The position numbers and the translations under genes are program-made. Below the pieces are notes generated by a model, which worked only from the letters and a program-made list of their open reading frames with translations, was not told the origin of the DNA and did no database searches. Positions 1 to 64,000 of a DNA stretch of 64,000 bases are shown one piece after another. The DNA lies in contig CP030158.1 of the NCBI GenBank assembly GCA_003285105.1, forward strand, positions 851,447 to 915,446, read 5' to 3'. How positions within the stretch are numbered: position 1 is the first letter of the stretch; every line of letters starts with the position of its first letter. This stretch comes from Roseithermus sacchariphilus (GTDB lineage: Bacteria > Bacteroidota > Rhodothermia > Rhodothermales > MEBIC09517).

Positions 1-1928
1 AACGGCTCCTCGGCGAGGACGCGCCCGAGGCGGTGGACGTCACCGTGGCCGGCACGGGCAGCCGCCTCATCGCCGGCACGCTGAAGGGCACCCTCACCCG
101 CGCCGAGGCCGAACGCCTGCTGCTCGACGGCTTCTTCCCCGAGACGCCGCTCGACGCCCCGCTCCAGCAGGGCCGCCGCCGGGGGCTGACCGAGCTCGGC
201 CTGCCCTACGAAGCCGATCCGGCCATCACGCGCCACCTGGCGGCCTTCTGGCGGCGCGCCCGGCCCTACCTCCGTGAACAAACCGGCCGGACGGCGCTCT
301 TTCCCGACTACCTCCTGTTCAACGGCGGCGTCTTCACCCCGGCCCCGCTACGCGCCCGGCTGCGTGGGATCGTCCGCGACTGGTTCCGCGACGTGGCCGG
401 TGCAGACTGGACGCCGACCGAGCTGTCCAATCCCCGCCTGGACCTCGCCGTGGCCATGGGAGCCGCCTACTACGGGCTGGTCCGCCGGGGCGAGGGCATC
501 CGCGTCGGCAGCGGCAGCGCGCGGGCGTACTACGTCGGCGTGGCGGCGGATCAGCCCGAGGACGCCGTGCACCACGCCGTCTGCCTCGTGCCGCGCGGCG
601 CCGAGGAAGGCTTCGTCGGGCGGCTGACGGACGTGACGTTCGAGGCCCTGGCCAACCATCCCGTCACCTTCCACCTCTACAGCTCCACGACCCGCACCGG
701 CGACGCCCTCGGCGACGTGGTGGCGCTCCCGGCCGACGAGGTCGTCGCCCTGCCGCCCATCCGCACGGCCCTCCCCTTCGGCAAGAAGGCCGTCGCCCGC
801 CGGGTCCCCGTGCAGCTCCGCGTGGAGCTGACCGAGGTCGGCACGCTGGCCCTCTGGTGCGACTCCGTCCACACCGAGCACCGCTGGCAGCTCCAGTTCG
901 ACGTCCGCCAGGAGCCCGAAACGGACGTGCCCGAGGCCCCCGCCGGGCCTCCCCTCGACCCCGACCGGCTCGACGACGCCACGGCGATGCTCCGGCAGGT
1001 CTTCACCGGCGACGGCCTGCCCGACGGCCTGTGGGAGCGGCTGGAGGACGTCCTGGAGCAGCCCCGCGCCGACTGGCCCATGCCCGTCCTCCGCAAGCTG
1101 GCCGACACGCTCCTGCCGCTCCCGCGCGACCGCTCGGCCGCGCACGAGGTGCTGTGGTTCGACCTGCTCGGCTACGGCCTGCGGCCCGGCTACGGCGACC
1201 CGGTGGACGCATGGCGTGTGGACCAGGCCTGGAAGAATTACCTGGAGGCGTTGCACTTCCCTGCAGAGGAGGCGAACCGCCTGGCGTGGTGGCGGTTCTG
1301 GCGGCGCATCGGCGGGGGGCTCCCGGCGGCGAAGCAGGAGCAGGTCTACTACGACGCCCGCCCGTACGTCCAGCTCCGCGTACAGACCCGCAAGCCGCAC
1401 CCGATCTACTCGCGCCGGATGAAGCTCCCGGAGAAGCACGAGGCGTGGATGACGCTGGCGAGCTTCGAGCGGCTCTCGGTGGACATCAAGACGACGCTCG
1501 GCCACCTGCTGCTCCAGGCCATCAAGCAGGACAAGCCCCGGCCGGCGACGATGTGGGCGCTGGCCCGGCTCGGCGCCCGGCACCCGGTCTACGGCCCGCA
1601 GGACCGCCTCGTCCCGCCCGACGAGGTGGCGGCCTGGCTCAAGGCGATCCTCACCCTGCCCCCGCCGCGGCGGGACTACGTCGCCTACGCCCTCGCCCAG
1701 CTCGCCCGCCGCACCGGCGACCGCGACCGGGACGTGCCGGAGGACTGGTTCCAGCAGGTCTACCGCTGGCTCCGCAAGATGGACGACGAGGCGCACTACC
1801 GCGCCCTGCTCGACGCCACCGACCCCGCGCCCGACCACCCCGGCCAGCGCTGGCTCCTCGGCGAGCCCCTCCCCGACGCCGGCCACGCCCTGCTCGACCC
1901 CCAGGGCATCGCCGTGCGGACCCGGTGA
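1..1928 (+). CDS. Hsp70-family (actin-like ATPase) protein, atypical non-DnaK type. 5' end lies outside the window.
   Basis: The reading frame is open from the window edge. The segment ...LLFNGGVFTPAPLRARL...ELSNPRLDLAVAMGAAYYG matches the C-terminal end of an Hsp70 nucleotide-binding domain. It is followed by about 450 aa of unrecognised sequence. Confidence 0.5.
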   Translation, partial: RLLGEDAPEAVDVTVAGTGSRLIAGTLKGTLTRAEAERLLLDGFFPETPLDAPLQQGRRRGLTELGLPYEADPAITRHLAAFWRRARPYLREQTGRTALFPDYLLFNGGVFTPAPLRARLRGIVRDWFRDVAGADWTPTELSNPRLDLAVAMGAAYYGLVRRGEGIRVGSGSARAYYVGVAADQPEDAVHHAVCLVPRGAEEGFVGRLTDVTFEALANHPVTFHLYSSTTRTGDALGDVVALPADEVVALPPIRTALPFGKKAVARRVPVQLRVELTEVGTLALWCDSVHTEHRWQLQFDVRQEPETDVPEAPAGPPLDPDRLDDATAMLRQVFTGDGLPDGLWERLEDVLEQPRADWPMPVLRKLADTLLPLPRDRSAAHEVLWFDLLGYGLRPGYGDPVDAWRVDQAWKNYLEALHFPAEEANRLAWWRFWRRIGGGLPAAKQEQVYYDARPYVQLRVQTRKPHPIYSRRMKLPEKHEAWMTLASFERLSVDIKTTLGHLLLQAIKQDKPRPATMWALARLGARHPVYGPQDRLVPPDEVAAWLKAILTLPPPRRDYVAYALAQLARRTGDRDRDVPEDWFQQVYRWLRKMDDEAHYRALLDATDPAPDHPGQRWLLGEPLPDAGHALLDPQGIAVRTR

Positions 1929-1934
1929 TCGCTC

Positions 1935-3095
1935 CTACTCCTCCAGAAAAGCCGGTCGGTAGGTCCGTGCATCCGACAGCCCGAAGGTCGACGCCCGCCG
2001 GCCGCTGCGGCGCGCCCAGGCGCCGATCTCCTCGTCGGTCAGATCATCCCGTGGGATGCCGTCGATGTAGAAGACCACGTTGCGGCCGAGGCGGTCGGCG
2101 CGCCAGGTCTGGTTGATCGCATCGGCCCAGGTGAGACCGATGAAGCGGCGGCGCTCGGCGGGCGTCAGGGCGCGCCCCCGCGTTTCGGCCTCGGCAGCCA
2201 GGCGCTCACGCGCGGCACGCACGCGGCTCGATGAGATGCCGGCGTGCATCCCGAGGTCGAAGAAAAAGGCATAGTCGACCTCCGTCGCCGCGGTGTCGGG
2301 GACGAGGCTGTAGAGGCGGCGCAGGTTGGGCACCAGCCACTGATCGCTCTCGAAGGCAAACGCGTCGTAGGCCGTACGGCCTTCTTCCCGCCGGCCGAGC
2401 GCCTGCAACCGCTCCTTCCAGACCTGCCGCCGCACCGGATCGGCGTACACCGGTTCGAGCAATGCGTAGCCCTCGCTGCGGTCGCCACGCATCAGCGCCT
2501 CCACGGTGGGGAACTCGTCGCCGAAGAGCTCGGGCAGCAGATCCGGGTGCCGGGCGTGGATGCGTTGCAGGATGGCCTGTACCTCATTGCCCCACCCGAC
2601 GGTCGCCCCGTACGGCCCCCACGTCAGCGCCGAGCGGTCGTCGGCCGTGCCGTAGTTCCATTCCACGCGGTCGTAGTCCGTCCCCTCATGCGTCAGCGCG
2701 AGGGCGAAAGCACGGGCGTGCACGGAGGGCGGCGGGGCCTGCGGGAGCACGCGCCGCCACAGGGCGGTGTGGACGGTGCCGTGCAGCGGATGCCCCTCCG
2801 CTACGGCCAGCGCTTCGAATCCGGGGCAGGCAAGCACCCGCAGAAGCGCCCGATGCGTGCCGCGTCCGTAGAGCCCGTCGGCCGCGATGGCCTCATGCCC
2901 GCAGGCCTGGAGCGCCTCCGAGAGGCCTCGCTGCCACGCCGGAAGCGCGCCCCACTTCGAGTCGCGCAGCAGCTTCCCGTCATAGTGATAAAGCACGGCG
3001 CTCGAATCCAGCACCGTGGGCTGGCTGTGGACCGGCCCGCCGCCGAGCATCCACACCACGCACGCCATCAACCCAACCCCTGCTTGCCTGCTCAT
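1935..3095 (-). CDS. Secreted protein with an N-terminal peptidoglycan-binding-like domain and a C-terminal hydrolase-like domain, possibly GH46 chitosanase-like.
   Basis: Signal peptide MSRQAGVGLMACVVWMLGG. PG_binding_1-like motif ALQACGHEAIAADGLYGRGTHRALLRVL. The segment THEGTDYDRVEWNYGTADDRSALTWGPYGATVGWG resembles a GH46 catalytic region. The start was taken at the internal Met of ORF 1935..3170. Confidence 0.4.
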   Translation of the reverse strand: MSRQAGVGLMACVVWMLGGGPVHSQPTVLDSSAVLYHYDGKLLRDSKWGALPAWQRGLSEALQACGHEAIAADGLYGRGTHRALLRVLACPGFEALAVAEGHPLHGTVHTALWRRVLPQAPPPSVHARAFALALTHEGTDYDRVEWNYGTADDRSALTWGPYGATVGWGNEVQAILQRIHARHPDLLPELFGDEFPTVEALMRGDRSEGYALLEPVYADPVRRQVWKERLQALGRREEGRTAYDAFAFESDQWLVPNLRRLYSLVPDTAATEVDYAFFFDLGMHAGISSSRVRAARERLAAEAETRGRALTPAERRRFIGLTWADAINQTWRADRLGRNVVFYIDGIPRDDLTDEEIGAWARRSGRRASTFGLSDARTYRPAFLEE

Positions 3096-3329
3096 GACCT
3101 GCCTCGGCTCGTTATTCGGATGATGATGCCCGGAGAAGATGGCCTCTCGATGCCGCCTTCCTCTTCCCAAGGTAGTCCACGACGGCGGAAGGTGCTGCCC
3201 GGCGAACCGTCAAACGCCACCGCCTCCCGCCACGAGCCACCCCGCCCGAAGCGCTCCGATCACGGCAACCTTCCCGGCCGGTCAGACCCGGCGGCGCCCC
3301 CTCCGAAAATGGAAGGGCTTTTTCAGGCA

Positions 3330-3460
3330 CCTCTTCATCCAGCCTTCAATTTTATTCTTTTGTGCACAGAAGCAACATTGATATAATTATTGAGGTCAGA
3401 GACGAATTAACCCATCAAAACAAAGTCAATTGATTCCATATCGGGTTCCATCGCGCCCTT
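3330..3460 (+). promoter_or_regulatory. AT-rich intergenic region upstream of the nitrate-assimilation operon. It contains the palindrome TGTGCACA and the element TTGATATAATTATTGA.
   Basis: GC drops sharply. The region lies between divergent genes and directly upstream of narK. Confidence 0.35.
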
Positions 3461-3695
3461 GCCTGATGGCCTGGAGAGGCCGTCTGGACGGCCCCACACC
3501 GCCGGCAGCCACGCGCACACACCGCCTTCATTCCAGCCAGACCCCGGCGATGTCGCCGCCGCGCCGGGCCGCGTCTCCGGGCTGCGTCGTGAGCGCGTCG
3601 TACGGCCTCGAAGCCGTGCATGCCGCCTGAACCGGGCGTTGCCATCCGTACATCCATTTTTCGCCATCCCACATCGCCCAGCGCCGAACGGCCCC

Positions 3696-5042
3696 ATGGA
3701 CATCCGAGGAAAAGCGACACGCATCCATCTGTTCAACGTCAGCACCCCGCAGATGCGGGCGTTCCATCTGTCGTGGTTCGCCTTCTTCCTGTGCTTCTTC
3801 GCCTGGTTTGGCATGGCCCCGCTCATGAAGGTGGTGCGCGAGGAACTGGGGCTGACCCCGGCTCAGGTGGGCAACACCATCATCGCCTCCGTGGCCGTCA
3901 CCATCCTCGCCCGGCTCGGCATCGGCTGGCTGTGTGACCGCTTCGGGCCGCGCCTCACCTACACCTGGCTGCTCGTCCTCGGGGCCCTGCCCGTGATGGG
4001 GATCGGGCTGGCCCATGATTACCAGACGTTCCTGTTCTTCCGCCTGCTGATCGGCTTCATCGGTGCCAGTTTCGTCATCACGCAGTACCACACCTCCATC
4101 ATGTTCGCGCCCAACGTCGTCGGCACCGCCAACGCAACGTCGGCCGGCTGGGGAAACCTCGGCGGGGGCGTCACCCAGATGGTGATGCCGCTGCTGTTCG
4201 CGGGGATGGTCGGGCTCGGAGCCAGCGAGGCCCTCGGATGGCGCCTCTCGATGGTGGTGGCCGGCCTGGTGTGCATGGCCACGGGCGTAGCCTACTATTT
4301 CCTGACGCAGGATACCCCGGAGGGCAACTTCAAAGACCTGCGGGCACGGGGCATCGAGATCGGCTCGAAGGCCTCGACCCGGGGCACCTTCCTGATGGCC
4401 TGCAAGGACTACCGCGTCTGGGCGCTCTTCTTCGTGTATGCCGCCTGCTTCGGCATCGAACTGACCATCAACAACGTCGCGGCCCTGTACTTCGCCGACT
4501 ACTTCACGCTCGACCTGACGACGGCCGGCACCGTGGCCGCGCTCTTCGGGCTGATGAACATCTTTGCCCGGACACTCGGCGGCATCTTCGGCGACCGGTT
4601 CGGGGCCAGAAAGGGGTTGCGGGGGCGCGTGCAGTGGCTCTTCATCGCCCTCCTGGTGGAGGGCTTCGCGCTGATGTTGTTTTCGCGGATGGAGGCCCTG
4701 CCCACGGCCGTCGCCACGCTGATCTTCTTCAGTCTGTTCGTGCAGATGTCCGAAGGGGCGACCTTCTCCGTCGTGCCGTTCATCAACAAGAAAGCCCTTG
4801 GCTCGGTGGCCGGGATCGTCGGGGCGGGCGGCAACTTCGGGGCCGTGCTGGCGGGCTTCCTGTTCAAGGGCTCCGTGGCCTGGCCGACGGCCTTTCTCAT
4901 CCTCGGCGGCATCGTCACCGGCACAGCGTTCCTGGCCCTCGCCGTGCGCTTCTCCGAAGCCGACGAGCGGGCTGCCCGCGAAGAACGAGAAGCCCGGCTC
5001 CGCGAGAGCGAAACCGCGGCGGCGCTGCCGGCGATGGCATGA
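3696..5042 (+). CDS. narK: Nitrate/nitrite transporter, MFS family (NNP/NarK).
   Basis: MDIRGKATRIHLFNVSTPQMRAFHLSWFAFFLCFFAWFGMAPLM..., with about 12 transmembrane segments and the NNP signature. The ATG at 3696 was verified in-frame inside ORF 3459..5042. Confidence 0.9.
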   Translation: MDIRGKATRIHLFNVSTPQMRAFHLSWFAFFLCFFAWFGMAPLMKVVREELGLTPAQVGNTIIASVAVTILARLGIGWLCDRFGPRLTYTWLLVLGALPVMGIGLAHDYQTFLFFRLLIGFIGASFVITQYHTSIMFAPNVVGTANATSAGWGNLGGGVTQMVMPLLFAGMVGLGASEALGWRLSMVVAGLVCMATGVAYYFLTQDTPEGNFKDLRARGIEIGSKASTRGTFLMACKDYRVWALFFVYAACFGIELTINNVAALYFADYFTLDLTTAGTVAALFGLMNIFARTLGGIFGDRFGARKGLRGRVQWLFIALLVEGFALMLFSRMEALPTAVATLIFFSLFVQMSEGATFSVVPFINKKALGSVAGIVGAGGNFGAVLAGFLFKGSVAWPTAFLILGGIVTGTAFLALAVRFSEADERAAREEREARLRESETAAALPAMA

Positions 5043-5164
5043 TCCCCGCGCCACACCGCACCGCGGACGAATGCCCGGAAGGCCCCGCCCGGCCGCCACG
5101 GGCAACGCCGTACCCCGCTCCCTGACCTGCCGCTCCTTCCCTCTTTTAACGTCTCCACGTCATC

Positions 5165-6937
5165 ATGCAGCCGTTCAGCGAAGAGCAGAAACAGTACCTG
5201 CAGGGCTTTATGGCCGGCGTCGTGCAGCGCGGTGGGTTGCCCTTTGCCGGACAGACCCCGGACGGGCGCATCACCCACGCCCCGGAGGCGGCCGAACGCG
5301 ACCTGGCCGACCCCGGCATCGACCAGCTCTACGGCACCCCCGTCGAGGAGCTGAGCAAGCAGGAGCGGATCAAGCTGGAGAAGAACCCGCATGCGATGTG
5401 GGACGACGTGCTGGCACACGCTGCGGCCGGCACGATGCCCGAGGGCGATGACATCTTCCGCTACAAAGCCTTGGGGCTGTTCAACGTGGCCCCCGTGCAG
5501 GACGGCTTCATGCTGCGCTGTCGTATTCCCGGCTGTATGCTGCGGGCCGATCAGCTGCGCGGCCTGGCCGACCTGGCCGACGCCTACGGGGCCGGCTACG
5601 GCGACGTCACCACCCGCGGCAACATCCAGCTCCGCGAGATCAAACCCCGCCACGCCGCCGATGTGCTCATCGGTCTCTACGACATCGGGCTGACCTCAAA
5701 GGGTGCCGGGGCCGACAACCTCCGCAACATCACCGCCTCGCCAACGGCCGGCTTCGACCCCCAGGAGGTGTTCGACGTGCGCCCGCTGGCCCGGGCCATG
5801 CATCACTACATCCTTCACAGCCCCGACCTCTACGGCCTGCCGCGCAAGTTCAACATCGCCTTCGACGGCGGCGGCCGCGTCAGCGTAGCGGCGGACACGA
5901 ACGACCTCGGCTTCATGGCCGTCCGGGTGGACGAGGGCGCGGGCGTCGAGCCGGGCGTCTACTTCCGCATCGAGCTGGGCGGCGTCACCGGGCATGGGGC
6001 CTTTGCACACGATACCGGCTTCATGGTGCGGCCCGAACAGTGTGTGGCCGCCGCTGCCGCCGTGGTGCGGGTCTACCTCGAACACGGCGACCGGACCAAC
6101 CGCAAGAAGGCCCGCCTGAAGTATCTGCTGGAAGCCTGGGGCACCGACCGGTTCATGGCCGAAGTGCAGAACCGCCTCGCCTTCGAACTGACGGCCCTGC
6201 CCCGTGCGCGGTGTGCTCCACGCCCGCCGGTGGTGCGCCACAGTCACATCGGCTTTCATCCGCAGAAACAGGCCGGCAGGTACTACGTCGGGGTGGTGGT
6301 GCCGGTGGGCCGCATGACCTCCGCCCAGATGCGCGGCCTGGCCGACATCGCCGCCCGCTACGGCTCCGGCGACCTCCGCCTGACCATCTTCCAGAACGTG
6401 CTGATCCCGGACCTTTCCGAGGCGGACGTGGAAGCCGTCCAGGACGCCCTCCGAGACCTCGGCTTTCACTACGAGACCGAGGACGTCCGCAGCGGCCTGG
6501 TGGCCTGCACGGGCGCGGCCGGATGCCCGTATGCCAACACCCATACCAAGGAGCACGCCCTGACCCTCGGCGAGTACCTGGCCGCGCAGGTCCCCATGGA
6601 CCAGCCGATCAACATCCACTTCACCGGCTGCCCGAACTCGTGCGCCCAGCACTACTGCGGCGACATCGGCCTGCTGGGTGTGCCGGTCAAGCGGGAGGAT
6701 GGCACCCGCGTAGACGGCTGCACCATCGTCCTCGGCGGGGGCATGGACCAGGACCAGGGGCTCGCCCGCGAGTTGGTCCGCAGCCTCCCGTTCGACGAGG
6801 TCCCCCCGTTGCTGGCCCACGTGCTGAAGACCTACCTCCGCGAGCGGACCGGCCAGGAGTCCTTCACGGCCTTTACCCGCCGCCACGACACCGACACGCT
6901 CCGCAGCCTCTTCCTCGATTCCTTCCAGGCGATATGA
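5165..6937 (+). CDS. nirA: Assimilatory nitrite (or sulfite) reductase hemoprotein of the siroheme/[4Fe-4S] NirA family. It carries an N-terminal CysJ-like docking motif.
   Basis: Cys cluster CTGAAGCPYANT...HFTGCPNSCAQHYCGDIGLLG, with duplicated nitrite/sulfite reductase ferredoxin-like halves. The gene sits in a nitrate-assimilation context. Confidence 0.88.
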   Translation: MQPFSEEQKQYLQGFMAGVVQRGGLPFAGQTPDGRITHAPEAAERDLADPGIDQLYGTPVEELSKQERIKLEKNPHAMWDDVLAHAAAGTMPEGDDIFRYKALGLFNVAPVQDGFMLRCRIPGCMLRADQLRGLADLADAYGAGYGDVTTRGNIQLREIKPRHAADVLIGLYDIGLTSKGAGADNLRNITASPTAGFDPQEVFDVRPLARAMHHYILHSPDLYGLPRKFNIAFDGGGRVSVAADTNDLGFMAVRVDEGAGVEPGVYFRIELGGVTGHGAFAHDTGFMVRPEQCVAAAAAVVRVYLEHGDRTNRKKARLKYLLEAWGTDRFMAEVQNRLAFELTALPRARCAPRPPVVRHSHIGFHPQKQAGRYYVGVVVPVGRMTSAQMRGLADIAARYGSGDLRLTIFQNVLIPDLSEADVEAVQDALRDLGFHYETEDVRSGLVACTGAAGCPYANTHTKEHALTLGEYLAAQVPMDQPINIHFTGCPNSCAQHYCGDIGLLGVPVKREDGTRVDGCTIVLGGGMDQDQGLARELVRSLPFDEVPPLLAHVLKTYLRERTGQESFTAFTRRHDTDTLRSLFLDSFQAI

Positions 6938-7530
6938 TACCCCGGATCCCCGACCAGGCCCCGTTCAGCCGCGAACAGCGGGCCTGGCTCAACGGCTTCT
7001 TCGCCGGACTCTACTCGGTGCAGGCCGTGGACGGCCTCGTGCCCGACGCCCCTGCTCCCCCGACCCGCTCGGTGACCGTGCTGTTCGGCTCCCAGACCGG
7101 CACCGCAGAAGGCCTCGCGCGGAAAACGGTCAACGCGCTGAAGGCGCAGGGCTTTGCCGCCTCGGCCTGCGAACTCGACACCATGACCCCGGCCGATCTG
7201 GTGGATGTGCACCACCTGCTGGTCATTACGAGCACGTACGGCGACGGAGAGATGCCGGACAACGCGCAGATCTTCTGGGAGGCCCTTTCGGCCGAGGATG
7301 CGCCGCGCCTGGAGCAGACCGCTTTTGCCGTCTGTGCCCTCGGTGACAGCAGCTACCCCGACTTCTGCCAGGCCGGCAAGGACATCGATGCCCGCCTCGA
7401 AGCACTCGGGGCGCGGCGCCTTTTCCCCCGTGCCGATTGCGACATCGACTACGAAGCCGTCTTCGCCGGATGGCTCGAAGGCGTCTGCGAGGCCCTGAAC
7501 GTGCCCAGCGGAGACGGCGCCCTCGTCTGA
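6934..7530 (+). CDS. Flavodoxin-like FMN-binding protein, equivalent to the N-terminal half of CysJ. The start overlaps the nirA stop in an ATGA arrangement.
   Basis: VLFGSQTGTAEGLARK...HLLVITSTYGDGEMPDNA flavodoxin signature. N-terminal motif APFSREQRAWLNGFFAGL. Confidence 0.8.
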   Translation: MIPRIPDQAPFSREQRAWLNGFFAGLYSVQAVDGLVPDAPAPPTRSVTVLFGSQTGTAEGLARKTVNALKAQGFAASACELDTMTPADLVDVHHLLVITSTYGDGEMPDNAQIFWEALSAEDAPRLEQTAFAVCALGDSSYPDFCQAGKDIDARLEALGARRLFPRADCDIDYEAVFAGWLEGVCEALNVPSGDGALV

Positions 7531-7635
7531 GCCGACCGGCGAGGACGAGGCGGAGCGCCTCTGCCGCCCCCGGCTCCCACGACGCAGGCACCGAGCCTCC
7601 CGCCACCTGATCCCGTAGCCTCTCCCTGCTGCCCC

Positions 7636-8961
7636 ATGCCGCACCTGGTCCCGTATCTCCCCGACGATGCCCCCTTCTCCGCGGAGCAGCGCGCATGGCT
7701 CAACGGCTTCTTCGCCGGATGGAGCACCCGCGCCCGGAGCGGGGACGGCGCAGCGCTGTACCCGCCTCCCGGTGGCGACGGCCAGCCGCCGGCCGGTGAC
7801 GGGCAGGCCCGTGGCTGGCCGGTACCGGCCGACCCGCCCCCCCCGCACTACAGCCGCACACACCCCTTCCCGGCTCGGCTCCGTACCAACCGCCCGCTCA
7901 ACGCCGCAGGCTCCGCCAAAGACGTCCGCCACCTCGAGATTGACCTGGACGGCTCCGGGCTGACCTACGAGGCGGGCGACGCGCTCGGCGTGATCCCTCA
8001 GAACTGCCCGGCCTACGTGGAGAACCTGATCGACGCCCTCGGCTGGCGCGGAGACGAGCCGGTCGTGATCGACGGCGCCTCGATGCCCCTGCGCGAGGCC
8101 CTGCAGACACGCCTGACGATCACGCAGCCGCCCCGGGCCTTGCTCGATGCCTACGCCGAACGCAGCAACGACGACGCCCTGACCCACCTCCTCGAGGACC
8201 GGCAGACGCTGCACGACTTCCTCCGGGGCCGTGACGTGCTGGACCTGGTCCTGCGCTATCCCGCCGTCCGGTTCGAACCGCAATCCTTCGTGGATCTGCT
8301 GCGGCCGCTCCAGCATCGGCTCTACTCCATCTCCTCCAGTCCCCGCGCCCACCCCGGCGAGGTCCACCTGACCGTGGGCTGTGTGCGCTACGAAGCCCAC
8401 GGGCGCCTCCGCAAGGGCGTCTGCTCCACCTTCCTCGCCGAGCGGTGCGCGCCCGAGGACCCCCTCCCGGTGTTCGTCCACCCCAATACCACGTTCCGCT
8501 TGCCGGCCGACACCGACACCCCCATCATCATGATCGGCCCGGGAACGGGGATCGCCCCCTTCCGGGGCTTTCTCTACGAACGCCGGGCAACGGGCGCACG
8601 AGGCAAAAACTGGCTCATCTTCGGGGATCAGCACGCCGCCACGGATTTCCTCTACCGGGACGAACTGGAAGGCTTCCTCCAGGACGGCACGCTGGACCGC
8701 CTGGACCTGGCCTGGTCGCGAGACGGCGCCGAGAAGGTCTACGTGCAGCACCGCCTGCGAGAGCACGCCCGCACGCTTTTCGACTGGCTCGAGGACGGCG
8801 CGGTCCTCTACGTCTGCGGGGACGCCGCCCGCATGGCCAGAGACGTGGACGCCGCCCTGCACGACGTCCTCCGCACCGCCGGGGCCTTGAGCGAGGAGGC
8901 CGCTGCCGCCTACGTGACGCAACTCAAACAGGCCAGGCGCTACCTGCGCGATGTGTACTGA
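7636..8961 (+). CDS. FAD/NADPH-binding oxidoreductase of the ferredoxin-NADP reductase family, equivalent to the C-terminal half of CysJ.
   Basis: RLYSISSSP (RxYS FAD motif), GPGTGIAPFRGFL (NADPH site), C-terminal YVCGDAARMARDV. N-terminal motif APFSAEQRAWLNGFFAGW. Confidence 0.85.
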   Translation: MPHLVPYLPDDAPFSAEQRAWLNGFFAGWSTRARSGDGAALYPPPGGDGQPPAGDGQARGWPVPADPPPPHYSRTHPFPARLRTNRPLNAAGSAKDVRHLEIDLDGSGLTYEAGDALGVIPQNCPAYVENLIDALGWRGDEPVVIDGASMPLREALQTRLTITQPPRALLDAYAERSNDDALTHLLEDRQTLHDFLRGRDVLDLVLRYPAVRFEPQSFVDLLRPLQHRLYSISSSPRAHPGEVHLTVGCVRYEAHGRLRKGVCSTFLAERCAPEDPLPVFVHPNTTFRLPADTDTPIIMIGPGTGIAPFRGFLYERRATGARGKNWLIFGDQHAATDFLYRDELEGFLQDGTLDRLDLAWSRDGAEKVYVQHRLREHARTLFDWLEDGAVLYVCGDAARMARDVDAALHDVLRTAGALSEEAAAAYVTQLKQARRYLRDVY

Positions 8962-9043
8962 CGGGCGAAGGAGGCCCCCCACCAGGCTCGGCCCTCCGCG
9001 TCCCCTTTCGTCCTCCTCGCCCCCCTGCCAGGCCATCGAACCC

Positions 9044-12000
9044 ATGAACAGACCGCCCGAACAGACCGTCCAGACCACCTGCTGCTACTGCGGCGTCGGA
9101 TGCGGCGTCACGGTGACGCGCCACCGCGACGGGCGCCTCTCGCTCCGGGGCGACGAGGACCATCCAGTGAACCGGGGGCAGCTCTGCAGCAAAGGCCGCT
9201 ACCTGCACCACGTAGCCATGGACCGGAGCGACCGGCTGCTCCATCCGCTGCTCCGGCACCGCCGCACCGAACCGCTGCGACGGGTGGGGTGGGACGAAGC
9301 GCTGGAGTATACGGCCGGCGTCTTCCGCGGCTTCATCGAGGCCCATGGCCCCCGCTCGGTCGGGTTCTACGTGTCCGGGCAACTCCTCACCGAGGAGTAC
9401 TACCTCGCCAACAAGCTGATGAAAGGCTTCATCGGCGCCAACAACATCGACAGCAACTCCCGGCTGTGCATGAGCTCGGCCGTGACGGGCTACAAGCTCG
9501 CCCTGGGCGACGATACGCCCCCCTCTGCTACGAGGACATCGAGGCCTGCGCCTGCTTCTTCATCGCCGGCGCCAACCCGGCCTGGTGCCACCCGATCCTG
9601 TTCCGCCGCCTCGAAGCCCACAAACAACGCCACCCCGACGTCAGGATCATCGTGGCCGATCCGCGCCGGACGCAATCCTGCGCGCTGGCCGACCTGCACC
9701 TCCCGCTCCGGCCCGGCACGGACATCGTCCTCTTCAACGCCATCGCCGCCTACCTTATCGAACACGACCTCATCGACCGGCCCTTCCTGGAGGAGCACAC
9801 CGTCGGCTTCGACGCCTGCAAGGCGGCCGTGGAGGGGCTCACGCTGGAGCAGGCCGCCGCCACCTGCGGGGTACCGGCCGAGGACCTGCGGCAGGCCGCG
9901 CAATGGATTGGAGAAAGCCCGACCATGATGACGATGTGGGCGATGGGGCTGAACCAGAGCGAACGGGGTACGGACAAGAACCTGGCGCTGCTGAACCTCT
10001 CGCTGCTCACCGGCAAAATCGGCAAACCGGGGTGCGGGCCGTTCTCGCTGACGGGCCAGCCCAATGCCATGGGCGGCCGGGAAGTCGGCGGGCTGGCCAA
10101 CCTGCTGGCCTGCCACCGCGACCTGGCCAACCCCCACCATCGCGCCGAGGTGGCCGCCTTCTGGGGAGTCGATGCCATCGACGCGCAACCGGGGCTGACG
10201 GCGACGGAGATGGTGGCGGCGATGGAGCGCGGCACGCTCAAGGCGATCTGGATCATCGGAACCAACCCGGCCGTCTCGATGCCCGACCTCCAGCGGCTCG
10301 AACGGGCCATGGCCACCTGCGAGTACGTCGTCGTGCAGGAGATCTCCGAACGGGCCGAAACGCTCCGCTTTGCCGACTGTGTCCTGCCGGCGGCGGCCTG
10401 GCTGGAAAAAGAGGGGACGATGACCAATTCCGAGCGGCGCATCACCTACCTGCCCGCCCTCATCGATCCGCCGGGCGAAGCCCTGCCGGATGCCGAGATC
10501 CTCTGCCGCTTTGCCGACGCGATGGGCTGGGGAGCCGCCTTCAACTATGCCGGCACGGCCGAGATCTTCGACGAATATCGCCGCCTCACCCGCGGCACGC
10601 CCATCGACATCTCCGGCCTCAGCTACGACCGGTTGCAGCGTGAACGCTCGGTGCAATGGCCCTGCCCCGCCGACGACCATCCCGGCACGCCGCGCCTGTT
10701 CACGGACGGCCGATTCTGGACCGACGACGGGAAAGCCCGCCTCCACGGCGTCTCTCCGGCCCCCCTGCCCGAACCGCCGGACGACACGTTCCCCCTCATC
10801 CTCACCACCGGCCGCCTCCGCGACCAGTGGCATACCCGGACCAAGACCGGCAAGGTCAACCGCCTCAACCAGCATCAGCCGGTGCCGCTGCTGGAAATCC
10901 ACCCGGACGATGCCCTGCCCCTCGGCCTGAAGGACGGCGCCACGGCACGGGTCCGCAGCCGCTTCGGCGCGGTCGAGGTCCGCACGACGCTCAGCGATGC
11001 CATCCGCCCCGGCACCGTCTTCCTGCCCATGCACTGGGGCACCCTGCCCGGCGGACGCGATGGGCGGGCCAACCTGGCTACCAGCCCTCGCGTCGACGCC
11101 CGCTCCCGGCAGCCCGACTTCAAGTACACCGCCGTCCGCATCGAGCGGGTCGCCAAGAAAAAGGAGCGCATCCTCGTCGTCGGTGCCGGAGCGGCCGCGC
11201 GCCACTTCGTGGAAACGTACCGCCGGTACAACACGGAGGACGAGATCCACGTCTTCGGGCGCGAGCCGCACGGGTTCTATAACCGCATCCTGCTCCCCGA
11301 CTACATCGGCGGCGAGCGCACGTGGGCCTCCCTCTCCACGATGAACGAGGCCACCACTCGCGCCCTCTCCCTGCACCTGCACCTCGGGGTCGAGATCGTC
11401 AAGATCGACCGCGCCGCCCGCACCATCGAAGACGCCAGCGGAACGCGCTATCCCTACGACAAGCTGTTGCTCTGCACCGGCAGCCGGGCCTTCGTGCCGG
11501 CCGGCGTACCGATGGGGTGGGACGGGGTCTTCAGCCTGCGTACCCGTTGGGATGCCGACCGCATCAAACACTACCTCGAACCCGGTGCCCGCGTGTTGAT
11601 CATGGGGGGCGGCTTGCTCGGGCTCGAGATGGCCGCGGCCCTGCACCACGCCGGCTTCCGTGTGACGATCCTCGAGATGGCCGACCGCCTCATGCTACGC
11701 CAGCTCGACCCCACGGCCAGCGCCCTTCTGCAGGACGAACTCGAAGACCGCGGCATCGAGGTGTGCTGCGGAGACGTGGCGGTGGACTACCTCGGCCACG
11801 GACGCATCCGCGGTGTGCTCACCCGGGCCGACCGCCACCTCGCCTGCGATGCCCTCATCGTGGCCGTGGGCACCCGCCCGAACATCGGCCTCGCCGTCCG
11901 CGCCGGCCTCCATCACAGCCGCGGCGTGACGGTCAACGACCACCTGCAGACGAGCGACCCGTGCATCTACGCCGCCGGAGAGATTGCCGAGCACCGGAGC

Positions 12001-12606
12001 GAGCTCTACGGGATTACCCCGGCGGCCGAGGAACAGGCCGCCGTCGCCGCCGCGCACATGGCCGGGGACGCCTGGGCGGCCTATGACGGCTCGGTGCCCT
12101 TCAACATCCTCAAGATCCAGGGGCTCGATGTGTGCGCCCTCGGCCGCTCGGTCGTCCCCGAAGACGAGGCCGCGCTCTACGACGAGATCGTCTTTCTGGA
12201 CCGGCGCCGGCGGGTCTACAAGAAATGCGTGGTGCAACAGGACCGGCTCGTCGGCGCGATCCTCGTGGGCGACCGGGCCGAGTTCGACACCTTCCGCCGC
12301 CTCATCGATACCGGCGTCGAACTGGAAGAGCAACGCGGGACCCTGCTGGGCGGGGCCGCGGCCGGGCACGCCGTCTCCCCACCGCTCGGGCGGCTCGTCT
12401 GCAGCTGTATGCACGTCGGCGAGGGCAACCTCCGGCAGTTCATTGCCGACGGATGCACGGACCTGCCAACCCTGTGCAACCGGAGCCGGGCCGGCACCGG
12501 CTGTGGCAGCTGCCGCCCCGAGGTCCAGATGATCCTGGAGCACGAGCTGACCCTGATGGCCACGGCCGAGGGAGACGGCAGCACCGGCGTCCCGGCCCTG
12601 ACGTGA
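9044..12606 (+). CDS. nasA: Assimilatory nitrate reductase catalytic subunit (molybdopterin) fused to a NirB-like FAD/NAD(P)H oxidoreductase and a BFD-like [2Fe-2S] domain. The reading frame is interrupted by an apparent single-base (-1) frameshift at 9518-9523.
   Basis: N-terminus MNRPPEQTVQTTCCYCGVGCGV ([4Fe-4S] MopB). The N-terminal part is in frame 2 (ORF 8951..9928), and the protein continues in frame 1 (ORF 9100..12606) from PLCYEDIEACACFFIAGANPAWCHPI. The C-terminal third carries ILVVGAGAAARHF...LLCTGSRAFVP...GEIAEHR (pyridine nucleotide-disulfide oxidoreductase) and CSCMHVGEG...CGSC (BFD). Confidence 0.85.
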
Positions 12607-12903
12607 CGGCCATGCCCCGCATCAGGCCGGCTGCTTCCGTCCCGGATCGGCCACGCCCCTGCCGGCACGCGGCCTTCGGTCGCCACAGGGGCGCGGTGCA
12701 ACCGGCACCCGATGCGGCCGCCGGCCGGACGGCCCGGGGTCGACGGCTCCGTTTTCACGATCGATGAGCCAGAGCACGATCGCCGTGTTGACGACCATCA
12801 GCACGACGGCCAGCACATAGATCCACCCCATGTCTGCACGCTTCGAAGGTTCATTCCAGACGTCGTAAACATACGCAAACGCGGACACCGTGCAACCCCT
12901 TCC

Positions 12904-13359
12904 ATGAGAGTCGTTGACAAGGAACTGTATCTCGGAGCCGCCCTGACACAGATCGTCGAAAGTACACGGTTTTCTTCCATGCGCAAGGCCAGCGCAGCCA
13001 TCGGCCATTACGAGATCAACGAAACGCGCCGCCTGCTCATCCGCTACTCCAGATCGCCGCGCGGACCCTGGTACTTCACGTTTCGCCCGCGCGACCTGCA
13101 CCTGATCCGGGACGAGATGGCGGCCGGACACGCGTTCTTCCTGGGGCTCGTCTGTGGCACGACGGCCACGTGCCTGCTCACGACCGGGCAGATCGGCCAG
13201 GTTCTCGACCTGCCGACCACCGAGGCCCAGCCTATCACCGAGGCCCAGTCTATCCGGGTACACACCCGCCCCGGCGCGAGCCTGAGCGTGAGCGGAAGCG
13301 GGGGCACGCTCGACGGCAAAGTCACGCATCATGCCTTCCCCACCCGGCTGTTTCGCTGA
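12904..13359 (+). CDS. Small hypothetical protein (about 150 aa) in a locally low-GC segment.
   Basis: GC3 is high in the + frame, while local GC is about 53-55% against about 68% background. No recognisable family. An RDEMAAGH (Rx6H) motif is noted. An overlapping minus-strand ORF 12622..13407 makes the strand assignment not fully certain. Confidence 0.35.
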   Translation: MRVVDKELYLGAALTQIVESTRFSSMRKASAAIGHYEINETRRLLIRYSRSPRGPWYFTFRPRDLHLIRDEMAAGHAFFLGLVCGTTATCLLTTGQIGQVLDLPTTEAQPITEAQSIRVHTRPGASLSVSGSGGTLDGKVTHHAFPTRLFR

Positions 13360-13415
13360 TGCACCCCGCCCCTCCGACGGCCCGGCCGGCCGGGCGCTCC
13401 GTTGCACGCGGCGGA

Positions 13416-14384
13416 TCAGTTGAACAGCACGACAACGGCACGTGCCGCATCGCCTTCCAGCACCGGAAAGCCGATGGCCGCCTCCAGCCCGGCGCGGGCA
13501 GCGGCTTCGCAGCGCACGAAGCCGGCCTCCCGCGTGAGCCGCTCGAACACGACGGGCATCCGGTCGGCAAAGACGCGCCCCGGCAACCCTACCCCCGGCT
13601 CGAACGTGGTGGCCCGGCTGACGGCCTCGAATGCAGACAGCCGGCCGTAGTATCCCGCCGTTAACCTCAGCGTGCCATCCCGGCCCGGCTGCCAGATCTC
13701 CATGACACGCGCCATGGGCGTGGCTGCGGAGGTCAGCAGCAGGAGCACCCGGCGCACACCGTCGGCATCCAGCACCGGAATGCCGAGCCCCGCGCTCAAG
13801 CCGGCGGCCGCCGCCGCCCCGGCACGGACGAAGCCGCGCTCCCCGGACAGGCTCTCGAACAACACCGGCATCCGCGCCGCAAGGACCTGCCCGGGCAGCC
13901 CCACACCCCGCGCAAACGTCGTCGCACGGCTGAGGGCCTCAAAGGCCTGCATCTCTCCGTAAAAGCCATCCTCCCATTCCATGCGTGTGCCGTCGGGGCT
14001 GCATCGCCAGATCTCGAAGGCCCCGGCCCCCGCCTCCGACGCGGCGAACAGCAGCGTCACCACCGCTTCCACCTCCTCGCCATGCAGCACCGGCAGCCCC
14101 ACCCCCGCGCTGAAGCCCGACCGAGCCGCGACCTCGGGCCGCACGAAGCCTCGATACAGGGTCAGGTCTTCGAGGATCATCGGAGCTTTGCGCAGCAGCA
14201 CCTGCCCGGCCAGCCCCTGCCCTCGGGCGACACGGACCGGCAAGGCAGCCCGCGACCCGGGCTCGCCGCCCCGATAAAAGCCGGCCTGGAAATGCAGGCT
14301 GGTGCGTTCTCTGTCGGGAATCCACACTTCCATGGCCCGCACCAGCGAGGGAGGTCGCCGTTTCACCGAAGAACGAGCACGCAT
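13416..14384 (-). CDS. Protein made of three tandem GAF-like domains with no output domain.
   Basis: Three repeats of about 100 aa: MEIWxPxxDGTLRLTAGYYG...FEAxSRATTFxxGVGLPGxVxxxRMPVxFExL..ExGFVRxxAAxxAGLxAxxGxPVL. An alternative start lies at about 14333 (MEVWIP...). Confidence 0.75.
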   Translation of the reverse strand: MRARSSVKRRPPSLVRAMEVWIPDRERTSLHFQAGFYRGGEPGSRAALPVRVARGQGLAGQVLLRKAPMILEDLTLYRGFVRPEVAARSGFSAGVGLPVLHGEEVEAVVTLLFAASEAGAGAFEIWRCSPDGTRMEWEDGFYGEMQAFEALSRATTFARGVGLPGQVLAARMPVLFESLSGERGFVRAGAAAAAGLSAGLGIPVLDADGVRRVLLLLTSAATPMARVMEIWQPGRDGTLRLTAGYYGRLSAFEAVSRATTFEPGVGLPGRVFADRMPVVFERLTREAGFVRCEAAARAGLEAAIGFPVLEGDAARAVVVLFN

Positions 14385-14486
14385 GAGGCCGAGGAAGCAA
14401 TGTCAACGGATCCGCTGGGAGGCCCGGTGGCTGGATCCCGATGGGTGGATGGATAGCGCCGCCGGGGGAGGCTCTTCACGCCGCGC

Positions 14487-15806
14487 TCACTCCCCGCCGC
14501 GGCGTTCCGGGCCGAGGCGGCGGGCGCCGTCCATGAAGCGCTTGACGCCGTCGGCCCCGCGCACGATCTGGAAGCTGTCATACAGCTCGCCGGTGACGGT
14601 CATCGCCCGGTAGGTGAGCAGGTCGGGGGTGACGTCGATGACCTGGTAGAGCTGGGTATCCTCCGCCGCCCGGTCCATCCAGTCCGCCTCCGGGCTGAGG
14701 CGGTACATCTTCGGCCCGCTCACCGAGACGACGTAGACCGTCCCGGCCTCGGGGTCGCGCTGGTTGACGCCCACCGGCAGGTTGTGCCCCCGGCCGTAGG
14801 CATGGTCGTGCCCCTGCAGGACGAGGTCGACCCGGTACCGGTCGAACAGCGGTTTCCAGGCCGCGCGCAGCGCCTCGTTGTCCCGCCCCCGAGCGGCAGA
14901 GAAGATCGGGAAGTGGAAGGTCACCACCGTCCAGTGGTTGGGGTTGTCCGCCAGCACCGTCTCCAGCCAGGCGGCCTGCTCCTCGATGTGCGTCAGCGTG
15001 TTCAGGCCGATGATGCGGACGCCCTGGTAGTCGATGACATAGGCCGTTTCGTCGAGGGCCGGGATCTCGTGCGGGGGGAGGGTGAACTGGTGCCGCCATT
15101 GCCGGGCGAGGACGTCGGCGTCGTCGGGGCTGTCCGGCAGCGGGTCGTACTCATGGTTGCCCGGCACGGGGATGCCCGGCACCATCCGGTGGATCCAGCC
15201 GCCGGCGGCGAACCACTCGTGCCACTCCAGATCGCGGTGCGCCCGGTTGACCAGGTCGCCGGCATGGATGATGAAGCGGGCCCGGGGCGCCTCGGCATAG
15301 GCCTCGCGAATGGCCCGCGACCACATCGAGAAGATCTCGTTCTGCGCGTCGCCCACGTAGATGAAGCTGAACGGCTCGGGGGTGTCGCTCGCCGTGCGGA
15401 ACTGGATCCACTCGCTCCAGTGCTCGGCGCCGTCGCCCACGCGGTAGACGTAGCGCGTGTTCGGGCGCAGGTCCGTGAAGACCACGCTGTGGTAGTGTGC
15501 CAGGCCGCTCTCCGTCTCCAGCGCCGACGTCGTGGCGGCCACCGTCGTCACGCTGTCGCGGAAGCCCGGGCCGGCGGTGGCCACGGCCAGCTCGGCAACG
15601 GCCTCGGTGACGGAGGCATCGGTTCGCCAGGTGACGGCCTGCGTGGTGGCGGGATCGCCGGACCAGGTCAGCATGATCCGGTCGGGTTGACGGGTCGGGC
15701 GCGGGTCGAGGTCGACACCGGTGGCCCCCGGGAGAGCCGGCAGCAGAGCTGCCAGCACGAGGCCCCCGGCCATCCGGGAACGCCACCGGGCAAACGAGAC
15801 GTGCAT
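14487..15806 (-). CDS. Secreted metallophosphoesterase, purple-acid-phosphatase-like with an N-terminal Fn3-like domain.
   Basis: GDAQNEIF...HAGDLVNR...GNHEY metal-ligand motifs, plus a signal peptide. Confidence 0.8.
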   Translation of the reverse strand: MHVSFARWRSRMAGGLVLAALLPALPGATGVDLDPRPTRQPDRIMLTWSGDPATTQAVTWRTDASVTEAVAELAVATAGPGFRDSVTTVAATTSALETESGLAHYHSVVFTDLRPNTRYVYRVGDGAEHWSEWIQFRTASDTPEPFSFIYVGDAQNEIFSMWSRAIREAYAEAPRARFIIHAGDLVNRAHRDLEWHEWFAAGGWIHRMVPGIPVPGNHEYDPLPDSPDDADVLARQWRHQFTLPPHEIPALDETAYVIDYQGVRIIGLNTLTHIEEQAAWLETVLADNPNHWTVVTFHFPIFSAARGRDNEALRAAWKPLFDRYRVDLVLQGHDHAYGRGHNLPVGVNQRDPEAGTVYVVSVSGPKMYRLSPEADWMDRAAEDTQLYQVIDVTPDLLTYRAMTVTGELYDSFQIVRGADGVKRFMDGARRLGPERRGGE

Positions 15807-15903
15807 GGGTCAGCAAAAAGATCGATTATTGGGATATCGGTGTTTACGCCATCCGATGCTGGAACACAACCATCGCCCCCCGATCTTTACGTCACCTTTC
15901 GTC

Positions 15904-17868
15904 ATGCGTCCGCACGTCCTGCTCGTCCTTTCCCTGATCCTGTGGGCCGGTTGCACCGCCGAGCCCGCCACCAACATCACCGTCCCCGCGCTCTTCTCCG
16001 ACCACATGGTCCTGCAACGGGACCAGGACGTGCCCGTCTGGGGGACGGCCGACCCGGGCGGCCGCGTCACCGTCACCCTGGGCGACCGCCAGACCGCCGC
16101 CACCGCCGGGCCCGACGGCCGCTGGCAGGTGACGCTGCCGCCGATGCCGGCCGGCGGGCCGCACACGCTCACCATCGCCGGAGCCGAAACGCTCACCTTC
16201 GAGGACGTGCTCATCGGCGAGGTGTGGATCGCCTCGGGGCAGTCGAACATGGAGTGGAGCGTCGAGAACTCGAACGATGCCGCCGCCGAGATTGCCGCGG
16301 CCAACTACCCCCGCATCCGGCTCTTCGACGTCCGCCACACGGTCAGCAGCACCCCGCTCGACTCGGTCGCGGCGGACGGCTGGCGCGTCACCAGCCCGCA
16401 GACGATCCCGTCGTTCTCGGCGGTGGCCTACTTCTTCGGACGGACGCTGCACGAGGCGCTGGACGTCCCCATCGGCCTGATCAGCACCAACTGGGGCGGC
16501 ACCCGCGCCGAGGCCTGGACCAGCCGCGACGGGCTGGCCGCCTTCCCGGAATTCCAGCCGTACCTGGCGCAGATGGATTCGTTCGAGGTGCCGCTGCAAC
16601 GGATGCAGGAGGTCCTCGCCGCCCGCTACCGGGAGCGCATCCAGACCGGGGACGCCGGCTATCAGGCCGCCGTGCCGTGGTTCCGGCCCGAGGCCGAGGA
16701 CGCCGACTGGGCGACGATGACGCTGCCGACGCTGTGGGAGCAGGCCGGCCTGGACGGCCTCGACGGCGTCGTCTGGTTCCGCCGCACGGTCGACCTGCCG
16801 GCCGGCTGGGCCGCCGAGGACCTGACGCTTCGCCTCGGCGCCATCGACGACGCCGACTCGACGTGGGTCAACGGCGTGCTGGTGGGCCACACGAACGGCT
16901 ATGACACCGAGCGCGTCTACACCGTCCCGGCCTCGGCGCTGCGGCCCGGCCGCAACGTCATCAGCGTCCGCGTGGTGGACACCGGCGGCGGCGGTGGGAT
17001 CTACGGCGAGGCGACGCAGCTCCGCCTCTCTCGGCCCTCCGGCGCGTCGCGCTCGCTGGCCGGCCCCTGGCGCTACCGCGTCGGCATCCGGGTGGACGAC
17101 CTGCAACCCCCCATGCGCCTGCAGGACTACCCGACGGCCCTCTACAACGGCATGATCGCGCCCCTCATCCCCTACGCCATCCAGGGGGCCATCTGGTACC
17201 AGGGCGAGAGCAACGCCGACCGCGCCTACCAGTACCGGGACCTCTTCCCCGCGATGATCCGGGACTGGCGGCAGCACTGGGGACAGGGGGATTTCCCCTT
17301 CTACTTCGTCCAGCTCGCCAACTTCATGGCGCCCCAGACCGACCCGAACGAGGCCAGCGCCTGGGCCGAGCTGCGGGAGGCGCAGCTGATGACGCTCGCC
17401 CTCCCCAACACCGGCATGGCCGTCACCATCGACATCGGCGAGGCCGACGACATCCACCCGCGCAACAAGCAGGACGTCGGCTACCGGCTGGCGCAGTGGG
17501 CGCTGGCCGAGACCTACGAGCGTGCGGACGTCGTGCCCTCCGGCCCGCTCTACCGCTCGATGACGAAGGAAAACGGGGCCATCCGCCTCGCCTTCGACTA
17601 CGTCGGCGGCGGGCTGACGACGCCGGACGGGGCGCCGCTGCGGGGCTTTGCCATCGCCGGTGCGGACCGGCGCTTCGTCTGGGCCGATGCCCGCATCGAC
17701 GGCAACACGGTCGTCGTCTCGAGCCGGGCGGTCGCCGATCCGGTGGCGGTGCGCTACGGCTGGGCCAACAACCCGGCGGTCAACCTCTACAACGCCGAGG
17801 GCCTGCCGGCCTCTCCCTTCCGCACGGACGACTGGCCCGGCGTCACCGTGAACAACCGAACGCCCTGA
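15904..17868 (+). CDS. Sialate O-acetylesterase-family (SASA/DUF303) carbohydrate esterase with an inserted beta-sandwich domain.
   Basis: Signal peptide MRPHVLLVLSLILWAGC. Characteristic GQSNMEW motif. C-terminal GWANNP motif. Confidence 0.75.
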   Translation: MRPHVLLVLSLILWAGCTAEPATNITVPALFSDHMVLQRDQDVPVWGTADPGGRVTVTLGDRQTAATAGPDGRWQVTLPPMPAGGPHTLTIAGAETLTFEDVLIGEVWIASGQSNMEWSVENSNDAAAEIAAANYPRIRLFDVRHTVSSTPLDSVAADGWRVTSPQTIPSFSAVAYFFGRTLHEALDVPIGLISTNWGGTRAEAWTSRDGLAAFPEFQPYLAQMDSFEVPLQRMQEVLAARYRERIQTGDAGYQAAVPWFRPEAEDADWATMTLPTLWEQAGLDGLDGVVWFRRTVDLPAGWAAEDLTLRLGAIDDADSTWVNGVLVGHTNGYDTERVYTVPASALRPGRNVISVRVVDTGGGGGIYGEATQLRLSRPSGASRSLAGPWRYRVGIRVDDLQPPMRLQDYPTALYNGMIAPLIPYAIQGAIWYQGESNADRAYQYRDLFPAMIRDWRQHWGQGDFPFYFVQLANFMAPQTDPNEASAWAELREAQLMTLALPNTGMAVTIDIGEADDIHPRNKQDVGYRLAQWALAETYERADVVPSGPLYRSMTKENGAIRLAFDYVGGGLTTPDGAPLRGFAIAGADRRFVWADARIDGNTVVVSSRAVADPVAVRYGWANNPAVNLYNAEGLPASPFRTDDWPGVTVNNRTP

Positions 17869-17998
17869 CGAGGTGCCCAGCCCTGACGAGGTACCCGGCC
17901 CTGACGTGCGAAGCGGACAGAACGGCGCGCGAAGGGTGGCCGTCCGGTGCGGTGTCTGCGCTGCTGCTCCATGACGGCTGCTCCATGACGGCTGCTCC

Positions 17999-18658
17999 AT
18001 GACGATCCCCCGGGTCAAGATCTGCTGCATACAAAGCCTCGATGAGGCCCGGCTGGCCATCCGCTACGGCGCGGCAGCGCTGGGGCTCGTCTCGGCGATG
18101 CCCAGCGGGCCGGGCGTCATCGACGAAAGCCGGATCGCCGCCATCGCCGCGCAGGTGCCTCCCCCGATCGGCACCTTCCTGCTGACGTCGCTCCAGGACG
18201 CCGAGGCCATCATCGACCAGCAGCGGCGGTGCCGGACCAACACGATCCAGCTGTGCGACGCGCTTCCGGCCGACGCCTATCCGCGCCTGCGCCAGGCCCT
18301 GCCCGGCATCGCCCTCGTCCAGGTCATCCACGTCACCGGCCCGGCCTCCGTCGACGAAGCCGTCCGCGTGGCTCCGCACGTGGATGCGCTGCTGCTCGAC
18401 TCCGGCAACCCGGCGCTGGCCGTCAAGGAGCTCGGCGGCACGGGCCGCACGCACGACTGGGCGCTCAGCCGCCGGATCGTCGAGCGCGCGGGCGTGCCTG
18501 TCTTTCTCGCCGGCGGTCTGCGGGCGCACAATGTGGCCGAGGCCATCGCCCGCGTCCGCCCTTTCGGCGTCGATCTCTGCACCGGAGTCCGCGTCAACGG
18601 CTCTCTGGACGAAGCCCGGCTCCGCGCCTTCATGCACCGTGTGGCCGGCCTCTCGTAA
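17999..18658 (+). CDS. trpF: N-(5'-phosphoribosyl)anthranilate isomerase.
   Basis: MTIPRVKICCIQSLDEARLAIRYGAAALGLV...FLAGGLRAHNVAEAI matches the PRAI TIM-barrel signature. Confidence 0.85.
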   Translation: MTIPRVKICCIQSLDEARLAIRYGAAALGLVSAMPSGPGVIDESRIAAIAAQVPPPIGTFLLTSLQDAEAIIDQQRRCRTNTIQLCDALPADAYPRLRQALPGIALVQVIHVTGPASVDEAVRVAPHVDALLLDSGNPALAVKELGGTGRTHDWALSRRIVERAGVPVFLAGGLRAHNVAEAIARVRPFGVDLCTGVRVNGSLDEARLRAFMHRVAGLS

Positions 18659-18848
18659 GGGGGATGCGGTGCTCGCGGGGCGGTGAGCCGGCCCGATGCG
18701 CGTCGTCCGGCCTCTCCATGCCGGGCGATCCCCTACGCGAGATGTCCGGCCCGACGTGCAGCGCCCTGCTTGCCCGGAACGATGCAGGCGGCTATCATGA
18801 AACCGCTTCCAGCTCCACCACCCGTCTCACCCTATTCGGTACGACCCC

Positions 18849-20048
18849 ATGGCCACGCACAAAGGCACCATCGGCATTCTCACCGGCGGCGGCGACGTCC
18901 CCGGCCTCAACCCGGCCATCCGTGCCGTCACCATCCGTGCCCTGCGTGAAGGCTATCGCGTCATCGGCATCCGCCGCGGCTGGGCCGGCCTCGTGGACCT
19001 CGTCCCGGACAAGGACGCCGACAACAGCGCTAACTTCCGCGTCCTCACCGAGGAGCTCGTCAACCGCGCCGGGCGAACGGGGGGCACGTTCCTGCACACC
19101 TCGCGCACGCGCCCCAGCCACCTCCCGAAGTCGGCCGTCCCCCCGCACCTGCAGGATCGTTACACCGACGAGGTCAACGACCTCACGCCGGAGGTGCTCA
19201 AGAACCTGGACTGGCTCGGCATCGACTACCTGATTCCCATCGGCGGCGATGATACGCTGAGCTATGCCTATCGGCTGCATGAGGAAGGCGTCCGGTGCGT
19301 GGCCATCCCCAAGACGATGGACAACGACGTGCCGGGCACGGACTACTGCATCGGCTTCGGCACGTGCGTCACGCGCACCATCGAGCTGACCCACACGCTG
19401 CGCACCTCGGCCGGCTCGCACGAGCGCTTCCTCGTCATCGAGGTCTTCGGCCGCTATGCCGGCTTCACGGCGCTGCTGCCCACGATGGCCGGCGCGGCGG
19501 ATCGCTGCGTCATCCCCGAATATGAGTTCGACATCGAGCAGCTGTGCGAGCTGCTGGTCTACGACCGCAACCGGCACCCGAGCAACTATTCGGTGGTGCT
19601 CGTCTCCGAGGGGGCGAAGATCAAGGGCGACCGGGAGATGATGTTCGAGAGTGAGGAGACCGACCAGTTCGGCCACCGCAAGCTCGGCGGCATCGGGGAT
19701 CGCGTCTCGGCCATGTTGAAGGAGCTCTCGCCCCGGTATAACAACGGCCGACGCATCAACGTGGTCAACCAGCGGCTCGGCTACCTCGTCCGCTGCGGCG
19801 ACCCCGACGCGATGGACTCGATCGTGCCGATGGCCTTCGGCAACCTCGCGCTCGACCTGGTGCTGGAGGGCACCTCCGGCCGCCTCGTCAGCATCCGCAA
19901 CGGGGTCTATGACAGCGTCCCGCTGGAGGTCGTGCACGGCCCGCACAAGGTGGTCGATGTCGCCAAGTACTACAACACCGAGCGGCTCCGCCCCAATTAC
20001 AAGACGTTCGACAGCAAGCCCGTCTTCATCATGACGAGCGATTATTGA
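18849..20048 (+). CDS. pfkA: 6-phosphofructokinase, PfkA family (long form, possibly PPi-dependent).
   Basis: IGILTGGGDVPGLNPAIRAV...IPIGGDDTLSYA...PKTMDNDV motifs. Confidence 0.85.
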   Translation: MATHKGTIGILTGGGDVPGLNPAIRAVTIRALREGYRVIGIRRGWAGLVDLVPDKDADNSANFRVLTEELVNRAGRTGGTFLHTSRTRPSHLPKSAVPPHLQDRYTDEVNDLTPEVLKNLDWLGIDYLIPIGGDDTLSYAYRLHEEGVRCVAIPKTMDNDVPGTDYCIGFGTCVTRTIELTHTLRTSAGSHERFLVIEVFGRYAGFTALLPTMAGAADRCVIPEYEFDIEQLCELLVYDRNRHPSNYSVVLVSEGAKIKGDREMMFESEETDQFGHRKLGGIGDRVSAMLKELSPRYNNGRRINVVNQRLGYLVRCGDPDAMDSIVPMAFGNLALDLVLEGTSGRLVSIRNGVYDSVPLEVVHGPHKVVDVAKYYNTERLRPNYKTFDSKPVFIMTSDY

Positions 20049-20183
20049 GGGAGGCGGGGTGAGACGCAGGGGATGAGAGGCTGAAAGCGATCCGGCATCC
20101 GCCGTCCGCATTCAGCCTTTTCATCTCTCCACGGCCTCTGCTCCTCATGCTTCCGCTTTCCCGCAACGTTCTCTCCATGCCTC

Positions 20184-21743
20184 ATGCCCCGTCCTCTCCG
20201 TTCTCTCCGTTCTCTCCTTACCCTGCTGCTACTCGTACTCGCCGCCTGCGGCCGGCCGACCCCGACGCCCGAGCCGCCGCCGAACATCGTCTTCATCTTC
20301 ACCGATGACCACAGCGCCCGCGCCATCAGCGCCTACGGCTCGGAGATCAACCAGACCCCGAACATCGACCGGCTGGCGGCCGAGGGCATGCGCTTCGCGA
20401 ATTGCTTCGTGACGAACGCCATCTGTGCCCCGAGCCGCGCCACGATCCTGACGGGCCTCTATAGCCATGCCAACGGGCAGCTCACGAACCAGGAAACCTT
20501 CGACGGCTCTCAGCGCACCTTCCCCAAGCTGCTCCAGGAAGCGGGCTACCAGACGGCGCTCATCGGAAAGTGGCACCTGAAGAGCGCGCCCACCGGCTTC
20601 GACCACTGGCAGGTGCTCATCGGGCAGGGCCCGTATTACAACCCCCCGATCCGGACGGCCACGGACACGACCGTCATCCCGGGCTATACGACGAACATCA
20701 TCACCGACCTGAGCCTCGACTGGCTCCAGAACCAGCGCGATCCGGCCCGGCCCTTCATGCTGATGGTCCAGCACAAAGCCCCACACCGCCGCTGGGAGCC
20801 CGGCCCGGACCATCTGACCCTGTACGATGATCAGACCATCCCCATCCCGGATACGTTCTTCGACGACTATGAGGGCCGCGCCAGCCCGGCCGCCGAGGCG
20901 AACATGCGCATCGACGAGAACCTGACGGCGCTGGACCTGAAGATCGTGCCGCCGAACAACCTGACCGAGGAGCAACTGGAGGCCTGGAACGCCGCCTACG
21001 GCCCGAAGAACGAGGCGCTCCGCGAGCGGCCGCTGGAGGGCGAGGAATTCGCCCGGTGGAAGTACCAGCGCTACATCAAGGACTACCTCCGCACCGTCGC
21101 CTCCGTCGATGACAACATCGGACGGCTGCTGGATTATCTGGATCAGACCGGCCTCGCCGAGAACACCGTCGTCATCTATACCTCCGACCAGGGCTGGTAC
21201 CTGGGCGAGCACGGGTGGTACGACAAACGCTGGATGTACGAGGAGTCGCTCCGTACGCCTCTCATCGTCCGCTGGCCGGCGGCCGTCGAGGCCGGGGCCG
21301 TCTCGTATGACATGGTGTCGAACGTCGACTTCGCCGCCACCTTCCTGGACCTGGCCGGTGCGACCATCCCGGCCGACCTGCACGGCCGCAGCCTCAAACC
21401 CATCCTGCTCGGCCAGGCTCCTGACGACTGGCGCGACAGCTTCTACTATCACTACTACGAGTACCCGGCCTCGCACTGCGTCCAGCGCCACTACGGCGTC
21501 CGTACCGAGCGCTACAAGCTGATCTACTACTACCTGGTCGATGAATGGGAACTGTTCGACCTGCACGAGGACCCGGACGAACTCACCAGCGTCTACGACG
21601 ACCCCGCCTATGCCGACGTCGTCAGCGACCTGAAAGCCGAACTGCAGCGCCTGCGCACGGAGTTGAATGTGCCGGATGACGACCGCCCCTCGGGCGACTG
21701 CACCTTCGACGCTGAGGGCTGGGACGGCTTCGAGGCGGGGTGA
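20184..21743 (+). CDS. Sulfatase (formylglycine-dependent arylsulfatase family), lipoprotein.
   Basis: Lipobox LLLVLAACG. Active-site [11 protein letters not shown] (C-x-P-x-R). Motif GKWHL. Confidence 0.9.
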
Positions 21744-21786
21744 CGCACGGCTTTGAAGTGGGGGCGAGAGGGGGGAGGTGGGTGCA

Positions 21787-22299
21787 TCAGGCGGCGGCGG
21801 TTGGCGACGCCTGCGGGGGCAGCCCGCTCCGGCGGTCCTGCCACCAGGCCCGGACGCACCGCACGTCCTCCCACACGGCCGCGCCGGCATAGATCGCGAG
21901 GGCCGCGAACGCCACGTAGGCCCCGGCCTCGGGCCGCTCCCCCCACGCGACGAGGGCTGCGATCAGATAGGCGGATCCGACCAGCAGCACGGGCTCGGCG
22001 AGCCGGAGCATCACCGCCACCGGCCCCTGCGACCACCGCCAGAGCAGACCCACGACGAGCAGCGGCCACAGAAACGCCGCGGGAAGCAACCAGTCCGCCG
22101 CCTCAGCCGCGTCGAAGTCCTCGAAGGCGTAGTTGTACGTGACCACCTTCTGCACCCCTTCGGGGACGGGTTCCCCCTCTGCCACGGTCACCCGGTTGCC
22201 CTCGGCATCTTCGAAATGCGAGCAACTCGACATGGGCAGCGCGGCGCTGAGCAACAGCAACACCGCACCGGTGAGCTTGATTCGATGCATCGTTTTCAT
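21787..22299 (-). CDS. Hypothetical lipoprotein or membrane protein.
   Basis: Internal start MKTMHRIKLTGAVLLLLSAALPMSSC (lipobox) within ORF 21787..22557, followed by a C-terminal transmembrane segment. The upstream part of the ORF overlaps the neighbouring gene and was discarded. Confidence 0.45.
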   Translation of the reverse strand: MKTMHRIKLTGAVLLLLSAALPMSSCSHFEDAEGNRVTVAEGEPVPEGVQKVVTYNYAFEDFDAAEAADWLLPAAFLWPLLVVGLLWRWSQGPVAVMLRLAEPVLLVGSAYLIAALVAWGERPEAGAYVAFAALAIYAGAAVWEDVRCVRAWWQDRRSGLPPQASPTAAA

Positions 22300-22349
22300 G
22301 GCGGCTTTGACCAGGACGTGTTCAGCCATCGCGAGGGTATGCCCTCCGG

Positions 22350-24107
22350 CTACCGGCGCTCCGCGCCGACCTGCCGCACCCTGATCGTCTCGGCGGGCGT
22401 GCCGACGGTCTTCATGACCCGCACCGGAAATTGCCCCAGTCCCTCCATCTGGAGGTTCGGGCGACCGGCCAGTTCGATCAGCGGCGGGCTCGGGCCGCCC
22501 TGGCCGTGGGAGTCTACCCACAGGTAGAACGCCCCGTCCAGGACCCCCCGCACCCACAACCTGTTGCCGCTCGCCGCCGTTTCTCGCTTGATGGCGGCCA
22601 CGATGCGGTGCAGGGGCGTATCGCCCGGCGCGTCGATCTCCAGACGAGCGCCGGGGGGCAGGGCGTTGTCTTCAGGGGCGTACGGCGCTTCGGCTCCCTC
22701 GACGATCATCCGGCACCCCGGCACCGGGCTCGGGAGCGCCTCCGTGCCGTCGGCCGGGAAGCGCAGGGTCACCGTCGTTCCCCCCTGCACCGGGACCGTT
22801 TTGGTGATGCTCGTGATGTGGGGGGTCCGGCGTCGCTTCATCACTGTCGCCAGCGCTTCCATCACGGCGGTATACCCTTCGAGCGGCAGCCGCAAGGAGC
22901 CCATGCCTTCGGCCGAGTAGTGACGGGGCACGGGATAGTGCCGGCCCCGCAGCGGCTTCAGGCCGAGCGCATCCAGGTACCGCGCGTCTTCGGGATGCAG
23001 GTCCGTGCGATTCTCCAGCGTCACCCCTTCCATCCAGCCCGCCGCCTGGATGGTTCTGGGGATGCCCGGATCCAGGGTTTCCTCCATCAGCGCATCGAAG
23101 AACGTGGGCTGGTTGTGTACCAGACGGCAGATCTGGAGCCAGTCCTCGAAGTAGCTGACGCCGAACTGCTCGCCCATCTGCCCGAGGATGCTGAGGTAGC
23201 CCCAGGGGCCTTCGTCCAGGCGGAAGGCGATGTACTTGTCGCCGTCCACCCGTTCCCAGGGCTTCAGGTTGAAGAAGGACCGGGCCACGGCGAAGAAGGC
23301 GCGCAGCGTGGCCTCGTCCTCGCCTACGAACCGGGGCGCTTCTTCGCTCTCGAACTGCTGCTGGATCTCGTCGAAGACATCATCGAGCAGCGGGGTGGCG
23401 CCCACTGTCACGGGGATGCCGACACGCCGCATCGGCCCCTGCAACCGGCCGACCAGGTCGGCGCCGGCCACGCGGAGTTGCTGCGGGCGGCCCGGATGCC
23501 CGCTCATGCTGTGGACCGCCGCCCGGTAGACCACGGCCTCCAGCTCCTCCGACGTGGCCGGCGCTCCGTGCTTGAGGTGTATCTGCCGGACCGCGCGGGT
23601 GCCTTCTTCCATGACCAGCACGATGTAGACGCGTTGCGGATCGCCGGCCTCGTCGTAGACCCAGCCGCCGGGCTGCTCCCCGATCTGCCAGGCGTGGGGC
23701 AACGGCTCCAGCGCCGCCACCTCCTCGGGCGTGGGCGGGGGCTCTTCCAGTCTCCGGCGCATCTCCTGCCCCGCCCGGGCATAGACCGACCACGGCATGG
23801 GCGGATGATCCATGTCCAGCCAGAGCCCGGCCTGCACCGGCTCCTCACCCACGCGAAAGCCCCGGATGTCGGCCGGATCCCAGCCCTCTTCGGCCATCAC
23901 CGCTTCGACGAGCCCCATCGGCGCCAACCACCGGGCCTCGTCTTCGTCGTAGATCAGGTCGACCTCGACCTCGACCGTCTCGTCCGGTCCGTCGATGGAT
24001 ATCCAGGTCGCCTCCAGATACATCGCCCCGGCGGCCTGAAGTAACCGGAACAGGTTGGCTTCATTGATCCACAGCAGGTCCCGATGCGACCCGTTGGTGT
24101 GCTTCAT
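22350..24107 (-). CDS. Hypothetical protein (about 585 aa) with no recognisable domains.
   Basis: Long ORF with coding-like GC3. Start taken at the internal Met MKHTNGSHRDLLW. It lies upstream, same strand, of the Rad52-like gene. Confidence 0.55.
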   Translation of the reverse strand: MKHTNGSHRDLLWINEANLFRLLQAAGAMYLEATWISIDGPDETVEVEVDLIYDEDEARWLAPMGLVEAVMAEEGWDPADIRGFRVGEEPVQAGLWLDMDHPPMPWSVYARAGQEMRRRLEEPPPTPEEVAALEPLPHAWQIGEQPGGWVYDEAGDPQRVYIVLVMEEGTRAVRQIHLKHGAPATSEELEAVVYRAAVHSMSGHPGRPQQLRVAGADLVGRLQGPMRRVGIPVTVGATPLLDDVFDEIQQQFESEEAPRFVGEDEATLRAFFAVARSFFNLKPWERVDGDKYIAFRLDEGPWGYLSILGQMGEQFGVSYFEDWLQICRLVHNQPTFFDALMEETLDPGIPRTIQAAGWMEGVTLENRTDLHPEDARYLDALGLKPLRGRHYPVPRHYSAEGMGSLRLPLEGYTAVMEALATVMKRRRTPHITSITKTVPVQGGTTVTLRFPADGTEALPSPVPGCRMIVEGAEAPYAPEDNALPPGARLEIDAPGDTPLHRIVAAIKRETAASGNRLWVRGVLDGAFYLWVDSHGQGGPSPPLIELAGRPNLQMEGLGQFPVRVMKTVGTPAETIRVRQVGAERR

Positions 24108-24304
24108 GATTCGGACCTTCGTTCGTGCCTGGCAGAGCCGGGGCTGCCGCCCCGCAGGGCTGCCGCCCGTCGTGTAGCAGATCTTCGATAGTGTAGCGGA
24201 TTTCCGGATGCCGGGCAATCCCGCGCGCAGAAGATCGACGGCCGAAGGCCGGGAGGAAACCCGGAGGCCCGACCTCCGCCCGTCGCCCGCGGGTCACGGG
24301 GCGA

Positions 24305-24844
24305 TCAGTGGCTTGCGAGGCGGCGGGGGGGCGGGTAGGGCGCCTCGGCGCCGTGGCCGTTGCGGGCGGGCGCCGAGGCCGCGGGGCGGGACGGCGCCGG
24401 GCGAAACGCCGGTGGCAGCTGCGGCGGTTGCCGGAAGCGCCCTCGCTCGTCCACGGCCACCCATTGCGGCGGCATGCGGTAGAGGTAGCGCCCGATGCCC
24501 CATTGCGAGGCGGCGCGCTTCATCGAGCCACTCAGCCCGCCCTTGATGGCCTCCACGTCGGTGTTTTCTGCGCCGTCCCACTTCGTCACCCACTCGGCCG
24601 AGCCGTCCGCCCGTTCCACGTAGATCGCGATGCCGCAGAGCACCCCACCGGCGGGCCCGGCCATGAACTCGTTGCGCCAGTCCGCCGGCCCACACACCTC
24701 ATCGAGGCGGTCCTGGATGGCGCGGTTGGTGACGTACGCCGCGACGAGGCTCTTGCCGGTGCGTTTCGACGTCGTGATCGGCTTCCACTCGAGATCTTCC
24801 GGGTCGAAAAAGGCCTGGAGCTTGTACAAATCGGCAGCTTTCAT
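24305..24844 (-). CDS. Rad52/Rad22-family single-strand annealing protein (phage-type recombinase).
   Basis: MKAADLYKLQAFFDPEDLEWKPIT...AAYVTNRAIQDRLDEVCGPADWRNEF...GVLCGIAIYV...DGAENTDVEAIKGGLSGSMKRAASQWGIGRYLYRMPPQWV matches the conserved Rad52 N-terminal annealing domain. Start taken at the internal Met of ORF 24305..25165. Confidence 0.75.
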   Translation of the reverse strand: MKAADLYKLQAFFDPEDLEWKPITTSKRTGKSLVAAYVTNRAIQDRLDEVCGPADWRNEFMAGPAGGVLCGIAIYVERADGSAEWVTKWDGAENTDVEAIKGGLSGSMKRAASQWGIGRYLYRMPPQWVAVDERGRFRQPPQLPPAFRPAPSRPAASAPARNGHGAEAPYPPPRRLASH

Positions 24845-24995
24845 GGTGCGATCGGGAGTCGTTGGGGTGTCGAACGAACGGGGCCGCGGTCGGCCGGCAG
24901 CGGACCGCCTGCGGATAGCCTGCGGACCGCCCCGGGCCGTCGGCTGACGGCTGAACGGAAACCTAGAACATCGGGGTGACAACCCCGTGTCAGCA

Positions 24996-25105
24996 GGACG
25001 TTGCCCCCGGGACATTGCCCCCGGGACATTGCCCCCGGGACATTGCCCCCGGGACATTGCCCCCGGGACGTTGCCCCCGGGACGTTGCCTCCGGGACATT
25101 GCCCA
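24996..25105. repeat. Tandem direct repeat, 15-bp unit GGGACRTTGCCCCCG, about 7 copies.
   Basis: Seen directly: ggacgttgcccccgggacattgcccccgggacattgcccccggg... It lies in the divergent intergenic region between the Rad52-like gene (-) and yihY (+). Confidence 0.9.
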
Positions 25106-25121
25106 CCCACCGATCCGAGCC

Positions 25122-26159
25122 ATGACGTACAGGGATTTCGTTGCTCTGCTCAAGGAGACCACCACCGAGTGGATCGACGACCGGGCGCCGCAGATGGGCG
25201 CGGCGCTGGCCTACTACACCTTGTTTTCCATCGCGCCGATGCTGCTCATCATCGTGGCCGCCGTCGGCTTTGTCTGGGGCGCCCAGCCGGAAGCGGTGCA
25301 GGAGCAGGTGCTGGCACAGGTGGAGGCGCTGGTCGGGGCCGACGGGGCGACGCTGGTGCAGACCATGCTGGAGCGCACCAGCCGGCCGGCCTCGGGGCTG
25401 CTGGCGACGGCCATCGGCCTGGCCATGCTGCTCTTCGGGGCCACGACGGCCTTCGCGCAGCTCCAGACGGCCCTCAACCAGATCTGGGAGGTGGAGCCCC
25501 GGCCGGGCCAGGGGATCAAGGGGTTCGTGCGGACGCGGCTGCTCTCGTTCGCCATGATTCTGTTGATGGGGGCCCTGCTGCTCGTCTCGCTCGTCATCAG
25601 CACGGCGCTGGCCGCGGTGGACGAAGCCTGGATGGGGGGGATTCCTGGCTCGAAGGGGCTGCTCTATGTGCTGGACGTGGCGCTCTCGCTCGGAGTGCTG
25701 AGCGTGCTGTTTGCCCTTCTCTTTCGCTACCTGCCGGACGTGAACATCGCCTGGCGGGACGTGTGGGTCGGTGCGGGGATCACGGCGCTGCTGTTTCTTC
25801 TCGGGCGGTATGCCCTGGGGTGGTACCTGGGGCGGGGGAGCGTGTCGTCGGCCTACGGAGCGGCCGGGTCGCTGGTGGTGTTGCTGTCGTGGATCTACTA
25901 CTCCAGCCTCATTCTCTTCTTCGGCGCCGAGTTCACGCAGGTCTATGCCCGACGCTACGGCTCCCGCATCCGCCCCGCCGCCTATGCCGTCCGCATCGGG
26001 GCGCCTCTGTCGCCGCCGGCACCGGCCGTGACCAACCCGGCACCCCGGCCTCTTCCCCCACCGGCACCGTCCCGCCGGTCGGGCCGCAGCCGCTGGAAGC
26101 AGATCGGGTTGCTGCTGCTGGCCTTCTGGATCGGCCATCGCTGGGGACGACGGGGCTGA
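25122..26159 (+). CDS. yihY: YihY/BrkB-family inner-membrane protein.
   Basis: MTYRDFVALLKETTTEWIDDRAPQMGAALAYYTLFSIAPMLLI... with 6 transmembrane segments. Start is downstream of the repeat array. Confidence 0.85.
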   Translation: MTYRDFVALLKETTTEWIDDRAPQMGAALAYYTLFSIAPMLLIIVAAVGFVWGAQPEAVQEQVLAQVEALVGADGATLVQTMLERTSRPASGLLATAIGLAMLLFGATTAFAQLQTALNQIWEVEPRPGQGIKGFVRTRLLSFAMILLMGALLLVSLVISTALAAVDEAWMGGIPGSKGLLYVLDVALSLGVLSVLFALLFRYLPDVNIAWRDVWVGAGITALLFLLGRYALGWYLGRGSVSSAYGAAGSLVVLLSWIYYSSLILFFGAEFTQVYARRYGSRIRPAAYAVRIGAPLSPPAPAVTNPAPRPLPPPAPSRRSGRSRWKQIGLLLLAFWIGHRWGRRG

Positions 26160-26160
26160 C

Positions 26161-26270
26161 GGGCTTCTGGCTTCTGGCTGTAGGCTTCTGGCTTCTGGCT
26201 GGGGGCTTCTGGCTGAGGGCTGCTGGCTGAGGGCTGCTGGCTGAGGGCTGCTGGCTGAGGGCTACTGGCA
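26161..26270. repeat. Tandem repeats GGCTTCTGGCT / GAGGGCTGCTGGCT (14-bp unit, about 5 copies).
   Basis: Seen directly. GCTGCTGGCT is the reverse complement of the AGCCAGCAGC core of the downstream 14-mer array. Confidence 0.85.
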
Positions 26271-26437
26271 TCGTGCCGGAGCGAGTTCTTCCCCCTGGCC
26301 GCAGGCCGTACAGGGGGAAGTCCCCGCAGGGGGAAGGGGGTCAACACCCGCCGCTGTGCTGCCATCGCCCGGGGGCTACCCCTCCGTCGCTGCGCGACAC
26401 CTCCCCTTCGCAAGGGGAGGATCTGGTTTGCTGTGGG

Positions 26438-26568
26438 CTGTCAGCCGTCAGCTGTCAGCCGTCAGCGGTCAGCCGTCAGCGGTCAGCCGTCAGCCGTCAG
26501 CCGTCAGCGGTCAGCCGTCAGCGGTCAGCCGTCAGCCGTCAGCCGTCAGCGGTCAGCCGTCAGCCGTC
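26438..26568. repeat. Heptamer tandem array GTCAGCS (GTCAGCC/GTCAGCG), about 19 copies.
   Basis: Seen directly: gtcagccgtcagcggtcagccgtcagcggtcagccgtcagcc... Confidence 0.9.
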
Positions 26569-26838
26569 AGCGAGCAGCCAGCAGCGAGCAGCCAGCAGCG
26601 AGCAGCCAGCAGCGAGCAGCCAGCAGCGAGCAGCCAGCAGCGAGCAGCCAGCAGCGAGCAGCCAGCAGCGAGCAGCCAGCAGCGAGCAGCCAGCAGCGAG
26701 CAGCCAGCAGCGAGCAGCCAGCAGCGAGCAGCCAGCAGCGAGCAGCCAGCAGCGAGCAGCCAGCAGCGAGCAGCCAGCAGCGAGCAGCCAGCAGCGAGCA
26801 GCCAGCAGCGAGCAGCCAGCAGCGAGCAGCCAGCAGCC
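26566..26838. repeat. 14-bp tandem array CAGCGAGCAGCCAG, about 19 near-perfect copies.
   Basis: Seen directly. ORFs through it translate to AASSEQPAASSQQR... low-complexity artefacts. Confidence 0.9.
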
Positions 26839-27158
26839 CGTCAGCCCCTTAATTTGCTGACAGAAGATGGCGCGTTGACCTGAACAACTGCGGCCGAGGC
26901 ACGATGAGGGAAGATATTCGGCTTAAAAATGAAGGATAAATGACGAGAATGCGCTCCATTGAGTAAACAAAATTAAATAAAAGCGCTTTCAATTAAATTA
27001 TTTAACTTGACAAGCCGAATATGTCTTATTAAATAATACGCCGCGTGCGACAAGGCTATAAAGAGGCGTTCCTGGCCGTTGGGCCGGGTTGGCCCGTTTC
27101 CCCGGAGCCTTGCGCAGGTACGATGCTCCTGTCCATTCATCACCTGTCCCTCACCTCT

Positions 27159-27872
27159 ATGACGCCTTCGTTTCTACGCTTGCCGCTTCGTGCCCTGGCC
27201 CTCGCGGCCGTCGTGTTCACCCTGGCCGCCGTGCCCGGCCAGACGGCCGCGCAGAGCTTCAGCCTCGGCGGCGACCTCGTGAGCCGCTATATCTGGCGTG
27301 GCGCCGACTTCGGCGAGTCCTTCAGCATCCAGCCCACCCTGGAGTTCAGCTCCGGCGCCCTGACCATCGGCTCGTGGGCCTCGTACTCGATCGCCGCCGA
27401 CGGCGCCGGCGCCAACGAGCACGACCTCTACCTCAGCATCACCGCCGGCCCGGTTTCCTTCGGGGTGACCGACTACTACTTCCCGGCTCCCGGCGGAACG
27501 GAATTCTTCAACTACGACGGCGACGGCAACGGGGCGCACTGGATCGAGCCGTTCATCAGCTTCGACGGGACGGAGGACGTGCCGCTGACGCTGTTCGCCG
27601 GGGCCTTCCTGCACAACGACCCGGACAACTCCGTGTACCTGGAGGCCGGCTACCCCTTCCAGGTCGGCGAGACCGAGCTGGGCCTGGCGCTGGGCGTGGT
27701 GCCCATGGAGAGTGCCTTCTACGGCACCACCGGAGCGGCCGTGGTGAACCTGTCCCTCTCGGCCGCCCACGCGGTGTCCATCACGGATCGCTTTGCCCTG
27801 CCCGTGAGCGTCACCTACATCCTCAACCCCTACGCCGAGCGCTCCTTCCTGGTGTTCGGGATCAGCCTGTGA
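27159..27872 (+). CDS. Outer-membrane beta-barrel (porin-like) protein upstream of amtB.
   Basis: Signal peptide MTPSFLRLPLRALALAAVVFTLAAVPGQTAAQ. Alternating amphipathic beta-strands. C-terminal aromatic residue. Conserved position 5' of amtB in Bacteroidota. Confidence 0.6.
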   Translation: MTPSFLRLPLRALALAAVVFTLAAVPGQTAAQSFSLGGDLVSRYIWRGADFGESFSIQPTLEFSSGALTIGSWASYSIAADGAGANEHDLYLSITAGPVSFGVTDYYFPAPGGTEFFNYDGDGNGAHWIEPFISFDGTEDVPLTLFAGAFLHNDPDNSVYLEAGYPFQVGETELGLALGVVPMESAFYGTTGAAVVNLSLSAAHAVSITDRFALPVSVTYILNPYAERSFLVFGISL

Positions 27873-27930
27873 GACGGGCGCTCCCTGCTTCTGAAACCTC
27901 TCCGTTCACGTACCAGCCTCCCTCCGTTCC

Positions 27931-29325
27931 ATGAAACACGTATCCATGCTCAAACGCGCGCTGTTGCTGCTGGCCCTCGGGCTGGGCGTCGGCGCGACGC
28001 CGGTGCTGGCGCAGGAGGCGCCGACGCCGGAGTACATCATGTGGACGCTGAACAACCTCTGGATCATGCTGTCCGGCGCCCTGGTGTTCATCATGCACCT
28101 CGGCTTCGCCACGCTGGAATCCGGGCTGACGCAGTCCAAAAACACGGTCAACATCCTGTTCAAGAACGCGATGATCATCTGCATCGGGGTGTTGACCTAT
28201 GCCCTCATCGGCTTCAACCTGATGTATCCGGGGGATTTCAACGGCTTCCTGTCCTTCGCCGCCGTGCCCGGGTTCATCTCCATCGACCCCTCGGACGCCG
28301 AGGCCGTGGCGGCGAGCCTGACGCCGGCCTACAACGAGGGGTACACCTGGTACACCGACTTCTTCTTCCAGGCGATGTTCGCGGCCACGGCCGCCACGAT
28401 CGTCTCGGGGGCGGTCGCCGGGCGCATCAAGCTGTCGAGCTTCCTGGTCTTCGCCACGCTGTTCGTCTCGCTCAGCTACCCGATCACGGGTGCCTGGAAG
28501 TGGGGTGGCGGCTGGCTGGACGGCCTCGGCTTCTATGACTTCGCCGGCTCGACGCTGGTGCACTCCGTCGGCGGATGGGGCGCGCTGGTGCTGGCGGCGA
28601 TGCTGGGGCCGCGCCTCGGGAAGTATGGCAAGGACGGCTCGGTCAACGTCATCCCGGCGAGCAACCTGCCGCTGGCGGCCATCGGCGTCTTCCTGCTGTG
28701 GTTCGGCTGGTTCGGCTTCAACGGGGGCTCGGTGCTCTCGGCCGATGCCGCCACCGTCTCGCTGGTGCTGGTGACCACCTCGATGGCCGCCGCCGCGGGG
28801 GGCCTCACCACGGGCATCGTGTCGTGGCTGCGGGACACGAAGCCGGACCTCAGCATGGCCCTCAACGGCATTCTGGCCGGCCTCGTCGGCATCACCGCCG
28901 GCGCGGATCAGATGATGGTCTGGGAAGCCGTGGTCATCGGCATGGTCGCCGGCGTGCTGGTGTACTTCTCCGTGATCTTCGTCGACCAGAAGCTGAAGAT
29001 CGACGACCCCGTCGGGGCCATCAGCGTGCACCTGGTGTGCGGCATCTGGGGCACCCTGGCGGTGGGGATCTTCGGGCAGCTGGCCGGCCTGCCGCAGCTC
29101 GGCTATCAGCTCGTCGGGATCCTGGCGATCGGGGCCTTCACCGTGATCTTCTGCCTGCTCGTCGGCTTCCTCGTCAAGGCGACCATGGGCCTGCGCGTCG
29201 ATGCACACGAAGAGACGATCGGGCTGGATGTGGGCGAACACGGCATGCATGCCTATCCGGACTTCCTCATCAGCGGGAACGGGGTGCTGGAGTCCGAGAG
29301 CGAGAAGGTGCTCGCCGGAGCCTGA
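27931..29325 (+). CDS. amtB: Ammonium transporter.
   Basis: Signal peptide plus 11 transmembrane segments. Amt signatures LNNLWIMLSGALVFIMHLGFA...DFAGSTLVHSVGGW... Confidence 0.93.
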   Translation: MKHVSMLKRALLLLALGLGVGATPVLAQEAPTPEYIMWTLNNLWIMLSGALVFIMHLGFATLESGLTQSKNTVNILFKNAMIICIGVLTYALIGFNLMYPGDFNGFLSFAAVPGFISIDPSDAEAVAASLTPAYNEGYTWYTDFFFQAMFAATAATIVSGAVAGRIKLSSFLVFATLFVSLSYPITGAWKWGGGWLDGLGFYDFAGSTLVHSVGGWGALVLAAMLGPRLGKYGKDGSVNVIPASNLPLAAIGVFLLWFGWFGFNGGSVLSADAATVSLVLVTTSMAAAAGGLTTGIVSWLRDTKPDLSMALNGILAGLVGITAGADQMMVWEAVVIGMVAGVLVYFSVIFVDQKLKIDDPVGAISVHLVCGIWGTLAVGIFGQLAGLPQLGYQLVGILAIGAFTVIFCLLVGFLVKATMGLRVDAHEETIGLDVGEHGMHAYPDFLISGNGVLESESEKVLAGA

Positions 29326-29435
29326 GGCCGTCGCGGCCGCGCGTGCCGGTCGGCCCGACGGGCTGGCATGTGCGCGCGGCAACGCGTACGCTTCATAACG
29401 CCTTCGTCCTCCATCCAACCAGACCCTCGATAGCC

Positions 29436-29786
29436 ATGAAGCTCATCAAAGCCATCATTCGCCCGGAGAAGCTGCACGACGTGCTGCACGCTCTCTACGA
29501 TGCCGACGTCCACGGCCTCACGGCCCTGCCGTGCAAGGGGCACGGAGGAGAGCCCGAGATGCAGGAGGTGTACCGGGGTTCGACCATCAAGCGCGAACTG
29601 ATCGACAAGGTCCTGCTCGAAATCGGCGTATCCGAATCGTTCGTCGAGAAGACCGTGCAGACCATCATGGAAGCGGCCCGCACGGGCGAGGTCGGAGACG
29701 GCAAGATCTTCGTCCTGCCGGTCGAGAAGATCTACCGGATCCGCACCGGCGAGGTGGATCAGGCGGCGGTGACGCCGATCCGCTAG
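29436..29786 (+). CDS. glnK: P-II nitrogen regulatory protein (GlnB/GlnK family).
   Basis: 116 aa. MKLIKAIIRPEKLHDV...YRGS T-loop. Immediately downstream of amtB. Confidence 0.9.
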   Translation: MKLIKAIIRPEKLHDVLHALYDADVHGLTALPCKGHGGEPEMQEVYRGSTIKRELIDKVLLEIGVSESFVEKTVQTIMEAARTGEVGDGKIFVLPVEKIYRIRTGEVDQAAVTPIR

Positions 29787-30072
29787 CCACCGCCCGGCCG
29801 GCGCCGCGCCCCGGCGGCCTCGACCGGACCATGACCGCATTGGCAGGGCCGTTCCGGACGACGGGGCGGCCCTGTCTGCATTCAGGCCCGTCTGCATTCA
29901 GGAAATGCCTGATAAACGAATCCGTGCGGGGCTCACACCCGATGACCGGCGTTCACGTACGGCACGGCGGCCGACGCACCGGTACGATGATCCTGCGCGC
30001 CGCCCCGTTCGCCCCCAACCGGGCGGCACCCTGTGAACCAGCCATTGCCGCGCAGGCAAGGAGGAGGTCGCG

Positions 30073-30543
30073 ATGCCGGTGCAGAAACTCAAGCAATTCC
30101 TGGATGAGCACGGCGTGAAGTACGTGGTCATCAGCCACTCACGGGCGTTCACGGCGCAGGAGGTCGCCGCGTCCGCCCACATCCCGGGCCGGGAGTTTGC
30201 CAAGACCGTCATCGTCGAGCGGGACGGAGAGATGGCGATGGCCGTCCTGCCGGCTTCGTTCCAGGTGGACCTGGACCTGATCCGGGAGGCGACGGGCGCG
30301 CGGACGGTGCGCCTCGTCAGCGAAGCCGAATTTCGGGATCGCTTCCCCGGCTGCGAGGTCGGGGCGATGCCGCCCTTTGGCAACCTCTACGGCATGGACG
30401 TCTTCGTCGCCCAGCGGCTGACCGAAGACGAGACGATTGCCTTCAATGCGGGGTCGCACACCGAGGTGATCCGCATGGGGTATGCCGACTTTGCCCGGCT
30501 CGTCAACCCCGTCGTCATTCCGATGGTGCTCGAAACGGCCTGA
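30073..30543 (+). CDS. ybaK: YbaK/ProX-type aminoacyl-tRNA deacylase domain protein.
   Basis: 156 aa. YbaK fold motifs ...AKTVIVERDG...MAVLP...GAMPPFGN... Confidence 0.75.
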   Translation: MPVQKLKQFLDEHGVKYVVISHSRAFTAQEVAASAHIPGREFAKTVIVERDGEMAMAVLPASFQVDLDLIREATGARTVRLVSEAEFRDRFPGCEVGAMPPFGNLYGMDVFVAQRLTEDETIAFNAGSHTEVIRMGYADFARLVNPVVIPMVLETA

Positions 30544-30698
30544 GCCGGGTGGTTCGGGCGAGGAGGGATAGCCGGGCGTCATCCCGTGGGCCGTCCTCCG
30601 CGCTGCGGGGGGCGGCCTTTTGTGCGAGGCCGCCACGTTGATCCCGAGCGCAACCGCCCCTATAATGCGGACGTAGCCCGAGGAGATCACCCGCCGCG

Positions 30699-31286
30699 TT
30701 GCCGATGGATACCGTCTACCTGATCTGCCTCATCGTCGGCGGCTTCTTCACGCTGCTGTCCATCTTCGGCGGCGACGCCGACGCCGATGTGGACGTGGAC
30801 GTAGACCTCGACGTGGACGTAGACCTCGACGTGGACGCCGACGCCGCGTTCGACGCCGAGGCCCCGGCGGGCGGAGCCGGACCGGGCTTCCTGGACCTGC
30901 TCTCGTTCCGGGCGTTGCTGCTCTTCGTCACCTTCTTCGGGCTGACCGGCACGCTGTTCTCCCTGACCGACACCGGCGAGCCGCGAACGGCACTCTACGC
31001 GACCCTCATGGGCGTGATCGCCGCGCTGGGCGGCAACTACGTTCTCAAGCGCTTCGCCTACGAGCACGTCTCCAGCACCATCGGGCCGGACGACGTGTGC
31101 GGGCGGACGGCCCGGGTGCTGCTGCCCTTCGACGCCGGCGAGAAAGGCAAAATCGAGGTGGACGTCAAAGGCAAGCGCCTGCACCTCATCGCCCGGTCCG
31201 ACGAGAACCGGCCCTTCCGCCGCAACGACGAGGTCGTCGTGGTGCGCATGGACGGCACCGTCGCCGACGTCGTCAAACCCGACTGA
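30699..31286 (+). CDS. NfeD-family membrane protein with a C-terminal OB-fold, partner of flotillin.
   Basis: N-terminal transmembrane helices and an acidic DVDVDLDVDVD linker. C-terminal beta-rich domain. Immediately upstream of the SPFH protein. Confidence 0.75.
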   Translation: MPMDTVYLICLIVGGFFTLLSIFGGDADADVDVDVDLDVDVDLDVDADAAFDAEAPAGGAGPGFLDLLSFRALLLFVTFFGLTGTLFSLTDTGEPRTALYATLMGVIAALGGNYVLKRFAYEHVSSTIGPDDVCGRTARVLLPFDAGEKGKIEVDVKGKRLHLIARSDENRPFRRNDEVVVVRMDGTVADVVKPD

Positions 31287-31354
31287 CCCTCGCTCCTGAC
31301 CGGATCGCTTCGGTCCTGCCCGGTTTTCCCTTCTTTCGTTCACCAGGAGATTCC

Positions 31355-32647
31355 ATGGACATCACCACCCTTGTCATCTGGGCCGGTTCGCTCATCGCCC
31401 TCGGGCTCGTGTTGATCGGCTTCGTGCGAGCCAACCTCAAGATCTGCCAGCCCAACGAGGTGCTCATCTTCAGCGGCCGGAAGCGGGTGTTGCCCGATGG
31501 CAGCATCCTCGGCTACCGCGTCATTCAGGGCGGGCGCGGCTTTCGCATCCCCATCATCGAGCAGGTGGATCGGCTCGACCTGACGACCATCCCGATCGAC
31601 CTGACGGTCACCAATGCCTATTCGAAAGGCGGCATCCCGCTGACGGTCCGGGCCATCGCTAACGTGAAGGTGGCCTCGAACGAACCGCACCTGAACAACG
31701 CCGTGGAGCGGTTGCTGGGTAAGCCGCGGGCAGAGATCCAGACCATTGCGAAGGAGACGCTGGAGGGCAACCTGCGCGGCGTGCTGGCGCTGCTGACGCC
31801 GGAGGAGGTCAACGAGGACCGGCTCAAGTTTGCCAAGGAGCTGCTCGAGGAGGCCGAGGGGGACCTGAACGCGCTCGGCTTGCAGCTGGACACGCTCAAG
31901 ATCCAGAGCGTGGAGGACGACCGGGGCTACCTCGATGCCATCGGGCGGCAGCAGACGGCCCACATCATCGCCGCCGCCGAGATTGCCGAGGCGGACAAGC
32001 AGGAGCAGGCTCGCCTGGCCCAGGCCCGGGCGGACAAGTCGATTGCCGAGGCCGAGAACGAGGTGCGTCTGGTGAGGGCCCGGCTGGCGGCTCAGGCCGA
32101 GGCCGAGGAGGCGAAGGTGTCCGTCGCCGCCCGTGTGGCCGAGGCGACGGCGGAGCAGGAGCTGGCCGAGCAGGAGATCGCGCTGGCCGAGAAGCGGCAA
32201 CGGGCGGCCATCGTCGTCCGGGCCGAGGCCGAGCGGCGCGCCAAGGAGGAGATCGCCAAGGGCGATGCGGCGCGCATCATCGAAGACGGCCAGGCCGAGG
32301 TGGAGGTGCTGCGGCAGAAGCTGGAGCTGTGGAAGCAGGCCGGACCGGATGCCGAGCGGCTGTTCCTCATCCAGATGCTCCCCGAGATCCTCAAACAGGT
32401 CGTCAGCACCGTGGACAACCTCAAGATCGACCGGATCACGGTGGTGGACAGCGGGCAGGGGGGGGCCGGGGGCCACGGTGTGCCGGCGGTGTTCAGCCAG
32501 ATCGCCGGGGCCACGCCCGCGCTGCTGGAGAGCCTGAAGACCTCCACCGGCATCGACATCGCCGGGATGCTCAGCCGGGCGGCCAGCGCCCGCCCGGAGC
32601 CCCCCGCCCCGGCGACGGACAGCCGGGCTGAGGGCGCGGCCGCGTGA
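31355..32647 (+). CDS. Flotillin-like SPFH/band-7 protein.
   Basis: N-terminal transmembrane segment, SPFH core, then a long EA-rich coiled coil (AEAEEAKVSVAARVAEATAEQELAEQE...). RBS AGGAGA precedes the ATG. Confidence 0.85.
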   Translation: MDITTLVIWAGSLIALGLVLIGFVRANLKICQPNEVLIFSGRKRVLPDGSILGYRVIQGGRGFRIPIIEQVDRLDLTTIPIDLTVTNAYSKGGIPLTVRAIANVKVASNEPHLNNAVERLLGKPRAEIQTIAKETLEGNLRGVLALLTPEEVNEDRLKFAKELLEEAEGDLNALGLQLDTLKIQSVEDDRGYLDAIGRQQTAHIIAAAEIAEADKQEQARLAQARADKSIAEAENEVRLVRARLAAQAEAEEAKVSVAARVAEATAEQELAEQEIALAEKRQRAAIVVRAEAERRAKEEIAKGDAARIIEDGQAEVEVLRQKLELWKQAGPDAERLFLIQMLPEILKQVVSTVDNLKIDRITVVDSGQGGAGGHGVPAVFSQIAGATPALLESLKTSTGIDIAGMLSRAASARPEPPAPATDSRAEGAAA

Positions 32648-32847
32648 AGAACCTGAAAAAAATTCTGCATCTCACCCGTTGTCCGATCTGGCCACCGATG
32701 AGGGTAAGGCTTTGTCCGGCAACGGATTGAGGCGGCATGACGGAGCGCGGCGGTCCGAGCCGTGGTCCCCGCAGAGGGCCTTGTGGATGAGTCCCACACG
32801 CCAGTAATTCCCGCAACGCCTGATTGTTTTCGCTTCGAGAGCCACCC

Positions 32848-35800
32848 ATGAGATACGTTGTACGGTTGGTCGCACTGGTGGGGATGGGCCTGGTGTTCAT
32901 CCCCTCCGCCTGGGCCCAGGCGGGTAAGATTGCCGGCCGCGTCACCGATGCGTCGACCGGCGAGCCCCTGCCCGGCGTCAACGTCGTGGTCGTGGGCAGC
33001 ACCCAGGGCAGCACGACGGATGTGGACGGCTATTACAACATCCTCAACGTGCCGCCCGGCACGTACCGGCTGCGGGCCTCCTTCATCGGCTTTACGCCGC
33101 AGGTCGTCGAAGACGTGCGCGTCAACATCGACCTGACGACGACCATCAACTTCGCGCTACAGGAGGAGGTGATCCAGGGCGAGGAGGTGGTGGTGACGGC
33201 GCAGCGTCCGGTCGTGCAGCCGGACCTGTCGGCCAGCATGGCCTCGGTGACGGCCGAGAAGATCGAGCAGCTACCGGTGTCGAGCGTGACGGCGGTGGTC
33301 GGGTTGCAGGCCGGCATCCAGGGCCTGTCCGTGCGCGGCAGCGGGGCGGACGAACTGGCCTTCAACCTGAATGGCCTGACCCTGCGGGACGAGCGGGACA
33401 ACACGCCCTACACCTCGATCAGCCTGGCCTCGGTGCAGGAAGTGCAGGTGCAGACGGGCGGGTTCAACGCCGAGTACGGCAACGTGCGCTCCGGCGTGAT
33501 CAACGTGGTCACCAAGGAGGGCACGGCGTCCCGGTACGAGGTGGATGCCATCCTGCGCTACAGCCCGCCCGCCCAGAAACACTTCGGCCCGCCGGCCAAC
33601 GACCCGAATTCCTACTGGATCCGCCCGTTCCTCGACCCCGAGGTGGCCTGGACCGGGACCAAGAACGGGGCCTGGGATCAGGCGACGCAGGATCAGTACC
33701 CCGAGTTCGACGGCTGGATCGCCGAGTCGGAGAAGCGCCTCAACGATGACGATCCGACCAACGACCTCTCTCCGCAGGCCCTGCAGGAGGCCTTCCGCTG
33801 GCAATTCCGCAAGGAGATGGAGATCGTCGAGCCCGACTACGTGGTGGACGTCGGCGTGGGCGGGCCGGTCCCGCTGGTCTCCAGCCGGCTGGGCAATGCC
33901 CGGTTCTACGCCGCCTACCGGGAAGACCAGGAGATGTATCTGATCCCCCTCTCGCGCGACCGCTACAAGGACCGCAGCGGCCATCTCAAGCTGACCTCGG
34001 ACATCGGCCCGGGGATGAAGCTGAGCCTGGAGGCCCTCCTCGGCCAGACGACGGGCACGGCCAGCAGCCGCTCGGGCCAGCCGGGCATCTTCCGCTCGGC
34101 CTTCAGCATCGCCAGCCAGATGGACCGGGTCAGCTTCATCGACACCCGCATCTTCTCCACCGACTACTGGGCGCCGACGACGGTGCGCCGCAACATGCAG
34201 GGGGCCAAGTTCACCCACGCCCTCGACGCGAACACGTACTACGAGGTGCGGCTGACGCGCTTCGAGTCCCGCTACGACACCAACCCCGGCCGTCCGCGCG
34301 ACAACACCCCGGTCGTCTTCTTCGGCGGCGTCGGCTTCGACGAGGCGCCCTTCGGCTTCGAGGACGAGCCGACCAACGCGGTCACCGGCATGCGCACGGG
34401 CGTCGGGATGAGCAATGCCCGTGACACGAGCCGGGTGACGGTCTGGAACCTCAAGGGGGATTTCACCCGGCAGGTCAACCGCTTCCTCCAGGTCAAGACC
34501 GGGCTGGAGTACAACCTGACCGACAGCAAGGTGCGTTACGGGCAGTTCGACGCGTTCCTGCCCAGCAGCAACCTCGTCTCCCAGTGGGATCGCCAGCCCA
34601 CGCGGGGGGCGGCCTACGCCCAGGGCAAGCTCGAATTCCAGGGCATGATCGCCAACCTGGGGCTGCGCCTGGACTACTTCCGGGCCGGGGGCACGTGGTA
34701 CGACATCGAGGACAACCCGTTCTCGCCGGGCTTCCGCTCGCCGGCGGCGCTGGATACGCTCCTGGGCGGCGAGCCCACGCGGGCCGTCGTCTCGCTGAGC
34801 CCGCGCCTGGGCGTGTCCTTCCCGGTGACCTCCTTCAGCAAGCTGTTCGTCAACTACGGGCACTTCCGGGCCATCCCCAACCCCAACGACCTGTTCCTGG
34901 TCGAGTACTTCCCGCAGACCGGCCAGCTCAGCCAGCTTGCCGATCCGAACAACCCGCTGCCGAAGACCATCGCCTACGAACTGGGGTATGAGCACGCGCT
35001 GTTCGACCAGTTCCTGGTTCGTGCCGCCGGCTACTACAAGGACGTCTCGCTCCAGCCGCGCCTGGTCAACTACATCAGCCGGGACGGACAGGTGGACTAC
35101 TTCGTGAGCGAGCCGCTGTCCTACGAGGACATCCGCGGCTTTGAGCTGACGCTGGCACGCAACCGGGGCCGGTGGATCCAGGGCTTCGTGAACTACACCT
35201 ACATGGTGTTCACGAGCGGCTACTTCGGATTCCGGCAGGTCAACGAGAATCCGACCGTGCAGCGCCAGTTCGAGGAGAGCGACGCCGAGCGCCGGGCCGC
35301 CTCGTCCCGTCCGGTGCCTCAGCCTTACGGCCGGCTCAACATCGACGTGCTGGTGCCGCCCCGGATCGGGCCGGAGTTCGCCGGCGTCCATCCGCTGGCG
35401 AACTGGCGCCTCAGCTTCATCGGCCGCTGGCAGAAAGGGAGCGCGTTCACGTGGACGGGCGGCGGCTCCATCCCCGGCATCGTCAACAACGTGCGCTTCC
35501 GGGACTCCTACGCGCTGGACCTGCGCGTGACCCGCGACTTCGACCTCGGCAACGCCCGCCTTCAGTTCTTCATGGACGTCAACAACCTGCTCAACCGCAA
35601 GGAGATGTCCTTCAGCGGCATGGTCGACGGCAACGACTACCTGGCCTACATGCGCTCGCTCCACCTGCCGGCCTCGGACGCCTACGGCAACATCCCCGGC
35701 AACGACAAGCCGGGCGATTACCGGGACTACGACGTGCCCTTCGTGCCGATCGACCCGGTGACGACGCGCAGCCAGGTGGGCAGCCCGGATCCGACCCGCA

Positions 35801-35982
35801 TCTACTACGAGCGGGACTCCGGCCAGTACCTGGAATACGTCGGCGGAGCCTGGCAGCAGGTGCCCTCCGATCGCATGGAGCAGATCCTGGAGGACAAGGC
35901 GTACATCGACATGCCGAACATGAGCTACTTCACGTTCCTCAACCCGCGGGACGTGTACTTCGGGCTCCGCCTCAACTTCTGA
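32848..35982 (+). CDS. TonB-dependent outer-membrane receptor with an N-terminal carboxypeptidase-regulatory-like domain.
   Basis: Signal peptide. GRVTDASTGEPLPGVNVVVVGSTQGSTTDVDGYYNI (CarbopepD_reg). Plug motif. About 1,040 aa barrel with a C-terminal terminal F. Confidence 0.85.
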   Translation: MRYVVRLVALVGMGLVFIPSAWAQAGKIAGRVTDASTGEPLPGVNVVVVGSTQGSTTDVDGYYNILNVPPGTYRLRASFIGFTPQVVEDVRVNIDLTTTINFALQEEVIQGEEVVVTAQRPVVQPDLSASMASVTAEKIEQLPVSSVTAVVGLQAGIQGLSVRGSGADELAFNLNGLTLRDERDNTPYTSISLASVQEVQVQTGGFNAEYGNVRSGVINVVTKEGTASRYEVDAILRYSPPAQKHFGPPANDPNSYWIRPFLDPEVAWTGTKNGAWDQATQDQYPEFDGWIAESEKRLNDDDPTNDLSPQALQEAFRWQFRKEMEIVEPDYVVDVGVGGPVPLVSSRLGNARFYAAYREDQEMYLIPLSRDRYKDRSGHLKLTSDIGPGMKLSLEALLGQTTGTASSRSGQPGIFRSAFSIASQMDRVSFIDTRIFSTDYWAPTTVRRNMQGAKFTHALDANTYYEVRLTRFESRYDTNPGRPRDNTPVVFFGGVGFDEAPFGFEDEPTNAVTGMRTGVGMSNARDTSRVTVWNLKGDFTRQVNRFLQVKTGLEYNLTDSKVRYGQFDAFLPSSNLVSQWDRQPTRGAAYAQGKLEFQGMIANLGLRLDYFRAGGTWYDIEDNPFSPGFRSPAALDTLLGGEPTRAVVSLSPRLGVSFPVTSFSKLFVNYGHFRAIPNPNDLFLVEYFPQTGQLSQLADPNNPLPKTIAYELGYEHALFDQFLVRAAGYYKDVSLQPRLVNYISRDGQVDYFVSEPLSYEDIRGFELTLARNRGRWIQGFVNYTYMVFTSGYFGFRQVNENPTVQRQFEESDAERRAASSRPVPQPYGRLNIDVLVPPRIGPEFAGVHPLANWRLSFIGRWQKGSAFTWTGGGSIPGIVNNVRFRDSYALDLRVTRDFDLGNARLQFFMDVNNLLNRKEMSFSGMVDGNDYLAYMRSLHLPASDAYGNIPGNDKPGDYRDYDVPFVPIDPVTTRSQVGSPDPTRIYYERDSGQYLEYVGGAWQQVPSDRMEQILEDKAYIDMPNMSYFTFLNPRDVYFGLRLNF

Positions 35983-36051
35983 GCGCCTCCGCACGGCCGG
36001 GAGGCACCCGCGCCGCCGCGCTTCGCTCTTCGTTCGACCCCCACTTCGCTT

Positions 36052-38193
36052 ATGACCCGCATGGTGACGTTGCGACGTTCGGTGCTGCTGTTGCTGGCGC
36101 TGCTGCCGGCCGTGGCGGCACACGCGCAGTTCGATAAAAAATGGCTCTCGGCCGGCTCGCTCCACAACTGGTTCTCGTCCGTCGGCTTCGAGGTCGAATC
36201 CCAGGGGTTCGTCGGCTCGCAGCAGGACGGCATGCGCTGGCCCGGCATCTACCGCTACACGGACATGCAGGCCGCCAAAGGGCTCTGGATCGGCGCGCGC
36301 AACGTGACGGACGACATCGGCACGACCTACGAGACGCGCGTCGTCCACGTCGGGCCGCGCGTGACGGGGGCCGACGAGTTCTTCCCGGTTCGCTTCGAGC
36401 TGGTCACCCGCTACCCCCTGCCGGAGGTCTACGTCGACGGCTTCCTCTCCGAGGGCCTCTCGCCGATGGCCGTCGACCGGGTGGACCCCGACCTGGAGGC
36501 CGACGCGGTGCTGATCAACGAGGTGAACACGCTGCTGGGGCTGACCATGCGCCGCCGTATCCTCCAGTTCAGCCAGGAGTTCCACGACAACTACCACATC
36601 CACGAATACACGTTCACCAACACGGGCAACACCGACGGCGACCCGGACATCGAGCGGCCCGATCAGACGCTGGAGGATGTCTTCGTCTTTTTGCAGTGGC
36701 GCTGGTCGGTGGCCAAGGAGACGCGCTACATCATCGGCAACGCCTCGGGCTGGGGCATCAACACGATGATCGACACGTGGGGCGACGGCGAGAACGATGA
36801 CATGCCCGACGGCGGGCCGGTCGTGCGCGCGCAGTATGCCTGGCACGGCTACTGGCCCGACAAGGCGGTGGCCTACAACAACATGGGCGGCCCCATCCTG
36901 CCCGAGGCCCTGCCCGACCCCGGCGGACAGATCGCCTCGACCGATACGCTGGGCCGCCTCGGGGCCTCGCAGTTCATCGGCGCGGTGACGCTCCACGCCG
37001 ATGCCGCCGCGGGCAACCCCACCGACGACCCGGCTCAGCCGGCGGTGGTAGCGTGGATCGGGTCGGACGACAACTATCTGTCCAACAACGATGCCTTCAA
37101 CCCGATCAAGATGCAGCAGGAGTACCGCATCATGTCCGGGCAGGGGGGCATTCAGAGCGGCGGGTATGCGGCGCCCTCGCACGCCTATGTGGTGGCTTCC
37201 GGCGGACCGGCGGACTGGATCCGGCCGCACGCGGCACCCAACCGGGGCACGTCGGGCGGCTTCTCGGCGGCGAACGGCTACGGTCCCTACACCCTGGCCC
37301 CCGGAGAGAGCGTCACGATCGTCATTGCCGAGGCGGCGGCGGGGCTGAGCCGGGAAGCCAACGAGGCCATCGGTCGCGCCTACAAGCTCTCCGGCGCCAA
37401 CGACGACGCGCTGATCGAGTATGCCGGGCAGAGCATGACGAAGAACGAGTGGGTCTTCACCGGCCGCGATTCGCTGCTGCAGACCTTCCGGCGGGCTATA
37501 GCCAACTACGCATCGGGCTATGCCGTGCCCCGGCCACCGGCCCCCCCGAGCACCTTCCTCGTCAACTCCGGCGGCGACCGCATCGCGCTGGAGTGGGACT
37601 ATCCGGCCGGCGAGCCGGTGCCGGACCGCTTCGAGATCTACCGCGCCTCCGGCCGCTACGACAGCACCTACACCCGGATCGCGGAGGTGCCGGGCACGGC
37701 CACGTCGTACGACGACGTGAGCGAGGACGACGGCGAGCCCATCCGGGGCATCGACTATTACTACTACGTCGTCGCCGTCCGCGACAACGCCAGCGACGGC
37801 AGCGTGGGGACGCCGGCCGGGCCGCTGCGCAGCAGCCGCTATTTCACGCAGACCTACACGCCGGCACGGCTCAAACGGCCGGCGGGCCAGAGCCTGAGCG
37901 AGATCGCCATCGTCCCCAACCCCTACAACATCGGCTCCTCGCCCGACGTGCGCTGGCCGGACCAGACCGACAAGCTCGGCTTCCTCAACATCCCGGGCCG
38001 CTGCCGCATCGAGATCTACACGGAGACGGGCGAGCTGGTCGACACCATCCTGCACGAGGACGGCAGCGGCGACGCCTTCTGGGACCACACGACCTCGGCG
38101 CGCCAGGTGATCGTGAGCGGCCTGTACATTGCCGTCATCACGGACCTGGAGACGGGGGAGCGGGCCTTCGAGAAGTTCATCATCATCCGCTAG
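36052..38193 (+). CDS. Secreted hypothetical protein with an Fn3-like domain and a T9SS-CTD-like C-terminal beta-sandwich.
   Basis: Signal peptide MTRMVTLRRSVLLLLALLPAVAAHAQ. The C-terminus ...IEIYTETGELVDTILHEDGSGDAFWDHTTSARQVIVSGLYIAVITD... has the profile of a sorting domain but lacks the NPFNP box. Confidence 0.5.
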   Translation: MTRMVTLRRSVLLLLALLPAVAAHAQFDKKWLSAGSLHNWFSSVGFEVESQGFVGSQQDGMRWPGIYRYTDMQAAKGLWIGARNVTDDIGTTYETRVVHVGPRVTGADEFFPVRFELVTRYPLPEVYVDGFLSEGLSPMAVDRVDPDLEADAVLINEVNTLLGLTMRRRILQFSQEFHDNYHIHEYTFTNTGNTDGDPDIERPDQTLEDVFVFLQWRWSVAKETRYIIGNASGWGINTMIDTWGDGENDDMPDGGPVVRAQYAWHGYWPDKAVAYNNMGGPILPEALPDPGGQIASTDTLGRLGASQFIGAVTLHADAAAGNPTDDPAQPAVVAWIGSDDNYLSNNDAFNPIKMQQEYRIMSGQGGIQSGGYAAPSHAYVVASGGPADWIRPHAAPNRGTSGGFSAANGYGPYTLAPGESVTIVIAEAAAGLSREANEAIGRAYKLSGANDDALIEYAGQSMTKNEWVFTGRDSLLQTFRRAIANYASGYAVPRPPAPPSTFLVNSGGDRIALEWDYPAGEPVPDRFEIYRASGRYDSTYTRIAEVPGTATSYDDVSEDDGEPIRGIDYYYYVVAVRDNASDGSVGTPAGPLRSSRYFTQTYTPARLKRPAGQSLSEIAIVPNPYNIGSSPDVRWPDQTDKLGFLNIPGRCRIEIYTETGELVDTILHEDGSGDAFWDHTTSARQVIVSGLYIAVITDLETGERAFEKFIIIR

Positions 38194-38197
38194 CGCT

Positions 38198-39316
38198 ATG
38201 ATCGGCACGCGTTTCCTGTTCGCATCCGCCCGAGGCGGCACCCGGGCCCCGGGCGGTACCCGCCGCGCCCGGGGCGCCCTCCTGCTGCTGATCGCCGGCC
38301 TGCTGGCCGGCTCCGCCGCGCCGGCACAGGCACAGAAAAACCCGGACGACAACCTGCAGAAGCTGGCGCAGACCGGCATGAAGTTTCTGAGCGTGTCGGT
38401 CGACCCGCGCATGGCGGCGCTCGGGGATGCCGTCACGGCGCTCGAGGGGGAGGTCACGTCGCTCTTCTACAACCCGGCCGGCATGGCCACGCAGACCCGC
38501 GCGCTGTCGGTGACGGCGGCGCAGGTCGGCTGGATCGCCGACATCAGCTACAACAACGTCGGGCTGGCCTTTCGGCCCTTCGGCGGGCGCCTCGGCGTCG
38601 TTGGCCTGACGCTCACCGCGGTGGACTACGGCGAGATCAAGGCCACCGTCCGGGCGGACAACGAGCAAGGGTTCGAGCGGCTGCCCAACATCAAGCCGAC
38701 GGCGCTCGCGCTCGGCGTCGGCTATGCGCGGTCGCTGACGGACCGGTTCGCCGTGGGCGGGCACGTCAAATGGGTGCAGCAGGACCTCGGCCGCAGCGCC
38801 ATGCAGCGCACCGCCACCGGCTTCACCCTGCAGGACAATGCGGTGAGCGTGCTGGCCTTCGACTTCGGGATGCGCTACCGCACCGGGTTCCGCAGCCTCA
38901 CCTTCGCCATCGCCGCACGCAACTTCGCCGAGGAGGTCGTCTACGAAGAGGAAAGCTTCCAGCTGCCGCTGGCCCTCCGCATCGGCATGGCGATGAACCT
39001 GATCGACCTGACCTCGGCCGACCCGTCCGTCCATGCCCTCGTGCTCTCGGTGGACGCCGAGACGCCGCGGGACTACGACGAGCAGATCAAGATCGGCGGG
39101 GAGTACACCTTCATGCAGACGGTCTCGCTGCGGGCCGGCTACGTCTTCCCGACCGACCAGCAGGGGGTCAACCTCGGGCTGGGCGTCCAGCAGGACCTCG
39201 GCGGGCTGTTCTTCGGCGTCGATTATGCCTACACGGACTTCGGCGTCTTCAACGAGTCGGCCAGCCTCTACGGCGTCTCGGGCGTGCACCGCGTGGCCGT
39301 GCGCCTCTCGCTCTAG
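38198..39316 (+). CDS. Outer-membrane beta-barrel protein, PorV/PorQ-like (T9SS shuttle family).
   Basis: Signal peptide. About 370 aa of alternating beta-strands (FadL-like). C-terminal VAVRLSL. Sits amid T9SS cargo genes. Confidence 0.5.
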   Translation: MIGTRFLFASARGGTRAPGGTRRARGALLLLIAGLLAGSAAPAQAQKNPDDNLQKLAQTGMKFLSVSVDPRMAALGDAVTALEGEVTSLFYNPAGMATQTRALSVTAAQVGWIADISYNNVGLAFRPFGGRLGVVGLTLTAVDYGEIKATVRADNEQGFERLPNIKPTALALGVGYARSLTDRFAVGGHVKWVQQDLGRSAMQRTATGFTLQDNAVSVLAFDFGMRYRTGFRSLTFAIAARNFAEEVVYEEESFQLPLALRIGMAMNLIDLTSADPSVHALVLSVDAETPRDYDEQIKIGGEYTFMQTVSLRAGYVFPTDQQGVNLGLGVQQDLGGLFFGVDYAYTDFGVFNESASLYGVSGVHRVAVRLSL

Positions 39317-39378
39317 CGCCCGGCGGCCTCGCGCCCCTCGCCGGGCCACCCCGGCCGGTTTCACCTACGTTCGACATC

Positions 39379-40554
39379 ATGATGTACCCGCGCTACCTGC
39401 TCCTCCTCCCCGTGCTGCTGCTCCTCGGCTGTGACACCGGGCCGGCGGACAGCCTCTACGATCCGGACCGCACGTTGCCGCCGGACCCCGTCGTGAGCAG
39501 CCTCGACCCGCCGGATCGGGCGCTGGCCGGGGTCGATGAGGTCACCATCTCCGGCGCGAACTTCTCCGCCACGCCCTCGGACAACCTCGTCTACTTCGGG
39601 GCCCTCCGGGCCGAGTTGCTGGCCGCCTCGCCCACGGAACTCGTCGTTCGCGCGCCCAACCTGCCCTTCGAGCCGACGCTCAGCCGCTCGCAGGAAACCT
39701 ACGAGATGAAGGTGGCCGTGATCGGGGCGGAGGGCTTCAGCGAGCCGCGCGCCTACACGCTGGAAGCCGTCGCCGTCGACTTCGCCGACATCAAGGACTT
39801 CGAGGAAGCCTTCGCCATCACGTCCGACGACGAAGGCAACCTCTACGTCTCGCTCTTTGCGAACAACGCCTCCGCCGGCATCAAACGCATCGCGCCGACG
39901 GGGGAACGGTCCGACTACATTGCCTCGACGTTCAAATGGGACGGGCTGGCCTTCGACGCCGCCGGGCAGCTCTACGGCGTCCGCAACGTCCGCGCGGTCT
40001 TCCGCTTCCCGGCCGGCGGCGGGGCGCAGGAAACCTGGGCCGTCATCGCCGACCGCTCGGTGCGCCTGACGGCGATCACCGTCGACGAAGCCGGCAACGT
40101 GTGGACCGGCGGTCCCAACGCCCACCTGTACCGCATCACGCCGGAGGCGAGCATCAGCGAATTCCCGTTCGAGGCGACCGTGCGGGCCCTCGCCGCCTTC
40201 GGCGGGCATCTGTACGCGGCGGCCGAGGTCGAGGGCACCAGCGCCATCTACCGCTTCCCGATGACGGCCGACGGCCTCGGGGCACCGGAGACGTTCTTCG
40301 CCTTCGAGGACGCCTTCGGGGCGACGGCCCTCGCCCTGGCCTTCACCGCGGAAGGCGACCTCATCGTCGGCTCCGACGCCGCCGACCCGCTGGTGCTCAT
40401 CACGCCGGCGGGCGATGGAGCCCCGCTCTTCCCGGGGGTCCTGCGCCCCACCGCCGGCGCCCTGGCCTGGGGAGCCGGCACACGGCTCTATGTGCGGCAG
40501 GATGGCACCTCGTCCGAGATTCTGGTCGTCAACACCCTGCGCGAGGGGGCCTGA
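39379..40554 (+). CDS. Lipoprotein with IPT/TIG-like and beta-propeller-like repeats.
   Basis: Lipobox LLLLGCDTG. IPT-like segment VVSSLDPPDRALAGVDEVTISGANF. Repeated YG/LY-containing blades. Confidence 0.5.
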   Translation: MMYPRYLLLLPVLLLLGCDTGPADSLYDPDRTLPPDPVVSSLDPPDRALAGVDEVTISGANFSATPSDNLVYFGALRAELLAASPTELVVRAPNLPFEPTLSRSQETYEMKVAVIGAEGFSEPRAYTLEAVAVDFADIKDFEEAFAITSDDEGNLYVSLFANNASAGIKRIAPTGERSDYIASTFKWDGLAFDAAGQLYGVRNVRAVFRFPAGGGAQETWAVIADRSVRLTAITVDEAGNVWTGGPNAHLYRITPEASISEFPFEATVRALAAFGGHLYAAAEVEGTSAIYRFPMTADGLGAPETFFAFEDAFGATALALAFTAEGDLIVGSDAADPLVLITPAGDGAPLFPGVLRPTAGALAWGAGTRLYVRQDGTSSEILVVNTLREGA

Positions 40555-40655
40555 TCCCCTTCTTTTGAGCTAGAAATCTCGTATTATCAGTTAGTACTCC
40601 GGGGACCTACCAGCCCCATTTTGCACTATCACTCCCATCAACCTGATTCAAGGCC

Positions 40656-42047
40656 ATGAGAAAACATCTACTGCTTCTGGGCATGCTGCTTGCACTTCCT
40701 ACGGCGGTCTTCGCCCAGTGGGAGTTCCAGGCCGTCTTCCCCCCGGACCCCAGTCTGCAGATCCGCTCCACGCACGGTATTGCGGTGGACCCGGACGGCA
40801 AAATCTGGGTGCAACCTTATTATGCTTCGGATAGCGTGCGTGTTGACATCTTCGTGGGAGAGAGCGATAGCGGCTATCGCGCGACCCGAGTGCTCTACGT
40901 GTTTAACCCGGACGGTTCGCAGGCTGAATTCTCGCCCATCAAGTTCATCGATCTGCCCGGGGGCGAGCGCGATACGCTCGGTGGCTACGTCGGGCTCGAT
41001 TCCAACGGCGACAAGACGTGGGTGGGCCGCGAGGGCCGCGGACTGCGGGCTGACGCCGATGGTAACATCCTGGTGGTGCAAAACAACCGGCTGTACCGGC
41101 TCAATTATAAAACCGGCGAAGGCATGAACCGGCTCATCACGGACGTAGGGCCGCTGGCTGCGCCTGCCGTGGCGATGGAAACCGGCAACATTTTCGTCGC
41201 CCCCGTCGTCCCGGGTGGGCCGATCGTGGAGTATGCGCCGGACTTCTCGGTGATCGGCAATGCCATCGATGAGTCCGTCGGGTTCTCGCGCTCGTTTGAG
41301 GTGTCGCCGGACGGCAACCGGATCTTCTGGGCGGGCTACGACCTCGGTGGCGTCATCGAGTATGCACGTATAGACGAGTTTTCCAGCTTTGATTCGGTCG
41401 GCGTCGTGATTCCGGGGGTTGCTTCCGAGTCCATGACGTTCAACCCGGCCACCGGGTATCTGTGGGTCGCCGCCGGCTCGCCGAACGATCGGCCGAACAC
41501 CCTCGAAGGCTTCAACACGAACTGGCTCATGCAGACGTGGTACGCCTTCGACATCAATGACCTCGTGCCGAACACCGTGCCGGAGCCCAAGGGCAGCCTC
41601 ACCTGGTCGAACGACGAGGCGATCTACGAGGGCTTCGTCGACGGCCGCCCGCGCGGGCTTGCCTTCTCGCCGGACGGCAACACGGCCTACGTCGCGCAGT
41701 TCAGCCAGATCGCGCCGTCGGTGCAGGTCTTCACGCGCGCCGAAGGGGTTGCCCTCCCGGTGGACCGGCTCGACGAGGTGCCCACGAAGTTCGCGCTGAA
41801 ACAGAACTACCCGAACCCGTTCAATCCCAGCACGAAGATCGAGTTTGCGCTGACGCAGCCGGGCCACGCGCGCCTGGCGGTCTACGACGTGCTGGGCCGG
41901 GAGGTCGCCGTGCTCGTCGATGAGCCGCTGACGGCCGGGACGTACACGAAGACGTTCGACGCGCGCAACCTGCCCTCCGGTATGTACCTCTACACGCTGG
42001 ACGTGGACGGGCAGCGCCTCAACGGTACGATGACGCTGCTCCGCTAA
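40656..42047 (+). CDS. Secreted protein with a T9SS C-terminal sorting domain.
   Basis: Signal peptide. C-terminal LKQNYPNPFNPSTKIEFALTQPGHARLAVYDVLGREVAVLV...GMYLYTLDVDGQRLNGTMTLLR. Confidence 0.75.
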   Translation: MRKHLLLLGMLLALPTAVFAQWEFQAVFPPDPSLQIRSTHGIAVDPDGKIWVQPYYASDSVRVDIFVGESDSGYRATRVLYVFNPDGSQAEFSPIKFIDLPGGERDTLGGYVGLDSNGDKTWVGREGRGLRADADGNILVVQNNRLYRLNYKTGEGMNRLITDVGPLAAPAVAMETGNIFVAPVVPGGPIVEYAPDFSVIGNAIDESVGFSRSFEVSPDGNRIFWAGYDLGGVIEYARIDEFSSFDSVGVVIPGVASESMTFNPATGYLWVAAGSPNDRPNTLEGFNTNWLMQTWYAFDINDLVPNTVPEPKGSLTWSNDEAIYEGFVDGRPRGLAFSPDGNTAYVAQFSQIAPSVQVFTRAEGVALPVDRLDEVPTKFALKQNYPNPFNPSTKIEFALTQPGHARLAVYDVLGREVAVLVDEPLTAGTYTKTFDARNLPSGMYLYTLDVDGQRLNGTMTLLR

Positions 42048-42082
42048 CGCGAAGCGTGACGCCTTCCCTCCTTCTTCACACA

Positions 42083-42118
42083 GGGCATCCGGGCCGCCCC
42101 CGGGTGCCCTTTTTTTCA
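42083..42118 (+). terminator. Rho-independent terminator.
   Basis: Hairpin GGGCATCCGGG ccgcc CCCGGGTGCCC followed by TTTTTTT, 36 nt after the stop of the preceding gene. Confidence 0.75.
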
Positions 42119-42150
42119 GCGGTCAGCTTTCAGCGATCAGCTTTTCTTAT
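42111..42150. repeat. Short heptamer run (GGTCAGC/TTTCAGC/GATCAGC) of the same family as the 26.4-kb and 62.55-kb arrays.
   Basis: Seen directly: tttttcagcggtcagctttcagcgatcagcttttc. Confidence 0.7.
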
Positions 42151-42172
42151 CCTGACGGCTGTCCCTCACCCC

Positions 42173-44056
42173 ATGAAAACATCGAACCCGATGCGTGTCG
42201 TTTGTTACGGGTGGATCGCCGGGCTTCTCCTCATGGCCGTGCTGGCCGGGAGCGTCCGGGCCCAGTGGCGCCTGGATCGCGTCACCGTGTACCCGAAGGA
42301 AGAATTCCGCGGCGCCTGGATTGCGACGGTGAACAACCTGGACTGGCCCCGCACCACCTCGACCTCCGCGCAGCAGGCCGAGCTGGTGGCGCTGCTGGAC
42401 GGGCTGAAGGCGGCCGGGATCAACGCCGTGTTTTTCCAGATCCGCCCGGCGTGTGATGCCTTCTACGCGTCCTCGTACGAACCCTGGTCGGCCTGGCTCA
42501 CCGGCACGCAGGGGCAACCCCCCGAGCCTTTTTACGACCCCCTCGCCTTTGCCATCGAGGAGGCCCACAAACGCGGGATGGAACTGCACGCGTGGTTCAA
42601 CCCCTTCCGTGCCGTCATCGGCAGCGCGCCGCTGGCCGACACCCACATCGCCGAGACGCATCCCGAATGGATCCTGGAATTCGACGGCCTGGAGATCCTC
42701 AACCCCGGCATCCCGGACGTCCGCAGCTACATCGCTGACGTCATCATGGACGTCGTGACGCGGTACGACGTCGACGGCGTGCACTACGACGACTACTTCT
42801 ATCCCTACCCGCCCAACCAGATCACCAACGAGGATCAGGAGACGTATGCCACCTATGGCGGCGGGTTCGCCAGCATCGACACCTGGCGGCGCTACAACAT
42901 CAACATGTTCGTCCGCACCGTGCACGAGCGCCTCACGGCGTATGAGGCCGAGACGGGCCGCGTCGTCAAGCACGGCGTCAGCCCCTTCGGCATCTGGAAG
43001 AGCGGGGTCCCCTCGGGCATCCGTGGGCTCTCGGCCTACGACGTGATCTACGCGGACGCGCCGAACTGGCTGGCGCAGGAGTGGATCGACTACCTCGTGC
43101 CGCAGCTCTACTGGCCCTTCGGCGGCGGGCAGGACTACGGCAAGCTCGCGCCGTGGTGGGCCACGCAGATGAACGGGCGCCATCTCTACCCCGGACACGG
43201 ACTGTACCGCGCCGACCGCAACACGTACAGTTCCGGCACGCTGTTCGCCGCCGACGAGGTCCCGCGGCAGGTGCGGTTCAACCGGGCGCAGGACGGCATC
43301 CACGGCAGCGTCTTCTTCCGCGCACTCAACCTCACCCGCTACCGCTCCAGGGGCTTCGCCGACAGCCTCCGCACCGACCTGTACCGTTACCCGGCGATTC
43401 CGCCCTCGATGGCGTGGAAGGACCTGACGCCGCCCCCCGCGCCCGACGCGCTGACCTTTACCTGGACGGCCGACGACGAGGTGACGCTCGACTGGGCGCC
43501 GCTACCGGCCAAGACGGGCCAGGCCGCACCGTGGCGCTATGCCGTCTACCGCGTCCGCAGCAGCACCCCGCCGGACGTCGCCACGGTGCAGCAGGACGCC
43601 CGGAATCTGCTTGCCGTCACCGGCGGCACCTCGCTCACCGACCGTCCCGGCCTGGCCGACGAGCCGTACTACTACTTCGTCACCGCGCTGAGCGGCAACT
43701 CGGTGGAGAGCGAGCCGAGCCCGCTGGTCAGCGTCGAAGGCCGGGCCGTATCCACCGAGCCCGTGACCCTGCCGGTGGCCTTCGTGCTGGAGCCGAACTA
43801 CCCGAACCCCTTCAACCCGAGCACCGAGATCCGCTTCACGCTGGCCCGGTCGGCTTCGGTGACGTTGACCGTCTACGACGCCCTCGGCCGGGAGGTCGCC
43901 CGGCTGGTGGACGGCCAGCACCTCGCGGCGGGGCCGTACGCCGTGCGCTGGGACGGCACCGACGCCCATGGCCGGCCGGTGAGCAGCGGCACGTACTTCT
44001 ATCAACTCACCGACGGCACGCACCGCCAGACCCGCTCGATGGTGCTGGTCAAGTAG
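42173..44056 (+). CDS. Glycoside-hydrolase-like-10 (GHL10/DUF4015-type TIM barrel) protein with an Fn3-like domain and a T9SS C-terminal domain.
   Basis: Signal peptide. FRGAWIATVNNLDWP...GINAVFFQIRP...HAWFNPF. C-terminal LEPNYPNPFNPSTEIRFTL...GTYFYQL... CTD. Confidence 0.7.
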   Translation: MKTSNPMRVVCYGWIAGLLLMAVLAGSVRAQWRLDRVTVYPKEEFRGAWIATVNNLDWPRTTSTSAQQAELVALLDGLKAAGINAVFFQIRPACDAFYASSYEPWSAWLTGTQGQPPEPFYDPLAFAIEEAHKRGMELHAWFNPFRAVIGSAPLADTHIAETHPEWILEFDGLEILNPGIPDVRSYIADVIMDVVTRYDVDGVHYDDYFYPYPPNQITNEDQETYATYGGGFASIDTWRRYNINMFVRTVHERLTAYEAETGRVVKHGVSPFGIWKSGVPSGIRGLSAYDVIYADAPNWLAQEWIDYLVPQLYWPFGGGQDYGKLAPWWATQMNGRHLYPGHGLYRADRNTYSSGTLFAADEVPRQVRFNRAQDGIHGSVFFRALNLTRYRSRGFADSLRTDLYRYPAIPPSMAWKDLTPPPAPDALTFTWTADDEVTLDWAPLPAKTGQAAPWRYAVYRVRSSTPPDVATVQQDARNLLAVTGGTSLTDRPGLADEPYYYFVTALSGNSVESEPSPLVSVEGRAVSTEPVTLPVAFVLEPNYPNPFNPSTEIRFTLARSASVTLTVYDALGREVARLVDGQHLAAGPYAVRWDGTDAHGRPVSSGTYFYQLTDGTHRQTRSMVLVK

Positions 44057-44094
44057 CCCACACCGTCGGAGCTGCTGTGCGCTCGGTGTGGTTC

Positions 44095-44721
44095 TCAGGC
44101 GCTCCGGGCCGGTCGCGGTGCGTCGAAGACGGCCAGGGCTTCGTCGTAGCGGTTCACCCACGTGGCGGGCGCCGTGCGGCTGTACCGGCGGACGAGCACG
44201 TCGGCCTCGTCGTCCAGCACGACGTGGACGGCGTCGGCGTCCGGCCCGGGATCAGCGTCCCGCACCGCCGGCGCAGCGAGCGTCCGCAGGTTGACGTGCC
44301 CCCGGTGGCTGAACAACCCCGGCTCCCACCGGGCGATGAGGTGGAGCACCTCGTGCGGATGCTCCAGCACGTCCGCCCCGCGCAGCCGGTAGAGCGTGTC
44401 CACGGCGCCAGAGCCCACCACCAGCGCATCGCGCAAGGCCTCCTGCCGCTCGTCCGCCCCGGCCTCCAGGTCGCCGATCTCGAAGGCGATGCGGCGACCG
44501 TTCTGCTCGACGACGAAGTCGACCCAGCACGGCGCGCACGGGGTGACGGCCCGGGCCTGATACAGCACGGCGTCGACCGGGTTGAGGTACTTGATCAGAT
44601 GCCAGATGAAGGTGTCCTCCAGCGGCCGCTCGTACGGCGGGTCGTAGAACAGCGACGGATCCAGACGCAGCCGGGCCGCGCCATGCCGCGCCGATGAGCC
44701 CGTGGGATTGATATGTTGCAT
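44095..44721 (-). CDS. Hypothetical protein, possibly restriction-endonuclease-like fold.
   Basis: 208-aa ORF. WVDFVVEQNGRRIAFEIGD is reminiscent of a PD-(D/E)xK core. No firm family assignment. Confidence 0.4.
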   Translation of the reverse strand: MQHINPTGSSARHGAARLRLDPSLFYDPPYERPLEDTFIWHLIKYLNPVDAVLYQARAVTPCAPCWVDFVVEQNGRRIAFEIGDLEAGADERQEALRDALVVGSGAVDTLYRLRGADVLEHPHEVLHLIARWEPGLFSHRGHVNLRTLAAPAVRDADPGPDADAVHVVLDDEADVLVRRYSRTAPATWVNRYDEALAVFDAPRPARSA

Positions 44722-44955
44722 CTCCGTAGCGGGTAGGTGTCACGGTTCGGGGGATACCAGGCGGTACCATCCCCAACCTATGAACCGCCGGTGACATCAT
44801 AGTGTCACCCCCTGAATGCGGGAGCGTACACGCCCGAACGACGTCGCCATCGCCCCCTCCGGTCCGATGTCTGTCCGGGCCGCAATATTCCGCTTCGGGC
44901 GGACGTTTAGCGAGAAAGCCGGGCATCCTGCACATCATCACACGGGAGGGGAGCC

Positions 44956-47193
44956 ATGCGAGGCACACTACGCATCATCGCGCTGCTGCTGGGGAGTGGC
45001 CTGTTCGCGGTCGCCGGCCGGGCCCAGGGCGTCATCGTCCTGCCGGATCGACACCCGGCCCCGCTGGAGCTGCGCACCCACCGGGTGGACGCCCGGATCG
45101 AGGACGAGATCGCCGTCGTCACCGTCACGCAGACGTTCTACAACCCCGGCGGCGGGACCGTCGAGGGGACGTTCCTGTTTCCGCTACCGCCGGGGGCGCA
45201 GGTCTCCCGCTTTTCGATGACGGTGGACGGCAGGGAGATGACCGGCGAACTGCTGGAGGCCGACGAGGCCCGGGCCATCTACGAGGAGATCGTCCGCCGC
45301 AGCCTCGACCCGGCCCTGCTGGAGATGGCGGATTACCGCACCTTCCGGGCGCGCATCTTCCCGATTCCGGGCCGGGCCGAACGCACCATCACGCTGCGCT
45401 ATGACGCCGCCCTGGAGCGGGAGGGCGACCTCGTCACCTTCCGGTACCCGATGCAGGGCCACCTCGCCACCCGCCATACCGGCGCCGTGCCGCTGCCGCG
45501 CCCCATCGACCCGCGCTGGCCGCAACCGGAACGCCCCGACGCGCCCGACGCCGTCCCGACCGAGAGCACCGTCCATATCACGCTGGCGACGAGCACCGGG
45601 CTGACCAACGTCTACTCGCCCTCGCACGAGGTGCGCGTAGACCGGTCGGGCCGTCGGACGGCCACGGTGACGCTGGAGCAACCCCGCCTGGACGGGCGCG
45701 ATTTCGTGCTCTACTACAGCCTCGACCCGAGCCCCCTCGGCGCGACGCTGCTTGCCCACCGCCCCTACGGCGATCGCCCCGGCTACTTCCTGCTGCTCGT
45801 CTCGGCGCCGGCCGAGCTCGACGAGGCCCGCATCCCGCCGAAGGACATCGTGTTCGTCCTGGACACCTCCGGTAGCATGGCCGGGGAGAAGATGGCGCAG
45901 GCCCGCGAGGCCCTGCGCTACTGCCTCCAGCGCCTCGGCCCGCACGACCGCTTCGGGCTCGTCGCCTTCAGCTCGGACGTGGACGCCTTCCGCGATTCGC
46001 TCGTGACGACCGCCATGCGGGACGACGCGCTGTTCTTCGTCGACCAGCTCGAAGCGCGCGGCGGCACGAACATCAACGCGGCGCTGCTGACGGCCCTGGA
46101 GATGCTGGACGACAGCGACCACGGCCAGGTCATCTTCCTCACCGACGGGCTCCCGTCGACCGGTGTGCGGGACGAAGGCCAGATCCGCCGGAACGTCGCC
46201 GAGGCCAACGACGGCGGCGTGCGGCTCTTTGCCTTCGGCGTCGGCTACGACGTCAACACGCGGCTGCTCGATGGGCTCTCGCAGGCCACGGGCGCCTTTG
46301 CCGACTACATCTCGCCCGAGGAACACATCGAGGAACGCATCGGCGCGTTCTACGACAAGGTGCGCTTCCCGGTGATGACCGACCTCGCGCTGGAGGCCGA
46401 CGGCGGAGACGTCTTCGCCCTGACGCCGGGCACGTTGCCGGACCTCTACCGGGGCGGGCGGCTGCTGGTCGCGGGGCGTTACCGGCAGCCGGGCGACCTC
46501 CGCCTCACGCTGCGCGGCCGCCTTGGCGATGCAGCCGAGACGCTGCGGTACACCTTCGAACTGCCGCGCATCGAGCGCGAGCGGGACTTCGTCGCCCGGC
46601 TCTGGGCCACGCGGCGCGTCGGGGCGCTGCTGGACGAGATGCGCCTCCACGGTGAGAACGAGGAGCTGAAGGAGGAGGTCATCGCCCTCGCCAGGGAGTT
46701 CGGCATCGTCACGCCCTATACCTCCTACCTCGTGACGGAGGATGAAGCGCTGGCGGTGCACCCGCCGGGCACGCCGCGTGGAGGCCCGGCCAGGCCTCTG
46801 CGGTTCGATGCCGCCGCTCCGACGGCAGACCTCCGCGCCACCAGCGGCGAGGAGGCCGTGGCCATGAGCAAGGCCACCCGCGCCATGCAGGAAGCCGAGG
46901 TCGTCGCCCCGGCGGCACCGTCGGTCCTGACCACCGTCCTCGGCCGGACGCTGCGCCGGATGCCAGACGGCGCCTGGGCCGACGTCGACGCCGACCCGGA
47001 GGCCGCCGACGCCGTTCGCATCGCGTTTGCCTCGGACGCGTACTTCGCGCTCCTGCGGCTCCATCCCGAGCTGCGCGAAGCGGCCCGGCTCGGCCCGCAC
47101 GTCACCATCGCGTTCCGGGGTCGCGTCCTGGTGATCGCGGAAGACGGGGAGAACCTGTCCGAGACGGCGCTGCGGCAGGCGTTCGGCGGGTGA
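44956..47193 (+). CDS. Secreted VIT-domain plus von Willebrand factor A domain protein.
   Basis: Signal peptide. The N-terminal domain has a VIT-like profile. vWA MIDAS motif VFVLDTSGSMAG...TNINAAL...IFLTDGLPSTG. Confidence 0.8.
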   Translation: MRGTLRIIALLLGSGLFAVAGRAQGVIVLPDRHPAPLELRTHRVDARIEDEIAVVTVTQTFYNPGGGTVEGTFLFPLPPGAQVSRFSMTVDGREMTGELLEADEARAIYEEIVRRSLDPALLEMADYRTFRARIFPIPGRAERTITLRYDAALEREGDLVTFRYPMQGHLATRHTGAVPLPRPIDPRWPQPERPDAPDAVPTESTVHITLATSTGLTNVYSPSHEVRVDRSGRRTATVTLEQPRLDGRDFVLYYSLDPSPLGATLLAHRPYGDRPGYFLLLVSAPAELDEARIPPKDIVFVLDTSGSMAGEKMAQAREALRYCLQRLGPHDRFGLVAFSSDVDAFRDSLVTTAMRDDALFFVDQLEARGGTNINAALLTALEMLDDSDHGQVIFLTDGLPSTGVRDEGQIRRNVAEANDGGVRLFAFGVGYDVNTRLLDGLSQATGAFADYISPEEHIEERIGAFYDKVRFPVMTDLALEADGGDVFALTPGTLPDLYRGGRLLVAGRYRQPGDLRLTLRGRLGDAAETLRYTFELPRIERERDFVARLWATRRVGALLDEMRLHGENEELKEEVIALAREFGIVTPYTSYLVTEDEALAVHPPGTPRGGPARPLRFDAAAPTADLRATSGEEAVAMSKATRAMQEAEVVAPAAPSVLTTVLGRTLRRMPDGAWADVDADPEAADAVRIAFASDAYFALLRLHPELREAARLGPHVTIAFRGRVLVIAEDGENLSETALRQAFGG

Positions 47194-47262
47194 GCGGAGA
47201 GCGGAGAAGGGAGCGCACGCTTCCTGCCGGCGCCCCCTCGCTCCGCTCGCCGCTTCGCCTCA
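47194..47262. terminator. Possible bidirectional terminator (imperfect long inverted repeat) between convergent genes.
   Basis: GTGAGCGGAGAGCGGAG...CGCTCCGCTCGCCGCTTCGCCTCAC lies between the stops of the vWA gene (+) and the CHRD gene (-). Confidence 0.35.
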
Positions 47263-49839
47263 CTTCAGCAGCACCATCGAGCGGGTTTCCTGGAAGGGGC
47301 CGGCGTCGAGGCGGTAGAGGTAGAGCCCGCCGGGCAGGCCGGCCGCGTCGAAGGACACGCGGTGGAGGCCCGAGGCCATCGGGCGGTCGACGAGCGTGGC
47401 GACGCGGCGGCCGAGCACGTCGAAGACGGCGAGGGAGACGTGCGCGGTGTGGGGCAGGGTGAAGGCGATGGTCGTCGCCGGGTTGAACGGGTTCGGGTAG
47501 TTCTGCGCCAGCGCGAACCGCTCCGGCACCTCGCCGGCCGGATCGGCGACGTCGGTGACGACGACGGCCTGCGGGCGGATCTGCCCCCTCACCTCGCCGG
47601 CGCCGTAGTCGGTCGTGTGCACATTCAGGTAAAGCCGCCCCTGCAGGAAGTCGGTGACGGCGTCGGTCGTCAGCGGCTCGGTGGCGTCGGTCGGCCGCCA
47701 GAGGCCGGTGGCGGTGGCGCCGTCGAACGTGTCGAAGATCCCCCGCACGACCCCGCCGTTTTCCCCGGCCGCGCCCCGGTGGACGTGGGCGTTCGTGACG
47801 GCGCTCGTCAGATCCGCCACCGTCAGCCCGTAGCGGATGCCGGCCTCCGAGAACGTCAGGGCCGCCGTCCCCCGGCCGTCGCTGACGACGTCGTGCACCT
47901 CCTGGTCCGGGCTCAGGTCCATCGCCACCCCGAAGCCGTCGCTCGCCAGCACCTGCCCGCGGATCTCGCCACCCGGATGGGCCGCGGTGTGGACGTTCAG
48001 GTAGAGGCGGCCCAGCAGCAGGTCCGCGATGGCCTCGGCCGTCAACGGCTCCGTGGCGTCGGTCGGCCGCCAGAGGCCGGTGGCGGTGGCGCCGTCGAAC
48101 GTGTCGAAGATCCCCCGCACGACGCCGCCGCTCACGCCGAAGGCGCCCTGGTGGAAGTGGGCGTTGGCCACGTCCGCGCTCAGGTCGGCGACGGTGAGGC
48201 GGTAGATGAGCCCGTGCGGCGTCAGCGTCATCGCCGCCGTGCCGCTGCCGGTGCTTTCGGTACCGGCCTGCGCCGGGGTCAGCCGCGCCTGCAGGCCGGT
48301 ACCGCTGCTCGGGACGACCTGCCCGCGGATCTCGCCGCCGGGGTGCGCGGCGGTGTGGACGTTCAGGTAGAGGCGGCCCAGCAGCAGGTCCGCTATGGCC
48401 TCATCCGTCAGCGGCTCCGTGGCGTCGGCGAAGCCCCAGGTGCCGCTTGCCGTGTTGCCGGTGAACGTGTCGAAGATCTCCCGCACGACGCCGCCGCTCT
48501 CGCCGGCGGCTCCCCGGTGGAAATGCGCATTCATCACGGCCCCCGTCAGGCCGCTCACCGTCACCTGATACGCCAGGCCGTCGTCACCCAGCGTCATCGT
48601 CGCCGTGCCGAGGCCGGTGCCATCGACGCCGGCCTGCGTCGTCGTCAGCGTCGCGGTCAGGCTGGTGCCCTCGTTCGGCAGCACCTGCCCGCGGATCTCG
48701 CCGCCGGGGTGCGCGGCGGTGTGGATGTTCAGGTAGAGCCGGCCCTGCACCAGGTCGGCAATGCGATCGGGCGTCAGCGGCTGCGCATCGGTCGGGCGCC
48801 AGAGGCCGGCCGCGGTGGTACCGTCGAAGGCGTCGAAAATGCCGTGGGCGACGCCGCCGCTCTCGCCGGCAGCGCCTTCGTGGAAGTGGGCGTTGGTGAT
48901 CGGGCCGCTGAGTCCGTCCACCGTGAGGCGGTAGACGAGCCCGTGCGGCGTCAGCGTCATCGCCGCCGTGCCGGTGGCGCCGACGCCCGTGCCGGCCTGC
49001 TCCCCGTCGAGCCGGGCGGAGAAGCCCCATCCCCCCGAGAGCAGCACCTGCCCGCGGATCTCGCCACCCGGATGGGCCGCGGTGTGGATGTTCAGGTAGA
49101 GGTTGCCCAGCAGCAGGTCCGCCACGGCCTCGTCCGTCAGCGGCTCCGTGGCGTCGGTCGGCCGCCAGAGGCCGAAGGCGGTGTTGCCGTCGAAGGTGTC
49201 GGCGATGCCGCGGACGACGCCGCCGCTCTCACCGAAAGCCCCCCGGTGGAAATGCGCATTCGCCACGGGCCCCGTCAGGTCGGCGACGGTCACGAGGTAG
49301 ATCAGGCCGGCGTCCGTGAGGTGCATCGCCGCCGTGCCGCCGGCCGTCCCCTCGACGCCCGCCTGCGCGGTCGTCAGCGCGGCGCTCAGCGCGGTGCCGG
49401 CCGAGGGCACCACCTGCCCGCGGATCTCGCCGCCGGGGTGCGCGGCGGTGTGGATGTTCAGGTAGAGCCGGCCCTGCAGGAGCGCCGTCATGGCCGCCTC
49501 GTCCAGCGGCTGCGCGTCGCTCGGACGCCACAGGCCGATGGCGGTATGGCCCGTGAAGTCGTCCAGGATCCCCCGCACGACGCCGCCGCTCTCGCCGGGG
49601 GCGCCGGCGTGGAAGTGGGCGTTGGTGATCGGGCCGGAGAGGCCGTCCACCGTGACGATGAACCGCAGCCCCTCGTCGGTCAGCGCCAGGGCCGCCGTGC
49701 CGGAAGCGCTTTCGGCCTCGGTGCCGGCCTGCGTCGGGGTGAGATGGGCGGTGAAGAAGGTCTGGGCCGTGGCCGGACGCGCGGCGAGCAGCGTCGTCAG
49801 GGCCATCAGCAGGAGCGGGAGGACGTAGCGAACGGGCAT
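47260..49839 (-). CDS. Secreted protein with six tandem CHRD domains and a T9SS C-terminal sorting domain.
   Basis: Six repeats of about 130 aa: ...TNAHFHxGAxGESGGVVRGIxDxFxGxTAxGLWRPxDAxPL...LYLNxHTAAHPGGEIRGQV. C-terminus LAQNYPNPFNPATTIAFTL...GLYLYRL... Confidence 0.8.
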   Translation of the reverse strand: MPVRYVLPLLLMALTTLLAARPATAQTFFTAHLTPTQAGTEAESASGTAALALTDEGLRFIVTVDGLSGPITNAHFHAGAPGESGGVVRGILDDFTGHTAIGLWRPSDAQPLDEAAMTALLQGRLYLNIHTAAHPGGEIRGQVVPSAGTALSAALTTAQAGVEGTAGGTAAMHLTDAGLIYLVTVADLTGPVANAHFHRGAFGESGGVVRGIADTFDGNTAFGLWRPTDATEPLTDEAVADLLLGNLYLNIHTAAHPGGEIRGQVLLSGGWGFSARLDGEQAGTGVGATGTAAMTLTPHGLVYRLTVDGLSGPITNAHFHEGAAGESGGVAHGIFDAFDGTTAAGLWRPTDAQPLTPDRIADLVQGRLYLNIHTAAHPGGEIRGQVLPNEGTSLTATLTTTQAGVDGTGLGTATMTLGDDGLAYQVTVSGLTGAVMNAHFHRGAAGESGGVVREIFDTFTGNTASGTWGFADATEPLTDEAIADLLLGRLYLNVHTAAHPGGEIRGQVVPSSGTGLQARLTPAQAGTESTGSGTAAMTLTPHGLIYRLTVADLSADVANAHFHQGAFGVSGGVVRGIFDTFDGATATGLWRPTDATEPLTAEAIADLLLGRLYLNVHTAAHPGGEIRGQVLASDGFGVAMDLSPDQEVHDVVSDGRGTAALTFSEAGIRYGLTVADLTSAVTNAHVHRGAAGENGGVVRGIFDTFDGATATGLWRPTDATEPLTTDAVTDFLQGRLYLNVHTTDYGAGEVRGQIRPQAVVVTDVADPAGEVPERFALAQNYPNPFNPATTIAFTLPHTAHVSLAVFDVLGRRVATLVDRPMASGLHRVSFDAAGLPGGLYLYRLDAGPFQETRSMVLLK

Positions 49840-49889
49840 GGGAGGAACGGGTCTGGTTGGGAGAGATGGGGAGGATCGGCGGGCACGGC

Positions 49890-50483
49890 TCAGTCCGTGC
49901 CGGCCACCGGCAGAGACGCCCGGATCGTCGCCTCCAGGTCGATCGTCGGGCGGATGGGCATGAGCAGCAGCTTCGGGCGGTCGACGCCGTACGCGTCCAG
50001 CGAAACCTCGAAGACGCTGCGGGCCTCGAACGTCGCGCCGGTGACGGTGACCTCCACGGGGATCGTGAGGGGGTGCGTCTGCCCGTGGAACGTCAGCCGG
50101 CCCTCGACCTGCCAGGTACCCTGCCGGCCCTGGTCCGTCGTCTCCCAGGATGCGGCCGTGATGCGTTCCGAGACGAAGCGCACCGTGGGGTAGCGATCGG
50201 CCTCGACGACGTCGAGCATGTTCGAGTCGCGGTTGCCGTTGCCGCTATCGAAGCTCTCTACGGGCACCTCGATCTCGACGCGGCTCCGGGCGGGGTCATC
50301 CAGGTCCAGCACCAGCGCGCCGGTCACGGCCCGGCTGACGCCGGTCCAGTCGTGCAGGCGGTGATGCCCGGTGTAGGCCAGCGTGCTCTGCCCGGTATCG
50401 ACGGGTACGGAGACGGGCTGGGCGAGGGCCGGCACGTAGAGCAGCAGGCCGAGCACGGCGCGGGCAAGGGCTCGGAGGCGCAT
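49890..50483 (-). CDS. yceI: YceI-like periplasmic protein (polyisoprenoid-binding lipocalin fold).
   Basis: Signal peptide. YceI-family motifs ...TLAYTGHHRLHDWTGVSRAVTGAL...TFHGQTHPLTIPV... Confidence 0.8.
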   Translation of the reverse strand: MRLRALARAVLGLLLYVPALAQPVSVPVDTGQSTLAYTGHHRLHDWTGVSRAVTGALVLDLDDPARSRVEIEVPVESFDSGNGNRDSNMLDVVEADRYPTVRFVSERITAASWETTDQGRQGTWQVEGRLTFHGQTHPLTIPVEVTVTGATFEARSVFEVSLDAYGVDRPKLLLMPIRPTIDLEATIRASLPVAGTD

Positions 50484-50486
50484 GGG

Positions 50487-51209
50487 TCAGTAGGGCAGGA
50501 AGATGGACAGGATGGCGGTGGTGTAGGCGGCCAGCGTGATCCGGCCGGCCCAGCGGTGCTGCGCGAGGCGCCGGTCGTAGGTGGCGCCCGTCGCCTCGCT
50601 GAGGCGGACGCCGAGCCAGGGCTGGAGGGCCATGCCGGCGAAGTGCACGACGGCGAGCCAGCGATGCAGCCGGACCGAGCTGAAGCCGCTGCGGTACACC
50701 CGCCCCGGCGGTGCGAAGAGCGACAGGCTGGCCGTGGTCATGTAGGCACCGAAGGTGGCATACCCCAGCGGGCGGTGGATCGGGCGCAGGTCGTTGTAGT
50801 ACCGCGCCGGGTTGCGGGCCATCAGCTCGCCCAGAACCACCTGCGTGGTCAGCGCGCCGAAGGTCAGCAGCCCCATGCGCTGGTGCCACTGGAGCATGGC
50901 GCGGCGCAGCCGCAGCTCGCCGCGCCGCGTCGAGGGCGCCAGGCCGAGGGTGCGCATGAGCCCGCGCCGGCCCCACAGCAGCCGCGTCCGCAGCGGCATC
51001 CCGTCCGGCAGGCTGTCGGCGTCGGGAACCGCCCGGGCGGTCGGGCCCGCCACGGGCGGGCGTAGAGCAGGAGACCGGGCCCACGCCGCCGTGACGGGCA
51101 GGCCGACCAGCCGGGCCGTCGGCTCCGGCGGTGACGGAGCCGGTGCCTGGGCCACCGCCCACGCCGGGGCGAGGCTGCCGCAGACGATCAGGAAGAGGAG
51201 CACACGCAT
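50487..51209 (-). CDS. Polytopic membrane protein, possibly a b-type (cytochrome b561-like) partner of YceI.
   Basis: 240 aa with an N-terminal signal or transmembrane helix and several hydrophobic helices containing conserved-looking His residues (WHQRMG, IHRPLGY, HRWLAVVHF). Position between the Rieske and yceI genes. Start taken at the internal Met of ORF 50487..51647. Confidence 0.4.
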   Translation of the reverse strand: MRVLLFLIVCGSLAPAWAVAQAPAPSPPEPTARLVGLPVTAAWARSPALRPPVAGPTARAVPDADSLPDGMPLRTRLLWGRRGLMRTLGLAPSTRRGELRLRRAMLQWHQRMGLLTFGALTTQVVLGELMARNPARYYNDLRPIHRPLGYATFGAYMTTASLSLFAPPGRVYRSGFSSVRLHRWLAVVHFAGMALQPWLGVRLSEATGATYDRRLAQHRWAGRITLAAYTTAILSIFLPY

Positions 51210-51220
51210 GGAGGGCCGCG

Positions 51221-51688
51221 TCAGCTTTTGGTGATGACGACGGTGTTGCCGTCGCGGGACACGGCGTACTCGGTCAGCGGCGCGCTGGCCGGGCCCTGCA
51301 CCACCTGCCCGCTCGTGTTGAAGCGCGAGCCGTGGCAGGGGCAAACCATCGCATCGTTCTGGAAGGCGTTGACGTCGCACTGCTGATGCGTGCAGACGCT
51401 CGTGAAGGCCCGGATCGTCTGGCCGTTCACGTTGATCGCCACGGTCTTCGCCGCCTGGATGAACAGAAAGCCGCCGGCCTGCGCCAGCACGTTGGCCTGC
51501 GTGCCGGTCAGGTCCAGCGTGATCGTGTTGCCGCTGATCGTGATGCCGGATTCCGGGGACGGCGGATCTTCCGTCTCCTCCTCCATGCCGCTGCTGTCGC
51601 AGCCCGTCAGGCTCCAGCCCATGGCGAACAGCGCCGCCGAGCAGCACGAGGTGCGAAGAAAGTCGCGTCGGGAAGCGTGGTGATCCAT
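51221..51688 (-). CDS. Tat-exported Rieske [2Fe-2S] protein.
   Basis: Twin-arginine signal SRRDFLRT. Lipobox-like LTGC. Rieske boxes CTHQQC...CPCHGS. Confidence 0.85.
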   Translation of the reverse strand: MDHHASRRDFLRTSCCSAALFAMGWSLTGCDSSGMEEETEDPPSPESGITISGNTITLDLTGTQANVLAQAGGFLFIQAAKTVAINVNGQTIRAFTSVCTHQQCDVNAFQNDAMVCPCHGSRFNTSGQVVQGPASAPLTEYAVSRDGNTVVITKS

Positions 51689-51984
51689 TGGAGAGGGTGG
51701 GGTCGGGTGAACAGGGACGAACGCGGGTTCGAAGCGCGGTTGCCGCGGCGCTTCACACGGACAGTACCCACCCCGGCCGGGATGACTACCTGTGGCAACG
51801 GATTTTTTCGAGGGGGCGAGAACGACGGGGAGGCGTCTGGGGCGCCTGGCCCGGGGGGAGGTGCCCGGCGCTTCCAGGTCTGTTGAGTCCGTAATCCTGT
51901 GTAAAAGTGGCGTGGCATAGAGAAGGCCACCGCGTTCCGCCAGGTTTGGGTGTGTTCAACGCAACCAAACCCCAGCGACCCACG

Positions 51985-52150
51985 ATGGCCCACCTACAGC
52001 TTACCCTCGACGAGACAAAGGTCCAGGACCTCCTGCGCGGCGACAAGCCGATGCGTCGCCTGCTGGAAGCACTCCTCAACGAAGTGTTGCAAGCCGAACG
52101 GACCGAACACCTGCACGCGGCCCCCGGCGAGCGCACCGAAGCGGGTCCGC
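51985..52150 (+). pseudogene. IS256-family (mutator-type) transposase N-terminal fragment.
   Basis: MAHLQLTLDETKVQDLLRGDKPMRRLLEALLNEVLQAERTEHLHAAPGERTEA matches the conserved IS256 transposase N-terminus. Similarity is lost after about 55 aa and no catalytic region follows. Confidence 0.6.
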
Positions 52151-52252
52151 GTTTTTCGCCGGGCAGTTGCTCCGCGCTACCGTTCGCGATGGGCTTGAGG
52201 AAGCAGGCTCGCGTGCCATGGGCCGGTTATGCGCAAGCCGTTAGCCGGCTGA

Positions 52253-52486
52253 AGAAAACATGCTGCAGCCTGGAGAAAACGCATCACGATCAATCCGAAG
52301 CAGTGTGGTGGTCGGCCCTGCATCCGCGGCATGCGCATCCGGGTGATTGACGTGCTAGAGTTGCTCGCAAGCGGGCTTTCACGTGACCAAGTCCTCGAAG
52401 AGTTGCCCGATCTGGAGCCGGAGGACATTGAAGCGGTGCTTCGCTACGCGAGTCGCCGGCTCGGCCACCCTGTGCTGGCGGCATGA
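52253..52486 (+). pseudogene. DUF433-family antitoxin, apparently 5'-truncated (no canonical start upstream of the conserved core).
   Basis: In-frame translation RITINPKQCGGRPCIRGMRIRVIDVLELLASGLSRDQVLEELPDLEPEDIEAVLRYASRRLG matches the DUF433 core. The open frame begins right after a TGA and has no ATG/GTG/TTG before the core. The only ATG (52331) would remove the CGG-PC motif. The stop overlaps the next ATG (ATGA). Confidence 0.55.
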
Positions 52487-52824
52487 TACGTTGGATCGAT
52501 GCCCAACTCTCTCCGGCGTTGGCGCCGTGGATTGGAGCGCATTTCCGAGAGATCGAGGCGTTTTCGGTGCGCTATCTCGGGTTGCAAGAGGCGGAGGATC
52601 GGGAGATTTTTGAGGCCGCCCGTGCAGCCGGCGCAGTTGTCATGACGAAGGACAGCGATTTTGTTCAGATGCTGGAGCAGTACGGGGCGCCTCCGAAAGT
52701 GATCTGGATTACGTGCGGCAACACGTCCAACGTACGGATGCGTGAGATTCTGAGCGTTTCACTTGAACGAGCGATTCAGCTTTTGACAAGCGACGATCTG
52801 GTGGAGATCAGTGACTCACCATAA
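52483..52824 (+). CDS. DUF5615 (PIN-like / Mut7-C-like) putative toxin partner of DUF433.
   Basis: 113 aa. ...EAFSVRYLGLQEAEDREIFEAARAAGAVVMTKDSDFVQM... Typical DUF433-DUF5615 gene pair with a 4-bp overlap. Confidence 0.7.
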   Translation: MIRWIDAQLSPALAPWIGAHFREIEAFSVRYLGLQEAEDREIFEAARAAGAVVMTKDSDFVQMLEQYGAPPKVIWITCGNTSNVRMREILSVSLERAIQLLTSDDLVEISDSP

Positions 52825-52972
52825 AGGGAGACAATCATCGTAACATCGAAGAGCAACGGATCGTCAGACGATGGCCAGCTGGCTCGCATCGGGGTGCAGC
52901 GGGTCGATGAGGTCGTTCACCTCCTGCGGAACCACGACGCCGGGCACCTGACCACATCCCTTGCCCCGTCTC

Positions 52973-55900
52973 TCACCGCAGGAGCACCGCCTGCCCGGTG
53001 CGAACCTCCTGCCGTCCGCCGGTGCGTAACTGCACGCGGTACAGGTAGACGCCCGTCGGGAGCGTACCGGCCTCGAAGACCACGTTGTACCACCCGGCCA
53101 CCTGCATCCCATCCACCAGCACGGTCACCTCACGCCCCAGCAGGTCGTACACGGCGAGGCGTACGCTACCCGCCTCCGGCAGCCCGTAACGGATGGTCGC
53201 GCGCGGATTGAACGGGTTGGGGTAGCTGCCCACCAGCGTCAGCGCCGCCGGCAGCTCCACGCCTGCCCCTGAGGGCCCCTCGGTGCCCGTGCCCACGCCA
53301 AAGTCGCCGCTCGCCTCGGCGACGGCCTGCCGGCCGCACGAGTTGGTGATGACCACTTCGTAGGCAAAGGCTGCTGCGCCGTCGCTGGTCAGACGGAAGC
53401 CGGCCCAGCGGCGGGGCGTCGCTGTCGTCTCCCAGATGTAGTCGCCTGTGGAGGCCTCCAGGGCGGTGCCGGTCGTAGCAGCCGTCAGCCCGTCCAGCCG
53501 GCGGGTCGTGGTGCCGGCCTCTACGAAGTGGACCGACGTCAGCGTGGCCCCGCGCCCGGCGTCGACATCGAGGTCGAGATACGGGCGGGGCGTGGCCTCG
53601 GGCTCTAGCTGCTGGCGGACGATGGACGGCAGCGGACACGTCGCGGGAGCCGCATCGGCCCGGGGCCGGGTGTAGAGATAGGCTGTGCCGGTGATCGCCA
53701 GGCCGTCGGGGTCGTTGCTGTTGGGACTACCGACCAGCGCGGCCTCGTCGGACACCGCCACGGTCGTGCCGAAGAGCGCGAAGGCCGCCGGCGTGCGTGG
53801 CGACAGCTGCATCGTCTCGGTGGCGGGCCACACGCCGCCCCGCCGGGCGTAGAGGTAGGCCGCGCCCGCGTCGGTGCCCCCGGCATCGCGGCGGCTCGCC
53901 CCCACCACCACGACCGACCCGGCCACGGCGACGGAGGTGCCGAAGAGGTCCCCCGCGCCACGCGCCGAGGCCCCCAGCCGGGTCACCGTGGCCTTGCTCC
54001 ACAGACCGGCAGCCGGACGCTCGAACACATAGGCCGCACCGGCATCCAGACCGGCATTCAGGTCGTCCTCCCGATCCGCGCCCACCACGAGCACGTTGCC
54101 CGATACGCTCACGGCACCGCCAAAAAAAGTGCGGGGCGCAGGAGCGGGTGCGGTCAGCTTGGTGACACTCGCCTCGGCCCACGTTCCGCCCTCGGGCTTC
54201 TCGAAGACATACGCCGCCCCCGCCCGGGCTCCTCGCTCGCTGTCCTGGCTGGCCCCGACGGCCAGCACGTTGCCCGACACGGCCACCGCTACGCCGAAGT
54301 ACTGGTCGCTCACGCCATCGGGCGCGGTCAGCTTGGTCTCGGTCGCCTTGGCCCAGGTGCCCCCCTCGGGTTTCTCGTAGACATACACGGCACCGGCATC
54401 GGTCGCCGGGTCATCATCCAGGCGCGCACCGACGGCGATCACGTTGCCCGACACCGCGACCACCTCGCCATAGACATCGCCCTCCTCCCAGTCGGACGCA
54501 CGTAGCTGAGTAGCCTCGGCCCACGTCCCGTCGGCCTGCCGCTCGAAGACGTGGACCAGGCCGCCCGTCACGAAACGCCCCCCTACGACGAAGACGCGGG
54601 CACCGACGACGATCACGTCGTCCGTCGCCGCCACCACGCTGCCAAAGCCTTCGCTGATGCTCGGTGTGGCGGCGTACAGCTTGGCCGTCCGGGTCGCTGC
54701 CGCCCAGGTGCCGCGGGCCGGCTTCTCGTAGACGTACACGGAGCCGGAACCCGGCACGTTGTCGTCGTCGCCGGGCGCCCCGATGACCGCGACCCGATTC
54801 GCAAGCGCCACCGACGTCCCGAACCGGTCGGTCACGTTGCGGTCGGCCGCGAGGAGTTGCAGGGGCTCGTCACCGCCCGGCAGCGGCAGGTCGCTCGGGT
54901 CGGGCACGTCCACCTCATCGTCCTTGCCGTCGGCAAGAGCGGGGGCCTCACAGCCTGCGCCGTTGCGGCGGATGGCGACCGTGCCGGGGGGCTCGGGGTT
55001 CCGCACGAAGGGCCGGAAGATCCGGCACCCGGTGAGCCGCGGGTTGTCCTGCACGACGAGATGCCGGCCCGCCGTCGCGCCGAGGTTCTCGGGGGCCTCG
55101 GGCGCGGTCAGCACACCCGCGAGGCCCGCCGGACTGGCGAGCACGGGGTTCTGTGCGATCAGCAGGCCACCGCCGATGCGGGTGATGTTCTCCAGGCCTT
55201 CCAGGCTCGTCAGGGCCGGGTTCCGGGTGATGCGCACGAACCCGCCGACCGACGTGAGACCTCCCAGCCCGACCAGTGTCCCCAGGGTGGCGTTGCCTGC
55301 AACCACCAGGTTGCCCCCGGCTGAGGTGCTGTCCTCAAAGCCTGCCGCTTCGTCCATCATCGCCGTGGCCGGGACCGCCCGCAGGACGGAGGCGGTGCCC
55401 CTGGCCCTGGCCGCCGAGCCCCCCGGCCGGTTGTCGATAATGCGGATGCTGCCACCCACCGCCGTGAGACGGCTCAGAGCGGCCAGGCTCGCGAGGTTGC
55501 TGTTGCCTTCGATGACCAGGTCGCCCCCGATCGTGGCAAGCCCCTCCAGGCCCGTCAGGTCTTCTACGGCGGTGCCTTCAATTCGCACGTCGCCCGCCAC
55601 GCTCAGGAGGGCGCCGAGGCCGCTGAGGTCCGTGACGGCGGGGCCTTCGATCCGCAGGCTCCCGAGCACCTGATCCGCGCCACTCGCGGCAAAATCGTCA
55701 AGCCCGGCCTGGTCGGTGAGCGTCATGTCATCCTTTTCGTCCGGGGGGTTGGTAATGGCCTCGGCATCGCATCCAACGCCGTTGCCCGTGAGCACAATGA
55801 CACCCGGCGGCGTGGCGTTGGCGAGGTAGGGGCGCAGCACCTCACAGTCCATGAGCGCCGGGTTGGTTGTCACGATGAGATGGTCGCCCGCCGTCGCGCC

Positions 55901-58900
55901 GAGGTTGCCCGGAGCCCCGGGGTCGGCGGACAGGGTCGTCAGCGCCTTCAGGGTCGTCAGCACGACGTTCGACGTGATACGCAGCGCCCCGCCCACGGCG
56001 ATCAGCGACTCCAGGCCGGACAGCGCCGTGAGCTTGGCGTTTTCGGCGATGTGCACGAGCCCCGTCACGGCGAGCAGCCGATCCAGGCCCTCCAGGGTGG
56101 CGAGCGAGGCGTTCTTCTCGATGATCAGGTCGCCGCCGACGGAGACGAGGCCGTCCAGCCCCGCCAGACGCTCCAGGGAGAGGGCACCGGTGATGACCAG
56201 ATCGCCGCCCACATGCGTCAGCGTCTCCAGGCCACCCAGACTCGTGACGCCGGCGCCCTCGATGCGAAGCGTGCCGGTGATCTCGCGGTAGCCGTTGGCC
56301 GCAAAGGCGTCGAGCGCCGCCTGGTCGGTGAACGTGACGTCGCCGTCGAACACGTCGTCCTCGCTGGCGGGGTCCTCGGCCGCCAGGATGCTCTTGTAGT
56401 CACACCCCACGCCGTTGCCGCTGACGCGCAGGGGGCCGGGGCGACGGGGATTGGTGAGATACGGCTTCAGCAGGCCGCAGTCCGTCAGGCTGGGGTTATC
56501 CTCCAGGACGAGGTGGTCGTCCAGCGCAATCGACGTGGCGGTAAACGGGTCGGGGTGCACGCCGATGTTGCCCGGGGCCGCGTCGTCCGTCGCCAGGGCG
56601 GCCAGCGGCGCCAGGCTCGTCAGCGCGTCGTTGCCGGCGATACGCAGCGCCCCGCCGATCGACGTGATCCCGTCGAGGCCGTCCAGGCTCGTCAGCAGGG
56701 GGTTGTCGGCCACCTCCAGGCTGCCCTCCACCGACGTGATCCAGTTGAGTCCGCGGAGGCTCTGGAGAGCCGGGTTGCGGGCGATCACCATGTACCAGCC
56801 CAGCGTCGTTCCCGTCGCCGTCGCCGAAGACCCTCCCTTGCCGGCGCGCCCTGCCCTGTCGCGACCCACAGCGACGCCGTGCATCCAGTCGGTGACGACC
56901 TGCACGTCCGGAGACCTCAACGCGCTGCTGACGCGCGGCGTGAAGGGTTCGAACGAGAGCGGGGTGCCGTCGTTGTCCAGGATGACGACGTAGGCATTCG
57001 TATCGGCGACGGCGACCACGGACCCCAGGCTTTCCAGCGTCTCCAGCGGACCATTCGACACGATCGTGATGCCGAAGCCCACGTCGGTGACGCCTTCAAG
57101 GCCGCGCAGGCTCGTCAGCGCCGGGTTGTAGGCGATGCCGAGGCCGCCGAGCGTCGTGACGCCGGCCAGCGCCTCGATGTTCTGGAGCGTCTCGTTGGCA
57201 TAGAGGACGAGGCCGCCGTCCGCCCGGGTGAGCGCCTCCAGGCCCGTCAGCGTTTCACAGGCACCGTTGCCGAAAACCACGACGCCGCCCCCCACCGTGG
57301 CCACCCACTCCAGGCCGCGGAAATCCGTCAGCGCCGGATTGCCGGTGATGTTGACATCGCCCTGCACGTCGTACGTCGTCGTGCCGGAGGTGCCCGGCAC
57401 CACCCGCAACGGCGTCGGCACCAGGCGCGGCGTCACGTCGCTCAGGAACCCGGGGCCTGCCTCCCTGAGGCGGTCGGCGCGGCCGCGGTGGCCCTCGGTG
57501 GCGAAGGGGGGCAGGGCGCCCACCCCGGGGTGTGCCGCCGGGCCGGCCGCCTGCTCCAGCGGCGTCCCATCATCGTTGAAGCGCACGACGCCGTCGTTCA
57601 ACTGGACCAGCAAGGACGCGCCTACGGCATCGAGGGTGAGAAGGCTGGAGAGGGTCGCGATCGGGCCGTTGAAGACGATGTACAGGTAGTCCTCCACCGA
57701 CGTGAGCGACGCCAGCCCCGCGAGGTCCGTCAGCGCCGGGTTGGCATAGATCAGCAGGCTATGGTCGTCCTCCGTCGGCGCCTCGACGTTCCCGACCACC
57801 TTCAGGGATTCGAGGCCGTCCAGACGGGTCAGCGCATGGTTGATGCCCACGTAGACCGTCCCGCCCACCGCGCTGAGCGCCCCCAGCCCCTCCAGGCTCT
57901 GAAGCTTCTCGTTGTAGAGCACGTAGACGAGGCCTCCCACAGAGGTGAGCCCATCCAGCCCCGCCAGACTGGTCAGGGAGGTATTGTCCAGGATGAGCAG
58001 GTCGCTTTCGAGGGACGGGATGTGCTCCAGGCCGGCCAGACTCGTGAGGCGGGGGTTCCCCTGGAGCGCAAGGCCCCCGAGGCTGGTCAGGGACGGCAAG
58101 GCACCCAGACGCTCCAGCGCTTCATTGAACCCCAGGATAAGTTGCCCGCCGACGCTCGTGAGGGCATCCAGGCCGTCCAGGCTGGTGAGCCGGTCGGCCT
58201 CCGAGATGGTCAGCGACGCACCGACCGTGACGAGCGATGGCAAGGCGGACAGATCCACGAGGTCATTCTCCACGAGCGTCAGGTTTCCGCCGACCCGTTG
58301 CAGGGACTCCAGCCCGGCCAGCGTCGTGAGCGCCGGATGGTACGCCATGCGCAGATCACCGGCGACCGTCTTGAGGCTACGCAGGGCTTCCAGGCTCTGG
58401 AGCGACGGGTTGCTCTCGATGAGGACACCGCCGACGGTGGACAGCGGGCCCAGACCGGCCAGGCTCACCAGCTGGTCGTTGGTCTGAACGGTCAGCTCAC
58501 CGCCGATCCACGCCATGGAGGCCAGCCCGGTCAGGTCTGTGAGGAGGTCGTTGCCCACCACCTCCAGGTTGCCTTCGACCGACGCGATCTGGTCCAGCCC
58601 CGTCAGGCTCGCCAGCTGGCCGTTGTTCCGGACGATCAGGTTGCCCCCCACGCTCGCGACCGACGCCAGCCCCGACAGGTCCGTGATGTCGGGTCCACTG
58701 ATGAAGAGGTCGCCCGTGATTTCCGTGGTCCCCTGCGCAGCAAACGCCGTGACATCGGCCTGGCTGAACAGGTCGACGTTGCCCGCCAGCGCCTCGTTCA
58801 GGATGCCGGCTTCGTCACACCCCTCGGCATTGCCGCTGATCTCGATGGGTCCGGGTGGTGCGGCGTTGCTGACATACGGCTCCAGCACGCCACAGCGCGC

Positions 58901-59944
58901 CAGTAGGGGGTTGTTCTTGAGAATGATATGTTCACCCGCCGTCACGGTCGACGCACTGCACACGGTGTCCATCATCACCCCGATGTTGCCCGGCGCACTG
59001 GCGGCATCCGCCAGACCGGCAAGGCCAAGAATACTGGTCAGCGCGGCGTTGTCCTGGATGCACAGCCCCCCGCCGATGGACGTGAGCGACGCCAAGCCGG
59101 TGAGGCTGACCAGGTCCTCGTTCAGACGGATCGTCACATTACCGCCTACCGCGGCGAGGCCTGACAGCGCGGACAGGCTCGTCAGCCCCCGGTTGTCGGA
59201 AACCAGAATGTGGCCGGCCACCGACAGCAGGCTGCCGGCAGCCACGACCTCGGCCCCGCGCGGCTCGCTTGCCTGTAACGCCCCGCTACTCCTTTTGCCG
59301 ACCTCGGACAGGTCGCCGTTGTCGTTGATGACGACAGCGCCCCCCACATAGGACAGCCCCTCCAGACCGCTCAGGCTGGTGAGTCTGTCGTTCGTGCTGA
59401 CGCGAAGGCTCTGTCCAATGGAGATCAGGGATTCCAGGCCCTCCAGGCTTTCGAGGCGGTGGTTCAGCAGGATATCGAAGAAGCCATCGACCACAAACAG
59501 GGACGCCAGGCCCTCCAGGCTGGTCAGGGCGGTGTTGGCATTGACCAGCAGGTTGCCGCGCACGATGCTGAGCCGCTCCAGGCCATCGAGCGACGTCAAG
59601 CTTTCATTCTCAGAGATAGACAGGCGGCCGTCGACCGTTGCGAGGGACCCCAGGCCGTCGAGGTTCTGCAACGCGTCGTTTCCCGTGATGATGAGCTCGC
59701 CCACCTCGGTCAGCGAGCGTAGGCCCGACAGGTCCGTGATGTCGGCCCCGGAGATCGTCAGGGTACCCACGAGTTCGGTGCAGCCGTCCGCAGCGAAGGC
59801 CGCAACCTCGGCCTGGCTGCTGAGCGTTTCGCTGCCGAGGCAGACCCTCTGCGCCTGGACCGGGGTGGCCTGAAGCAGGCTATACACGACCAGCGCGGCG
59901 ATCAAATGACGGGCGGCGGACCCTGAGACCTTGAAGCGAGGCAT
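52973..59944 (-). CDS. Giant (about 2,320 aa) secreted T9SS cargo protein. It has roughly 60 tandem LRR-like/receptor-L-domain-like repeats of about 23 aa, an FG-GAP beta-propeller region and a T9SS C-terminal domain.
   Basis: Signal peptide MPRFKVSGSAARHLIAALVVYSLLQATPVQAQ. Repeats LTSLxGLxxLxxVGGxLxIxxNxxL. FG-GAP blocks FGxSVAVxGNVLxVGAxxDDxxGxDAGAxYVFEKP. C-terminus SYPNPFNPRATIRYGL...GVYLYRVQL... Confidence 0.8.
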   Translation of the reverse strand: MPRFKVSGSAARHLIAALVVYSLLQATPVQAQRVCLGSETLSSQAEVAAFAADGCTELVGTLTISGADITDLSGLRSLTEVGELIITGNDALQNLDGLGSLATVDGRLSISENESLTSLDGLERLSIVRGNLLVNANTALTSLEGLASLFVVDGFFDILLNHRLESLEGLESLISIGQSLRVSTNDRLTSLSGLEGLSYVGGAVVINDNGDLSEVGKRSSGALQASEPRGAEVVAAGSLLSVAGHILVSDNRGLTSLSALSGLAAVGGNVTIRLNEDLVSLTGLASLTSIGGGLCIQDNAALTSILGLAGLADAASAPGNIGVMMDTVCSASTVTAGEHIILKNNPLLARCGVLEPYVSNAAPPGPIEISGNAEGCDEAGILNEALAGNVDLFSQADVTAFAAQGTTEITGDLFISGPDITDLSGLASVASVGGNLIVRNNGQLASLTGLDQIASVEGNLEVVGNDLLTDLTGLASMAWIGGELTVQTNDQLVSLAGLGPLSTVGGVLIESNPSLQSLEALRSLKTVAGDLRMAYHPALTTLAGLESLQRVGGNLTLVENDLVDLSALPSLVTVGASLTISEADRLTSLDGLDALTSVGGQLILGFNEALERLGALPSLTSLGGLALQGNPRLTSLAGLEHIPSLESDLLILDNTSLTSLAGLDGLTSVGGLVYVLYNEKLQSLEGLGALSAVGGTVYVGINHALTRLDGLESLKVVGNVEAPTEDDHSLLIYANPALTDLAGLASLTSVEDYLYIVFNGPIATLSSLLTLDAVGASLLVQLNDGVVRFNDDGTPLEQAAGPAAHPGVGALPPFATEGHRGRADRLREAGPGFLSDVTPRLVPTPLRVVPGTSGTTTYDVQGDVNITGNPALTDFRGLEWVATVGGGVVVFGNGACETLTGLEALTRADGGLVLYANETLQNIEALAGVTTLGGLGIAYNPALTSLRGLEGVTDVGFGITIVSNGPLETLESLGSVVAVADTNAYVVILDNDGTPLSFEPFTPRVSSALRSPDVQVVTDWMHGVAVGRDRAGRAGKGGSSATATGTTLGWYMVIARNPALQSLRGLNWITSVEGSLEVADNPLLTSLDGLDGITSIGGALRIAGNDALTSLAPLAALATDDAAPGNIGVHPDPFTATSIALDDHLVLEDNPSLTDCGLLKPYLTNPRRPGPLRVSGNGVGCDYKSILAAEDPASEDDVFDGDVTFTDQAALDAFAANGYREITGTLRIEGAGVTSLGGLETLTHVGGDLVITGALSLERLAGLDGLVSVGGDLIIEKNASLATLEGLDRLLAVTGLVHIAENAKLTALSGLESLIAVGGALRITSNVVLTTLKALTTLSADPGAPGNLGATAGDHLIVTTNPALMDCEVLRPYLANATPPGVIVLTGNGVGCDAEAITNPPDEKDDMTLTDQAGLDDFAASGADQVLGSLRIEGPAVTDLSGLGALLSVAGDVRIEGTAVEDLTGLEGLATIGGDLVIEGNSNLASLAALSRLTAVGGSIRIIDNRPGGSAARARGTASVLRAVPATAMMDEAAGFEDSTSAGGNLVVAGNATLGTLVGLGGLTSVGGFVRITRNPALTSLEGLENITRIGGGLLIAQNPVLASPAGLAGVLTAPEAPENLGATAGRHLVVQDNPRLTGCRIFRPFVRNPEPPGTVAIRRNGAGCEAPALADGKDDEVDVPDPSDLPLPGGDEPLQLLAADRNVTDRFGTSVALANRVAVIGAPGDDDNVPGSGSVYVYEKPARGTWAAATRTAKLYAATPSISEGFGSVVAATDDVIVVGARVFVVGGRFVTGGLVHVFERQADGTWAEATQLRASDWEEGDVYGEVVAVSGNVIAVGARLDDDPATDAGAVYVYEKPEGGTWAKATETKLTAPDGVSDQYFGVAVAVSGNVLAVGASQDSERGARAGAAYVFEKPEGGTWAEASVTKLTAPAPAPRTFFGGAVSVSGNVLVVGADREDDLNAGLDAGAAYVFERPAAGLWSKATVTRLGASARGAGDLFGTSVAVAGSVVVVGASRRDAGGTDAGAAYLYARRGGVWPATETMQLSPRTPAAFALFGTTVAVSDEAALVGSPNSNDPDGLAITGTAYLYTRPRADAAPATCPLPSIVRQQLEPEATPRPYLDLDVDAGRGATLTSVHFVEAGTTTRRLDGLTAATTGTALEASTGDYIWETTATPRRWAGFRLTSDGAAAFAYEVVITNSCGRQAVAEASGDFGVGTGTEGPSGAGVELPAALTLVGSYPNPFNPRATIRYGLPEAGSVRLAVYDLLGREVTVLVDGMQVAGWYNVVFEAGTLPTGVYLYRVQLRTGGRQEVRTGQAVLLR

Positions 59945-60121
59945 ACGACGTACCGATGGGTAGCGAAAAATAGGGCTGTTCACTATGTATAGCGTTTTTT
60001 CGAGCGCCGAATGGTCACCCGTTCGGGAACCTGGAAAACGACCCCGGTGCATCGCTATAACCTGGCTCGACCCGGGCCTTATGCGGCATAGGCCAAAGTA
60101 GAGCTCAGCTCATGAAGGCTG

Positions 60122-60220
60122 ATGCTGCAGTACCTGATCGACACGAACCTGCTCGTCTACTGCTTCCACGTTGCCGAGGCATCCAGGCAACAGCGTGCGC
60201 GCGGGTGTGCTCGCTCGTGA
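60122..60220 (+). pseudogene. PIN-domain (VapC-like) toxin N-terminal fragment.
   Basis: MLQYLIDTNLLVYCFHVAEASRQQRARGCARS followed by a stop. The LIDTNLLVY box is the conserved PIN N-terminal strand and aspartate. Confidence 0.4.
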
Positions 60221-60371
60221 AGGAGGTGGACCCCGATCACTGGACAGCAACGGCGGTAAAACAAGACCGCTTTTCCCCCGCGCCCTGCGCTCGTCTCCCC
60301 ATCGAACTTCCCGGCGAACCGAAGGTCGAAAGGCAGAGCCCGCCATTCCGCTGCACCCTCTGCCCCCTCCC

Positions 60372-60959
60372 ATGCCCTCCGACGCCGACTGGCAGGACTG
60401 GACGCTCACGATGGATGAGTTGCTCGCCGTGGCGTGGTCGTGGCTGCTGCTGACGGCCGCCGTGACGCTGTTGCCGCACGCGCTGCTCTGGGGCGTGCCG
60501 TGGCCGGCGAGCGGGGCCACCGTGTGGGAGAGCCTGGGGCGGTGGCTGTGGGACCTGTTTCTGCTGGGCCTGGTCTACGTCGCCAGCATTCCGCTGCACG
60601 AGGGCTTGCATGCCCTGGCCATGCGCCTGGCCGGCGGCGTCCCCTGGCGGTCCATCTCCTTCGGCGCCCGCTGGCACGAGGGTGCCGTCTACGTCCACAC
60701 CGACGCGCCGATGACGGTCCGGGCCTACCGCATCGTCCTGGCCACGCCGGCCCTGGTGCTGGGGCTGCTGCCCGCGGCGGCCGGGCTGGCCACGGGCAGC
60801 GGATGGCTCACCGTCTACGGCTGGATCATGCTCGCCTCTGCCCTCGGCGATGTGGCCATGCTCCGGCACCTCCGCCCCCTCCCGCCCGACGCGCTCGTCC
60901 GCGACCACCCCGAAGCCGTTGGCTGCCAGGTAAAGCGAAGCCCCGGCCGTGCCGGATAA
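60372..60959 (+). CDS. DUF3267-type putative membrane zincin (HExxH) protein.
   Basis: Transmembrane helices and the motif IPLHEGLHALAMRLAGG. Start taken at the internal Met of ORF 60171..60959. Confidence 0.55.
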   Translation: MPSDADWQDWTLTMDELLAVAWSWLLLTAAVTLLPHALLWGVPWPASGATVWESLGRWLWDLFLLGLVYVASIPLHEGLHALAMRLAGGVPWRSISFGARWHEGAVYVHTDAPMTVRAYRIVLATPALVLGLLPAAAGLATGSGWLTVYGWIMLASALGDVAMLRHLRPLPPDALVRDHPEAVGCQVKRSPGRAG

Positions 60960-61105
60960 CAGGCACGACGAAGAACGCGGCCATCCGACAGCCGCGACGG
61001 GAAAACAGAGCCTCCAGCCCCTTGCATCATGGCAGGATGTTGCCATTCAGGGCAAAAGGGCGCAACGCGGCTTCGTTCAACCGTTATGCACCGCAACGTA
61101 GACCC

Positions 61106-61305
61106 ATGCGTTCAACGCCTTCGTATGACGCCTCGCTGGTGGAGCGGCTGTACGAGGCCGTGGTCGTCCCGGGAGAGTATCCGCGGCTCGGAAGGAGGGT
61201 GCCGGAGATTGAAACGACCTGGTACGGGAACGGATCGTGGCGCGTTACCGGGCCGTCTACCAACTGATGCGAGACCGGATAGAAGAGGATCCAGAGTTGC
61301 CCTGA
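61106..61305 (+). pseudogene. Possible ParE/RelE-like toxin remnant carrying a frameshift.
   Basis: Frame A reads MRSTPSYDASLVERLYEAVVVPGEYPRLGRRVPEIETTWYGNG. An adjacent frame reads ...VRERIVARYRAVYQLMRDRIEEDPELP*, which resembles the ParE/RelE core YRxxYRV.D..IxIL. The resemblance is weak. Confidence 0.25.
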
Positions 61306-61485
61306 TCCCCGCCGTTTGCCCGCCGCCGCAGGGCTTCACGGTCTGGCCTCGTCCGCCCCTCGCCGCTGCTCTGAACGCGTTGTACCGGCTTGGCGCGTTT
61401 CGCGGCGGGTCGCTCCCGTTCAACCGCCGAACGGCCGTGGTGGCCGGCCCGTCTCCGTCGTAGACCACCGCACGGTCCTCGGCCG

Positions 61486-62550
61486 TCAGCCATCGCCCCG
61501 GGCTCGTCCCCCGAACCCGCGGGCGAGCACCTGCTCGGCGGGCTTGCCCTGCGGCGTGAAGTCGAGCGGCACCCGGCTCGTGGGGCGGTCGGAGACGCCG
61601 GGGTACCATTTCCACACGATGACGCCGGCCAGCCAGGGTTCGGGCCAGATGGCCTCGAAGAAGGCCTGGTAGAGCCGCGCCTGGAGGGCATAGTCCGGCT
61701 CGACGCTGCCCACTTCGTCGCGGGAGAGCCAGCGCCACGGCTCAGCAGCGGCATAGGATACGCTGCGGTAGCCCATCTCCGTAAAGAGGATCGGTTTGCC
61801 CGTCTGCCGGTGGATCGTTGCCAGGGCCTTGCGGTGCGGCTGCCAGCCGTCGTGGAGGGTCTGCCGCGTCGGCTCGGGTTCGGCGGAGAGGGGGAAGTAG
61901 GCCTGCACGCCGACGTAGTCCAGCGCGTCCCAGAAGCGGATGTGCTCGTATTCGTCGTACCAGTTGGCCGCATAGGTGAGGGGGCCGGGGTAGACCTGCC
62001 GGACCTCGGCGATGAGGCGGCGCCAGAAGGCCTCGCGCTGCCGGGCGGCCTGCGCCAGTTCGGTGCCGACGACCAGCAGGGCGGCGTCGATCTCGGCGGC
62101 GAGGCGGGCATAATGCAGGATGAACGCCCGGTAATCCGCCTCCCAGGCCTGCCAGGCGGCTTCGTCGGGGAAGGCGATCTCGCCCCGCCAGGCGCCGCGC
62201 CCGACCCAGAGATGGGGCTTGAGGATGACGCCCATCCCGAGGGCGTGCGCCTCGGCCGTGAGGGCGCGGATGCCGGCGTCACTCTCGCTGTACCAGCGGG
62301 CGTCCGGGCGATGACGGATCTCCGGCACGTCGAGCCCCGGCTGGAAGCCGAAGGCGACGAACGTCAGGTGCGTCACCCCGAGCGCCTTCAACCGCGGCAA
62401 GACCTCCGGCCCCGGCGCCTCGCGGGCGTCCAGCGTGATCGCCCGGATGCGGTCCGGCGGAACGGCGGGCGGCTCCTGCACCGTCCAGACGGCGACGAGG
62501 ACGCCCGCCGAGAGCCCGAGCAACATGAGAACGCGAAGCAAGAGGATCAT
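61486..62550 (-). CDS. Secreted TIM-barrel glycoside hydrolase (clan GH-A-like; GH5/GH113-type).
   Basis: Signal or transmembrane segment MILLLRVLMLLGLSAGVLVAVW. Motifs ...LLVVGTELAQA... and ...ILFTEMGY... are consistent with acid/base and nucleophile glutamates. Aromatic-rich. Confidence 0.55.
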   Translation of the reverse strand: MILLLRVLMLLGLSAGVLVAVWTVQEPPAVPPDRIRAITLDAREAPGPEVLPRLKALGVTHLTFVAFGFQPGLDVPEIRHRPDARWYSESDAGIRALTAEAHALGMGVILKPHLWVGRGAWRGEIAFPDEAAWQAWEADYRAFILHYARLAAEIDAALLVVGTELAQAARQREAFWRRLIAEVRQVYPGPLTYAANWYDEYEHIRFWDALDYVGVQAYFPLSAEPEPTRQTLHDGWQPHRKALATIHRQTGKPILFTEMGYRSVSYAAAEPWRWLSRDEVGSVEPDYALQARLYQAFFEAIWPEPWLAGVIVWKWYPGVSDRPTSRVPLDFTPQGKPAEQVLARGFGGRARGDG

Positions 62551-62790
62551 GGTCAGCGGTCAGCTTTCAGCTTTCAGCGGTCAGTAGTTTTCGGCCGTGG
62601 GCGGTGGGCCGTGGGCGGTGGGCCGTGGGCGGTGGGCCGTGGGCGGTGGGCCGTGGGCGGTGGGCCGTGGGCGGTGGGCCGTGGGCGGTGGGCCGTGGGC
62701 GGTGGGCCGTGGGCGGTGGGCCGTGGGCGGTGGGCCGTGGGCGGTGGGATACGGGCTGATAGCTGACGGCTGACGGCTGAAAGCTAACCC
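62551..62790. repeat. Composite tandem-repeat locus. A left-hand GGTCAGC/TTTCAGC heptamer run is followed by about 11.5 copies of the 14-mer GGCCGTGGGCGGTG, then a right-hand GCTGACG heptamer run. The two heptamer runs are inverted relative to each other.
   Basis: Seen directly. The array fills the entire intergenic space between the yicC stop and the hydrolase start. Confidence 0.9.
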
Positions 62791-63665
62791 TATTCGACGT
62801 TCTGGACCTGCTCGCGGATCTTCTCCAGTTCCTCCTTCATCCGCACCGCCGCGTGGGCCACCGCGGCGTCGTTGGCCTTCGAGCCGATGGTGTTGACCTC
62901 GCGGTTGATCTCCTGGGCGATGAAGTTCAGCTTCCGCCCGACGGCCTCGTCGCTGTGCAGGGCTTCGGCGAACAACTGCAGGTGCGAGCGCAGCCGGACG
63001 CATTCCTCCGTCACGTCCAGCCGATCGGCCAGCAGGGCGATCTCCTGCTCCAGACGGTCGGGGTCGAGGCGGTCGTCGCCGAGGAGCTCGGCCAGGCGGT
63101 CGTGCAGCTTCTGCCGCGCCTCACGGACGCGCTCCGGCGCCCGGGCCTCGACGCGCGCCAGCTCCTCCGCCAGACGGTCGATGCGCTGCTGGAGGTCGGC
63201 CTGCAACGCAGCGCCTTCCTGACGCCGCATGGCCCGCATCCCGGCCACGGCCTCGGCCAGGGCCTGCTCCACGGCCGCCCACACGGCCTCGTCCGCCTCC
63301 TCCTCGACGGGCACCAGCAGCTCCGACGAAAAGGTCAACAGATGCTCCAGCCGAACCGGGTCGCTGACGCCGGCGGCGCGGCGCAGCGTTTCCAGCAGCG
63401 CGGCATAGCCACGGGCCGCCGCCTCGTCTACCCGGACGGGAGCCTGCGGGCCGGTCCGTTCCAGCTGGATCTGCACGCTGATGCGGCCGCGCTCGAACGC
63501 CTGTTTGACGAGCGCCTGCACGTCGTTCTCTCGCGCGGCCAGCGCCCGCGGCAGACGCACCGACACTTCGCAGAAGCGGTTGTTGACCGACCGCATCTCC
63601 ACCGTAGCCATCACATCATCGACCCGGGCCCGTCCGCGCCCGAAACCGGTCATACTGGCGATCAT
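62790..63665 (-). CDS. yicC: YicC/YloC-family protein (DUF1732).
   Basis: MIASMTGFGRGRARVDDVMATVEMRSVNNRF...KLNFIAQEINREVNTIGSKAND...MKEELEKIREQVQNVE. Confidence 0.85.
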   Translation of the reverse strand: MIASMTGFGRGRARVDDVMATVEMRSVNNRFCEVSVRLPRALAARENDVQALVKQAFERGRISVQIQLERTGPQAPVRVDEAAARGYAALLETLRRAAGVSDPVRLEHLLTFSSELLVPVEEEADEAVWAAVEQALAEAVAGMRAMRRQEGAALQADLQQRIDRLAEELARVEARAPERVREARQKLHDRLAELLGDDRLDPDRLEQEIALLADRLDVTEECVRLRSHLQLFAEALHSDEAVGRKLNFIAQEINREVNTIGSKANDAAVAHAAVRMKEELEKIREQVQNVE

Positions 63666-63862
63666 GGCGTCACCTCCAGCCGGAAAAGAGTTCAGGGGAT
63701 GAGCACACCCGCAGGCCGGGGGGAGGGCGTGAAGATCGGACGGGCAACCGCGTCATGGACCCGTCCTTCCCCGTGCGCACGCCGGCCTGTCACGGCGTAC
63801 GGCCATCCGCCCACCCGGATTCGGGTACGAAAAAGCCGGGCTGCGCGTGCAACCCGGCCGGG

Positions 63863-63951
63863 CGGAGAGGGAGGGATTCGAACCCTCGGTACCCCGTGAA
63901 GGGTACACTCGCTTTCCAGGCGAGCCCGTTCGGCCACTCCGGCACCTCTCC
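63863..63951 (-). tRNA. tRNA-Ser(GGA).
   Basis: The reverse complement GGAGAGGTGCCGGAGTGGCCGAACGGGCTCGCCTGGAAAGCGAGTGTACCCTTCACGGGGTACCGAGGGTTCGAATCCCTCCCTCTCCG has a 7-bp acceptor stem, an anticodon loop CUGGAAA (anticodon GGA), a long variable arm and a GGTTCGAATCC T-arm. CCA is not encoded. Confidence 0.85.
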
Positions 63952-64000
63952 GTTCGAGGAACGCCGTACGAAGGAAACCGGCCACAGGATCCGCCGGCCC

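Follow-up and report, generated by a model that had tools for sequence, protein, structure and literature searches.

The closest described counterpart of the locus presented here is the E. coli sulfite reductase (SiR) pair CysJ/CysI, in which a siroheme/[4Fe-4S] hemoprotein works with a CysJ-type FAD/FMN reductase and the two genes are adjacent. Residues 1 to 51/52 of E. coli CysJ are necessary and sufficient for octamer formation and also oligomerize SUMO, and the joint substitution of Q22, Y39, F40, and Q47 breaks the octamer (bioRxiv 10.64898/2026.04.08.717228). Within the octamer, the flavodoxin (Fld) and FNR domains make contacts across subunits (PMC11195156). CysI, on the other hand, binds the FNR domain by its own unrelated N-terminal 80 residues. 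An electron relay from FAD to FMN is also found in other diflavin reductases (CPR, NOS, and P450 BM3) and in pairs such as E. coli Fpr/FldA. Diflavin reductases presumably descend from Fld and FNR proteins that stood alone.

In the 64-kb stretch of DNA analyzed in this study (the window), narK, nirA, fld, fnr, and nasA follow one another in this order on the plus strand. The first gene (3693..5042, +) encodes a NarK-like MFS nitrate/nitrite transporter (Pfam MFS_1, E = 1.5e-36). The last, nasA (9044..12606, +; Pfam domains over two frames), encodes an assimilatory nitrate reductase that is fused to a BFD [2Fe-2S] domain and to a NAD(P)H/FAD reductase of its own. A 1-nt indel within the C-run 9518-9523 disrupts the nasA frame of the present sequence, while its relatives read LGDDAPPICYDDIE uninterrupted in a single frame. 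The gene order is kept in Rhodothermus profundi (locus L001), where an MFS gene lies upstream of nirA at the position matching narK of the window, and in one Rhodothermia MAG. Nitrate-assimilation surroundings are also found at most of the peptide-type nirA loci examined. The cluster is a nitrate-assimilation gene set, which we read as a putative operon.

The nirA gene (ATG 5165 to TGA 6937, +) encodes a siroheme/[4Fe-4S] nitrite reductase hemoprotein of 590 aa with the Pfam domains NIR_SIR and NIR_SIR_ferr. It belongs to the NCBIfam "NirA family protein" (NF007126 / PRK09567; 840 bits vs a cutoff of 523), and residues 2 to 583 align with profile positions 5 to 587, the N-terminal extension included. 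The protein scores below the cutoffs of CysI (146 vs 756 and 192 vs 457 bits; TIGR02041 / PRK13504) and of ferredoxin-nitrite reductase (NF007125 / PRK09566, 376 vs 594 bits); it is also not of the NirBD type (TIGR02374, 37 bits vs a cutoff of 578; no Pyr_redox domain). The anion-site motif is LPRKFN, the counterpart of LPRKFK in E. coli CysI, and K228, F229, and N230 are invariant in our alignment A1. We take K-F-N, as opposed to the K-F-K of CysI, to be a nitrite-type substrate signature, and together with the nitrate-assimilation context it points to nitrite rather than sulfite as the probable substrate. Similar to the cyanobacterial and plant ferredoxin-nitrite reductases NirA (EC 1.7.7.1; PRK09566), the window protein has the same hemoprotein fold and chemistry, and its core aligns over residues 61 to 555. 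Unlike these ferredoxin-supplied enzymes, it carries a 60-residue peptide-bearing N-terminal extension, and its neighbor is a flavoprotein. The part of the extension beyond the peptide (residues 19 to 60; 5219..5344, +) is delimited by the PRK09566 profile, which aligns only from residue 61. It is missing in cyanobacterial-type NirA and contains a conserved block, GGLPFxGQTxDGRxTH, that is kept in A1 and in 78 NirA N-termini.

The fld gene (ATG 6934 to TGA 7530, +; Pfam Flavodoxin_1) starts within the stop region of nirA, the two genes sharing ATGA at 6934-6937, similar to the overlapping genes of CysJ/CysI. It encodes a stand-alone CysJ-type flavodoxin (FMN module) of 198 aa, which covers positions 22 to 203 of the TIGR01931 cysJ profile in a match beginning at residue 12; residues 15 to 189 are 38% identical to E. 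coli CysJ 32 to 206 (BLASTP). Fld lies under the cutoffs of all flavodoxin/MioC families (best MioC, 87 vs 158 bits), and its top match is the N-terminal half of CysJ. The next gene (ATG 7636 to TGA 8961, +; Pfam FAD_binding_1 and NAD_binding_1) encodes an FNR-like FAD/NAD(P)H reductase of 441 aa, so that what is the C-terminal half in CysJ-like proteins has a gene of its own here. Its residues 72 to 441 are 48% identical to CysJ 231 to 599 (BLASTP), and beyond the clade to which it belongs it is most closely related to fused Fld-FNR proteins about 600 aa long. The two genes fall short of the one-polypeptide TIGR01931 flavoprotein (cutoff 668 bits), at 167 bits for Fld and 499 bits for FNR. 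FNR also scores 502.6 bits against NF004859 (cutoff 432) in two stretches, the best of which places residues 65 to 441 on profile positions 165 to 539. Similar to the NF004859 / PRK06214 "sulfite reductase subunit alpha" proteins (about 520 to 540 aa), whose genes also adjoin nirA (loci L034, L035, L057, L060, and L079), FNR consists of an N-terminal peptide and an FNR part. Those five proteins, however, have a DCGQCGYLC...C domain between the two (weak PF04060 match, 19.3 bits), whereas the window FNR has only a Pro/Gly tether without a Cys-rich motif in that place and would rely on the separate flavodoxin.

All three proteins begin with a common peptide: the N-termini of NirA, Fld, and FNR are MQPFSEEQKQYLQGFMAGV, MIPRIPDQAPFSREQRAWLNGFFAGL, and MPHLVPYLPDDAPFSAEQRAWLNGFFAGW, respectively, with the consensus PF-S-x-EQ-[KR]-x-[WY]-L-x-GF-x-AG. 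The motif regex has exactly three sites in the six-frame translation of the window, namely in nirA (residues 3 to 18; 5171..5218, +; PFSEEQKQYLQGFMAG; HMM 38.7 bits), fld (residues 10 to 25; 6961..7008, +; PFSREQRAWLNGFFAG; HMM 48.1 bits), and fnr (residues 13 to 28; 7672..7719, +; PFSAEQRAWLNGFFAG; HMM 48.3 bits). The fld and fnr copies, both of the flavoprotein type, share 24 identical nucleotides. The NirA type differs consistently from the flavoprotein type at the K/R, Y/W, and Q/N positions, and E7, Q8, Y11, L12, G14, and G18 of the NirA peptide are invariant among NirAs of three phyla and two metagenomic contigs. The peptide helix of roughly 16 to 19 residues reads P-F-S/T-x-E-Q-K/R-x-W/Y-L-x-G-F-x-A-G, with an aromatic pair within a GxxxG motif, and is followed by a flexible Pro/Gly/Ala-rich tether. 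In the AF2 model of Fld (pLDDT 91), a helix at residues 13 to 28 leads into a low-confidence tether (residues 29 to 45, pLDDT 55 to 77); residues 1 to 20 have a pLDDT of 88 to 92, and AF2 could be docking the helix onto the Fld domain. In the model of FNR (pLDDT 90), the helix spans residues 16 to 34, and the tether to the FNR domain is assigned from the model and the composition to residues 29 to 69 (7720..7842, +). The block-mean pLDDT of this tether is 39 to 50 over about residues 31 to 60, with sub-50 segments at 35 to 58, and 11 Pro and 8 Gly occur in 43 residues.

The six-frame translation of 86 nirA loci gave 11,420 ORFs, on which a 24-position motif HMM was run. The scores are bimodal, with a background almost entirely below 5 bits, and the 161 matches of at least 15 bits comprise 79 NirA, 58 Fld-FNR, 13 Fld, and 9 FNR proteins as well as 2 contig-end fragments. 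The motif is a conserved feature of the family. We compared 214 flavoprotein N-termini, from which the Fld domain had been removed, with 42 N-termini of Enterobacterales CysJ by hhalign; F11-A31 aligns onto CysJ L28-P48 (Prob 93%, P = 2.8e-7). Residues 28 to 48 of E. coli CysJ include Tyr39, Phe40, and Gln47, i.e., all the octamer-breaking residues except the fourth, Gln22. The BLASTP alignment of whole Fld likewise continues through the peptide, with Q15 collinear with CysJ Q32. The simple peptide HMM gives a weak score of 2.9 bits on E. coli CysJ, and the motif has no match on E. coli CysI. Profile comparison shows homology between the NirA-type peptide and the flavoprotein-type peptide (24 columns in hhalign, Prob 97.7%, P = 1.5e-12). 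The first-pass annotation had described the ATGA overlap, the common start of the three proteins, its resemblance to the N-terminus of CysJ, and Fld and FNR as the separately encoded halves of a CysJ-like protein, and all four descriptions hold. Similar to E. coli CysJ, each flavoprotein begins with a homologous, presumably oligomerizing, peptide and a flexible tether. In contrast to CysJ/CysI, the window combines a nitrite-type K-F-N site and a nitrate-assimilation context with a reductase of two polypeptides, and the hemoprotein itself bears the peptide, which forms one helix here and is a predicted helix-turn-helix in CysJ.

This NirA family was surveyed in 80 species-level genomes. The cluster includes a fused Fld-FNR (CysJ-like) gene with the peptide in 56 of them, a peptide-FeS-FNR gene in 5, and only peptide-Fld in 4. 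The flavoprotein gene lies next to nirA in most of these genomes, often with a 4-nt overlap, regardless of which type of nitrate reductase is present. About nine NirA loci have no nearby flavoprotein partner; some of these lie at contig ends, but L020 and L024 do not. The fused proteins of Verrucomicrobiota and Acidobacteriota, adjacent to nirA and labeled "sulfite reductase subunit alpha", are 53 to 64% identical to the window FNR and share the NirA family, the two peptide flavors, and the cluster logic; unlike in the window, they form one polypeptide with one peptide, and the usual partner of NasA is a Fer4_11/DmsC membrane protein, in place of a fused NAD(P)H reductase. As predicted from these genes, the unit that occurs widely is an SiR-like nitrite reductase of two components, which is annotated only generically. 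The window is a rare Rhodothermia variant of this unit, with the reductase divided between two genes and a separate peptide copy on the FNR half. The split occurs only in the window, R. profundi, one Rhodothermia MAG, and close metagenomic relatives, and Salinivenus has the fused form. A single peptide is present in 109 of 109 fused relatives, and an own copy is present in all 11 split FNR proteins, that of the window included; these copies are of the flavoprotein flavor (RAWLNG), not the NirA flavor. In R. profundi, the GFxAG half of the FNR peptide is lost (WLNDFFLQLAL). The split looks secondary, as if a fused gene had undergone fission and both halves had kept the assembly peptide. The expectation that nirA co-occurs with the flavoprotein in related genomes, in nitrate assimilation and not in an unrelated pathway, is borne out by the 56 fused cases and by the synteny in R. 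profundi and the Rhodothermia MAG. The view that the architecture is unusual holds for the split and the duplicated FNR peptide; the shared peptide, on the other hand, is not peculiar to this locus, since a NirA with the peptide beside a CysJ-like flavoprotein with the peptide is widespread in Verrucomicrobiota, Acidobacteriota, and others.

We consider it rather likely that NirA is supplied by a split CysJ-type diflavin reductase and that the three proteins co-assemble via their peptides. NirA, Fld, and FNR would then probably form one NAD(P)H-driven nitrite reductase, a physical co-assembly for which we found no describing paper in the literature. Electrons would pass from NAD(P)H to the FAD of the FNR protein, to the FMN of the flavodoxin, and to the [4Fe-4S]-siroheme of NirA, where nitrite would be reduced to ammonium. 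The three kinds of helix would pack together as one helical-bundle core, with the tethers holding the three catalytic modules at high local concentration and the flavodoxin swinging between the FNR module and NirA. The transfer from FAD to FMN would take place between polypeptides, as is already possible across subunit boundaries in the E. coli octamer, and the cross-subunit Fld/FNR interactions there make such transfer in trans plausible within the bundle. Partners of the Fpr/FldA type relay electrons in the same order but have no common tag. The strongest argument for the peptide as an assembly handle is that the FNR half of the split gene has its own copy. That the helix of about 20 residues is a portable hetero-oligomerization tag, with NirA and flavoprotein flavors mixing in one bundle and recruiting the hemoprotein, is a more tentative proposal, to which we give slightly less than an even chance. 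Several observations count against a mixed bundle: the E. coli peptide is a predicted helix-turn-helix of about 50 residues and that of the window a single helix, the two distinct flavors could each homo-oligomerize, the FNR peptide of R. profundi is degraded, partnerless NirA loci exist, the score of the peptide HMM on CysJ is weak, and the high pLDDT at the start of Fld may reflect a helix docked by AF2 onto the Fld domain.

The peptide could instead give homo-oligomers only, with electrons passing by transient collisions between separate NirA, Fld, and FNR particles. The two flavors are consistently distinct across phyla and only homo-octamerization of CysJ has been demonstrated in E. coli, as this reading would have it; it nevertheless leaves unexplained the flavoprotein-flavor tag regained by the split FNR and the restriction of the hemoprotein tag to families with a tagged partner, and we regard it as unlikely. 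In addition, both flavors change jointly in the Fld-only Verrucomicrobiales clade (EQK to EQT and LQG to LSG in NirA; LNG to LKG and AG to DG in Fld), although this is a single lineage event. It is less probable still that NirA depends on ferredoxin and the flavoproteins are merely co-located, serving NasA or another acceptor. Ferredoxin dependence is the usual assumption for NirA-type enzymes, e.g., in B. japonicum and P. aeruginosa (PMC4724949, PMC12688703), and the partnerless loci fit this assumption. However, the window cluster contains no ferredoxin gene, NasA of the window, L001, L006, and L007 already has a fused NAD(P)H/FAD/[2Fe-2S] reductase of its own, and nirA adjoins the flavoprotein gene irrespective of the nitrate reductase.

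A short N-terminal helix with a linker on several enzymes of a pathway is also the format of microcompartment encapsulation peptides, and the N-terminus of eukaryotic CPR is a membrane anchor, so that the peptide might be an address label for attachment to a membrane or transporter, for a shared third partner, or for compartment targeting. Since the hydrophobic stretch is only about 11 residues long with a low helical hydrophobic moment (0.05 to 0.37), the loci examined contain no shell or scaffold genes, and the homologous E. coli peptide forms a soluble octamer alone, we hold this to be very improbable. Finally, a single cysJ-like gene frameshifted by an assembly or sequencing error could mimic the split; the window does contain the 1-nt frameshift in nasA, and the MAG loci L018, L047, and L081, with Fld and a peptide-less FNR piece in overlapping frames, resemble frameshifted fused genes. 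In the window, however, the TGA of fld is followed by a 105-nt spacer, and fnr has its own ATG, peptide, and new 40-residue tether. The two-gene, two-peptide form recurs in R. profundi, the Rhodothermia MAG, and about 10 metagenomic FNR proteins (431 to 465 aa), which leaves the artefact scarcely credible. The frameshift artefact is effectively refuted by this conserved form.

If the peptide is indeed a portable hetero-oligomerization tag, any tagged module (Fld, FNR, FeS-FNR, or NirA) would join the machine, and this would account for a reductase that stays functional when its gene is split or its carrier domain exchanged. The assembly logic of this family would then be unlike that of E. coli SiR, in which CysI holds on to the FNR domain.

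Five plus-strand genes separated by short gaps occupy 3.7-12.6 kb of the window. The first encodes a NarK-like MFS transporter (3693-5042, plus strand) and is followed by nirA (5165-6937, plus strand), whose product was assigned by Pfam and NCBIfam as a siroheme/[4Fe-4S] hemoprotein (NF007126 'NirA family protein', 840 bits against a cutoff of 523). The next two genes, fld (6934-7530, plus strand) and an FNR-like gene (fnr; 7636-8961, plus strand), correspond to the flavodoxin half and the FAD/NADPH half of CysJ, the flavoprotein of NADPH sulfite reductase (SiR), as the first-pass annotation had proposed; i.e., residues 15-189 of Fld, which was also recognized by Pfam and NCBIfam, align with residues 32-206 of E. 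coli CysJ (38% identity, BLASTP), and residues 72-441 of FNR align with a separate part of the same protein, residues 231-599 (48% identity). FNR also scores above the cutoff of NF004859 'sulfite reductase subunit alpha' (502.6 bits against 432). The stop codon of nirA overlaps the start codon of fld as ATGA, an overlap already seen at the first reading. We regard these component assignments of the NirA/Fld/FNR system as highly probable. The fifth gene, nasA (9044-12606, plus strand), encodes, according to Pfam, a Mo-bisMGD nitrate reductase to which a pyridine-nucleotide/FAD reductase and a [2Fe-2S] domain of the BFD type are fused. Because NasA has its own fused reductase, the separate Fld and FNR are dispensable for nitrate reduction.

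A 1-nt frameshift is located in a run of six C residues at 9518-9523 of the window, within nasA, where frame 2 (...LGDDTPP) is followed by frame 1 (LCYEDIEACACFFIAG). Relatives have LGDDAPPICYDDIE in a single frame, and the frameshift is due to a sequencing error in the homopolymer or else marks a gene that has recently become a pseudogene. In 3.7-12.6 kb, terminator signals did not rise above chance, the promoter and terminator scan being at chance level, and a tRNA was the sole match to RNA families in Rfam. Just past nasA, in the opposite orientation, lies the gene for a tandem-GAF protein of 322 aa (13416-14384, minus strand), a candidate regulator of the nitrate cluster or small-molecule sensor for it. 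Elsewhere in the window, a Rad52/Rad22-family single-strand annealing protein (301 aa) is encoded beside a 647-aa DUF7309/DUF6930 protein (22353-25210, minus strand); the pair suggests a phage-derived or mobile-element remnant.

In a six-frame translation of the whole window, the motif with which nirA, fld, and fnr had been said to open occurs at three sites, each of which is indeed the N-terminus of one of the three products. When a 24-position HMM of this peptide was compared with 11,420 six-frame ORFs from 86 nirA-containing loci (approximately 1.5 Mb), the background was almost wholly below 5 bits, and the 161 matches of at least 15 bits comprised 79 NirA proteins, 58 fused Fld-FNR proteins (both domains in one CysJ-like chain), 13 Fld proteins, 9 FNR proteins, and 2 contig-end fragments. 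All 120 of the best homologues of the window Fld, stand-alone and fused proteins among them, have the N-terminal peptide (degenerate in approximately 20), with the consensus IPxxAPF[ST]xEQRAWLNGFLAGLFS. The peptide profile alone retrieves 986 protein clusters at 50% identity. Its matches in 1.84 billion representatives are mostly contig-end fragments, and no clearly new carrier architecture was found among the best 150 of them. In two metagenomic protein fragments, P0416 and P0341, the C-terminal or middle region of NirA is in frame with the flavoprotein peptide and the start of a flavodoxin; the two may be genuine NirA-CysJ-like fusions or may result from frameshifted gene calls.

The peptide takes two consistent flavors, with K/Y/Q in NirA and R/W/N in the flavoproteins. 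The consensus of 78 NirA N-termini from the loci is F[ST]xEQK[EQ]YLxGFxAGVxQRG..PFVGQT, and the NirA and flavoprotein profiles match over 24 columns with a probability of 97.7% (P = 1.5e-12); the match of the NirA profile to the E. coli type is weaker (P = 1.3e-4). The 60-residue extension of NirA is missing in cyanobacterial-type NirA, the profile of which aligns from residue 61 only, and the peptide motif was not found in E. coli CysI. In locus L058 (3953-4159, minus strand), a second ORF that opens with a NirA-flavor peptide (PFSLEQKEYLQGLFAG) is cut off at the contig end and may be a second tagged hemoprotein of one genome.

The resemblance of the peptide to the CysJ N-terminus, put forward in the first-pass annotation, was borne out by a profile-profile comparison, which was used in place of the simple motif HMM; the latter gave E. 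coli CysJ a score of just 2.9 bits, yet at the correct place (residues 29-45). A flavoprotein profile of 214 N-termini, with the flavodoxin domain cut away, was compared using hhalign with a profile of 42 Enterobacterales CysJ N-termini; the homologue search with residues 1-80 of E. coli CysJ gave short fragments only, which were still usable as N-terminal sequences. Residues F11-A31 align with L28-P48 of E. coli CysJ (probability 93%, P = 2.8e-7), a segment that includes Tyr39, Phe40, and Gln47. An aromatic pair inside GxxxG, a classical motif of close helix packing, is common to E. coli CysJ (G38-Y-F-W-G42), the window flavoproteins (G-F-F-A-G), and NirA (G-F-M-A-G). The N-terminal peptide of CysJ (residues 1-51/52) is necessary and sufficient for the octamer of the SiR flavoprotein (SiRFP) and oligomerizes SUMO, and the joint substitution of Gln22, Tyr39, Phe40, and Gln47 breaks the octamer (Stroupe laboratory preprint, 2026, bioRxiv 10.64898/2026.04.08.717228). 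A PDB sequence search returned no solved chain with this peptide, all constructs being truncated. By eye, residues 11-48 of E. coli CysJ (L086, 4100-5899, minus strand) look like a tandem of two units, LPLNPEQLARLQ and DLTPTQLAWVSGYFWG, both of them similar to the single unit PF[ST]xEQRAWLNGF of the flavoproteins studied here.

AF2 models of the single flavoproteins, calculated with family alignments, have confident domains and the same N-terminal layout. The Fld model (pLDDT 91) contains a helix at residues 13-28, a lower-confidence stretch at 29-45, and then the flavodoxin fold, and the FNR model (pLDDT 90) contains a helix at residues 16-34, a stretch at approximately 35-60 with a pLDDT of 39-50, and the FNR fold from approximately residue 70. 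This helix-tether-domain arrangement mirrors the 'octamerisation peptide, tether, Fld' of E. coli SiRFP (bioRxiv 10.64898/2026.04.08.717228). The high confidence of residues 1-20 in the Fld model might reflect a helix docked on its own domain; an intramolecular role of the peptide is disfavored because the same peptide occurs on three unrelated folds.

The two-gene form of Fld and FNR is present in the window, in Rhodothermus profundi, in one Rhodothermia MAG (L006), and in approximately 10 close metagenomic FNR proteins of 431-465 aa. The synteny of R. profundi is identical to that of the window (narK-nirA-fld-fnr-nasA), and the best match to the window NirA (81% identity) is in the Rhodothermia MAG. 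Salinivenus, of the same phylum, has a fused gene, and, after the split forms, the closest relatives of the window FNR are fused proteins of 580-650 aa (53-64% identity) with one N-terminal peptide each. Every split FNR protein has its own flavoprotein-flavor peptide followed by a new Pro/Gly-rich tether. A frameshift artifact is ruled out as the origin of the split by this peptide, the tether, and the gene's own start, and by conservation in R. profundi and L006. Three other loci (L018, L047, and L081) were rejected as independent splits, since their frames overlap and the FNR piece has neither start nor peptide; they look like MAG frameshifts. The fld and fnr copies of the peptide share 24 identical nt (TGGCTCAACGGCTTCTTCGCCGGA; 6985-7008 and 7696-7719) that do not occur again in the window and that span a GGA glycine codon, which is non-preferred in this genome with very GC-rich third codon positions; the identity is compatible with common descent of the two copies or gene conversion between them. 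The simplest history is a single gene fission in a Rhodothermia ancestor, with the N-terminal peptide duplicated onto the FNR half. Where a tag has to be re-supplied to a domain as soon as this domain becomes its own chain, the most straightforward interpretation is that the tag holds the chain in the assembly.

When GTDB genomes, one for each species, were scanned with a NirA alignment, 80 loci were obtained from Verrucomicrobiota, Acidobacteriota, Rhodothermia, Stellaceae, Alcaligenaceae, Pirellulales, one spirochaete, and 'Candidatus Cybelea'. The expected co-occurrence was found, as NirA is accompanied by a peptide-bearing fused Fld-FNR gene in 56 of the 80 loci. The other partners are a protein with the peptide, a Cys-rich (FeS-like) domain, and FNR (5/80), a peptide-bearing flavodoxin only (4/80), fragmented genes resembling MAG frameshifts (4/80), an FNR gene without a peptide match (L067; 1/80), and a true two-gene split (1/80); 9 loci have no partner, and several of these are ended by contig ends. 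The nirA-fld-fnr triad first described recurs with two reductase genes in R. profundi and the Rhodothermia MAG; the commonest partner is the fused protein. Independent look-ups of three fused proteins placed nirA next to the cysJ-like gene in all cases, with a 4-nt overlap in two, and these clusters also hold a Mo nitrate reductase and a Fer4_11/DmsC membrane protein. The partner counts and adjacent gene pairs indicate that the basic unit is probably a two-component SiR-like nitrite reductase, which would be common and annotated only generically. No description of a NirA-CysJ-type nitrite reductase or of the shared peptide was found in the open-access literature searched; for bacterial NirA enzymes, dependence on ferredoxin is routinely taken for granted (PMC4724949, PMC12688703).

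The assimilatory Mo nitrate reductase of most loci from Verrucomicrobiota and Acidobacteriota lacks an NAD(P)H reductase. A fusion of 530-700 aa between a Fer4_11 four-cluster ferredoxin and a DmsC-like membrane protein (NrfCD-like) is paired with nitrate reductase in L002 (8604-10202), L004, L005, L008-L031, and others, which suggests a quinol-linked or membrane-bound donor for the assimilatory enzyme. Beside nirA in L034, L035, L057, L060, and L079 is a gene in which the peptide precedes a Cys-rich domain (PWHD...LMAAMAQLDCGQCGYLC...C) in the flavodoxin's place and then FNR; this domain, a weak match to Pfam PF04060 'FeS' (19.3 bits, cutoff 23), looks like an electron-carrier module swapped behind the same tag. 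In a Verrucomicrobiales clade (L002, L042, L062, L071, and L074), the locus holds nirA, peptide-Fld, Fer4/DmsC, and nasA, with the FNR gene absent, and both flavors deviate together (GF[ST]E[ED]QT.YLSGF in NirA and PFSG.Q[KR][MI]WLKG[FY]LD[GA] in Fld).

The anion-binding motif is LPRKFN in the window NirA and LPRKFK in E. coli CysI, and K228, F229, and N230 are invariant in a five-way NirA alignment. We take Lys-x-Asn to be characteristic of nitrite reductases and Lys-x-Lys of sulfite reductases. The K-F-N site and the presence of narK and nasA in the cluster favor nitrite as the substrate, and a sulfite-reductase function was rejected on account of this site and the nitrate-assimilation context. 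Electrons would pass from NAD(P)H to the FAD of FNR, the FMN of Fld, and the [4Fe-4S]-siroheme of NirA, with the three N-terminal helices forming one bundle that tethers the catalytic modules. Transfer between Fld and FNR in trans is reasonable, since Fld/FNR interactions between subunits are documented inside the E. coli octamer (PMC11195156). Such peptide-mediated hetero-assembly of NirA, Fld, and FNR appears somewhat probable to us. Its main rival, in which the peptides mediate homo-oligomerization only, is favored by the two distinct flavors but fits poorly with the duplication of the tag at the gene split and with the concerted change of both flavors in the Verrucomicrobiales clade, although the latter is a single event. 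An amphipathic membrane helix or encapsulation peptide was rejected on the basis of the low hydrophobic moment, the absence of shell genes, and the soluble octamer formed by the E. coli homologue.

The hetero-assembled NirA system would work like NADPH sulfite reductase, but its flavoprotein is not a single chain, its hemoprotein is not of the CysI type, and its site is not of the sulfite type. By score, the window NirA is not a member of the PRK09566 ferredoxin-nitrite reductases; it belongs to NF007126, and FNR scores above the cutoff of NF004859, neither of which is described functionally in this way. As judged from the sequences, what appears to be new is that a CysJ-type reductase serves a NirA, that the hemoprotein carries the putative oligomerization peptide of the reductase, and that the reductase was split in this Rhodothermia lineage with duplication of the peptide. 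If the peptides co-assemble, a large and phylogenetically broad class of NirA nitrite reductases, currently labeled 'ferredoxin-nitrite reductase' and 'sulfite reductase subunit alpha', would be NAD(P)H-dependent, and genome-based inventories of the nitrogen and sulfur cycles would be affected. The family would also provide a short natural tag set for tethered multi-enzyme redox assemblies and, for the SiR field, a natural experiment on the 50-year-old puzzle of why and how CysJ octamerizes, in which the tag was transferred to the hemoprotein during evolution and was copied upon the splitting of the reductase.

Follow-up and report, generated by a model that had tools for sequence, protein, structure and literature searches.

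A candidate three-gene Rieske, dihaem cytochrome and YceI redox module of the bacterial cell envelope

The genes lcoA (encoding a b561) and bcnA (encoding a YceI protein) are linked or fused across Proteobacteria, and their mutants show more lipid peroxidation (PMC9113575). The role proposed for LcoA/CybB and BcnA/YceI is to keep a periplasmic lipid-soluble reductant in the reduced state and thus to quench radicals in the envelope; the YceI protein of Neisseria binds ubiquinone-8 (PMC9113575), and CybB is a four-helix superoxide:quinone oxidoreductase (PMC11869295). FoxB, an inner-membrane haem-containing protein, is a siderophore reductase (bioRxiv 10.1101/2021.01.28.428567).

Here, we describe a locus of Roseithermus sacchariphilus that recalls these systems. 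It lies in a stretch of 64,000 nucleotides that was analysed as a whole (hereafter, the window), and an earlier note had described it as a putative periplasmic redox operon of four consecutive minus-strand genes. The four reading frames are all present (Table 1), with the start of the membrane protein at an internal ATG within a longer mechanical open reading frame, and Pfam and NCBIfam matches together with the sequences confirmed the identities given to them: a Rieske protein, a His-containing membrane protein, YceI, and a CHRD×6 protein with a T9SS sorting domain. Read from the DNA in this order, the intergenic gaps are 11, 3 and 50 bp; the range of 11-50 bp given previously holds for the first and the last, but the 3-bp gap between the membrane gene and yceI had been overlooked. 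The close spacing fits an operon, as had been claimed. A terminator search found no intrinsic terminators between the four genes; its sole terminator-like match lies inside the Rieske reading frame, and the count is below chance expectation. Upstream of the first three genes (the trio), the window carries the remnant of an IS256-family transposase.

Table 1. Positions of the features within the window, counted from its first nucleotide
Feature	Position	Strand	Remarks
Rieske [2Fe-2S] protein gene	51221..51688	-	155 aa; Pfam Rieske E = 7e-13
Membrane protein gene	50487..51209	-	240 aa; predicted dihaem b561-like cytochrome
yceI	49890..50483	-	197 aa; Pfam YceI E = 2.5e-25
CHRD×6 T9SS gene	47260..49839	-	859 aa; Pfam CHRD E = 4e-150
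Promoter-like bipartite motif GGTAGTCAT-N13-GGGTACT	51763..51790	-	75-102 nt 5' of the Rieske ATG; candidate ECF-sigma-dependent promoter

The arrangement goes far beyond what chance would produce: the membrane gene and yceI are neighbours in every testable related locus. In 32 of 32 loci (26 of 26 testable GTDB loci, five more distant or cultured genomes, and the window), yceI is the next gene downstream of the membrane gene, with gaps mostly of 0-12 bp. The Rieske gene adjoins this pair in 22 of the 32, in Rhodothermales, Cytophagales, Chloroherpetonaceae and Marinimicrobia, and takes one of two positions: first in Rhodothermales, Fibrella, Chloroherpetonaceae and two loci without lineage assignment (L118 and L119), and last in nine Marinimicrobia loci. 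No Rieske gene was found within 10 kb in ten Marinimicrobia loci, and the Rieske protein is therefore not obligatory. A literature search found no published description of a Rieske protein joined to this pair, in line with the earlier view that its addition is unusual. The neighbours of the trio are diverse (an efflux pump, PorD, esterases) and prove no one physiological theme; an ECF sigma gene near the Fibrella trio and a CusA/CzcA efflux operon at L118, with a Czc-like adaptor, are other stress-type contexts. The functional unit is possibly a three-gene electron-transfer module of the cell envelope, present in at least four bacterial lineages, rather than a set of four genes.

The membrane protein consists of a signal peptide, a variable linker, a conserved amphipathic motif and four transmembrane (TM) helices. 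Its own small family comprises about 790 clusters at 50% identity; close relatives number 45 clusters. The best Pfam match is to the eukaryote-type cytochrome b561 (PF03188; 24 bits, marginal); such matches recur in 21 of 24 relatives with scores at or under the gathering threshold, and weak matches to Ferric_reduct occur in 12 of 24 family members. Homology to YceJ/CybB was considered and rejected, with no match of the window protein to PF01292 and an hhalign probability of only 35% between the family profile and YceJ. Hence the gene occupies the same place relative to yceI as yceJ does in Escherichia coli, as the earlier note had proposed, but its product is not a PF01292 homologue; it belongs to a separate small family that is nearest to PF03188.

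Four invariant His and one nearly invariant His stand at the starts of TM1 to TM4 in the family alignment, and a significant internal duplication of a two-helix hairpin superposes the His pairs at equivalent positions, so that conserved pairs compatible with haem b ligation are indeed found. Structure prediction gave a confident four-helix-bundle model, a fold for which searches do not separate haem bundles from other four-helix bundles. Judged from its sequence, the protein is predicted to bind two bis-His b haems, one per membrane face. The predicted topology places the segments carrying the invariant W79, G83, R86, H109, P167, P168, H182 and H189 on the same side of the membrane. The side of the motif is the more positive one (net charge +3.2 and +2.2 versus -0.1 and +0.7), a bias that would speak for a motif in the cytoplasm and conflicts with the topology implied by the signal peptide. 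Eukaryote-type cytochrome b561 (CYB561/Dcytb; 4o6y) similarly has His on four consecutive helices with one haem near each face, and the hairpin duplication computed here for the bacterial protein is common to both, the eukaryotic type having presumably arisen in the same way. The eukaryote-type proteins have six TM helices rather than four; the present protein also differs in its extra invariant His (H189), its bacterial origin, its signal peptide, and its operon with Rieske and YceI genes.

The Rieske protein had been described as Tat-exported. A twin-arginine motif (SRRDFLRT) is present, followed by a lipobox that had gone unmentioned (LTG-C-D, with Asp at +2); both the Tat motif and the G-C-D lipobox are kept in 7 of 7 Rhodothermales orthologues, and these signals predict a lipoprotein on the periplasmic face of the inner membrane. 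Its boxes, CTHQQC and CPCHGS, are of the bc/b6f type and include the disulfide cysteines, which are missing from the Rieske proteins of Marinimicrobia. In NCBIfam and the PDB, the window protein best matches Rieske subunits of b6f/bc1 complexes, in all cases under the family cut-offs. The nearest solved chain is 5cxm_A (110 aa, E = 5.9e-13), which we take to be cyanobacterial PetC3. PetC3-type lipoproteins (Veit et al. 2016, cited in PMC12341915) share with the window protein a small Rieske domain, a Tat signal, a lipid anchor, a place on the periplasmic inner-membrane face, and a position outside the canonical bc/b6f complex; genomic partners like the dihaem protein and YceI are not described for PetC3. 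Identity between the two is low, and they come from different phyla. YceI itself belongs to a periplasmic lipocalin-like family and has a Sec signal peptide; its identity with E. coli YceI is 23% (E = 4e-10), and it matches the solved YceI structures 5ixh, 7bwl and 1wub. Its fold is, we assume, a lipocalin-like barrel.

By analogy with LcoA/CybB–BcnA/YceI, our preferred reading, held tentatively, is a periplasm-facing redox module to which a Rieske relay has been added. It would consist of the Tat-exported Rieske lipoprotein, the predicted dihaem four-helix protein and the periplasmic YceI lipocalin. The dihaem protein would shuttle electrons one at a time through the inner membrane, with the menaquinol pool or the cytoplasmic side at one end and the conserved periplasmic surface at the other. 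At this surface, it would exchange them with two partners, the Rieske centre and a hydrophobic redox ligand in YceI, for which an isoprenoid quinone or a lipid radical product is the most likely candidate. The Rieske centre, of moderately high potential, would act as an extra one-electron relay. The likeliest job of such a module would be to keep a periplasmic lipid-soluble reductant reduced and thus to quench envelope radicals; its substrate may be either these radicals or an imported metal chelate.

The trio could also be a minimal Rieske/cytochrome-b-type quinol oxidase feeding a periplasmic acceptor chain, in which a quinol at YceI or at the conserved periplasmic surface would split its two electrons between the Rieske centre and the outer haem, as happens at a Qo site. 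Rhodothermus presumably has alternative complex III in place of bc1. As in bc1/b6f complexes, Rieske boxes of the quinol-oxidising type, with their disulfide cysteines, adjoin a predicted dihaem four-helix TM bundle; YceI relatives bind ubiquinone-8 (PMC9113575), the eight invariant residues lie on one predicted membrane side, and an independent CHRD×4 gene sits within a genuine Rieske/cytochrome b/cytochrome c operon (L113). We nevertheless consider this alternative improbable, as the trio has no linked gene for a cytochrome c, HiPIP or oxidase, the Rieske gene is missing in about a third of the loci, the disulfide cysteines are not found in the Marinimicrobia Rieske proteins, and ECF-sigma control (see below) would be unusual for a core respiratory enzyme. 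Moreover, the membrane protein carries a single His per helix, whereas in cytochrome b helices B and D bear two each. The bc1 and b6f complexes also differ from the trio, whose membrane protein shows no homology to cytochrome b, whose Rieske protein is anchored by a lipid instead of a helix, and which has no cytochrome c1 or f.

The CHRD×6 protein has a signal peptide, six CHRD stretches with invariant HxH, H, E and R, and a C-terminal T9SS sorting domain (TIGR04183; score 23.7 bits, cut-off 23). For repeat 1, an AF2 model (pLDDT 92.2) finds Cu,Zn superoxide dismutases (SODs) as its top, though weak, Foldseek matches (E = 0.025, probability 0.97). With CHRD SOD-like and YceI assumed to be a lipocalin-like barrel, a fold comparison between the two would be uninformative. 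The repeats match chordin (9igm, E = 1.5e-10), and CHRD is described as a Cu,Zn-SOD-like fold (PMC13382577). The modelled repeat resembles the SOD beta-barrel core, and the invariant HxH, H and R of bacterial repeats are reminiscent of the SOD copper ligands that chordin has lost (PMC13382577). At 118 aa versus about 150-160 aa for the matched SODs, the repeats resemble a SOD1 variant with loops IV and VII deleted and probably lack the zinc loop; six tandem copies and a T9SS tail further set the protein apart from SOD and chordin.

The earlier note had made this protein an integral part of a four-component system with Rieske, cytochrome b and YceI. The terminator-free 50-bp gap, the identical gene order in L001 and L002, the L113 operon and a CHRD gene adjoining a cytochrome c gene (L112) fit such a system. 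However, a CHRD gene follows the trio only in the window and two of 32 related loci (three of the 33 trio loci); the trio loci of R. marinus, Fibrella, Chloroherpetonaceae and all Marinimicrobia have none. CHRD-T9SS proteins form more than 2,400 clusters, against the 45 of the membrane-protein relatives; in Rhodothermus, a CHRD×3 gene lies away from the trio, beside a DtxR-like repressor and a ZnuA/ABC-3 metal importer; five of seven other CHRD contexts examined have no redox neighbours; and T9SS cargo ends outside the outer membrane, away from periplasmic partners. We therefore regard the four-component version as very improbable. CHRD×6 is probably a cell-surface accessory confined to one sub-lineage, a local add-on that would be co-expressed with the trio rather than its electron-transfer partner.

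In L002, L003, L005 and R. marinus, the trio is directly preceded, in the same direction, by genes for an ECF sigma factor, FecR and an STN-type TonB transducer; only the transducer is visible in L001, where the contig begins about 730 bp before it. The promoter-like motif of Table 1 has a single match in the window (0.00 expected from shuffles) and recurs at the same position 5' of the Rieske gene in L002 and L003, with a second copy just 5' of the sigma gene in L002. In R. marinus, GGTAGGCAT-N13-GGGTACT precedes the sigma gene, and the Rieske gene is preceded by GGTAGGCAT-N13-GGTGCTT. The window has kept the motif and lost the sigma, FecR and transducer genes. Both the linkage and the motif had been overlooked in the earlier note. 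We infer that the motif is a promoter and the trio ECF-dependent in Rhodothermaceae, where a neighbouring FecI-type sigma factor, sensing through FecR and the TonB-dependent transducer, would switch the module on.

Such linkage characterises the uptake of nutrients or metals, not defence against stress, and counts against the envelope-redox reading. It would suit a periplasmic metal-chelate reductase serving an adjacent TonB-dependent transporter, similar to FoxB/FpvG: the dihaem protein would export electrons, Rieske and YceI would handle an imported Fe(III) or Cu(II) complex whose reduced metal is freed for uptake, and the surface protein CHRD×6, SOD-like and rich in His, would capture the metal or ligand extracellularly. 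By its common motif the trio would belong to the sigma regulon, Marinimicrobia L014 and L019 have a TonB-dependent receptor two genes upstream of it, and the metal importer beside the Rhodothermus CHRD×3 gene also fits, as do the weak Ferric_reduct and b561 matches, for the eukaryotic members include ferric reductases (PMC9113575). The operon logic in Rhodothermus, with ECF sigma, FecR, TonB transducer and haem membrane protein, and the predicted delivery of electrons to the periplasm match FoxB/FpvG (bioRxiv 10.1101/2021.01.28.428567). The trio protein, however, has no PepSY_TM homology and a different fold family, its partners are Rieske and YceI, and most loci with the strictly conserved cytochrome and YceI core have no TonB receptor. 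Bc-type Rieske centres with Ser in CPCHGS have potentials of about +100 to +300 mV, too positive to reduce typical ferric siderophores. The ligands known for YceI proteins are isoprenoids and quinones rather than siderophores; the trio has no ferrous or cuprous importer linked to it, and the Czc-like adaptor at L118 points to divalent metals without a redox step. On balance, a metal-chelate reductase is unlikely, though the likeliest of the alternatives.

The envelope redox module that we prefer is best compared with the LcoA/CybB/YceJ–BcnA/YceI operon. The two differ in that the trio membrane protein belongs to another family and has a signal peptide at its N-terminus and, before the TM helices, a conserved amphipathic motif; in that two thirds of the trio loci add a Rieske lipoprotein; in the ECF sigma/FecR/TonB-transducer linkage in Rhodothermaceae; and in their hosts, FCB-group bacteria for the trio and Proteobacteria for the pair. 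In both, a small four-helix dihaem-type membrane gene stands immediately 5' of yceI, with the same gap of 3 bp in the window and between the adjacent yceJ and yceI of E. coli, the pairing to which the earlier note had rightly pointed. In both, the linkage is kept over a wide phylogenetic distance, and both suggest a role in envelope redox or stress.

The four genes that the earlier note had grouped as one redox operon are confirmed: all lie on the minus strand at 47260-51688 of the window, and they encode a Rieske protein, a membrane protein, YceI and a CHRD protein. The Rieske stop is separated from the membrane gene start by 11 nt, the membrane gene stop from the yceI start by 3 nt, and the yceI stop from the CHRD gene start by 50 nt; GC content is uniform across the cluster (0.72-0.73). 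A convergent VIT/vWA gene lies downstream, and a transposase remnant and a DUF5615 gene are found on the upstream side. The flanking genes encode unrelated secreted proteins, namely a GHL10 glycosyl-hydrolase-like T9SS protein, the VIT/vWA protein, and a 2359-aa T9SS protein with Receptor-L/LRR and FG-GAP repeats; with the CHRD gene counted, three T9SS cargo genes occur in about 18 kb around the cluster.

Coordinates of the cluster genes, neighbouring features and candidate promoter in the window, and of two porD copies at related loci
Feature	Position	Strand	Description
Rieske gene	51221-51688	-	155 aa; Pfam Rieske E = 7e-13
Membrane protein gene	50487-51209	-	240 aa; start is an internal ATG of a longer mechanical ORF
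yceI	49890-50483	-	Pfam E = 2.5e-25
CHRD gene	47260-49839	-	859 aa; signal peptide, six CHRD repeats, T9SS sorting domain
Bipartite motif GGTAGTYAT-N13-GGGTACT	51763-51790		75-102 nt upstream of the Rieske ATG
IS256/Mutator-family transposase remnant	51934-52065, in ORF 51907-52350	+	44 N-terminal residues; Pfam PF00872, 21 bits, profile positions 13-56 of 379
DUF5615 gene	52483-52824	+	Next after the transposase remnant
Flanking gene	42056-44056	+	Unrelated secreted protein; GHL10 glycosyl-hydrolase-like T9SS protein
Flanking gene	44956-47193	+	Unrelated secreted protein; VIT/vWA protein
Flanking gene	52973-60052	-	Unrelated secreted protein; T9SS, 2359 aa
porD copy	L117:7319-8260		NF052317, 239 bits
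porD copy	L119:6255-7211		Pfam DUF4835 match only

A neighbourhood scan with one genome per GTDB species found 27 loci, and in all 33 loci of the trio (Rieske, membrane protein and yceI genes) and seven other CHRD contexts were inspected. By tblastn and ORF analysis, yceI directly follows the membrane gene in 26 of 26 testable GTDB loci, mostly 0-12 bp away. The Rieske gene stands directly upstream in all seven Rhodothermales loci, and directly downstream of yceI in nine of the 18 testable Marinimicrobia loci, the remainder having none within 10 kb. The gene order of the trio in the window is kept in Fibrella aestuarina, a Chloroherpetonaceae MAG, two further contigs and the cultured R. marinus. 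With the window included, yceI is adjacent in 32/32 loci and a Rieske gene in 22/32, while a CHRD gene accompanies the trio in three (the window and the related loci L001 and L002). The conserved unit is therefore the predicted cytochrome and YceI, usually with the Rieske protein, and chance adjacency of the membrane gene and yceI is rejected on the 32/32 conservation. The CHRD gene is a lineage-specific addition to the trio rather than part of the unit.

The membrane gene occupies, in all 32 testable loci, the position directly upstream of yceI/bcnA that is characteristic of YceJ/CybB/LcoA (compare yceJ-yceI in E. coli). The protein itself does not belong to that family: no PF01292 match was found at E <= 0.01, and hhalign of its family (A3) profile against E. 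coli YceJ gave a probability of 35% (E = 4e-4), so that a YceJ/CybB-type identity is rejected. Its sole Pfam match at threshold is to PF03188, the eukaryote-type cytochrome b561, at 24.0 bits against a cut-off of 23 and over half of the profile (65-130 of 137); Ferric_reduct falls below threshold. Among 24 relatives, PF03188 is matched by 21 (E <= 0.1, best 3.7e-7), Ferric_reduct by 12 and PF01292 by five, all weakly. Few close relatives exist: in 5.8 billion proteins they form 45 clusters at 90% identity, which come from Rhodothermales and Marinimicrobia. When 1.84 billion representatives were searched with the profile, 793 clusters matched at E <= 1e-3, of which 455 also reached E <= 1e-10, the family size of about 790 clusters being counted at 50% identity; the matches include Fibrella (Cytophagales) and Chloroherpetonaceae. 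The best 150 matches are 103-313 aa long, mostly 200-300 aa, and the shorter ones match part of the profile. Source names for 10 clusters read 'hypothetical protein' throughout, save one UniRef 'cytochrome b561 domain', and no paper was found that describes this cytochrome family or the trio.

Cytochrome b561 has six transmembrane helices, whereas the AF2 model of the window protein (pLDDT 81.9) has four long helices, preceded by a signal-peptide helix and a variable linker that is disordered. The trait shared with PF03188 at the sequence level is four conserved His on four consecutive transmembrane helices, for two predicted bis-His sites. Across 40 members, down to 25% identity, H109 (TM1), H182 (TM3), H218 (TM4) and H189 are invariant, as are W79, G83, R86, R102, Y156, P167, P168 and M193; position 145 (TM2) is His in 35 and Lys in five. 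The conserved His are all placed where a transmembrane helix begins, at its N-terminal end, which would put H109 and H182 on one face of the membrane and H145 and H218 on the other. Alignment of TM1-2 with TM3-4 by hhalign (95.9% probability, E = 5.8e-9) pairs H109 with H182 and H145 with H218; by this comparison the two halves are homologous. Such a layout would suit a pseudo-symmetric four-helix bundle in which two haems are each bound by a His pair, haem binding being a prediction. Among natural counterparts of designed dihaem four-helix bundles, the family may be one of the simplest. A periplasmic position of the conserved face is suggested by the signal peptide and the periplasmic partners, while the K+R bias in positive-inside analysis conflicts with this topology and points to the opposite side.

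The Rieske protein of the window is a predicted Tat-exported lipoprotein. Its N-terminus, MDHHASRRDFLRTSCCSAALFAMGWSLTGCD, carries a twin-arginine signal and then a lipobox Cys with Asp at +2; on inspection, the layout SRRDFLRTSCCSAALFAMGWSLTG-C-D contains a twin-arginine motif, a hydrophobic region and the lipobox Cys. The Tat and lipobox layout is common to all Rhodothermales orthologues, and Marinimicrobia Rieske proteins have RR and Cys. In E. coli, lipoproteins with Asp at +2 stay in the inner membrane. The boxes that bind the cluster, CTHQQC and CPCHGS, belong to the bc1/b6f type, both disulfide cysteines included, and are kept as CTH..C and C[PFW]CH[GS]S in seven Rhodothermales orthologues. 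As CPCHGSRF has Ser but Phe, the potential of the centre is expected to be in the intermediate to high range. The top NCBIfam and PDB matches are b6f/bc1 Rieske subunits, at NCBIfam scores of 40-48 bits that lie far under the equivalog cut-offs of 97-275. An equivalog-level PetC, QcrA or bc1 iron-sulfur subunit is ruled out by these scores, and the adjoining membrane protein is not cytochrome b; a canonical bc complex is likewise rejected, there being no cytochrome b homology.

Marinimicrobia Rieske genes that follow yceI show departures of their own. At L008:11080-11568 and L010:3709-4188 the protein looks circularly permuted, with the CPCH box about 95 residues ahead of the CTHAGC box and the end of the ORF nine residues past the latter. 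In six other loci (L011, L012, L014, L015, L018 and L019) both disulfide cysteines are lost (CTHQGV vs CTHxxC), and box II has an unusual C-x3-H spacing (CAFGH, CSSGH).

The third member of the trio is a YceI family protein (PF04264, 90 bits, cut-off 23.7) that aligns with E. coli YceI by BLASTP at E = 4e-10, and MRLRALARAVLGLLLYVPALA-Q at its N-terminus looks like a Sec signal. A ligand of isoprenoid or quinone type is known for YceI relatives (PMC9113575). No paper linking YceI to Rieske was found in the literature on YceI with Rieske, ECF, heavy metal or copper.

By analogy with the LcoA/BcnA pair, the reading that we favour, tentatively, is that the trio may be a periplasmic redox module of that kind with a Rieske relay. 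The two haems would carry electrons between the menaquinone pool and the periplasmic face, the Rieske centre, tethered to the inner membrane, would act as a one-electron relay, and YceI would present a lipid-soluble redox ligand or radical product. The added Rieske lipoprotein hints at a periplasmic chemistry with a one-electron step at fairly high potential. As an interpretation, the earlier note's electron-transfer or lipid-handling system stands, and the paired His compatible with haem b on which it depended are present; its naming of the 240-aa protein as 'b561 (YceJ)' and its inclusion of the CHRD protein do not survive.

Gene neighbours and a shared motif connect the trio to a regulator. 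In R. marinus and the related loci L003 and L005, the order is uvrB, ECF sigma, FecR, TonB-dependent receptor (STN and CarboxypepD_reg), Rieske, cytochrome, YceI and convergent modCBA; in L002 the trio is likewise preceded by the sigma gene and the receptor, and in L001 by the receptor. The bipartite motif has one match in the whole 64-kb window, where none is expected, and it recurs in the same place upstream of the Rieske gene in L002 and L003. A second copy stands just upstream of the sigma gene in L002, the CGGGTACT half precedes the sigma gene in L003, L005 and R. marinus, and in R. marinus GGTAGGCAT-N13 precedes the sigma gene as well as the Rieske gene. As a rule, ECF promoters are auto-regulated and the target genes share them, and from this rule and the motif at the sigma and Rieske genes we infer that the trio belongs to the ECF sigma's regulon, with the motif as candidate promoter. 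The signs of a FecI/FecR/TonB-transducer regulon are genes and motif in the relatives and the motif alone in the window, in whose 64 kb no sigma or transducer homologue was found. The transposase remnant lies just upstream of the promoter-like motif, where the relatives have ECF sigma, FecR and TonB transducer; the window operon appears to have kept its putative promoter and lost these neighbours to a rearrangement marked by the remnant. A sigma-70 promoter scan of the cluster gave no match, as expected for organisms of this group, and a terminator-like match inside the Rieske ORF is below chance level.

This regulatory link (sigma, FecR and transducer) speaks for the main rival, in which a metal chelate, taken up through the neighbouring TonB transducer, would be reductively processed by the trio in the manner of FoxB (bioRxiv 10.1101/2021.01.28.428567). 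We consider it rather unlikely, given the potential expected of the Rieske centre and the many loci without a transporter. The ECF sigma/FecR/transducer link offers a handle for inducing the trio, and direct study is possible since R. marinus and Fibrella aestuarina are cultured.

Other contexts are varied. In Fibrella (L116) an ECF sigma gene and a 540-aa protein lie near the trio; this protein (L116:3638-5260), encoded between the ECF sigma and Rieske genes, has no Pfam or NCBIfam match and could be a new anti-sigma factor that acts on the regulator of the trio. At L118:53-7586 the trio lies between a CusA/CzcA-family heavy-metal RND pump (TIGR00914, 1191 bits) with a CzcB-like adaptor and a TolC-like outer-membrane component. 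Marinimicrobia contexts include a TonB receptor and esterases. Directly after yceI, the distant trio loci L117 and L119 carry the T9SS gene porD; the same slot in the window holds a T9SS cargo gene.

That cargo gene encodes six CHRD stretches (PF07452, 492 bits, Pfam E = 4e-150) and a T9SS tail that scores 23.7 with TIGR04183 (cut-off 23) and 24.1 with Pfam Por_Secre_tail, under its cut-off of 27. Multi-CHRD T9SS proteins are very common (> 2,481 clusters at E <= 1e-10), usually with 3-4 repeats. A metagenome scan with the full protein was uninformative on CHRD contexts, 79 of 80 loci being unrelated T9SS cargo found via the T9SS tail pattern. A model of one repeat (pLDDT 92.2) is nearest to Cu,Zn superoxide dismutases, especially a loop-deleted core, at a weak best E = 0.025 and TM of about 0.5, a likeness consistent with the SOD-like structure published for the CHRD domains of chordin (PMC13382577). 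HxH, H, E and R are invariant in the repeats. Against human SOD1 (an approximate sequence), hhalign of the repeat profile was not significant (E = 0.29) and placed HFH over H46-V-H48. Identity as a Cu,Zn superoxide dismutase is rejected, as only HxH, H and R are kept of the ligands and the NCBIfam score for SodC, 35 bits, falls short of its cut-off of 250, and the modelled likeness would be one of fold only. Metal binding at the cell surface is plausible from the SOD-like His triad, and a metal-related role is hinted at by Rhodothermus loci in which a CHRD×3-T9SS gene is immediately followed by genes for a DtxR-like repressor and a ZnuA/ABC-3 metal ABC importer (L108:6001-12140, Rhodothermus profundi; L110:6001-12066).

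Since T9SS cargo lies outside the outer membrane, direct electron exchange between the CHRD protein and the periplasmic trio is unlikely. The gene link between CHRD and redox proteins is anecdotal but recurrent: besides the three trio loci, an operon at L113:5546-9923 encodes a PSCyt1 cytochrome c, a CHRD×4-T9SS protein, a Rieske protein (144 aa), a cytochrome b (418 aa) and another PSCyt1 cytochrome c, with the CHRD gene 8 bp from the next gene. This bc-type operon is a second, independent CHRD-Rieske adjacency. A CHRD gene lies beside a cytochrome c gene in L112, and three other CHRD loci of the seven contexts had no informative neighbours. On a further proposal, which seems to us quite improbable, the trio would be a stripped-down split Qo-type quinol oxidase, and the co-located SOD-like CHRD proteins, present also in the true Rieske/cytochrome b operon of L113, would be copper-binding redox proteins of the cell surface. 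YceI would then hold the isoprenoid tail of a quinol, whose first electron would pass to the bc-type Rieske lipoprotein and whose second would pass to the outer haem of the dihaem protein and across the membrane. If true, this would be bifurcated quinol oxidation built from parts unrelated to cytochrome b.

For the redox module of the LcoA/BcnA kind, the closest functional precedent is the proteobacterial b561-YceI pair. There, lcoA/cybB/yceJ (b561) and bcnA/yceI form a conserved pair, sometimes fused, that is required to keep envelope lipid peroxidation low; ubiquinone-8 is bound by a YceI homologue, and the cytochrome was proposed to re-reduce the bound quinone (PMC9113575). CybB itself works as a superoxide:quinone oxidoreductase and has four helices (PMC11869295). 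Lipocalins of the YceI/BcnA kind and the b561 cytochromes that partner them occur widely. The trio reproduces the pairing with a predicted cytochrome from a different family, which speaks for a similar function; it also gives good grounds for thinking that YceI depends on a transmembrane one-electron partner, of whatever ancestry. The pairing itself is already known, and no new category is called for; what is new here is that the cytochrome paired with YceI comes from a different family and that a Rieske protein is added.
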